Of a stretch of DNA of 25,252 nucleotides, positions 1-25,252 are shown piece by piece (within the stretch, counting starts at the first letter, position 1; every line of letters starts with the position of its first letter). The notes under the pieces are model-generated. The model was given only the letters and a program-made list of their open reading frames with translations. It was not told where the DNA came from and did no database searches. This DNA comes from a virus (lineage: Duplodnaviria; Heunggongvirae; Uroviricota; Caudoviricetes), in IMG/VR virus record IMGVR_UViG_3300037466_003153, positions 1 to 25,252 of that record, one strand, 5' to 3'. The translations under genes were made by a program, and so were the position numbers.

Positions 1-1
1 C

Positions 2-130
2 AAAGCAGGTGAACGTGTTGTTCAACTTGTTATTGTTCCATATCTACAGGCCGAATTTGAAGAAGTTTCTTATGATGAATTAAGTAAAACTGAACGTGGA
101 GAAGGTGGTTTCGGTTCATCAGGTAAGTAA
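2..130 (+). CDS. dut: dUTPase, C-terminal fragment (5' truncated by the window edge)
   Basis: Manual translation from position 2 gives [42 protein letters not shown]. It has the trimeric dUTPase motif IV (GERVVQLV) and motif V ([12 protein letters not shown]). The ORF track misses it because it has no start codon in the window. Confidence 0.93.
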
Positions 131-140
131 TAGGTACTAA

Positions 141-440
141 ATGGCTAAGAGCAAAGAGCGAAGTGAAGTTGAACATCTTAGAGCAGAAAATCGTAAACTC
201 AGGAGTGAGAATAAACAACTCAAAAAGCAAGTAGCCAGAAGTAATAAGTTAGCCAATCGGTATGAAGATATCGATGAAAAAATTCAAGAGATTGAGCTTG
301 AGAAGGATGTTCGTATTGCTCCAGAAGCAGACAGATGTCCTAATTGTACCGGTAAGCTTAAAGAAGTAAGTATTGGAATTCGAACCTTAATAACATGCGA
401 TAGTTGTAATTATCGCGAAACAAAGAAACATAATGGCTAG
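141..440 (+). CDS. Hypothetical protein: N-terminal coiled coil plus C-terminal Zn ribbon
   Basis: 99 aa; heptad-like LRAENRKLRSENKQLKKQV followed by CPNC-x17-CDSC. Sits tightly between dut and the HNH gene. Confidence 0.75.
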   Translation: MAKSKERSEVEHLRAENRKLRSENKQLKKQVARSNKLANRYEDIDEKIQEIELEKDVRIAPEADRCPNCTGKLKEVSIGIRTLITCDSCNYRETKKHNG

Positions 441-789
441 AACATTTAATAAGAAGACATGGCTTATTAGCCAATTACGAAGATTAACATTAAGATATCC
501 ACCAGCAATTAGAGCTACCAATCGTACTAGGGAAGAATATTACATCCTTAGTAAAAAAGGTAAGCCTATGAAACGTGTTAAATATACATGTGCTGATTGT
601 GGAAAGAAAGATCTAAAGCGTTCGGAAATGGATTTAGATCATAAAATTCCAGTAGTTGACGTTAACACTGGATTTACCAATTGGGAAGACTTTATTAACG
701 GATTATTCTGCGATGAAGAAAACCTTTGGCTTATCTGTAAACCATGTCATGAAGCCAAAACTGCTGAAGAGAATAAGTCAAGAAAATAA
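433..789 (+). CDS. HNH endonuclease family protein (Zn-binding type)
   Basis: CADC ... DLDHKIPV ... ENLWLICKPCHEAKT matches the C-x2-C / DH / N-L-x3-C-x2-CH-x2-KT HNH signature. Overlaps the upstream gene by 8 nt. Confidence 0.88.
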   Translation: MARTFNKKTWLISQLRRLTLRYPPAIRATNRTREEYYILSKKGKPMKRVKYTCADCGKKDLKRSEMDLDHKIPVVDVNTGFTNWEDFINGLFCDEENLWLICKPCHEAKTAEENKSRK

Positions 790-792
790 TAC

Positions 793-821
793 TTGATCTT
801 TTCTTGTTAGTTTGTTAAGAT
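793..821 (+). promoter_or_regulatory. Candidate sigma70-type promoter for the envelope cassette
   Basis: TTGATC (793-798), a 17-nt spacer, then TAAGAT (816-821). The ATG at 828 lies 7 nt downstream and has no SD. Confidence 0.55.
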
Positions 822-827
822 ATATTA

Positions 828-1037
828 ATGAACGTAACGACAACACGTAAAATTATTAGCGGTGCTGTACTCCTTATTACAGGGATTGTTATCACATATT
901 GGAAAGGTGATATCCCATCAAACATGAAAGAGTTGATGGAAAATCTCTATTACGGATTTGTGGCTGGTAACGCTTTTGAACATTTTACAACAATGAAACT
1001 TAATCAAACAGATAACAAGAAGGTAGTAAATGAATAG
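828..1037 (+). CDS. Small membrane protein (holin-like, 1-2 hydrophobic segments)
   Basis: 69 aa; TTRKIISGAVLLITGIVITYW is TM-like, there is a second apolar patch LYYGFVAGNAF, and the C-terminus is charged. Overlaps the next gene by 8 nt. Confidence 0.6.
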   Translation: MNVTTTRKIISGAVLLITGIVITYWKGDIPSNMKELMENLYYGFVAGNAFEHFTTMKLNQTDNKKVVNE

Positions 1038-1803
1038 TGATTTAAAATATTTCGGCGGACTAGCGTTGCTTGTTCTTGCTGTAGTTGGAGTGAGTCAAAT
1101 TAGTTTTGGTACTAACTATCCTCAAATCCCATCTCAGTATGAACGCCAATCAGAAGCAATTCCTACTCCAAATGCTTCAGTACAAGCTACAGAAGCAAAA
1201 CCTGTTGAAGCTAAGAATATCGATATTAAGAAGGGTACTGCACTTTTCCTAACGGAAGAAGTTACTGCAGAATCTTCTAATAAGGTTATCGATGGTATTC
1301 GTGATGCAAATCATAAGAAACCAGGACAACCAATTTATCTTCTACTCGATAGCCCTGGTGGAAGTGTTCTAGACGGTGCTCGCGTTATCTCTGCTATCCA
1401 AGCATCTAAAGCTCCTGTCTATACCGTTTGCTTGCAAATTTGTGCTTCAATGGCAGCAATGATTCTTGAATATGGTCATGAGCGTTACGCTGTTGATCGT
1501 AGCATTGTCATGTTCCATCCTGCTTCAGTTGGAACTATGTATCAAGGTGAACTAGATAAACTTGTATCTCGTTTCTCATTCCTAAAGCGTTTCGTAGATA
1601 AGATGGATTATTATACAGCATCTCGTTCTGGCCAATCTTATGAATCTTTCAAAGCTAAGTCTAGCCGTGAACTTTGGATTGATGCCGAAGACGCACTAAG
1701 AGATCATTATATTGATAAAATTGTACGCGTAGATCTTTCATCCGGTTATAAAGTAGATTTCGGCAATAACAAAATGAGAGAACATATTAAGCTTTCTTGG
1801 TGA
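1030..1803 (+). CDS. ClpP-like serine peptidase (Clp protease proteolytic subunit / S14-S49 fold) with an N-terminal signal anchor
   Basis: PIYLLLDSPGGSVLDG, nucleophile motif ICASMAAMIL, catalytic His motif IVMFHPAS and C-terminal LWIDAEDALRDHYIDKIV. N-terminal hydrophobic stretch FGGLALLVLAVVGV followed by a P/T/A/E-rich linker. Confidence 0.85.
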   Translation: MNSDLKYFGGLALLVLAVVGVSQISFGTNYPQIPSQYERQSEAIPTPNASVQATEAKPVEAKNIDIKKGTALFLTEEVTAESSNKVIDGIRDANHKKPGQPIYLLLDSPGGSVLDGARVISAIQASKAPVYTVCLQICASMAAMILEYGHERYAVDRSIVMFHPASVGTMYQGELDKLVSRFSFLKRFVDKMDYYTASRSGQSYESFKAKSSRELWIDAEDALRDHYIDKIVRVDLSSGYKVDFGNNKMREHIKLSW

Positions 1804-1806
1804 TAT

Positions 1807-2085
1807 ATGAAAAAATACTGGAGTTGGTTTTTAGGCGCATTTGCATTAGTTCTTGGATTGTTCTTTGTCGAACGAAACAAGAAGAAGATTCTTCAAGTTG
1901 CTTTGGATAATTCTGAAGGTAACGCTAAAGATCAACTCCTTAAGTATCAGCAAGGTCAAACTTCATCTAGCATTGATGTAGAAAAACAAAAGTTGGAAGA
2001 AATAAAGAAACAACAAGCTCAAGCGAGTCAACAAAATCCAACACCAGAAGAAATTGAACAATATTGGAATAAAAAGAAGGATTGA
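1807..2085 (+). CDS. N-terminally membrane-anchored coiled-coil protein (i-spanin-like topology)
   Basis: MKKYWSWFLGAFALVLGLFFV TM segment followed by a Q/K/E-rich helical domain; 92 aa. Confidence 0.6.
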   Translation: MKKYWSWFLGAFALVLGLFFVERNKKKILQVALDNSEGNAKDQLLKYQQGQTSSSIDVEKQKLEEIKKQQAQASQQNPTPEEIEQYWNKKKD

Positions 2086-2086
2086 T

Positions 2087-2470
2087 ATGAAATACCTAAT
2101 TCTTATATCGTTTATTTTCTCTTCTCTTACTGCATATGCTGATGATGTAAAATACGTCAAACAGGGCGACATTGTTCCATACACAGGATATCTTTTTTCA
2201 CCTGATAAAGAACGTGAAGTTCGTTTGATGGACCAAGATTACAAGTTTACCAAAGACTTGAATCTTACACTCACTAACATGAATAAGCTATACGAAGAGA
2301 ATACTAAAATCCTAGAAGCAAGAATTACAAATAAAGATAATCAAATTGACAATCTTAATAATGAACTATCCAAAAAGAGCGATGGTCTTCTTGGTAAGGT
2401 TGGTATGTTTATCTTAGGTGCTTTAGTTACAACTGGCATTGCTTATGGGGTTTCAAGAGCCACAAAATGA
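2087..2470 (+). CDS. Exported coiled-coil protein with a cleavable signal peptide and C-terminal TM anchor
   Basis: The start is better placed at ATG 2087 (SD AAGGA at 2078-2081, just after the TGA at 2083-2085) than at 2054. MKYLILISFIFSSLTAYA/DD looks like an SPase I signal; coiled coil LEARITNKDNQIDNLNNEL; C-terminal TM VGMFILGALVTTGIAYGV; no Cys. Confidence 0.7.
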   Translation: MKYLILISFIFSSLTAYADDVKYVKQGDIVPYTGYLFSPDKEREVRLMDQDYKFTKDLNLTLTNMNKLYEENTKILEARITNKDNQIDNLNNELSKKSDGLLGKVGMFILGALVTTGIAYGVSRATK

Positions 2471-2835
2471 ACAAAGACCTAACCGACCAAGAACTTATCG
2501 AATTGGCTAAAAAAGCAAAGCCTGTTCCTGTTGAGGAAGATAAGCCTAAAAAGATGGGAGCACCAAAAAAGAAGCGTATCTTCTCTGCTCTATCCGATTT
2601 TATGGCAGCTACTGGTCTTAAACCAGGACGCAATGAAGCCGATAAAGTTTTAATTTATGAAGCATATTGTGAATGGGCAGATAATCCTGCTACTCGCAAT
2701 GCTTTCTATTTGGAAATGAATAAATATTTTAAAAAGTCAAGCGAACCTTATTATAAACTTAATATGATGCCCATCACATTGATGGAAATTGTAAAGGAAA
2801 TCAAAAATGGCAAAAACGAAACGTCAAAAAGCTAA
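2467..2835 (+). CDS. Putative DNA-binding protein (winged-helix-like C-terminal half)
   Basis: ATGA overlap with the upstream stop. Basic PKKMGAPKKKR patch. The segment LIYEAYCEWADNPATRNAFYLEMNKYF resembles the 'LY..Y..W....F...L...F' pattern of D5/phage-primase C-terminal winged helices. Confidence 0.55.
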   Translation: MNKDLTDQELIELAKKAKPVPVEEDKPKKMGAPKKKRIFSALSDFMAATGLKPGRNEADKVLIYEAYCEWADNPATRNAFYLEMNKYFKKSSEPYYKLNMMPITLMEIVKEIKNGKNETSKS

Positions 2836-3193
2836 ATATCCTGGCCTAAAAAAGAATCTAAACGTAAAAGTAAGACAAGAACTCATCGATCACGATTATA
2901 TTGACAAGCTTAATGATGAAGAAAAAGCATGGCTTAGTAAATTTAATGAAGAATATGTAAGCGCTAGTTTTAAAAAAACCAAAGGCGGAAAGTTCTCACC
3001 TAAAAATCTTCATAAAACTAAGAAGCTTAGAAAAGATTGTTATGACCGTAACAATTGGCGTAACAATGATGTTCTAGGTGTTACTAAAGCTAACGGTATG
3101 CTTAAGGAAGAAGAATCAGCACAAGCTATTCTTGAAGATCGTAGCGTTCGCTCAGCAGGGCTGAGTCGAGGATACAATTATTTCCTTGATTGA
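2807..3193 (+). CDS. Hypothetical basic phage protein
   Basis: 128 aa, Lys-rich, SD AAGGA upstream. The true C-terminus is uncertain (see the finding at 3149-3230). Confidence 0.7.
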   Translation: MAKTKRQKAKYPGLKKNLNVKVRQELIDHDYIDKLNDEEKAWLSKFNEEYVSASFKKTKGGKFSPKNLHKTKKLRKDCYDRNNWRNNDVLGVTKANGMLKEEESAQAILEDRSVRSAGLSRGYNYFLD

Positions 3194-3203
3194 TGCATCC
3201 AAT

Positions 3204-3509
3204 TTAGTGGTGGATACCGAGGAAACCTAATTTAGACATAGTTTCAAGGAAGCCTAAAATGCCAGCAAATAACCATCCTACAAAATGGAATTTCTCTTTT
3301 AGGCTTTCTAATTTTCTTAATCTTGCATCAGATTCTTTTTTATAAATATCTAATGCTTCTTGGGTGAGTTCATTTGCACGTTCTGCAGCTGCAGTACGAC
3401 GCATATGTTCTTTAAGATCGGCTCTAATTTCAGTAAGGCAAATATCTACCTTATCAATTCGCTCATCTTGTTTATCCAACTTCTTCTCTAATTTATCAAA
3501 GCGATCCAT
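3204..3509 (-). CDS. Holin-like protein (coiled coil plus C-terminal TM, XhlA-like architecture)
   Basis: Coiled coil DRFDKLEKKLDKQDERIDKVDICLTEIRADL followed by a single TM FHFVGWLFAGILGFL. It is the last gene of the - strand late arm. Confidence 0.55.
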   Translation of the reverse strand: MDRFDKLEKKLDKQDERIDKVDICLTEIRADLKEHMRRTAAAERANELTQEALDIYKKESDARLRKLESLKEKFHFVGWLFAGILGFLETMSKLGFLGIHH

Positions 3510-3529
3510 ACTACACCACGATTAGTTAA

Positions 3530-5689
3530 TTATTTGCTGTTATCTCCAAAAGCACCACCAAGATGCTTATTTAACATTTCCCTATATTCAGGGTTTTGCT
3601 GAATAGCGAACAATGCTGCATTTCTTCCAACGTTATCTTTTTTCATAACATCAGCTAACTCAGCTGCTAATCTCATCCCTTTAGCACCTTGAGTCATGAC
3701 AGATTTTGCTACTTCTTGAAGCTGTTGTGGAGTTGCTTTAGAAATATCTGTAGCAACTTTATTAACAGCTAAACCAGCAATGTTGCCAGCATTGACTGCA
3801 CCAGGACCAACGTAAGTTGACTTATTGAGAAGTCCTAAACGTTGAGCCTTTTGTGAAAGATTTAATACTTCAGAAGCACGTTCAATAGTAGGTTTAAGAG
3901 CAGCTGCCTTAGCAGGATCAGCTTGTGCTAACAAACGCATCGCTTCATCCATTTTATAGGAAGCATTTTCACCCGCATCTGTATCACGCGCCATTCTCTT
4001 AATGACGTTATTCAACTTCTGTTCGCCTTGAACAGTAAGACGTTGTTGACCTGTAGCAGCATCCTTAATGAAGTCACTACCGTCAATACCTAAAATATCC
4101 ATAGTTTGTTTAGCGGCAGCATATTTGTTGTTTGCTGAAGCTAAGTCAGAACTCGATGTAGAAATTTGATCGCCAATGCCCTTAGCTGATTGCTTAAGCT
4201 GGTTGATAGCTTCATTAGTTTCAAGTTTAGGTGATCCACCTTTTACACCATTTAGGTTATTCAAGGTTTCTTGGATATCTTGAGCTTTTTCAAAATCAAC
4301 ATTGGTTGGATCAATTCCACCTGGACGATATTTAGTGGTTTCTGTCATAACAGGACCACGTTCAGAAGGAGTAAATCCACCTTCTACAGCTGGCTTATCT
4401 AATACAGTTTTAGCAGAAGCTTTTGATTTGAAGTTATTAGCTAAATCACCTTCATCAAGATCGTGTCCCAATACCATTCCATTTTCGTCTTTAATTGGAA
4501 TAGCACGTTCAGATGCTCCAACTTGTTCATCAGAATGTTTCAAGAGAGTAAGGAGCTTATTACCTTGTTCATCTTCAGAAGGTACAATGGTTGTATTTAA
4601 ATTTTGTCCTAAAGCATTGGCTGAAGCTTTAGCCTTAGCAGCTTCTAATTCTAATGCATCGCGAGCTGAAGGAGATGATGGAATTTCTTTACCTGGAGTA
4701 AATTTTGAATACTGAACTGGCGTTTCAACTTCTTTACCAAGAAGGAGATTGTCTAGATAAGACTGAAGTTTATTTACATCCTTAATAGCATCAGGATTGT
4801 CACTCTTTTTGAGTCTATCAATAAGAGTTTTAATATCATCAATTTGATCAGAAACGTCAATCTTTTTACCAGAAGCTTTAATTGCAGCTTTTGCTTTACC
4901 AATATTAGTACCAGCATCTTGTAATGCTTCTCTGCTTCCAAAGCCAACAGACTTAGCAGCATCGCGAGCACCTTGTTCTGCAGCTTCCAAACCTTCTTTA
5001 GTAACAAGATTAACACCTTGCTTACCATATTTATAGGATTTAGAAACATCTTGTGCTAAGTTTGTATCAGCGAGTAAATCACCAAGACTTTTTAGACCAC
5101 TACCAATTCCTTTAGCAGCACCAATACCAGCATGAATAGCACCACCAGCAACTGCACCACCTGCAGCTCCTTCAGCAGCGTCTTTTAATGCTCCACCAAC
5201 ATCACCTTTAGTAATATCAGCTTGGCTATCACCCAAACCTGTTAATGCTCCAGCAGCTGCACCTGTTTTAAGAGCTGCCATAAGTCCTTCAGCACCAGCT
5301 GTTCCGCCACCAGATAATAGAGCAGGAGCTACACCACCAGCAATGTTACCAACTAGGAAAGCATTAGGACTACGTTCTTGAGCTTGTTTGTAAAGATCGC
5401 GAGATTCATCACGGTGCTTACGATAAGCATCCATAAAATTTTCTAAATCTGTTTTACCGGAGAGTGTATCACCAAGAGCTTCAGCTCCACCAGCAAGTTC
5501 ATCTGCAAATCCTAAAGAAGCACCTTGAGCAACACCACGCATTGCATCTTTAAAAGTCTGAGATGCGTCATTATCACCAGTAGCTCCAGCTAATGAACGA
5601 TTTTGAGCCAAATAAGCATCAGGATCAAAACCACCTTTAGGTGCTGCAGCTGCTTTTTGTTTTAGATACTCATCTGGATTGAATGCCAT
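3530..5689 (-). CDS. Putative DNA ejection / internal virion protein (large)
   Basis: 719 aa. N-terminal repeated FNPDEYL/FDPDAYL, AMRGVAQGASLGFADELAG and long Gly/Ala-rich amphipathic stretches, as in podovirus ejection proteins. Lies downstream of the nozzle. Confidence 0.7.
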   Translation of the reverse strand: MAFNPDEYLKQKAAAAPKGGFDPDAYLAQNRSLAGATGDNDASQTFKDAMRGVAQGASLGFADELAGGAEALGDTLSGKTDLENFMDAYRKHRDESRDLYKQAQERSPNAFLVGNIAGGVAPALLSGGGTAGAEGLMAALKTGAAAGALTGLGDSQADITKGDVGGALKDAAEGAAGGAVAGGAIHAGIGAAKGIGSGLKSLGDLLADTNLAQDVSKSYKYGKQGVNLVTKEGLEAAEQGARDAAKSVGFGSREALQDAGTNIGKAKAAIKASGKKIDVSDQIDDIKTLIDRLKKSDNPDAIKDVNKLQSYLDNLLLGKEVETPVQYSKFTPGKEIPSSPSARDALELEAAKAKASANALGQNLNTTIVPSEDEQGNKLLTLLKHSDEQVGASERAIPIKDENGMVLGHDLDEGDLANNFKSKASAKTVLDKPAVEGGFTPSERGPVMTETTKYRPGGIDPTNVDFEKAQDIQETLNNLNGVKGGSPKLETNEAINQLKQSAKGIGDQISTSSSDLASANNKYAAAKQTMDILGIDGSDFIKDAATGQQRLTVQGEQKLNNVIKRMARDTDAGENASYKMDEAMRLLAQADPAKAAALKPTIERASEVLNLSQKAQRLGLLNKSTYVGPGAVNAGNIAGLAVNKVATDISKATPQQLQEVAKSVMTQGAKGMRLAAELADVMKKDNVGRNAALFAIQQNPEYREMLNKHLGGAFGDNSK

Positions 5690-5690
5690 A

Positions 5691-7262
5691 TTATTGTAAC
5701 CCGTGCATTTTTAGAATTTGATCAGATCTCGGATCGCCTTTGTTTGCTTTAGCCCATTCAATAGCTTGTTTATCTTGATCAGAAAGATCACTAGATGATT
5801 GGGAAGCAGTAGGTGATTTACCTTTATTCTTTTCTAAGTCTTTTAACTCATCAATAGACAATCCTGTAGCACCAGAAAGGGTATTATAGAATTCATCAGG
5901 ATGGCGTTTTTTATATTCATTATGAGTAGAATAAGCTTTCTTTAATTGACCATCAAGAATTTGTTGCTGAGCAGTTTTACGTTCTTGAGATGCAGTTTGG
6001 AGAATTGATTTAATGAATTCGCCTTGACCAGCACCAGTAGGTTTACTTTGAATGGATTGAAGAATTGTATTACCAGTCAATGCAGCGTTGCTTGGCATTA
6101 AGTGTTTGAAACGCTCAACGGAAGGATTACCACGGCTAATCAAACGGTCAAGTGCTCCAGCCATTTCTGCATATTGAGCAGGAGGAACTTTATCCAAATT
6201 TGTATAGTTATGTGCAAGAGCTTCAAGAGCTTGCGTATCATTAATAACTTGTTGAGATTTACCTAGAGCGCCACTTCTTGCTCTATTAGGATCAAGGTCT
6301 TCACCCATGATTTTATTATACTTAAGAACTTCAGCGCTATCTCTTTGTGTTTTTTTATCGGCAGCGGCAGCTTTTCTATTCTCAGAAGCTTCTACCATTC
6401 CGAAATAACGTTCGAGAGGACCGTAAATCTTCTCAAGTGAAGCAACAGACATGTTATCGATGTTTCCAAGCTTCATGCCTACTCTATTTGACATTTGTTG
6501 TAGGATATCACGAGACATTTTAGAAACTGCACTGTTAGGATCGTTTTTATCTTTATCGGTAGCTAGTTCATAAACTTGTTTTTGATGATTTAAATCTTGA
6601 TCAGCAGCAGCTCTACGTTGGAGAATATTCTTTTCATCAGCATCTGCTGTTTTAGCAAGAGCATCAGCAAATCCGCTATTATCTTTATAAGCACCTTTTG
6701 ATAGTGCTTCTGCCATTGTTGAAGAAGCTCTAGCCATTAATGATGCAGCATTAATTTGTTTTGCCTTTTCTTGAGCAGCTTTAAGAGCAGCATCTCCCAA
6801 CTCTTTTCCATATGGATCATTTGGATTTGTGGCTGGAGCAGCTTGTGCAGTTTTAATAGCATCTTGAACATCAGAAGGAGTCGATTTTGCAATAGCAGGA
6901 GAACGGTTAGCTAAGAGTGAAGGAGATGGTCCAACATTACCTTGGTCTTGTTGATTTTTAATAGCACCTGTAACTCTAGCAAATAAGCTAGGTCCATTAG
7001 GTCCAAGATTAGGATCTACACTTGATGCAGCAGGATCTGCTCCACCAGTGTAATCGGAAGGATGAGCTGGATTTTTAGGAAAACCAGTGTTATCATAATT
7101 AGCTTGTGCGTCTGCACCTCTAGCTAAAAGATCACTAACAATTTGACCACCAGAACGGTTTAAATCGGCTTGTTGAAGTGCTTGATTAGCGGCATCTGCA
7201 TCTTCTTGAGAAGGTACTTTACCTGCTTGTAATAATGCTGCAAGTTTTGAAAAGTCGGCCAT
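5691..7262 (-). CDS. Putative DNA ejection / internal virion protein
   Basis: 523 aa, Ala/Gln/Asp-rich and predicted helical, with C-terminal DKQAIEWAKANKGDPRSDQIL. Tightly coupled to its neighbours. Confidence 0.65.
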   Translation of the reverse strand: MADFSKLAALLQAGKVPSQEDADAANQALQQADLNRSGGQIVSDLLARGADAQANYDNTGFPKNPAHPSDYTGGADPAASSVDPNLGPNGPSLFARVTGAIKNQQDQGNVGPSPSLLANRSPAIAKSTPSDVQDAIKTAQAAPATNPNDPYGKELGDAALKAAQEKAKQINAASLMARASSTMAEALSKGAYKDNSGFADALAKTADADEKNILQRRAAADQDLNHQKQVYELATDKDKNDPNSAVSKMSRDILQQMSNRVGMKLGNIDNMSVASLEKIYGPLERYFGMVEASENRKAAAADKKTQRDSAEVLKYNKIMGEDLDPNRARSGALGKSQQVINDTQALEALAHNYTNLDKVPPAQYAEMAGALDRLISRGNPSVERFKHLMPSNAALTGNTILQSIQSKPTGAGQGEFIKSILQTASQERKTAQQQILDGQLKKAYSTHNEYKKRHPDEFYNTLSGATGLSIDELKDLEKNKGKSPTASQSSSDLSDQDKQAIEWAKANKGDPRSDQILKMHGLQ

Positions 7263-8578
7263 TATTGTTTACTTCCTTCCAACTTACGTAAACGATGATG
7301 TAAGTTAGCAGTAGCCGCCATCATTGCAGCAACACCTTTCTTAACATCAATTTGCTTACCTTCTGGAGTTTCGGATACCATGTTTTTACCAACGTGGGAT
7401 TTTTCAACGTCTTGAGCAATAACTCCAGTGTTAATACCTGGACTATGATTTGGATCTTTATATTCATAGTTTGCAGAATGAAGCTTATCTAAGAAATCTT
7501 CGATAGCATTTGTTCCATCGGTAATATTTTTCTTTGCATTCTTATCAGAAAGAATAGCTCCATAATTTGGAGAAGTTGTTTTTTCTGGCATTGGTCCCAT
7601 AAAACCTGCCGGTTTTGCTGATTCTACACCTGTTCCAGCACCACCAAACATACCACCAGCAAATGCAGCTTGAGCACCTTGGTCAACCGCGCTACCAATT
7701 CCAGACCACATACCACGAGTATTTGCAGCTTGTTGGCCATAGTAGCCAGCTAGTGTATTATCTTGTGCAGCAATACCTTTAGCTTTAGTCATTTGGTTAT
7801 TAAATTGTTGTTGATATAAACCTTTATTATACATTTCTTGCTGATTAGCCAAACCAACATTTTGGTTAGCAATATTTTGTTTATTAGCAAGATTTGAAGC
7901 TTGAGCATTATTTCTAGCAGCAACGTTACCAGACATTACTTGTTGTCTATTTGCAGCATTGAAACGATCGATTGCGTCCTGAGCTTGCGCGGCATTTGCA
8001 GCTTCGCCATAGTCTTGGCTACGAATTTGTCCACCAAGATTTCCAGCATTGGTTGTGGCTTCTAATGCACGCTGAGTTGCTTGTGCAGCAAGATTATTAC
8101 CTTGAGTGTTTGCACTATCCATTGCTTGTTGAGAAGATGCGAGTTGTGCAGCAAGTTCAGCACCTGATCCTGACATACCACGTTGAGCCATGTTTTGTAG
8201 GATAGAAGCATTACGAGCTTCGGCATCTCTATCAACACCACGGTTAATTTGAGTAATAGCTGCTCTATCGGATGCAGTAAGACCTTCACTACCTTGTTGT
8301 ACAAGCTTTTGTAGAGCCTGCATTTGAGTATCTTTTAAACGTGGGTCTGTACTAATATTCTTAAGATTTGTATCACCTTGGGAAATGGCATCTACCATCT
8401 CAGGTGTAAGTTCACCTTGACTCTCAAGTTTTTCTAAGGCAATACGTTGTTCATCAATGGTTGGAACATTTACGTCTTGAATAGCTTTAAGAGCATTTTG
8501 ATAAGCTGCTTTTTGTGCATCCTCATCACCATTGTCAAAAAGATTACCGGCGATACCGCCAATTAATGAACCTAACAT
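7262..8578 (-). CDS. Putative ejection/pilot protein with a C-terminal peptidase S74 (intramolecular chaperone) domain
   Basis: Gly-rich N-terminus MLGSLIGGIAG and a Q/A/N-rich helical body. The C-terminus carries LSDKNAKKNI ... YEYK ... GVIAQDVE ... NLHHRLRKLE, the S74 signature. Confidence 0.75.
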   Translation of the reverse strand: MLGSLIGGIAGNLFDNGDEDAQKAAYQNALKAIQDVNVPTIDEQRIALEKLESQGELTPEMVDAISQGDTNLKNISTDPRLKDTQMQALQKLVQQGSEGLTASDRAAITQINRGVDRDAEARNASILQNMAQRGMSGSGAELAAQLASSQQAMDSANTQGNNLAAQATQRALEATTNAGNLGGQIRSQDYGEAANAAQAQDAIDRFNAANRQQVMSGNVAARNNAQASNLANKQNIANQNVGLANQQEMYNKGLYQQQFNNQMTKAKGIAAQDNTLAGYYGQQAANTRGMWSGIGSAVDQGAQAAFAGGMFGGAGTGVESAKPAGFMGPMPEKTTSPNYGAILSDKNAKKNITDGTNAIEDFLDKLHSANYEYKDPNHSPGINTGVIAQDVEKSHVGKNMVSETPEGKQIDVKKGVAAMMAATANLHHRLRKLEGSKQ

Positions 8579-8581
8579 CGT

Positions 8582-10129
8582 TTATTCCCCAATTTTGATG
8601 CCTTTACCGACACCGTATAGATTTTGTAGAGCATTTAATTTTGCCAAGTTTTGTGCTGCAGTATCACTATTCATACCGCTTCCATTAAACAAATCAAATT
8701 TATAAAGATCTGGATTATAAAGATAATTTGTAAGTGGATTTGCCTGACTTTCATATGCTGCTTTTTGTGTTGCAACAGCTTGATTGTAAGCATCCGTATC
8801 AAAGTGTTTGAAGTTATCAAAAGCTCCAGCTTGTGATGGATCAGTTAAAAGTGTTGGATCAACATTAGCTAATTTTGATAGTGCTTGATAACGTGCATAA
8901 TCATCAGCGGAAGCAACGTTTTGTTTAGTTGCATCCAAATTACGTAAATAAGCATTTGTATCAACACCATAATTTTCAATGTCTCTAACACCAGGAACAT
9001 TTTGTAATGTTTTATATGCATTAGAAAATTCATCATTAAGTTGGTCCATAGAGAGCTGACCGCCAGCATTTGCAACATCTTTTAAGAACTTATCTTGAAA
9101 TGGTTGATTCCAAGCAGCTAACGCAGCTTGTGCTGAAGGTGAACCAGCATAAGCTTGACCATCATTCTTATAAACAGAGTCAGTATAAAGTCTTCCTGTA
9201 TCTGATGCTTGTAAACCTAATAATTTGGCATCATCAGCAGAAATTGTTCCATTTTTTAATTCACTAGCAAGACGTTGATTGAGTGCATTACCTTGATCAA
9301 CTTTAGCTTGAAGTGCTGCATCTTGGTCAGAGAAAGCTTTATTTAAAGCGCCTTGTGTTTGTTGCTTTGTATCAGCAGCTTCATTTTGATAGAGCTGAGC
9401 TTTTGCTTGAGCTTGGGTATTTGCTTGATTAACTGTATTTTGTGCTTGATTTCCAAGTACGCGAGCATTGTTAAGTTGTTTAACTTGATTTGGATCGTTT
9501 TGTAAGAATACGTTATCAAGTTTTTGTTGTCCTGCAGAATAGGTAGGACGATTGAACATTTGACGCAATGAATTAAAACGTCCTTGTTCTGTTCCAAGCT
9601 GAGAAGTTGTATCATTAATGTTCTGAGCTTGGACTTGAAGTTTTGGTGTGTCTTGAAGCTGAGTTGGTCCTTGATAAGAGGCATCTCTCATTTGATTGAA
9701 CTTGTTAACATCTTCTGTATTATTTACAGCAGTCGTTGCATTATTGATGGTGTTGTTAACAAAGTTTGCATCGTATTGACGACGATTTTGATCAGCTTGT
9801 GTATTAAAATTTTGTTGTGCAGTTTGAACGTTATTATTCAAATTCTGATTTTGTTGTTGAACGTTATTAACAATTTTACCACCAAGACCGGTGCCTTGAT
9901 TGAAGTTTTTGTTAGCATTCAAATAATTGGTAATGTTAGTGAAACGTCCAGAACTGGTGCCAGTAGGATTACCAGATTGTGTAGTTGAACTTCCAGAAGA
10001 CGCACCAATAGGTGCAGTGCTGTTACCCGCGTTCATAGTTGTGCCAGCAGAAACAGGTTGAGTAGAACCACTTTGATCTTGGTTCTGCTGATCTTTGTCT
10101 TTATCTGATGGATTATATACTACAGCCAC
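8582..10129 (-). CDS. Asn/Gln-rich virion protein, putative ejection protein
   Basis: 515 aa; GTG start with SD AGGAGA at 10135-10140; low-complexity N/Q/T composition; located between the tail genes and the other ejection genes. Confidence 0.65.
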   Translation of the reverse strand: MAVVYNPSDKDKDQQNQDQSGSTQPVSAGTTMNAGNSTAPIGASSGSSTTQSGNPTGTSSGRFTNITNYLNANKNFNQGTGLGGKIVNNVQQQNQNLNNNVQTAQQNFNTQADQNRRQYDANFVNNTINNATTAVNNTEDVNKFNQMRDASYQGPTQLQDTPKLQVQAQNINDTTSQLGTEQGRFNSLRQMFNRPTYSAGQQKLDNVFLQNDPNQVKQLNNARVLGNQAQNTVNQANTQAQAKAQLYQNEAADTKQQTQGALNKAFSDQDAALQAKVDQGNALNQRLASELKNGTISADDAKLLGLQASDTGRLYTDSVYKNDGQAYAGSPSAQAALAAWNQPFQDKFLKDVANAGGQLSMDQLNDEFSNAYKTLQNVPGVRDIENYGVDTNAYLRNLDATKQNVASADDYARYQALSKLANVDPTLLTDPSQAGAFDNFKHFDTDAYNQAVATQKAAYESQANPLTNYLYNPDLYKFDLFNGSGMNSDTAAQNLAKLNALQNLYGVGKGIKIGE

Positions 10130-10146
10130 ACTATTCTCCTATTATA

Positions 10147-10155
10147 AGTTGTTAA
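10147..10155 (-). promoter_or_regulatory. TTAACAACT motif, copy 6 (candidate late promoter)
   Basis: TTAACAACT-TATAAT-AGGAGA upstream of the 8582-10129 gene. The TAA stop of the upstream gene lies inside the motif. Confidence 0.65.
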
Positions 10156-10565
10156 CCTTTTGAGAGTACCGTCAATCTATATTTATTATTTGCTGGTAAT
10201 CCTGTAATATGGTTAACCGTAATAACTTGGTTATTCTGATCGAACGTAATAAAAGGCGCTCCAGTAGGATAAGTACTTGGATTTGTTAAATTAACTGCTC
10301 TTTCAACTGTAATGCCTCTAATTTTGCCAGTAAACGAAACTTTGAATTGAGTCGTGTTAATAGGAATTCCACTAGCATTAACGGTCACTTCAATGTCTTT
10401 GTATTCCATTTTCAAATTATCATCGACTGTGAAGTTCTTATTAAATGCGTTAATAACTTCTTCAGCAAAGATGTTAATAGACCCACCGATAGCATCAATA
10501 AGTTCTTGATCTTCGGCTTTGAAATTCTCTTTTACGATGCGCTTAAAGCTTTGTAATTTGGCCAT
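10152..10565 (-). CDS. Small tail-associated structural protein
   Basis: 137 aa, with a helical N-terminus and a beta-rich C-terminus; immediately follows the nozzle gene. Confidence 0.6.
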   Translation of the reverse strand: MAKLQSFKRIVKENFKAEDQELIDAIGGSINIFAEEVINAFNKNFTVDDNLKMEYKDIEVTVNASGIPINTTQFKVSFTGKIRGITVERAVNLTNPSTYPTGAPFITFDQNNQVITVNHITGLPANNKYRLTVLSKG

Positions 10566-10570
10566 AAACG

Positions 10571-13500
10571 TTACCTATAAGCTCTTGTGCTGGTAGGGTT
10601 ACTGGTTAGAGAAAGACCGTATATAGCGAAAGTCTCGCGTGCTGTACTGTGTTCGAAACGGCAATGGATGTATCTACAACGTTGTTTATTTCTAGGAATA
10701 TAAGTACGGATAGGAATGGAGTTACCTTCACCACCGTAGTTATTAGCTCCATATAAAGCATCGGCATAGCCGAAACTTCCATTACCACTTCCATTGAAGT
10801 TAATAACATCGAAACCTGGCTCTAAGTCACTAGCGTAAGCTACAGATGCTTCAGAGAAGTTGTTCTTATCGAAGATAATAGTAGCTTCTGACACCTGTTT
10901 CATCATAGATGGGTCACCAAATGTTTGAGGTGCCCATTGGACGATAGTATCGATGTGTTTATAAATAGTGAGTGGGCCTGGAACAAAAGGATACGCAAAC
11001 AAAGTTGTAACTTTATTTGTTGAAGTATCTACATCAGCAATCACAACTTCATAACTAGAAGTTCCTGTTGAAGTTAGATAGTTGAAGAATGATACTCCAG
11101 TGTCGGCATTAAGTTTATTAACAATGACATTGAAAGCACTTTGTTGATCGATTAGTGAAGTTGAATATCCTGAAATGGAAGAAAGATAATCACTATCGGC
11201 AACACCAGTGTCATTATCAAGTTTTGTTGCAAGATCATTTAATTTAGTTCTTAAATCATTACCTGCCATTGCTTGAAGAGTTGTAAAATAATCACTATCA
11301 TTAACACCAATGTCATTATCAAGTTTAATAAGTAATCTATTAAACTGAGCAATAGTGAGATATTGAGTTTGGATAATTACGTCACGAGCTTCAACGTTAT
11401 TGACAGTTGGGAAGCTAATGATTGTATCGTTAATACTATCTGGACCAATAGTTACACTAAATTCCCTATCAGCATAGTCTGTACGATCGAAAGATTTTCT
11501 TTCTTGTTCGATATAATTAACATCATTTGCTCCAAGATACATTTTATCATCAGCTGTATTAATTACTGCACAACTTACAGCTTTATCGATGTTTGTCCAA
11601 GAGTTGGTGAAAGTATTATAACGCAAACATTGAGTAGCTTTTGTGTCAGAAGGATTTGAAACAGTCCATAAATAATAACTACGGTCTGATTCATATGAAC
11701 ATCCAAAAGACGCAGTTTTGTAATTTGGATAAGTTGGCGTGTTAAGTTTCAATAAATCACCTTCGATTGGACGTGAAATAATTGAAACACCGGTGTCTGA
11801 AACAGTTGCAACACCTTGGTCAGATAGAAGATAGATTTGGTTGTTCAAAACAGCAGCAGAGTCTGGAGCTGTTAGAATTGTGGAGCTATCGAACAAGTTT
11901 AATACGAATGGAGCAACATCACCAGATACACGATAGATACCTTCTTCTTTGAAGACGAATAAGCTATCACGCAAAGCAACAATCCTTAGAATCTTTTTAT
12001 CACGAGGACCAACATCAAAGTAATTAAGTAGAGGAACTGCTTCAGGTTGATCTTTTTTTGAATAATAAATACGATTTGCAACTACTTCATTATCTGAAAT
12101 AACTGTGCTTCCAGAAGTAGGAAGAGTTGGTGAAAATTCTTGTCCTGTAGTTGTATTATTTACGGTAAAATGGAATGCATTATCAGCAAGCGACTTAGAT
12201 TCGAATAAGATAAGACCTGGGACATCAGTAGGTCCAGAAAGATAATAAGCATACACAATACCATTTGGATCAAGATTGATGACATGTACTAGAGATCTTG
12301 CAGTTTCATCAACTTGCTGAGCAGGAGTATCAAGTGTAGAAATAAGAACTTTTCTATTTACATCATCTTCTACGGTAGAAAAAGTGTAAGTTCTTGTTGT
12401 AGTTCCATTTGAAATGCTAAATGTGGAAGTATCGGCAACAAGATCAACTACAGATAACAAAGAAAGTTGTTTTCTTTGCTTTGTTTTGGTGTTGGCATAC
12501 ATTAAACAGTTTTTGAATAATGCAATATCTTTAGCAAAAGGAGGAACCTCATTAGCCTGAGCAATACCTTCACCGCTATTAGGATTGGTATAAAGATTTG
12601 CACCCCTAAAGCTATCTGGAGTAATATCTTGAACAGTGATAGATCCTGCGGTAATTTCTGATGAGGTAGGATTGTCTTCAAAAACAAGTCCCATTTCATC
12701 ACCTGGATCAAGATCAGATAAAGTACTTGCATCTGTACTTGTAGAAAGAGCAGTACGATATATTTGATAGAAGTGAGCAGTTGTAATATTTGAAGGAATT
12801 GTAAAACTTAAATTAACAGTAGCACTTTGTGTAGAACCGCTATTATTAAAAATTGTAGCGCTAGGTACAATTCCAGAAGGTTCAACTTGTAAATCCTCAA
12901 CAATAGCATCATAATATTCTTGCATACTGGTGAGTTCGCCAGAAGTTGGAACTTGTGAAAGTGCAACAGGTTGAGTAATGTTAGTATATTTTTTACGTGT
13001 AACAACACCTGCTGTATCTGCTGTAGGACCAGCATATGGGGAAGTAAAAGTACCAGCAAATGTAACGCTATCGTTTGTTAAGGTTGTAGTCGTAACCGAT
13101 AAAATTGTAAAAGTTCCATTTAGTTCAGTATCGCCAAGTCCAGAGATACTAATTTTATCACCAACTTGAAGGAAAGTAGAAACATTTTGATTGAATTGAA
13201 TTTTTGCACTACTAGTTGTCGGTTTGAAACGATTTGCTGTATTAATTGCACCTTCTGTAATAACTGTATCGTTATCAAGTTTTGTTGTTAATGCAATTAA
13301 GCTAGTTCTTAATGTGCTTGCTGGACTATTTACTGATACCGAAAGAGAAGAGTGATAATTTCCATCACTAATACCACCTGGAGTATTGACAGTATCAAGT
13401 AGGGTAAGTAAATTATTAAAATCTGTAATGAGGAGATCAGTGAGTGGATTTACAATAACAGCACGTTCACTAGGATATCCAAGGATAAGATTGTTATTTG

Positions 13501-14017
13501 CATCCTTAATACCCCAAACAATACGATAAGCAATAGTGCTTTCTTGTGAGAAAAATCCTGACTGACTATTTAAGGATAGTTTTGTATCAAGAGCTTTAAC
13601 TCCACCAGAGTTTGTTACTGTAGCACTTCCTAAAGTTGATGAATCGGAAGCTGAAATCTTTTTAATACCATCAGAAGTTGTGAAATAAAGATTACCATTG
13701 GCTTCAACGCCTTTAATTCTCAATCCATCTTGAGCTTCTGAATAAGTTCCTGAGAAAGAAGTGTATGTGCCGTTACCATCATCAAATTGAAGTGTATTTC
13801 CAAAATATCTAAGAATACGGTTTTTGTAGGTTAGGAGTTGTTTTGCATTGGATGTCATCACATCGCCATAGAGTTTAAATCCACGACGAGATTCAATTAC
13901 ACCATCCTTGTTAATAACAACATTATGAGCTTGTACTAAAGAACCTTGAGGTGCTTCAGAAAGAAGATTGGGATAGGTGTATAAACCCTTTGCTCTTAAA
14001 AGTACGTTTTGTGACAT
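10571..14017 (-). CDS. Tail nozzle / tubular protein B (P22 gp10 / T7 gp12-like) with inserted domains
   Basis: N-terminal KGLYTYPN...AHNVVINKDGVIESRRG, beta-propeller-type segments (IVALRDSLFVFKEEGIYRVSG, AAVLNNQIYLLSDQGV) and C-terminal RCRYIHCRFEH...IYGLSLT. Follows the adaptor gene. Confidence 0.75.
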   Translation of the reverse strand: MSQNVLLRAKGLYTYPNLLSEAPQGSLVQAHNVVINKDGVIESRRGFKLYGDVMTSNAKQLLTYKNRILRYFGNTLQFDDGNGTYTSFSGTYSEAQDGLRIKGVEANGNLYFTTSDGIKKISASDSSTLGSATVTNSGGVKALDTKLSLNSQSGFFSQESTIAYRIVWGIKDANNNLILGYPSERAVIVNPLTDLLITDFNNLLTLLDTVNTPGGISDGNYHSSLSVSVNSPASTLRTSLIALTTKLDNDTVITEGAINTANRFKPTTSSAKIQFNQNVSTFLQVGDKISISGLGDTELNGTFTILSVTTTTLTNDSVTFAGTFTSPYAGPTADTAGVVTRKKYTNITQPVALSQVPTSGELTSMQEYYDAIVEDLQVEPSGIVPSATIFNNSGSTQSATVNLSFTIPSNITTAHFYQIYRTALSTSTDASTLSDLDPGDEMGLVFEDNPTSSEITAGSITVQDITPDSFRGANLYTNPNSGEGIAQANEVPPFAKDIALFKNCLMYANTKTKQRKQLSLLSVVDLVADTSTFSISNGTTTRTYTFSTVEDDVNRKVLISTLDTPAQQVDETARSLVHVINLDPNGIVYAYYLSGPTDVPGLILFESKSLADNAFHFTVNNTTTGQEFSPTLPTSGSTVISDNEVVANRIYYSKKDQPEAVPLLNYFDVGPRDKKILRIVALRDSLFVFKEEGIYRVSGDVAPFVLNLFDSSTILTAPDSAAVLNNQIYLLSDQGVATVSDTGVSIISRPIEGDLLKLNTPTYPNYKTASFGCSYESDRSYYLWTVSNPSDTKATQCLRYNTFTNSWTNIDKAVSCAVINTADDKMYLGANDVNYIEQERKSFDRTDYADREFSVTIGPDSINDTIISFPTVNNVEARDVIIQTQYLTIAQFNRLLIKLDNDIGVNDSDYFTTLQAMAGNDLRTKLNDLATKLDNDTGVADSDYLSSISGYSTSLIDQQSAFNVIVNKLNADTGVSFFNYLTSTGTSSYEVVIADVDTSTNKVTTLFAYPFVPGPLTIYKHIDTIVQWAPQTFGDPSMMKQVSEATIIFDKNNFSEASVAYASDLEPGFDVINFNGSGNGSFGYADALYGANNYGGEGNSIPIRTYIPRNKQRCRYIHCRFEHSTARETFAIYGLSLTSNPTSTRAYR
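11093..11340 (-). repeat. Three ~34-36 aa coding repeats (KLDND-x-GV-x-DSDY) in the nozzle protein
   Basis: KLDNDIGVNDSDY, KLDNDTGVADSDY and KLNADTGVSFFNY. The DNA GTCATTATCAAGTTT recurs at a 102-nt spacing (about 11210 and 11312). A further KLDNDT lies near 13270. Confidence 0.7.
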
Positions 14018-14020
14018 AGA

Positions 14021-14986
14021 TTAAAACCATCTTCTTCGTCTCATGAGAGAACCATGTAAGAGTCCTCTACGGTTTACGATTTTTGTAGGACTTCCTTCGG
14101 CTCTATTATCGATAAGGCCAATGGTTTTTAATTCCATTTCTTGAAGCTTAGCATTTGCGTTTTGTAATCCTTGAGTGTCACCAAGAGCTTCTAAACAGCG
14201 AGCAGCAACACGTTGCGCTAACACTGCATGAAGATCAGAAGGACATTGAGGAATCATACATTCGCCAGCAAAAGCAATATGATCACCAATTTCAGTTTCA
14301 CTATCAACATCGCTGGTATTAAATGTAATTGTCTTATTAATTGTGTTTACATTTTGTGCAACAATATCAAAATTGCGAATCTTATGACCTGGTTTTGCTT
14401 GGAGTAAATCAAGGGTTGAAGTTCCAGCAATCATACCAGTTGGAACGCCATCTACAGTGTATGTAGTAGTTCCAGCAACGTCATCGGTTGTAATGTTAGT
14501 AATAATCGCAACTCTATTTTCAGCTACAAGATCGCTTGGTCTAAGATAATAGGTAACTACCAAAGATCCATTTACAGAAGGACCAACATCGGGAGTAAGG
14601 ACAATGTTATTTCCTTCGATGTAGTAGAAGAGATAATTACTGTTACCGCCAAATTGCTGATATAAAGACTTATCTTCAGGAAGAATTCTAGACATTTCTA
14701 CAAGATTACCATTGGTATCTTTATAAAAAAGATCTCTAATTTTACTTCCAACAGATCGATAAGGAATTTGGTATTTGGATTTATTTGCTTGTAAAGTAAT
14801 AGTTTGAGGATAAACATAAAATTCTTCGTGAAGTTGAAGAATAGAAGGTAACAATCCTATTTTTAATTCTTCGTTAGCAAACGCAAGAAAGTCTGCATCT
14901 GTAAAGGTGTTTTGATTCGAAGGAATCATTGCCTTACGTTTAATAGCAGAAATCAAACTATCGGAAGTCAAATATCCAACACTCAT
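14021..14986 (-). CDS. Head-tail adaptor / tail tubular protein A (P22 gp4 / T7 gp11-like)
   Basis: N-terminal LISAIKRKAMIPSNQNTFTDADFLAFANEE helical motif, Y-x-IP...VTYYLRPSDL and C-terminal IPQCPSDLHAVLAQRVAARCLEALGD helices. Lies directly upstream of the nozzle. Confidence 0.75.
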   Translation of the reverse strand: MSVGYLTSDSLISAIKRKAMIPSNQNTFTDADFLAFANEELKIGLLPSILQLHEEFYVYPQTITLQANKSKYQIPYRSVGSKIRDLFYKDTNGNLVEMSRILPEDKSLYQQFGGNSNYLFYYIEGNNIVLTPDVGPSVNGSLVVTYYLRPSDLVAENRVAIITNITTDDVAGTTTYTVDGVPTGMIAGTSTLDLLQAKPGHKIRNFDIVAQNVNTINKTITFNTSDVDSETEIGDHIAFAGECMIPQCPSDLHAVLAQRVAARCLEALGDTQGLQNANAKLQEMELKTIGLIDNRAEGSPTKIVNRRGLLHGSLMRRRRWF

Positions 14987-15011
14987 TTAATATCCTTTAA
15001 ATTGGAAGGAA

Positions 15012-15425
15012 TTACTTCATCAATTTCTTAGTAAGAGCTTCTTTCAATTCTTGAATTTTAGCTTCGATTTCTTCAGGTGACATATCTTCTGGATCTTTTT
15101 CTTCAGAATCGTCATCAGAACCCATATCAGCCATTGCGTCTTCGGCTTTTTCTTCTTCTGGAGATTCAGAAGCTTCTTCAGCATCAGATCCTTCTGGAGC
15201 TTTACCAGCTAGAAGTTCTTTAGCTTTGTCTAAACCTTCTTTAAGACCAGAAGTATCATCAGAAGCTACGGTAACTTTCTTGAGTCCGTGAAGGTCATTA
15301 CCCATCATTTTACCCATTTCACCGTGGAGATCTTGAAGAACTCCCATTTTTGCCTTTTTGTATTCAGGATCAAGAGCTTCGCCCTTTTTCTTAGCCATTA
15401 ATTTTGCGAGCATGTTACTATCCAT
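15012..15425 (-). CDS. Acidic hypothetical protein (possible internal head or assembly protein)
   Basis: 137 aa with a D/E-rich disordered middle (ESPEEEKAE) and C-terminal helix EEIEAKIQELKEAL; SD AGGAG. Confidence 0.7.
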   Translation of the reverse strand: MDSNMLAKLMAKKKGEALDPEYKKAKMGVLQDLHGEMGKMMGNDLHGLKKVTVASDDTSGLKEGLDKAKELLAGKAPEGSDAEEASESPEEEKAEDAMADMGSDDDSEEKDPEDMSPEEIEAKIQELKEALTKKLMK

Positions 15426-15446
15426 TTTAATTTTACTCCTATAATA

Positions 15447-15455
15447 AGTTGTTAA
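15447..15455 (-). promoter_or_regulatory. TTAACAACT motif, copy 5 (candidate late promoter)
   Basis: TTAACAACT-TATTAT-AGGAG upstream of 15425 and just downstream of a hairpin. Confidence 0.65.
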
Positions 15456-15474
15456 TTATCTTATGTTATTAAAT

Positions 15475-15501
15475 GGCTTCCCTCATTTTAAGAAGGAAGC
15501 C
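15475..15501 (-). terminator. Stem-loop after the second fibre gene (probable intrinsic terminator, weak U-tract)
   Basis: The - strand reads GGCTTCCTTC-TTAAAAT-GAGGGAAGCC (10 bp with one G-U pair), followed by ATTTAAT. Confidence 0.55.
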
Positions 15502-15521
15502 TTAAAGTTATTATCTTTCTA

Positions 15522-17453
15522 TTAGTTGCTGACCTTGGTGATTGAGAAAAACGAAGCGGTGTCAGTACTTGATGGGACTCCATCTGTATGTGCTCTAACA
15601 ACGTCGCCACTACGCAAGATAAGAGTTTTATTGAACTCGTTAAACGCGTTTACAGCTCCGAATTGACCTGATTGAGTCATGCCCCTATAACCAGCAGCAT
15701 AAGTTAAGGAGTCAATAGCAGTTGTTGGTGCTGTAGTACTTACCGAGATGCCGTGACGACCGGTTGTTCCGCTGCACCTGTCAACGTAAGAAATCGCATA
15801 AACGCCATCCTCATTGATTGTAAAAGAGCCGCCGAGAGTCGCGCTATCTGTGTATGTGATGGCCGTTCCGGTGTTCGCTTGTACAGTGGTAAATCTGCGA
15901 ATCTTTGTGTTCGTTGAACCGTAACCGTTAGGAGTATCTACATAGACCTCGCTTCTCGGCGCTTGAACCCCGACAGCCAAGGCGTTTTCGGAAACAGTTA
16001 CATCGAAATATGCGGAGCTTTGTCCACTAACTATGTCGTTTACACCGGCCTGATGGCCAGTAGTTCCGCTATAAAAACGGAATGGAGAAACGACAAGAAT
16101 GCCTGTGGTCGGGTCATAACTTGTGACGTAACCATAGTCTAAATTACCCGAGCCGCCTGTCTTTGGTGAAGCATCAAAATAGCCAGTTCTGCCACTCGTT
16201 CCGTACCAATCAACTCTTACGTTTTTATTTTTCCCTACAAAGATTTCATATCGAGTTGGGCTATTTGCCGTATCAGCCGATGAATACGCATTTCCTGCGT
16301 AAATCTTGATACCGTCCGATGCGGTCGGTGCGGTTGTTGGAGCGCCGCTTGTTTCGGTGAAAGTGTTCGCGTTCGCGTTTCTCAGGTAACTTCTATACTG
16401 CCCGAGCGCGGTCGGCGCAGTACCAGTGACCCTGCTCCCATTCGCCAAGTAGCTTGAGATGCGGAAGGTCGATGAGTTGGCCATGGTGACATTGGATGAC
16501 CAGCCTGCGATTGGCACCTTTGCCCACAACGAGATTGCCGACGATGAGCTAAAAATAGAAGTTGAAGTTTGTTCTGTTAAGTTATTAAGACTCGAACCGT
16601 TACCCACGCCGCCGAAACTCAGATTGCTCGTCTGTCCATTCGCAACGAAAACGTAAGTTGCATTGACGTTTCCAGAAGTCACTGTAACCGCATCGGTAGT
16701 ATGACCAACAATTGAGCCAGATGAGCTAAGTTTAGTTGTATCGAACAAATAAGGTGATGGAATACTTACGCGAGCAACTGATGCGGCGACCGAACCAGGC
16801 GTAAATGTTCCCATGATTTCCATGGTGTCGCCAACTTGTCGCCATTGGAAAAACACATTGGTTGGAGTTCCAAAGTTCGTAAACGTTGGGGTATATTGTT
16901 GCCAACCGCTCCCGGCCATTCCTTGAATTGCTTGTTGAGCAGAAACGCTAACATTATCTATTTTAATATTCGCAGTACTAGATACAGATTGATTGATTAT
17001 TAGTCTATAGGATGTGCTGTTAGAATTTGTAGGAAAAGTAGCTAAAAATGTTCCTTGTGAAACACTTGGAATTTGATAACCATAAGGTTGAATCATTTGG
17101 CTATTGGTTACATCATATACATAAACAGTATAGTCACCCGTAACCATAGTTCCAGAAGCGATAGCATAATCAAAGCTAATAGCTAATGTCTTCCCTTTAT
17201 CAGCAGCATCAATACTAAAATCGAAAGAAACGCCATTACCTAAAGCACCAGCTGTAATTAATCCAGACTTAGCTCCACGTAATGGAGAAGAAGTGGAAGC
17301 AGTTAATGTTAGAGTTGGACTACCACCTGTTCCATCTACAGGAGTTGCAGCACCATCTGCATACGTAGCATATCCAGTAGTGTCTACATCAAATGTACTA
17401 TTAGTTATGTAATTTTTAGCAGCGCTAGTAATTGTTAGATTAGTTAATGACAT
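15522..17453 (-). CDS. Tail fibre / receptor-binding protein 2 (C1q/BclA-like C-terminal domain)
   Basis: 643 aa, S/T/G-rich. KNYITNSTFD carbohydrate-binding-like jelly-roll, a WQQYTP beta module and C-terminal GSFTINEDGVYAISY...LILRSGDVVRAH...FSITKV. Paralogous to residues ~590-930 of the 1205-aa fibre. Confidence 0.75.
   Translation of the reverse strand: MSLTNLTITSAAKNYITNSTFDVDTTGYATYADGAATPVDGTGGSPTLTLTASTSSPLRGAKSGLITAGALGNGVSFDFSIDAADKGKTLAISFDYAIASGTMVTGDYTVYVYDVTNSQMIQPYGYQIPSVSQGTFLATFPTNSNSTSYRLIINQSVSSTANIKIDNVSVSAQQAIQGMAGSGWQQYTPTFTNFGTPTNVFFQWRQVGDTMEIMGTFTPGSVAASVARVSIPSPYLFDTTKLSSSGSIVGHTTDAVTVTSGNVNATYVFVANGQTSNLSFGGVGNGSSLNNLTEQTSTSIFSSSSAISLWAKVPIAGWSSNVTMANSSTFRISSYLANGSRVTGTAPTALGQYRSYLRNANANTFTETSGAPTTAPTASDGIKIYAGNAYSSADTANSPTRYEIFVGKNKNVRVDWYGTSGRTGYFDASPKTGGSGNLDYGYVTSYDPTTGILVVSPFRFYSGTTGHQAGVNDIVSGQSSAYFDVTVSENALAVGVQAPRSEVYVDTPNGYGSTNTKIRRFTTVQANTGTAITYTDSATLGGSFTINEDGVYAISYVDRCSGTTGRHGISVSTTAPTTAIDSLTYAAGYRGMTQSGQFGAVNAFNEFNKTLILRSGDVVRAHTDGVPSSTDTASFFSITKVSN
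16492..16514. repeat. 23-nt direct repeat, copy A (identical to 18351-18373)
   Basis: TTGGATGACCAGCCTGCGATTGG on the + strand; encodes PIAGWSSN in both fibre genes. Confidence 0.9.
16829..16847. repeat. 19-nt direct repeat, copy A (identical to 18673-18691)
   Basis: CGCCAACTTGTCGCCATTG on the + strand; encodes QWRQVG in both fibre genes. Confidence 0.9.
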
Positions 17454-17464
17454 AAATTATTCCT

Positions 17465-20400
17465 TTAGTTTCCGACTCGGTTGATGCAGAAATAGTTCGT
17501 GACACCTGCACCAAGTGCGACGCTAACTGATGCAACACCTTTGATAGCGATAGTGTCACCAGCGTTGCACGATATAAGACCGTTTACTGGGTAGCTGACG
17601 GCGGCGCTCGCAGCTCCAGGCGTTTCTTTTGCGTAAGTCAAAACAGCCACGCCATTTTGATAAACAGAAACATTTCGACTGACGACGCTCGTATTAGAGT
17701 CTGTGTAACAAAATGCAGCCGAAACATTATAAGTTCCGCTCGTCGGAATAGTGTAAACGCCGGTAGACGAATTGTAGGCGTTATGGGAGTCCTTTACCTT
17801 AGTTGAATATGCGATTTGAGTGAGAGAGGTTCCAACGGTTGTGCTGCTTCCGTTATATATAGCGACGATACTTTCACTCGCCGCGACGGTCGCAGGGCCT
17901 GACAAGCGCTCGAATGTGACCCAGTTGTCAGTAGCAGCGGCATCGAAGGTAATCGTTGAGCTTGTACTATTGCTGACATAAATCGCGAGCGTGTCGCCAG
18001 CTTTGCAATCAACAAGCGCCGAACCGTTAGCCATGATAGCCGAAGACGTTGAGCGAGTCTGGGCCTGTCCAAGCTGAGAATGTAATGCTCCGTTTTTGAA
18101 AAGATAGGCATAACACGCCTGCGATGCCGTTGTCCCGCTAGGAGTGAAAGTCAAAGCAGTTGAAACTCGATACTTACCGGTGACAGGTACCACATAAGCA
18201 TTAGAACTAGTTGAAAAAGCCGCGTGAGTGTCGAAGTCAACTGCGTTGAATGGAATAATTGATTGACCACTAGAACCAATAGTACCGGCTGCATTGTAAG
18301 TCGCACGTGCTGCACAGACGCGAGTATCACTATCTGCGCTCATCACTGTGTTGGATGACCAGCCTGCGATTGGTACCGAGAAGTTAATAGTTATAGTTTC
18401 GCCCGAACCAGCAATAGACGAGCCATTTGCCTTAGAAAGTGCTGAAACTGCAGAGCTTCCAAGGATACCAGGGTCAGAAAATGTAACGTAGCCTACGCTT
18501 GGCTCAATGAGAACAAGACCGCCGTGATTACCGGATGCGGCAGAGCGAGCGTAAATACCGCGATGAGAAAGCGTTGGAAGCGAAGAGTCGGATGTAACAC
18601 TCGGAAGCGAAATGCGCGCCTCGCTTGCTACCGTAGTACCCGTAACAATTGTTCCTTGGACTTCAACGGAACCGCCAACTTGTCGCCATTGAAGATTAGT
18701 AGTAGCGTTGCCCCATCCCGCTGTACTTGCTGGTGTATAAGATTTCCAATCGCTAATAGGAGGTCCATAAGCCAAGCTTTGTGGGCCAACATAGAAATCA
18801 TCTAGTAATAGTGTAACTGCTCCGCTTGTTGCATTAATATTTACCAACGCAATTTGAAACTGAGTCATGTTAGATGGAGTTTGGAATGTACCTTGAGCAA
18901 TTCCAACACCAGTGCTTTGGACTAAGTTGTAACAGCCAGTAGGTTGAATCCATGCTGAGTTTGTTACATCATAAATATATACAGCCCATGTATTGGATGA
19001 AGTTCCAGACATATTAACTGTTCCAGAAGCTACTTTATAAGCAAATTTGAAAGAGAGAACTTTTGCTTGATCTTCAATATCAATAGAAGTTGCTTGGCTA
19101 ACAAGCATATCACCGGCTGTTGTTGCAGCAGATGAAGCCATTTGCATTGAATAAGTTCCAGCTAGTTTTCCAGAAGAAACAGCACTAAGAGCTAATGTTC
19201 CAGCAGCAGAAGTCCAGCTACCTGCAGTTTGATTTGGAACTAAGCTAGAAAGAGTTGTATGATATAAACTCCAGCCAGTAGTTGCATTATTCTCAAAATT
19301 TCCATATGTAATGTAATTTTTTGGAGAAGGAGATGTATTAACTGTGATAGTTCCGAAATACCAAGCTTGGATATTAAGATTTGCAGCTAGAGCCTGATTT
19401 AGAGTTACTGTAGAGCCTGAAATAGTATAATCAGCAGAAGATCCTTGAGATAAAATTTTACCATCAACTGATAAGAAAAAAGCCGCAGCTGTAGTAACTG
19501 AAAATGGAAGTGTAATACTTGTTTGGCCAGCTGTAGAGCTTACAGGACCATAAGTATTAGAAATGGCTTGTCCTCCACCACTTGATGAAGGAGTGTTCCA
19601 CTTTAAACCAGAAGTTTGAGAACTATCTGCGGTTAGAACTTGTCCATCTGATCCAACGGGAAAACGAGCATTTCCTGTATCGTAAACGTATAAGTCGCCT
19701 TTTGTAGTAAGAGGTGATGCAGTTCCTGCAGCTCCCCAAGTACCATCAGCTTTAAGAACGCGTCCAGCAGCAGCATCTCCAGAAGCAGGAGCAGGAACTA
19801 ATCCTTTTGTTCCGCCTGATCCAGAGTCACCAACAAAAGCATTTAATTCGGCAGTGAGTTGTGTTGCAGTTAAGTCGGAAGGAGCAGCAGAAGATCCTGT
19901 GTTATTACCTTTGAAGGTATGAGCTGCCATATTAGCCATTTTGCTATTAGAAACAGCTCCAGCAGCAATGGTTGTTGACATTCCTGTAGAAGTAACATCA
20001 CCCGTTAAGTTTCCTGTAATACTTGCAGCAGTACCAGAAACATTTCCTGTAATATTTGCGGTAATTGTACCAGCTGAAAAGTTACCTGAAGCATCACGTT
20101 TAACAATTGTTGAAGAGGTGTTAGCATTTGTTGCTGCATTTGCGGCTTGTTCAGCGGTGTGAATATTTGCAGCAGAAGAACCGCCAACAGATGCAACTGT
20201 AGTTGACATTCCGGTAGAGGTTACATCGCCTGTTAAATTTCCAGTGATAGAAGCAGCACTGCCAGATACGTTACCAGTTAAATTTGCAGTGATAGTTCCA
20301 GCTGAGAAATTTCCAGAGGCATCGCGTTTAACGATAGCAGATGGAGTATTTACGTTTGTAGCAGAGAGAGTTCCTACTGTAGCTGTATGAATTTCAGAAG

Positions 20401-21082
20401 CAGTAGATGCTCCTACAAAATTAACAGTTACTGAAGCATTACCAGGACCAGTGGCACTTACGTCACCTGTGAGTCCAGTGATTGCACCGCCTGATAATGA
20501 ATTGATTTGATTTTGGATATTAGAAGTTGCACCAGAAAGATAACCAAGTTCTGTAGAAGTAACTGTTGAAGCTGAGACAACTCCTGAAGCATCAGAAACT
20601 AGAGCTTTTGAAGCAGTAAGAGCAGCAAGCTTACTATAAGCAATAGCAGCATTACTTGCGATATCTGCGTTAACAATAGATCCAGACAAGGCTAATTTTG
20701 AATAAGCAATAGCTGCAGAGCTAGCAATGTCAGAATCAACAACATTACCAGTAAGAGCTAATTTAGAATAAGCAATAGCAGCAGAAGCATTAATATCACT
20801 ATCAACGATGTTCCCAGTAAGAGCAAGTTTGCTATAAGCAATTGCAGCTCCTGCTTTAATACAAGAGTCAACAATGTTGGAAAGAGTGTTTACGTCAGCG
20901 CTAATTGTTTTATTAGTAAGTGTTGCTGTATGAGCTTCTGAAACTAATGGAGAAGCATCTGTACCATTATGGTAATTAAGCTTACCTCCAGAAACATCTA
21001 AATCGCCTGCTTCTGAAGCGGAAGACGAAGCTTCCTGTTTAATGTTTAAACCCTTGCGAAAACGTGTAAAATTATTAGCCAT
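17465..21082 (-). CDS. Long tail fibre protein 1 with shaft repeats and two C1q-like C-terminal domains
   Basis: 1205 aa. AAIAYSKL repeats, IVKRDASGNFSAGTIT repeats, the LTTKGDL...GQVLTADS motif, an Ig-like SVDGKIL...DYTISGSTVTL domain, a KNYITYGNFE jelly-roll, and two F/Y-x-VP-x-TG-x-Y ... C-x-AGD-x-I C1q-like domains. Confidence 0.85.
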   Translation of the reverse strand: MANNFTRFRKGLNIKQEASSSASEAGDLDVSGGKLNYHNGTDASPLVSEAHTATLTNKTISADVNTLSNIVDSCIKAGAAIAYSKLALTGNIVDSDINASAAIAYSKLALTGNVVDSDIASSAAIAYSKLALSGSIVNADIASNAAIAYSKLAALTASKALVSDASGVVSASTVTSTELGYLSGATSNIQNQINSLSGGAITGLTGDVSATGPGNASVTVNFVGASTASEIHTATVGTLSATNVNTPSAIVKRDASGNFSAGTITANLTGNVSGSAASITGNLTGDVTSTGMSTTVASVGGSSAANIHTAEQAANAATNANTSSTIVKRDASGNFSAGTITANITGNVSGTAASITGNLTGDVTSTGMSTTIAAGAVSNSKMANMAAHTFKGNNTGSSAAPSDLTATQLTAELNAFVGDSGSGGTKGLVPAPASGDAAAGRVLKADGTWGAAGTASPLTTKGDLYVYDTGNARFPVGSDGQVLTADSSQTSGLKWNTPSSSGGGQAISNTYGPVSSTAGQTSITLPFSVTTAAAFFLSVDGKILSQGSSADYTISGSTVTLNQALAANLNIQAWYFGTITVNTSPSPKNYITYGNFENNATTGWSLYHTTLSSLVPNQTAGSWTSAAGTLALSAVSSGKLAGTYSMQMASSAATTAGDMLVSQATSIDIEDQAKVLSFKFAYKVASGTVNMSGTSSNTWAVYIYDVTNSAWIQPTGCYNLVQSTGVGIAQGTFQTPSNMTQFQIALVNINATSGAVTLLLDDFYVGPQSLAYGPPISDWKSYTPASTAGWGNATTNLQWRQVGGSVEVQGTIVTGTTVASEARISLPSVTSDSSLPTLSHRGIYARSAASGNHGGLVLIEPSVGYVTFSDPGILGSSAVSALSKANGSSIAGSGETITINFSVPIAGWSSNTVMSADSDTRVCAARATYNAAGTIGSSGQSIIPFNAVDFDTHAAFSTSSNAYVVPVTGKYRVSTALTFTPSGTTASQACYAYLFKNGALHSQLGQAQTRSTSSAIMANGSALVDCKAGDTLAIYVSNSTSSTITFDAAATDNWVTFERLSGPATVAASESIVAIYNGSSTTVGTSLTQIAYSTKVKDSHNAYNSSTGVYTIPTSGTYNVSAAFCYTDSNTSVVSRNVSVYQNGVAVLTYAKETPGAASAAVSYPVNGLISCNAGDTIAIKGVASVSVALGAGVTNYFCINRVGN
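18351..18373. repeat. 23-nt direct repeat, copy B (identical to 16492-16514)
   Basis: TTGGATGACCAGCCTGCGATTGG. Confidence 0.9.
18673..18691. repeat. 19-nt direct repeat, copy B (identical to 16829-16847)
   Basis: CGCCAACTTGTCGCCATTG. Confidence 0.9.
19970..20370 (-). repeat. Tandem 228-nt (76-aa) coding duplication in the fibre shaft
   Basis: Two copies of ATNxNTxSxIVKRDASGNFSAGTITANxTGNVSGxAASITGNLTGDVTSTGMSTT. Matching DNA segments are offset by 228 nt (for example ~19986 and ~20214) and differ mostly at synonymous sites. Boundaries are approximate. Confidence 0.85.
20628..20850 (-). repeat. Four 66-nt (22-aa) coding repeats AAIAYSKLALxGxIVxxDI
   Basis: Visible in the translation; the DNA cores (ATAAGCAAT) are spaced 66 nt apart. 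Confidence 0.85.
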
Positions 21083-21095
21083 GTGGTATTTCCTA

Positions 21096-21569
21096 TTAAC
21101 CCTGTGTCATAGCGCGGGCTTTGAACTTAAGAAGTCCTGTGTAACTTGTTCCTGATAAATTTGTGGATGTGTATTTAAATTGACCGCTGTTAGAGCAAGT
21201 GAAAGTAATACCAGCATCACCAACACTGTATTGAGCAACTTCCCAAGTTCCTGCACCTGATTTATAGGTAACAAGCATCACACCACCTTCAGAAAGTTCA
21301 GTGTCAGATGTGGCTCTATAAATGCTATATTCGATAACTGCAGATCTAACTGCAGCTGGATCAAAAAGAAGACCAGTAACGTTTGTTTGGGAAGTAATGT
21401 TATTCGCAACAGCAAAGCTGGTTGTTAGAATATCACCAGTACTAATCGTATTATTAGCAACTGATACAAGAGCTTCGATAAGATCAGATAAACTCTCACC
21501 CCAAGGAGGACTATCTCCCTGTTGTGGTAAATTGTATGTTGTGCCATTAATAGTTACATTTTTAGCCAA
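21096..21569 (-). CDS. Small virion/tail protein
   Basis: 157 aa; TTG start with SD AGGAG. The N-terminal VTINGTTYNLPQQGDSPPWGESL resembles fibre-attachment-type N-termini; the C-terminus is beta-rich. Confidence 0.65.
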   Translation of the reverse strand: MAKNVTINGTTYNLPQQGDSPPWGESLSDLIEALVSVANNTISTGDILTTSFAVANNITSQTNVTGLLFDPAAVRSAVIEYSIYRATSDTELSEGGVMLVTYKSGAGTWEVAQYSVGDAGITFTCSNSGQFKYTSTNLSGTSYTGLLKFKARAMTQG

Positions 21570-21589
21570 AGTGAATCACTCCTATAAGA

Positions 21590-21598
21590 AGTTGTTAA
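21590..21598 (-). promoter_or_regulatory. TTAACAACT motif, copy 4 (candidate late promoter)
   Basis: TTAACAACT-TCTTAT-AGGAG upstream of 21569. Confidence 0.65.
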
Positions 21599-21602
21599 TT
21601 TC

Positions 21603-21631
21603 TTGAAGTTAGCTTATTAGTGTAGTAAAAT
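21603..21631 (+). promoter_or_regulatory. Candidate sigma70-type promoter for the antisense ORF at 21639
   Basis: TTGAAG (21603-21608), a 17-nt spacer, then TAAAAT (21626-21631). The ATG lies 8 nt downstream, with no clear SD. Confidence 0.5.
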
Positions 21632-21638
21632 ATAAAGA

Positions 21639-21866
21639 ATGGAAGTTATTACAATTTTGCTTGTATTTGCACTATTAGTTATTTCGTTGCTTCCAACGGA
21701 AGCGACTGAAATTATTGAGAAAAAAGAATGTAAACCACATAGATGGATTACAAAACCAAGTGGCATAGACCCTATTGAAGGTCAAGTTGGAGATAATAAC
21801 TATCTAGTGTGTGAAGAGTGTGGATTTCTTCCTGACTCGGACGCTTATGAGGAAGAAGAACGTTAA
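21639..21866 (+). CDS. Small membrane-anchored protein with a putative Zn ribbon
   Basis: Hydrophobic N-terminus VITILLVFALLVISLL, CKPH...CEEC and an acidic tail. It fills the gap exactly, and its stop overlaps the endolysin stop (TTAA at 21863-21866). Confidence 0.6.
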   Translation: MEVITILLVFALLVISLLPTEATEIIEKKECKPHRWITKPSGIDPIEGQVGDNNYLVCEECGFLPDSDAYEEEER

Positions 21867-22243
21867 GGAATGAAAACGTGCTTGCCAGATGCAGGAGCTA
21901 TGCACTGAAAGTGCACCCAATCTGGAGTGCTATCAAAGTCTTCGCAATATAGGCTAACTTCTTCTAAAATCTTAATATTAGCTTTAAGCCAAGCTTTTAA
22001 TTCACCATTAGGATCATGAATATCCACAGCAGCACCAATAAGATGTTTTGACTTAGGTGCTTTAGGATTTACTTTCATTTGATAAGCTAAATCTCTAACT
22101 CCGCTGGTAACAACCATAGGCTTACCATAACGTTCTCTAATAATAGAAACACGTTGGATAAGAATAGTTAGATTATTAACTTGTTCTTCAGTGAGAGTGT
22201 ATTTATGAGGATTTAGTTCTTCTATTGTGAAATAGAGCTTCAT
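21863..22243 (-). CDS. Endolysin, peptidase M15 family (Hedgehog/DD-peptidase Zn fold)
   Basis: VVTSGVR, SKHLIGAAVDI (H-x6-D Zn ligands) and distal WVHFQ; 126 aa, catalytic domain only, no signal peptide. Confidence 0.85.
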   Translation of the reverse strand: MKLYFTIEELNPHKYTLTEEQVNNLTILIQRVSIIRERYGKPMVVTSGVRDLAYQMKVNPKAPKSKHLIGAAVDIHDPNGELKAWLKANIKILEEVSLYCEDFDSTPDWVHFQCIAPASGKHVFIP

Positions 22244-22421
22244 ATAAAGAGTTGTTAATCTCTTTTTTAGCTAGTCTCCTAGCTCGCTTTTTAATTGATT
22301 TAGGATTAGGACCAAGCCATTCAGGAACTATTTCAGCATCACAACCCCAACACCAATAGCGACCACGAGTGGCACCATAAGGTAAGTGTTTAGGTTCTTT
22401 GTGTCCCTTTTTACAATTCAT
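22203..22421 (-). CDS. Small basic Cys/His-containing hypothetical protein
   Basis: 72 aa; CKKGH...YWCWGC; 1-nt overlap with the upstream gene and 41-nt overlap with the endolysin. Confidence 0.55.
   Translation of the reverse strand: MNCKKGHKEPKHLPYGATRGRYWCWGCDAEIVPEWLGPNPKSIKKRARRLAKKEINNSLYEALFHNRRTKSS
22250..22258 (-). promoter_or_regulatory. TTAACAACT motif, copy 3 (candidate late promoter, leaderless endolysin)
   Basis: TTAACAACT-CTTTAT-ATG. The endolysin start codon sits where AGGAG sits in three other copies. Confidence 0.65.
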
Positions 22422-22795
22422 TAGTGCATCGTATCGTTAATAGTTGGAAGATCGTCTAAAAGATCCTTATTATATTCTAATTCAAAATGAAGCTGAGCTT
22501 CTTCATTCCAATATAGGTTTCCATTTACACTACGATAGAAAGCTTCACCTAAAGCTACTGGAGCAATATGCATTAAGTTAATAATAAGATCGGCAACAAT
22601 GTAAGTTTGATGGAAGTCTAAAGCCAAACAAACTACAACACCATTAAATTGTTCTTCTTCAATAAGAAGGAAAGCAAACGGCTTTTCTGATTTATTAAGG
22701 CAAACTTCTAGAATATTTTCATCAACAAACGTTGTGAACATTTTCTGCTTTTTTAACATCTTCTCTGCTGCAACAAGGTATGTGTTCTTTTTCAT
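22421..22795 (-). CDS. Hypothetical protein
   Basis: 124-aa ORF with a plausible SD (AGGA) upstream; no recognised motif. Confidence 0.7.
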   Translation of the reverse strand: MKKNTYLVAAEKMLKKQKMFTTFVDENILEVCLNKSEKPFAFLLIEEEQFNGVVVCLALDFHQTYIVADLIINLMHIAPVALGEAFYRSVNGNLYWNEEAQLHFELEYNKDLLDDLPTINDTMH

Positions 22796-22837
22796 ACTAA
22801 TCCTGAAAATATTAGGTTCTATATTACTATTATACTA

Positions 22838-22846
22838 AGTTGTTAA
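22838..22846 (-). promoter_or_regulatory. TTAACAACT motif, copy 2 (candidate late promoter)
   Basis: TTAACAACT-TAGTAT-A, directly after the capsid terminator and upstream of 22795. Confidence 0.65.
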
Positions 22847-22854
22847 TCAAAGAT

Positions 22855-22890
22855 AAATAAAAAAGGGAACCAGATTTCTCCGGCTCCCTT
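22855..22890 (-). terminator. Intrinsic terminator after the major capsid gene
   Basis: The - strand reads AAGGGAGCCGG-AGAAAT-CTGGTTCCCTT (11 bp with two G-U pairs), followed by TTTTATTT. Confidence 0.8.
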
Positions 22891-22920
22891 AAATATTTCA
22901 GACCTCTAATTTAATAACTA

Positions 22921-24153
22921 TTAAGCAGAGTTTACGATACCGCTGATAAGAACGTTCTTACCAGGAGCTGAACAGAACAATGCTTGATCGGTGTAACAAC
23001 GGAGTTCGTAACCAGCGTTTGATTCCAACTCACGGAAGAATTCACCTTCCATTGCAGGACGCTTAAAGGTTACGTCGGTAGAACCAACGCGAGAGAACTC
23101 GTCCATTGCTAGAACATAGGCATAACCTTCTTTGCAATAGATGGTAGGTTCAATGCTGATGGTTCCGCTTTGTCCGTAGAACTTGATAGCTTTGTGACCA
23201 GCTTCAACTTGTGCTGAGCTGTAGGTGCTATCAATTTTACGAAGAGCAGTTTGTTCAACGAGCAAGTCGTTCCAAGTTGCAGGAGAAACGAGAACTGTTA
23301 CGTCACCGTCAAGTCCTTTAGCAACTGCTAGAGCAAGAGCGCGTTCAACTTTAGCGAGAGAAAGAGATGCTGATCCAGCTCCGTAAGTGTTACCTTTCCA
23401 GAGTGAATAAGAAGCAGCGGAAATATTGAAAAGTGTGCCAGTGTTAGTGATGATTTTGTGGATACCAGCAAACTCATTACCATTTGCACCTTTGTGGAAA
23501 ATAACGTCGGTAGCGACAACACCAGTAGCATCAGCTACAACGATTTGCTTGTTAGTAAGGCTAACAGAAGAAACAGTTGTAGAAACGCGAAGTGTAACGC
23601 CAGTAGCGTCATAAATATCGATTGGCATGTTTTCAGCGCCAGCCCAAATACCGCTTGCCCATTCAGCAGCTGCGATAGTAAGAGTAGTGCCAGCTACAGA
23701 ACCGACAGTTCCATAACCCATTTGACCATAGAGCATTTCGATTTCGAGCTTCTTGGTAATAGAACGAAGCATGTTAGCAACAAGAAACTTTGTTGCATCC
23801 ATGAATGCTTTATTTCCACCTTGAACAGCGCGAGAAGCAGAGACATAACCGAGAACTGAACGAAGTACGACTGGATTGCCGCGAACTTGAGCGTCCTTGA
23901 TTTGACCAGCAACTGGAGCATTCAATGCGAAAGCATCATCATCAGAAGCCGCGAAAGTAACACCGTGTTCATGTCCGAGAATAACTGGTTGGTGATACAA
24001 GTTACCTGGTTGTTTGTCTTTAGACATGAAAGAAATCATTTTATAGAGCTTAACGCCATCTGGAATTAGATTTTGAAGCTTATCTGCATAAGTTTCTTTA
24101 AAAAGGCCGTTAAGTGTACCTGCGAAATTGTTTGAACCTGCCATTGCTGACAT
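22921..24153 (-). CDS. Major capsid protein (HK97-fold expected)
   Basis: 410 aa between the scaffold gene and a strong terminator; strong SD AGGAGA 8 nt before the ATG; codon usage skewed to highly-expressed-type codons; N-terminal LNGLFKETYADKLQNLIP and E-loop-like YHQPVILGHEHGVTF. Confidence 0.8.
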   Translation of the reverse strand: MSAMAGSNNFAGTLNGLFKETYADKLQNLIPDGVKLYKMISFMSKDKQPGNLYHQPVILGHEHGVTFAASDDDAFALNAPVAGQIKDAQVRGNPVVLRSVLGYVSASRAVQGGNKAFMDATKFLVANMLRSITKKLEIEMLYGQMGYGTVGSVAGTTLTIAAAEWASGIWAGAENMPIDIYDATGVTLRVSTTVSSVSLTNKQIVVADATGVVATDVIFHKGANGNEFAGIHKIITNTGTLFNISAASYSLWKGNTYGAGSASLSLAKVERALALAVAKGLDGDVTVLVSPATWNDLLVEQTALRKIDSTYSSAQVEAGHKAIKFYGQSGTISIEPTIYCKEGYAYVLAMDEFSRVGSTDVTFKRPAMEGEFFRELESNAGYELRCYTDQALFCSAPGKNVLISGIVNSA

Positions 24154-24329
24154 ATTATTTATCTCCTAGATAATGTTATTATTTAAAAATTTATTAGTTT
24201 GTTATCGTCGGGTTTTACTGTGTTCCGAGGATACCTTTCACTATCTAAGAGACTTGGGTATGCCAGTAAGCAATCCTCTCTTAAAAAGGAGAAGGGCCTG
24301 ATTAGGGACCACTAAACCTATCTAAAAAG

Positions 24330-24338
24330 AGTTGTTAA
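24330..24338 (-). promoter_or_regulatory. TTAACAACT motif, copy 1 (candidate late promoter of the capsid gene)
   Basis: TTAACAACT-CTTTTT-A, between the scaffold terminator and the ~170-nt capsid leader. Confidence 0.65.
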
Positions 24339-24376
24339 AAATATTTGTTGATTTTTAATAAAAAACGTGCTTATTT

Positions 24377-24413
24377 AATAAAAAAGGGGCTGAGTTAATA
24401 AACCCAACCCCTT
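24377..24413 (-). terminator. Intrinsic terminator after the scaffold gene
   Basis: The - strand reads AAGGGGTTGGGTT-TATT-AACTCAGCCCCTT (13 bp with two G-U pairs), followed by TTTTATT. Confidence 0.8.
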
Positions 24414-24438
24414 AATAAATTATAACTAATTGTATTTA

Positions 24439-25251
24439 TTAGCCTTTTAAGAAATCCTTAATAGAGATCTTTTTCTCTTCTTTTTTCTCAGAATTCTTCA
24501 CATTTGCACCAGTTGGCTTAACAGAATTAGCAGTTTGAGCTACTTGTTTTTGTTGAACCTTTTTAACAGTGTTCTTACGAAGACGAGAAATATTCTCTTT
24601 ACCAATAATTTCTTCCAATACGTCATCACCTGAAGCTGAGAATAAATCCTTAATATCAGCACTCATTTGTTTACGAAGTAGAGGAACAAGATCTTTTGGT
24701 GAAAGATCAATATCGTTTTGAAGAGCAAGCATCATCATTTCTGCCATTTTTCTGACAGTGTATGGTGACTTAGGAAGATTGCTTGATTTTAGAGCACCTT
24801 CAATATCAGATTGAATCTTCTCTTCTTGTTCGGCCTGAAGACGCGCAAATTCGCGACTCTTACGCTCTTCTTCATCCTTCTTATATTTTTCCTTAAGCTC
24901 TTCTAGCTCCTTCTGGAGCTTTTCTTTTTCAATTTGCTCAGGAGTTTTATTAGCGTTAGCGATTTCTTCATCAAGATATTCTTGAACGAATTTCTTAAGG
25001 TCAACACCAATGTTTGGATCAGTGAGAACACGACGAGGATTAGAACGAAGCATTTCAATGAATTCTTCTGCAGCTTTCTTAAGCTCAGTAGCTTCTTGCA
25101 TACGCTTCTGTGCAGCTTTAGCGAGCTGAAGTTTCTTGGTCAAACCTTCTTCATCAGCAAGATCAATTTCTTCTTCAACTTCTTTACCATCAACTTTAAG
25201 TTTAAATTTCTTAAGCTGTTTGGCTAATTCTTTTTGTTCTTTTTTAGAAAG
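24439..25251 (-). CDS. Capsid scaffolding protein (5' truncated by the window edge)
   Basis: The frame stays open upstream of the track's TTG at 25143 to the window end: ...LSKKEQKELAKQLKKFKLKVDGKEVEEEIDLADEEGLTKKLQLAKAAQKRMQEA. K-x-K-VDG-x-E-x-E is a typical scaffold motif. The protein is helical and charged, ends in a basic C-terminus ISIKDFLKG, and lies directly upstream of the capsid gene. Confidence 0.75.
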   Translation of the reverse strand, partial: LSKKEQKELAKQLKKFKLKVDGKEVEEEIDLADEEGLTKKLQLAKAAQKRMQEATELKKAAEEFIEMLRSNPRRVLTDPNIGVDLKKFVQEYLDEEIANANKTPEQIEKEKLQKELEELKEKYKKDEEERKSREFARLQAEQEEKIQSDIEGALKSSNLPKSPYTVRKMAEMMMLALQNDIDLSPKDLVPLLRKQMSADIKDLFSASGDDVLEEIIGKENISRLRKNTVKKVQQKQVAQTANSVKPTGANVKNSEKKEEKKISIKDFLKG

Positions 25252-25252
25252 T

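Follow-up and report, generated by a model that had tools for sequence, protein, structure and literature searches.

The late promoters of phage T4 (TATAAATA) are read by gp55 together with gp33 and the gp45 clamp, and they also precede homing-endonuclease genes. The T7-type promoter has the form ...ACGACTCACTATAG, to which the 9-mer TTAACAACT considered here may bear a resemblance. Middle and late promoters of phiEco32 (Kuravirus) are read by the phage sigma factor gp36 and carry AATGTA centred at -11.5, with no -35 consensus (PMC12276001). In the 25,252-nucleotide stretch of phage DNA analysed here (hereafter the window), TTAACAACT together with the six A/T-rich bases and the purine that come after it is probably a compact single-element late promoter, at which the core of the host RNA polymerase would be redirected by a factor that the phage supplies or induces.

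Six exact copies of TTAACAACT were located on the minus strand of the window and none on its plus strand, as the preliminary description had reported, whereas shuffled windows contained 0.60 copies on average and 3 at most. Across the complete 89-kb phage genome 11 exact copies were found; 2.2 were expected, and none of 60 Markov simulations contained more than 6. Ten of the 11 stand on the minus strand at the head of genes in the block for packaging, head, tail and lysis; the other is on the plus strand, so the 9-mer is not equally split between the strands of the genome. One-mismatch variants showed no strand or position bias and were not obviously functional.

All six window copies are followed, as claimed, by a 6-nt spacer and an A at the seventh base, which is the predicted start. 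The first predicted promoter (24330..24338; this and the following five on the minus strand) is an exact match with its start at A 24323, which would give a leader of ~170 nt to the major capsid gene (22921-24153); upstream of it lies a minus-strand intrinsic terminator (24384-24413; 13-bp stem and U-run, z -4.4). The second (22838..22846, exact match; start 22831) heads the ORF at 22421-22795 directly after the capsid gene, with another minus-strand intrinsic terminator (22863-22890; 12-bp stem and U-run, z -5.4) between the capsid gene and the motif. For the third (22250..22258), the predicted start at 22243 coincides with the A of the ATG of an endolysin-like ORF (21863-22243; match to phrog_894, E 9e-16), and the mRNA would be leaderless. 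The seventh-base A opens an AGGAG in the remaining three copies. These are predicted promoters at 21590..21598 (start 21583), heading the ORF at 21096-21569 with a TTG start; at 15447..15455 (start 15440), heading the ORF at 15012-15425 and the downstream tail genes; and at 10147..10155 (start 10140), heading the ORF at 8582-10129, which has a GTG start and belongs to a fibre/spike-like family. The family of the ORF at 21096-21569 is kept in 5/5 genomes. Upstream of the 15447..15455 copy there is a stable minus-strand hairpin (15475-15501; 10 bp, -18.1 kcal/mol, z -4.7), which has a weak U-tract and was not called by the terminator scan. Three copies had been described as following terminator-like hairpins; two of these hairpins proved to be canonical intrinsic terminators with a U-run, while the one at 15475-15501 has only the weak U-tract.

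The information content upstream of the 9-mer was approximately zero, both among the 11 genomic copies and among 177 unique copies from relatives, so that no conserved -35 accompanies the motif, in line with the earlier statement that the copies have no spaced sigma70 -35. One sigma70-like match (ATAACA-17-TATTAT), attributed to chance, coincides in part with the 15455 copy, and the TTAACAACT sites lack the -35/-10 arrangement of canonical sigma70 promoters. Promoters of the early region resemble ordinary TTGAC-N17-TAnnnT, indicating that TTAACAACT marks a separate promoter class. The first copy in the genome (34268) is located at a divergence point, ~20 nt from an opposite-facing sigma70-like TTGATG-N17-TAAAAT, and relatives carry back-to-back divergent motif pairs at the equivalent junction. 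Base -11 of the implied -10 element is C, compared with the A typical of sigma70-family -10 elements, and this counts against a promoter reading. A palindrome, TTAACAnTGTTAA, was considered as an operator and was not recurrent. A literature search for TTAACAACT returned unrelated primers only, consistent with the earlier remark that the consensus was not recognised from a described phage.

No close cultured relative of the phage was found by megablast, and the matches from tblastn reached only 19-30%: the capsid and portal proteins matched a Silvanigrella phage, and other genes matched Arthrobacter and Salinibacter phages. Together with its relatives the phage belongs to a large family of phages of ~85-95 kb, all uncultured and without a cultured relative. 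In 71 related viral contigs, whose capsid proteins are 41-79% identical, TTAACAACT occurred 226 times on the capsid-gene strand versus 6 times on the other. Among 20 whole related records, ten of them at least 90% complete, 18 contained 5-18 copies each, strongly one-stranded. Five complete genomes provided 62 sites, of which only 5 fell within the bodies of ORFs of at least 100 aa, versus 68% expected (P ~1e-22), so the 9-mer is not equally frequent inside genes; for 56 of the 62, a same-strand ORF start lies at most 400 nt away. The copies are syntenic around the capsid gene, one 130-170 nt upstream of it and another just past its stop codon, although the surrounding intergenic DNA has otherwise diverged. 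Lineage by lineage, variants occupy equivalent positions (TTAACATTT in G006, TTAACAAGT in G020 and TTAACAAT in L039). The hexamer after TTAACAACT is merely A/T-rich in the relatives, and copies in this phage family also precede homing-endonuclease genes.

Of 215 unique copies, about 30 have an ATG at offset 14-17 from the 9-mer that opens a real ORF (47-287 aa), which points to leaderless mRNAs; offset 15 holds a purine in 180 of the 215 and a C in 1. Because of these leaderless ATGs and of the copies that run straight into a Shine-Dalgarno sequence, transcription is predicted to start ~6-7 nt past the 9-mer, and the proposal that the start is its seventh following base is thus well supported by comparative evidence. 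The arrangement would fit one short element, ending ~6-7 nt before the predicted start and repeated ahead of late genes.

The sequences show the motif, how it is biased in strand and position, that it is conserved and how it is spaced from start codons; we infer from this that TTAACAACT serves as a promoter at the DNA level. The copies are strand-specific, intergenic and syntenic, some lead into a leaderless ATG or a fused Shine-Dalgarno sequence, and others follow terminators or sit at divergent junctions, all of which supports the promoter interpretation first put forward. In the proposed mechanism, the 9-mer would span roughly -15 to -7, with the A/T-rich hexamer melting from -6 to -1. Transcription would begin at the purine, and the mRNAs would open with a Shine-Dalgarno sequence or be leaderless. 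The targets would be packaging, head, tail and lysis genes together with some late-expressed accessory genes, in this phage and its uncultured relatives. The host core would be directed to TTAACAACT by a specificity factor, either phage-supplied or phage-induced.

As to this factor, we tentatively consider that the 9-mer may be read by a specificity factor or small polymerase-redirecting protein of no recognisable sigma or RNAP family, encoded among the uncharacterised conserved proteins. A reader of this kind would explain why nine near-complete genomes contain the exact word, and a tenth a variant, yet no detectable sigma factor; if true, it would represent a new class of promoter-recognition protein. 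None of the conserved early proteins looks like a sigma factor or polymerase, and the conserved small proteins of the replication module show no sigma-like fold. All early-block ORFs of at least 300 aa have a non-polymerase assignment, the large late proteins lack a DxDGD motif, and a T7-like polymerase gene was not found with PF00940, for which the control was also silent. Several individual candidates were rejected as readers. A 1148-1672-aa late protein has no two-barrel polymerase motif, a conserved 138-aa family is a spanin-like membrane protein, an acidic family of 128-171 aa has a three-helix fold without a sigma-like match, and a family of 236 aa does not resemble sigma factors. A 168-201-aa family encoded upstream of the late block appears GIY-YIG-like by eye and is missing from this genome, and a 122-227-aa family has a tandem Pox_D5/RFX-like winged helix but is late-expressed in G018.

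The preliminary description had placed a phage-encoded reader outside the window. An ECF-like mini-sigma gene of 152 aa was indeed found there, at 43505-43963, within the early plus-strand block and behind a sigma70-like promoter; this part of the claim held, while the gene is missing from related complete genomes sharing the 9-mer, and no phage RNAP gene was found. The protein matched TIGR02937 (E 1.8e-7, 26.7 bits) and Sigma70_r4 (E 1.5e-5, 21.7 bits), both below the curated cut-offs, as well as phrog_1740, and gave no match to Sigma70_r2. AF2 modelled it with two helical domains (pLDDT 88.8), and its best matches in Foldseek were ECF sigmas throughout (prob 1.0, E 3e-3). It is nevertheless doubtful that the TTAACAACT promoter is read specifically by this protein. 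Its early position, sigma profile matches and ECF fold speak for such a role, as do three short contigs (L103, L106 and L109) that encode family members and also carry TTAACAACT. However, a 60-sequence family profile that recovered the protein here (E 1.8e-53) found it in 0/20 related records, although all but two of these hold the exact 9-mer many times. The gene was absent from 10 other near-complete relatives by searches with the protein, TIGR02937, the family profile, Sigma70_r4, a local HMM and hhalign; nine of them keep the exact motif, and G006 keeps its variant. Since it is missing from near-complete relatives with the motif, the mini-sigma cannot be the common reader; the obvious candidate does not travel with the motif. 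A sigma-search match in G018 turned out to be the HTH of a resolvase, G020 has an ECF sigma unrelated to the mini-sigma, and searches of IMG/VR with single sigma-family proteins found nothing. Furthermore, ECF sigmas normally read bipartite -35/-10 promoters, whereas TTAACAACT is a single contiguous element. The mini-sigma would be a candidate factor for the sub-lineage of this genome only, and the relatives may encode a very divergent sigma factor.

It is unlikely that the phages lack a reader of their own and depend on an alternative sigma factor of the host to recognise the motif. A host reader would suit the retention of the exact 9-mer among phages that share only about 50% identity in their capsid proteins, and also the failure to find a conserved phage candidate. 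Yet the lineage-specific changes fall in the last three motif bases, a pattern more typical of co-evolving phage-encoded readers, and we know of no bacterial sigma consensus that matches TTAACAACT, which was counted against a host factor.

Very unlikely is an arrangement in which the hexamer is an ordinary sigma70 -10 and TTAACAACT is the site of a phage activator replacing the -35 contact, with the start ~7 nt further on, at an offset of ~21. The hexamers of this genome, often TAnnnT, include TATTAT, TATAAT, TAGTAT and TCTTAT, and a tandem winged-helix (Pox_D5/RFX-like) DNA-binding protein is conserved in 5/5 genomes. A start at offset ~21 would, however, remove the AGGAG before the TTG, GTG and ATG starts at 21598, 10155 and 15455 and the ATG of about 30 leaderless ORFs; moreover, the hexamer in relatives is only A/T-rich, and the winged-helix gene of G018 itself lies within a motif-driven late operon. 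Least probable of all is that the word acts at the RNA level, either as a site cut by an endoribonuclease or as an operator for a translational regulator, within one long late transcript: the strict strand specificity and the several copies near ribosome-binding sites are compatible with it, but the distance from motif to start codon varies from 0 to about 190 nt, copies occur directly after terminators and at divergent junctions, where transcription cannot arrive from upstream on the same strand and there is hence no upstream RNA to process, and the motif is not accompanied by a conserved structure (Rfam gave no match in the whole genome).

The single-element promoter reading yields a precise promoter map, with six predicted starts in the window and eleven in the genome, and a consensus spanning a large family of uncultured phages of ~85-95 kb, and the reader of TTAACAACT becomes a defined question. 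Once the reader is known, a promoter this short, fused to a ribosome-binding site or a leaderless ATG, could serve as a compact expression signal.

Compared with the described systems, TTAACAACT shares with T7-type promoters a contiguous block, a short A/T-rich melting stretch and a purine at the start, here a predicted one, which often leads into a GGAG-like sequence, but no single-subunit polymerase gene was found in the phage studied (again with the PF00940 control silent). The T4 late promoters differ in sequence, and no gp55, gp33 or clamp homologue was detected in this phage; nevertheless, in both systems the elements are -10-only, measure 8-9 bp, stop about 6-7 nt short of the start (predicted in the case of TTAACAACT) and are scattered through the late region, and in both the element stands before homing-endonuclease genes. 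Relative to phiEco32, the consensus is different (TTAACAACT), there is no detectable gene-level relationship to cultured kuraviruses, the family has no conserved gp36-like sigma factor, and a partner like gp79 was not identified. On the other hand, both phages have a single element around -10, without a -35, before middle/late genes, with early genes on host sigma70 promoters, and the portal of the phage studied has weak SU10/P22-type Pfam matches. The predicted element is of a kind already known, that of the single-element phage late promoters exemplified by phiEco32 and T4.

In the window, TTAACAACT occurs six times and always on the minus strand (24330-24338, 22838-22846, 22250-22258, 21590-21598, 15447-15455 and 10147-10155), exactly as located in the preliminary description, and its excess over chance was confirmed by dinucleotide-preserving shuffles of the window (mean of 0.6 copies, maximum of 3). 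The local context described there was also reproduced: the spacers, the A at the seventh base, three copies fused to AGGAG, and one running directly into the ATG of an ORF (21863-22243, minus strand) that matches an endolysin family, as had been proposed. Among the terminator-like hairpins noted before three copies, two are textbook intrinsic terminators, whereas the third, although stable as a hairpin, has a poor U-run. The source record is a complete viral genome (89,252 bp, direct terminal repeats, 37% G+C), of which the window represents the first 25,252 bases. Genome-wide, 11 copies were found versus 2.2 expected, with 60 simulations peaking at 6. Ten lie on the minus strand from 10155 to 34268, the exact extent of the minus-strand block that encodes the large terminase, an SU10/P22-like portal, the capsid protein, fibres and the endolysin. 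All 11 share an extended form, TTAACAACT followed by T/C-W-K-T-W-T and a purine, and no conserved sequence was detected upstream of the 9-mer among them, in line with the reported lack of a sigma70 -35 element.

The same bias was observed in 71 related viral contigs retrieved with the capsid protein (41-79% identity, up to 96 kb, 1.1 Mb in all), where 226 copies of the 9-mer were on the capsid-gene strand and 6 on the opposite one. Twenty related whole records contained 5-18 copies each with a strong one-strand bias, except for two lineages that use a variant word at unchanged positions, TTAACATTT in G006 (L096-L100) and TTAACAAGT in G020 (L009); a third variant, TTAACAAT with A/T as the next base, was found in contig L039, also syntenically. 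The TTAACA core is constant, while the last three bases vary by lineage. Copies are syntenic 130-170 nt before the capsid gene, just after it, and before the preceding 322-aa gene, in spacers that are otherwise diverged. In five complete genomes, long-ORF bodies held only 5 of 62 sites versus 68% expected (P ~1e-22). The capsid leader is unusually long (~170 nt, 24154-24323, minus strand) and relatives keep 130-170 nt there, suggesting that this 5' UTR may have a conserved function.

The position of transcription initiation was examined with 215 unique copies. The six bases after the 9-mer are A/T-rich (C+G below about 15%), and the next base is a purine in 180 copies and C in one. About 30 unique copies are followed, at offset 14-17, by the ATG of an ORF (47-287 aa) that lacks a Shine-Dalgarno sequence and could be translated only from an mRNA whose 5' end is that ATG. 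The present genome has three copies fused to AGGAG, with a TTG, GTG or ATG start next, and a transcript starting further downstream would leave a non-ATG start codon without its ribosome-binding site. Elsewhere the motif lies anywhere from 0 to about 190 nt from the start codon, indicating that it has no fixed link to translation. Together, these features would place the 9-mer at about -15 to -7, upstream of the transcription start, and the starts predicted earlier at the seventh base (24323, 22831, 22243, 21583, 15440 and 10140) are the best estimate. If the motif were instead an RNA-processing site, it would be hard to explain why copies lie at divergent junctions or immediately follow terminators.

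At position 34268, the first copy is placed where the two gene blocks diverge. About 20 nt away, a sigma70-like promoter (TTGATG-N17-TAAAAT) faces the opposite way and heads the plus-strand block; the predicted late (minus) and early (plus) promoters stand back to back within ~60 bp (34230-34320; L001:9230-9320). Back-to-back divergent copies also occur at the block junction of several relatives. Since other early intergenic regions carry TTGAC-N17-TAnnnT promoters as well, the 9-mer appears to mark a second promoter class beside sigma70-like early promoters. The sole plus-strand copy heads an ORF-free stretch of ~1.1 kb (48558-49675; L002:4558-5675). Partial conservation of this stretch, over its initial ~170 nt and one later block, was seen in three contigs that carry the sigma gene (L103, L106 and L109). 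It had no match in Rfam and may represent a non-coding RNA expressed late, or else a region resembling an origin. ARAGORN predicted a tRNA with anticodon UCA, labelled SeC, at 37246-37319 (L001:12246-12319, plus strand), possibly of opal-suppressor type; the late genes are open in the standard code.

The preliminary description expected a phage-encoded reader outside the window. One sigma-like gene does lie there (43505-43963), the only one in this genome, but its product cannot be the shared reader. This mini-sigma belongs to a family of about 300 environmental members, and the top structural matches to its two-domain model (pLDDT 88.8) are without exception ECF sigmas. A 60-member family profile that matched it in this genome (E 1.8e-53) found none in 20 related records, 10 of them at least 90% complete, in agreement with four other search methods, although 18 of those 20 records contain numerous exact copies of the 9-mer. 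G020, in turn, encodes an unrelated ECF sigma. Taken together, these results make sigma genes appear to be sporadic accessories in this phage family. In the sub-lineage of this genome the mini-sigma may act as reader, because short syntenic contigs encoding it carry the motif too. No T7-like polymerase was found in the genome, where the control search was silent as well, and the early-block ORFs of at least 300 aa could all be assigned other functions (family B DNA polymerase, primase-helicase, ribonucleotide reductase, NAMPT-like enzyme, RtcB, RNA ligase and others). The conserved non-structural core comprises polymerase, exonuclease, primase-helicase, PD-(D/E)XK nuclease, Erf, subtilase, HNH endonuclease and a few small unknown proteins, with no sigma-like protein by Pfam, PHROGs, PDB profiles, ESM Atlas or predicted fold. 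A winged-helix family with tandem Pox_D5/RFX-like domains is conserved in five of five genomes; its member here (2467-2835, plus strand) has 122 aa versus 186-227 aa in relatives and lacks the second domain.

The consensus was absent from the searched literature, in line with the preliminary description, which did not recognise it from a described phage. TTAACAACT is probably a promoter of an already known kind. T7-type promoters have a similar architecture, but the corresponding polymerase gene was not found in this phage. In relatives, the motif also appears to drive mobile-looking genes, frequently with leaderless mRNAs, within the replication block; these include a GIY-YIG/NUMOD gene, an endonuclease VII gene and unknown multi-copy families (L081:14731-15351, minus; L093:7099-7683, L092:3597-4238 and L083:14573-15226, plus). 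This parallels T4, where late promoters drive homing endonucleases. Among described systems, the nearest are the T4 late promoters and the gp36-dependent promoters of phiEco32, the latter with just one element, centred at -11.5 (PMC12276001).

Follow-up and report, generated by a model that had tools for sequence, protein, structure and literature searches.

Two short exact repeats shared by tandem fiber genes of an uncultured tailed phage: possible gene-conversion patches at conserved domain motifs

Why should two diverged fiber genes of one phage share two short stretches of DNA that are identical down to the last synonymous base? The genes lie in tandem in a window of 25,252 nt (the whole stretch of DNA analyzed here), which belongs to the uncultured, metagenome-assembled record of an 89,252-bp (∼89-kb) tailed-phage genome carrying a 127-nt terminal repeat (overlap). 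A preliminary description proposed that the repeats are anchors at which fiber tips are shuffled. We favor, with a probability of roughly 0.55, a different origin: the two repeats would be tiny gene-conversion patches, formed between tandem paralogues at conserved motifs of the domain that we call D2. The locus is best read as a product of ordinary mosaic fiber evolution, rather than as a dedicated tip-switching device.

The two genes, A and B (Table 1), are best explained as cotranscribed receptor-binding fiber genes. Gene B starts 11 nt past the gene A stop and has its own AAGGA ribosome-binding site. The gene A N terminus is 77% identical to P0134 and homologous to the single fiber of a syntenic relative (L003), and stand-alone homologues of gene B are found (640 to 670 aa). 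Homology between A and B covers ∼340 aa at 34% identity (A 588-927, B 13-337), which corresponds to domains D1 and D2. Elsewhere, the genome encodes an Erf-family annealing protein (nt 73382-73783; 88 bits versus a cutoff of 25), the preliminary description having pointed to phage annealing recombinases. Our search of the genome found no reverse transcriptase and no resolvase/invertase domain, in agreement with the earlier view that neither an invertase nor a diversity-generating retroelement (DGR) operates here.

Table 1. Features of the two fiber genes (window coordinates)
Feature	Coordinates (nt)	Strand	Residues (aa)	Description
Fiber gene A	17465..21082	-	1205 in total	ORF and translation; N-terminal attachment part (22-aa repeats), shaft, D1, D2, tandem C1q-like tip
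D1 of gene A	18785..19321	-	588-766	CBM-like jelly roll, by homology to D1 of gene B
GC3 change-point support interval, gene A	18623..18802	-	best ∼787 (∼nt 18724)	
D2 of gene A	18347..18784	-	767-912	Fiber-head-like beta sandwich; GC3-rich
19-mer copy, gene A	18673..18691	-	798-803	Motif M1; encodes Q-W-R-Q-V-G
23-mer copy, gene A	18351..18373	-	904-911	Motif M2; encodes P-I-A-G-W-S-S plus the first two Asn bases (AA)
Tip A	17468..18346	-	913-1205	Two C1q-like domains
Fiber gene B	15522..17453	-	643 in total	ORF and translation; D1 from the very start, D2, two-domain tip
D1 of gene B	16935..17423	-	11-173	CBM16/CBM22/CBM4-like jelly roll
GC3 change-point support interval, gene B	16917..16934	-	∼174-179	D1|D2 linker
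D2 of gene B	16494..16919	-	179-320	Limits from low-pLDDT linkers 174-178 and 321-326
19-mer copy, gene B	16829..16847	-	203-208	Motif M1, QWRQVG; within D2 strand aa 198-207
23-mer copy, gene B	16492..16514	-	314-321	Motif M2
Tip B	15525..16475	-	327-643	T1 (327-490) and C1q/TNF-like T2 (498-643)

The distal halves of both proteins are best explained as chains of autonomous beta-sandwich domains. In the AlphaFold model of the gene B protein (pLDDT 84.6), D1 matches 2zew_A (Z 15.7, root mean square deviation of 2.5 Å over 141 residues); D2 is most similar to the C-terminal domain of the Det7 tailspike (Z 9.9) and to Noumeavirus NMV_189 (Z 9.5), with fiber heads of phages, reovirus, and adenovirus ranking next. 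Tip B resembles the C1ql1 gC1q domain (Z 15.0) and Caprin-2 C1q (Z 14.7), and two stretches of gene A match Pfam C1q (31.9 bits versus a cutoff of 23.7). Tips A and B thus differ, but each ends in C1q/TNF-like heads. D2 is widespread, being present in >13,000 protein clusters, and M1 (WRxVG), in an early strand, and M2 (PIxGWSSN), in the last strand beside the linker, are its two most conserved peptide motifs.

We confirmed the coordinates, reading frame, and codon phase of both repeats in both genes. Apart from the terminal repeat, they are the longest direct repeats in the whole genome. The 23-mer is bounded on either side by synonymous differences (Val GTA/GTG and Asn AAC/AAT). Since the codon phase is identical in A and B, crossing over at either one would preserve the reading frame; the preliminary description stated this for the 23-mer. 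Its account of a diverged interior of ∼300 to 315 nt also stands: the repeats lie 299 nt apart in A and 314 nt apart in B, with 27% amino acid and 37% nucleotide identity between the interiors. The homology of the two genes extends beyond this interior, however, taking in two domains, and the 19-mer lies ∼25 residues within D2, away from its border. The 23-mer does adjoin a border; in gene B it spans the end of the last D2 strand (307-315) and the beginning of the low-confidence D2|tip linker.

The identity of the two repeats is beyond chance. Given the same residues and each gene's own codon usage, all codons agree with a probability of 0.004 in the 19-mer and 0.0003 in the 23-mer. When both proteins and their alignment were held fixed and codons were redrawn in 20,000 simulations, P was 0.0005 for the longest run to be ≥23 nt and 0.0002 for the second longest to be ≥19 nt, against typical lengths of 11 and 10 nt. 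In the 20 codons that follow the 19-mer, the same codon is used at 6 of 8 identical residues, and non-identical residues differ heavily.

The patches are private to this genome. A search of IMG/VR and of the JGI metagenomes (241 million records in the latter) returned no match to the 23-mer and only nine chance matches to the 19-mer, none in a fiber gene, which does not support the reading of the strings as shared anchors. Nor are the strings common to homologous fibers: between phages, M2 differs at a mean of 6.2 of 21 nt (no identical pair among 231) and M1 at 5.9 of 18 nt. Among 21 other phages, excess synonymous codon identity is highest at the M2 columns, which take the first four ranks among 40 conserved columns (hypergeometric P of ∼1.6e-4), and the longest exact interphage nucleotide matches in the distal fiber (21 and 20 nt) fall at this site; we found no family-wide nucleotide conservation at M1. 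At 6 of 7 positions the 23-mer carries the codon most common in the family, and it is only 1 of 21 nt from the sequence of an unrelated phage (L025), so site-specific codon preference contributes to M2 identity. At M1 the family consensus is RRVG; RQVG is found in both window copies and, outside them, in a single protein among the family members checked; 0 of 21 other loci and 0 of the 17 nearest D2 relatives have it. A phage with three D2 copies in tandem fiber genes (G006/L047) has no identical anchors: its copies differ at 7 to 10 of 18 nt at M1 and at the protein level at M2. The probable paralogues P0044 and P0051 are also unlike at M2.

Module breakpoints lie at the D2 borders. Third-position GC content (GC3) rises from 0.17 to 0.42 in gene A (Δ lnL 43.5), where the change-point coincides with an identity breakpoint relative to P0134 between aa 782 and 797, and from 0.14 to 0.45 in gene B (Δ lnL 29.4). 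Cassette boundary and GC3 switch are placed at the D1|D2 linker, 11 to 24 codons upstream of the 19-mer. Each module has different nearest relatives. The low-GC3 D1 of gene A is 68 to 78% identical to D1 of P0134, P0129, and P0125; its D2 is closest to P0197/L047 (66 to 68% over aa ∼774-911), in a block that ends at M2; and its tip class (TVMSxDxDTRV...) is also found downstream of M2 in 12 other loci. For gene B, D1 is closest to P0006 (74%), and the tip is 53 to 59% identical to those of L003, L004, L029, and P0009. The proposal that M2 is a joint before varied tips is borne out across the family: what comes after it includes at least A-, B-, and C-type tips, additional copies of D2, and modules of other kinds, and proteins combining an A-like D2 with a B-type tip occur naturally. 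With these mosaic and GC3 breakpoints, the variety of tips after M2, and the excess synonymous conservation of that motif, exchange of modules at D2 borders is real, and GC-rich D2-tip cassettes grafted onto an AT-rich resident D1 best explain both A and B.

Against this background the 19-mer stands out. Although the D2 of gene A is L047-like, its M1 codons, CGA CAA GTT GGC, are those of gene B; L047 (QWRRNG) has CGT CGT AAC GGA, with RN in place of QV, and differs at 7 of the last 12 nt. At M2, gene A matches gene B at 21 of 21 nt and departs from L047 at 7 of 21, including a serine TCA versus AGT. The 19-mer is thus a B-type island in an L047-like domain, which is the signature of a conversion patch and not of a cassette boundary. 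The preliminary description was right to connect the repeats with recombination, but the role of anchor does not fit the 19-mer.

That the repeats are selectively maintained crossover points, shuffling tips and host range within the genome or between coinfecting phages without an invertase or DGR, seems unlikely to us. Much about M2 would suit such a role: throughout the family it serves as a joint after which many kinds of module are found, it shows excess synonymous conservation and the concentration of exact interphage matches, and natural proteins join an A-like D2 to a B-type tip. The phage encodes Erf, and two separate patches free of later substitution suggest repeated interaction. But both strings are confined to one genome, M1 shares none of the family-wide conservation, and the 19-mer lies inside the exchanged D2 block and not on its edge. 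Other multifiber relatives have no identical anchors, and D2 occurs just once in each of five near-complete relatives. Crossing over between direct repeats would produce an irreversible, one-way deletion, which speaks against a tip switch, and selection for evolvability is hard to maintain. Less likely still, the repeats could be residual islands of a recent tandem duplication, in which all but the crossover motifs were later replaced by modules of other phages. The differing relatives of D1, D2, and tips, the foreign composition of the D2-tip part of both genes, and the position of M2 at the right-hand end of the L047-like block agree with this. However, that block reaches 24 codons upstream of M1, so M1 should have been replaced along with it; the GC3 switch of gene B is at the linker, not at M1; and many replacements would be needed in a time too short for one synonymous change.

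A degree less probable again is coincidence, by which conserved residues and site-specific codon preference (for example, for translational accuracy) led to the same codons. Majority codons at M2 point this way, as does an overall same-codon rate of 52% at residues identical between A and B; with family site frequencies, the probability of agreement rises to as much as ∼0.003 for M2 and ∼0.01 for M1. The joint probability is still ∼1e-4 to 1e-6, and the simulations disfavor this reading. Both copies use TCC, the least used of the serine codons in A as in B (5 of 63 and 4 of 60), and CGA, rare in gene B; the shared derived Q of RQVG is no codon effect, and the three D2 copies of G006 lack such identity. 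A function at the nucleotide level, for example through RNA pairing between M1 and M2, a pause in translation where the domains meet, or the binding of a protein, is very improbable. The family-wide synonymous constraint at M2 agrees with it, but 15% of shuffles match the M1:M2 duplex energy (−12.5 kcal/mol), pairing probabilities summed between M1 and M2 come to 2.07 in B and 0.00 in A, and the strings are absent from all relatives. We give least credence to an assembly artifact, in which strain variants of one fiber gene were joined in tandem or chimerized at shared k-mers. The record is metagenome assembled and has a terminal overlap; however, A and B are not strain variants, because their D1 domains are only ∼35% identical, and just after the A stop gene B begins with a ribosome-binding site and a start codon of its own. 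Stand-alone B-like genes and multifiber arrays occur in independent assemblies, and repeats of 19 and 23 nt are below the k-mer sizes on which assemblers usually finish.

Returning to gene conversion, we infer from these patterns its mechanism, its direction, a role for Erf, and a possible present-day deletion. Two very short ectopic, non-crossover events would have made the 19-mer and the 23-mer identical, the former likely in the direction B to A. Heteroduplex across the A-B interior is impossible at 37% nucleotide identity; the Erf-type single-strand-annealing protein plausibly promoted the events, because the motifs are the only A-B sites with enough microhomology to pair. Together with the domain linkers, M1 and M2 would also be the joints for exchange of D2 and tip cassettes between phages, and the repeats could now allow an in-frame deletion that would place tip B on the gene A shaft. 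Several points count against conversion: it requires two independent events and tracts of unusual shortness (at most 19 to 23 nt); the suggested direction comes from a protein-level comparison with relatives only 46 to 68% identical; the codon pattern after the 19-mer is not predicted by a single clean tract; and codon preference shares in the M2 identity.

Among known systems, T-even gp37/gp38 distal tail-fiber/adhesin genes recombine between conserved motifs (Tetart et al. 1996, 1998, cited in Trojet et al. 2011, PMC3157838), and short, highly conserved motifs there flank variable receptor-binding segments. The present phage has the same structure: conserved motifs mark the borders of D2, interiors and tips vary, and breakpoints fall at those borders. 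Unlike the T-even case, neither sequence nor Pfam comparison relates A and B to gp37 or gp38; the modules are folded domains (CBM-, head-, and C1q-like) instead of loops between glycine-rich motifs; and the exact repeats, known from sequence alone, lie within one genome between tandem paralogues. Patches of perfect identity within diverged paralogues are also a mark of ectopic (interlocus) gene conversion and concerted evolution, as is a derived state common to A and B, whose polarity is visible against the outgroup L047. Mechanistic work on that process has usually concerned cellular genomes; here the setting would be a phage genome of virulent type that encodes an annealing protein, with tracts that are extremely short (≤19 to 23 nt) and confined to motifs under purifying selection.

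Invertible segments (Mu G/Gin, P1 C/Cin, and the PinQ-type tail-fiber inversions mentioned in PMC12529663) likewise set alternative C-terminal tips side by side with a constant fiber part. They use inverted repeats and a serine invertase, whereas here the repeats are in direct orientation in genes of one strand, and deletion, not a reversible switch, would result. DGRs acting on phage fiber tips, of the BPP-1 Mtd type, also concentrate host-range variation in the tip, but this genome lacks both a reverse transcriptase and a template/variable repeat pair, and its tips are C1q-like rather than of the Mtd C-type-lectin fold. Some phages have two or more receptor-binding proteins or branched fibers, such as LtfA/LtfB of T5-like DT57C and the CBA120 tailspikes. 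While A and B have no sequence homology to those systems and gene B attachment is putative, the arrangement is similar, with a long fiber gene preceding a shorter one that has no virion-attachment part, and D1 of gene B matches a CBM-like domain within CBA120 TSP4 (Z 15.0). By analogy, the gene B protein probably docks on the gene A protein or on an adaptor, giving the phage two specificities.

The tandem fiber genes A and B share two direct repeats, and both proved exact at the positions previously described: a 19-mer encoding QWRQVG and a 23-mer encoding PIAGWSS(N), which together are the longest nonterminal direct repeats of the 89,252-bp genome. Both repeats are in the same codon phase in A and B, making an in-frame crossover possible, as had been proposed. 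The interior between them is indeed diverged (A, 299 nt; B, 314 nt; 27% identity in protein and 37% in DNA), but the shared module extends beyond it, because homology between A and B covers ∼340 amino acids (aa) at 34% identity. Where the encoded residues match, the codon usage of the respective genes predicts agreement at every codon with a probability of 0.004 (19-mer) or 0.0003 (23-mer). When synonymous codons were redrawn with both proteins and their alignment held fixed (n = 20,000), the longest shared run reached ≥23 nt with P = 0.0005 and the second longest reached ≥19 nt with P = 0.0002, compared to typical values of 11 and 10 nt. Thus, repeat identity is not due to chance and exceeds what amino acid conservation and codon bias alone explain. 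An exact k-mer scan of IMG/VR and JGI metagenomes found no match to the 23-mer; the 19-mer had none in IMG/VR and nine in JGI metagenomes, all chance matches without fiber homology. The exact repeats are private to this genome. An RNA role for pairing between the motifs that they encode, M1 (WRxVG) and M2 (PIxGWSSN), was not supported, because pairing was no better than in shuffled controls.

The IMG/VR record, of which the window is the first 25 kb, is complete (89,252 bp; 36.9% GC), and its exact terminal direct repeat is probably an assembly overlap from a circular or circularly permuted genome. Structural genes in this region all lie on the minus strand, with more tail genes downstream of B. 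The 157-aa gene, A, and B form a unit flanked by the two window copies of a promoter-like motif; no copy occurs between A and B, which suggests that both fiber genes are cotranscribed.

Features of the fiber locus and related genome coordinates (window positions unless stated; aa, residues of B)
Feature	Coordinates	Strand	Remarks
Terminal direct repeat	1-127 = genome 89126-89252		127 nt, exact
Major capsid protein gene	22921-24153	-	PHROG major head protein
157-aa gene	between major capsid protein gene and A	-	placed by gene order
Fiber gene A	21082..17465	-	1205 aa
Tandem repeats, proximal half of A	20624-20848		four copies of 66 nt (22 aa), AAIAYSKLxLTGxxVxxDI
Spaced duplication, proximal half of A	19949-20362		228-nt spacing; 186-nt copies, 73% identity
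Fiber gene B	17453..15522	-	643 aa; begins 11 nt after A
19-mer (M1)	16829-16847 = 18673-18691
23-mer (M2)	16492-16514 = 18351-18373
Promoter-like motif, core AAGTTGTTAA as written on the plus strand	21583-21601, 15439-15455; genome 25491-25512, 31555-31576, 34253	+
D1 of B	aa 11-173		CBM16/CBM22/CBM4-like jelly roll; Z 15.7, rmsd 2.5 Å, 141 residues
D2 of B	aa 179-320		Det7 tailspike C-terminal domain, Z 9.9; Noumeavirus NMV_189, Z 9.5; moderate match
T1 of B	aa 327-490
T2 of B	aa 498-643		C1q/TNF-like; Z 15.0, rmsd 1.9 Å, 119 residues, to 9lkk_H
erf	genome 73382-73783		outside window; L041

Syntenic relatives were found in three phage loci, L003 (85.5 kb), L028 (87.6 kb), and L004 (79.8 kb); the capsid proteins of L003 and L028 are 60 to 65% identical to that of the window phage. 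The L003 fiber is a single fused 955-aa protein with an A-like N terminus and a B-like D1-D2-tip, whereas L028 (8343-11947) encodes a 552-aa protein and then a separate 648-aa B-like D1-D2-tip protein, in overlapping reading frames. The split fiber of L028 suggests that B-like D1-D2-tip proteins can dock noncovalently. L003 (9925-11553 and 11215-11535) also carries a second fiber-like gene (542 aa), one stretch of which is 63% identical to A aa 133-195, and a second copy of the homologue of the 157-aa gene that precedes the fiber genes; small proteins of this type may be fiber adaptors or chaperones. Against cultured phages, megablast of the locus gave no match and tblastn gave only distant ones, the best being MW202898 (31 to 38%).

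The AlphaFold model of B (pLDDT 84.6) contains four domains separated by low-confidence linkers: the carbohydrate-binding module (CBM)-like D1, the β-sandwich D2, and the tip domains T1 and T2. D2, which modeled alone has a pLDDT of 76, also matches phage, reovirus, and adenovirus fiber heads at Z 5 to 7. A ends in two C1q-like domains (Pfam PF00386, 31.9 bits versus a cutoff of 23.7, in two stretches), and a C-terminal C1q-type jelly roll, hence a C1q/TNF-like head, is found in both A and B. M1 lies on a strand at aa 198-207 of B, ∼25 residues inside D2; M2 lies at the end of the last D2 strand and continues into the linker. The proximal half of A contains both tandem and spaced repeats. P0134, a related protein, has more copies of the 22-aa repeat than A, and differences in repeat number thus appear to change the length of the shaft.

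D2 is widespread: a profile search recovered 13,053 representative clusters at E ≤ 1e-3, and many family proteins contain two to seven copies (two in the 616-aa P0044, up to five to seven in P0244 and P0246). Its most conserved peptide parts are W(R/K)RVGD and (V/I)P(I/V)xGWSSN. WRxVG and PIxGWSSN are kept in 23 loci and in most of the 124 family proteins examined first, while interiors and tips vary: M2 is followed by A-type C1q tips, B-type tips, one C-type tip, another D2, or several other kinds of module. Since D2 is common and lacked a Pfam match in both D2-bearing proteins scanned, its end motifs could be landmarks for dividing fiber genes into modules. In a related 83.9-kb phage, locus L051 (G006:C1:61000-72500) contains a four-gene fiber array at 350-9127, encoding a 1817-aa A-type fiber, a 181-aa lone D2, a 742-aa D1-D2-C1q fiber, and a 149-aa C1q-like head (B-tip type) standing alone; in this array, small separate genes encode single fiber domains.

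The nearest relatives of A and of B disagree between segments. D1 of A is closest to P0134, P0129, and P0125 (72 to 78%), whose D2 is ≤33% identical to that of A or undetectable; D2 of A is closest to P0197 (66 to 68%), encoded at locus L047, which elsewhere shares only 33% (D1) and 29% (tip) with A; and D1 of B is closest to P0006 (74%), whose D2 is 35% identical to that of B. P0134 is 77% identical to A over aa 359-782, then 41%, 33%, 20%, and 7% through D2, with the drop from 77% to <40% located within aa 782-797, and the high-identity block of P0197 runs from ∼aa 774 to M2 and drops thereafter; these breakpoints are placed by comparison at 45 to 78% identity. GC at third codon positions (GC3) rises from ∼0.15 to ∼0.43 at the homologous D1-D2 border in both genes (15522-18800), with change points at ∼aa 787 in A (support 761-820; ΔlnL 43.5) and at the D1-D2 linker in B (aa ∼174-179; ΔlnL 29.4). 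In other phages, composition changes 18 and 21 codons after M2 (L006 and L029) or where D2 begins (L014).

Based on discordant relatives, breakpoints, and GC3 jumps, A and B appear to carry, joined to AT-rich resident D1 parts, GC-rich D2-plus-tip cassettes that look foreign against the 37% GC of the genome. GC around the P0197 gene in L047 is 51%, and an L047-type phage therefore fits as the kind of donor for the GC-rich D2 of A. The left cassette junctions map, on these comparisons, to the D1-D2 linker, 11 to 24 codons upstream of the 19-mer and not within it; a GC3 switch at the 19-mer itself was rejected because change-point analysis, structure, and P0134 all place it at the linker. We infer that module exchange is real and that the D2 borders are its joints. 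The D2 tree alone is weak evidence for shuffling: tip labels require 10 tip-class changes compared to a shuffled mean of 14, and strongly supported branches force only two. The same tree places, close to A, naturally occurring proteins in which an A-like D2 is joined to a B-type tip. The pairs L015/L016, L017/L018, and L025/L026 are the same phages (≥99.98% identical) and are uninformative on recent recombinants.

What, then, do the exact repeats represent? The reading we prefer, at a probability of roughly 0.55, is that they are micro-gene conversion patches at conserved module joints of a dual-fiber locus. We aligned the codons of A, B, and L047 at M1 and M2, with L047 as the outgroup (66 to 68% identical in protein). 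On either side of M1 (upstream GNATTNL, downstream GGSVEV), the A protein tracks L047, but within M1 both A and B read CAA TGG CGA CAA GTT GGC, compared to CAA TGG CGT CGT AAC GGA (QWRRNG) in L047. Thus, the 19-mer is a B-type island in an L047-type domain, the signature of very short ectopic gene conversion: the patch matches the paralogue and is unlike the nearest lineage, which the flanks follow. At M2, A and B agree at 21 of 21 nt, and A differs from L047 at 7 of 21, in part because one serine is encoded from separate codon families (TCA versus AGT); the 23-mer could be a second conversion patch or a junction relic. RQVG is present in both window copies but in none of 21 other loci and none of the 17 nearest D2 relatives of A or B; D2 relatives carry RRVG-like motifs, with KQIG as one partial exception, and P0048 is the one protein with WRQVG in the first 124 of the family. 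The Val codon was likely transferred from B to A: V is the consensus of the B lineage, while the closest relative of A has N. The interior is too diverged for heteroduplex, and two separate events would thus be needed, which hints that A and B interact repeatedly at M1 and M2. If both patches arose by conversion, tandem fiber genes physically interact at these motifs.

A plausible agent is encoded outside the window: an ERF-family protein (PF04404, 88.3 bits versus a curated cutoff of 25; E = 3e-26), for which annealing activity is predicted. RecT was not found in the complete genome. The patches would have been generated at the only microhomologies available, through annealing assisted by Erf or through template switching, and recombination between the resulting repeats could now delete 1859 or 1844 nt in frame, leaving the A shaft with tip B or with D2 and tip of B. 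Such a single-fiber architecture exists in L003, though its D1 and D2 are B-like.

The preliminary description read the repeats differently, as crossover anchors maintained for tip shuffling. Parts of that interpretation stood: the joints are conserved, tips vary after M2, and breakpoints, as placed by comparison, fall at D2 borders. Maintenance of the exact strings was not supported, as neither k-mer was found in any other fiber gene in IMG/VR or JGI metagenomes. Comparisons between phages gave an average M2 difference of 6.2 nt in 21, none of the 231 pairs being identical, and an average M1 difference of 5.9 nt in 18. Nor do other multicopy loci maintain such identity: among three D2 copies in tandem fiber genes of the L047 phage (genome G006), M1 differs at 7 to 10 of 18 nt and M2 differs in protein; the probable paralogues P0044 and P0051 (57% identical) differ at M2; and none of five near-complete relatives has a second D2 copy. 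A softer version, anchor-like nucleotide conservation at M2 only, fares better. Relative to gene-wide codon usage in 21 other phages, the top 4 of 40 conserved columns for excess codon identity are all in M2, with ratios of 1.8 to 1.9, compared to ∼1 for other invariant columns. M2 shares exact matches of 14 to 21 nt with five other phages; the longest matches of the distal part of A to other phages fall there (21 nt with L025 and 20 nt with L009), and blastn between otherwise unalignable loci often aligns the M2 region alone. PIxGWSSN thereby provides measurable synonymous-site conservation across phages of 34 to 51% GC. M1 showed no excess codon identity and no family-wide nucleotide signal in the 21 other phages. 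In the strongest form of the anchor idea, the exact microhomologies would be Erf substrates, such that in-frame deletion chimeras (A shaft with D2 of B or tip B) make up a reproducible minor fraction of every burst, coinfection swaps tips at the same points, and recurrent microconversion keeps register. We consider this improbable; if true, it would be a host-range bet-hedging device needing no recombinase and no retroelement. Overall, the observation of exact repeats was confirmed and its interpretation was borne out only in part, with conversion patches preferred.

Tail-fiber tips set which bacteria a phage infects, and tip movement matters for host-range prediction and phage engineering. 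This locus from an uncultured phage family cleanly illustrates a natural string of autonomous domains whose borders appear to act as exchange joints. As previously stated, it is neither an invertase switch nor a diversity-generating retroelement. Invertase systems (Gin/Cin/Pin and shufflons) use inverted repeats around the alternative tips plus a serine or tyrosine recombinase, whereas these repeats are direct and on one strand, and no resolvase (PF00239) was matched in the complete genome, although control genomes matched. Reverse transcriptase (PF00078) was also unmatched in the complete genome, and in place of a template/variable repeat pair, the only long repeats are the 19-mer/23-mer set and promoter-like motifs. 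The closest precedent is the T-even adhesins, for which a 2011 article (PMC3157838, citing Tetart 1996, 1998) describes, in its account of these proteins, short conserved motifs flanking variable receptor-binding segments, the same logic as here. In our locus, each module is an entire domain, a single genome holds both copies of the exact repeats, and the proteins are unrelated to gp37/gp38 (Pfam and PHROGs gave only C1q, a weak DUF5907, and phrog_15750). The principle is already known from T-even phages, and thus our finding extends that idea rather than changing it.
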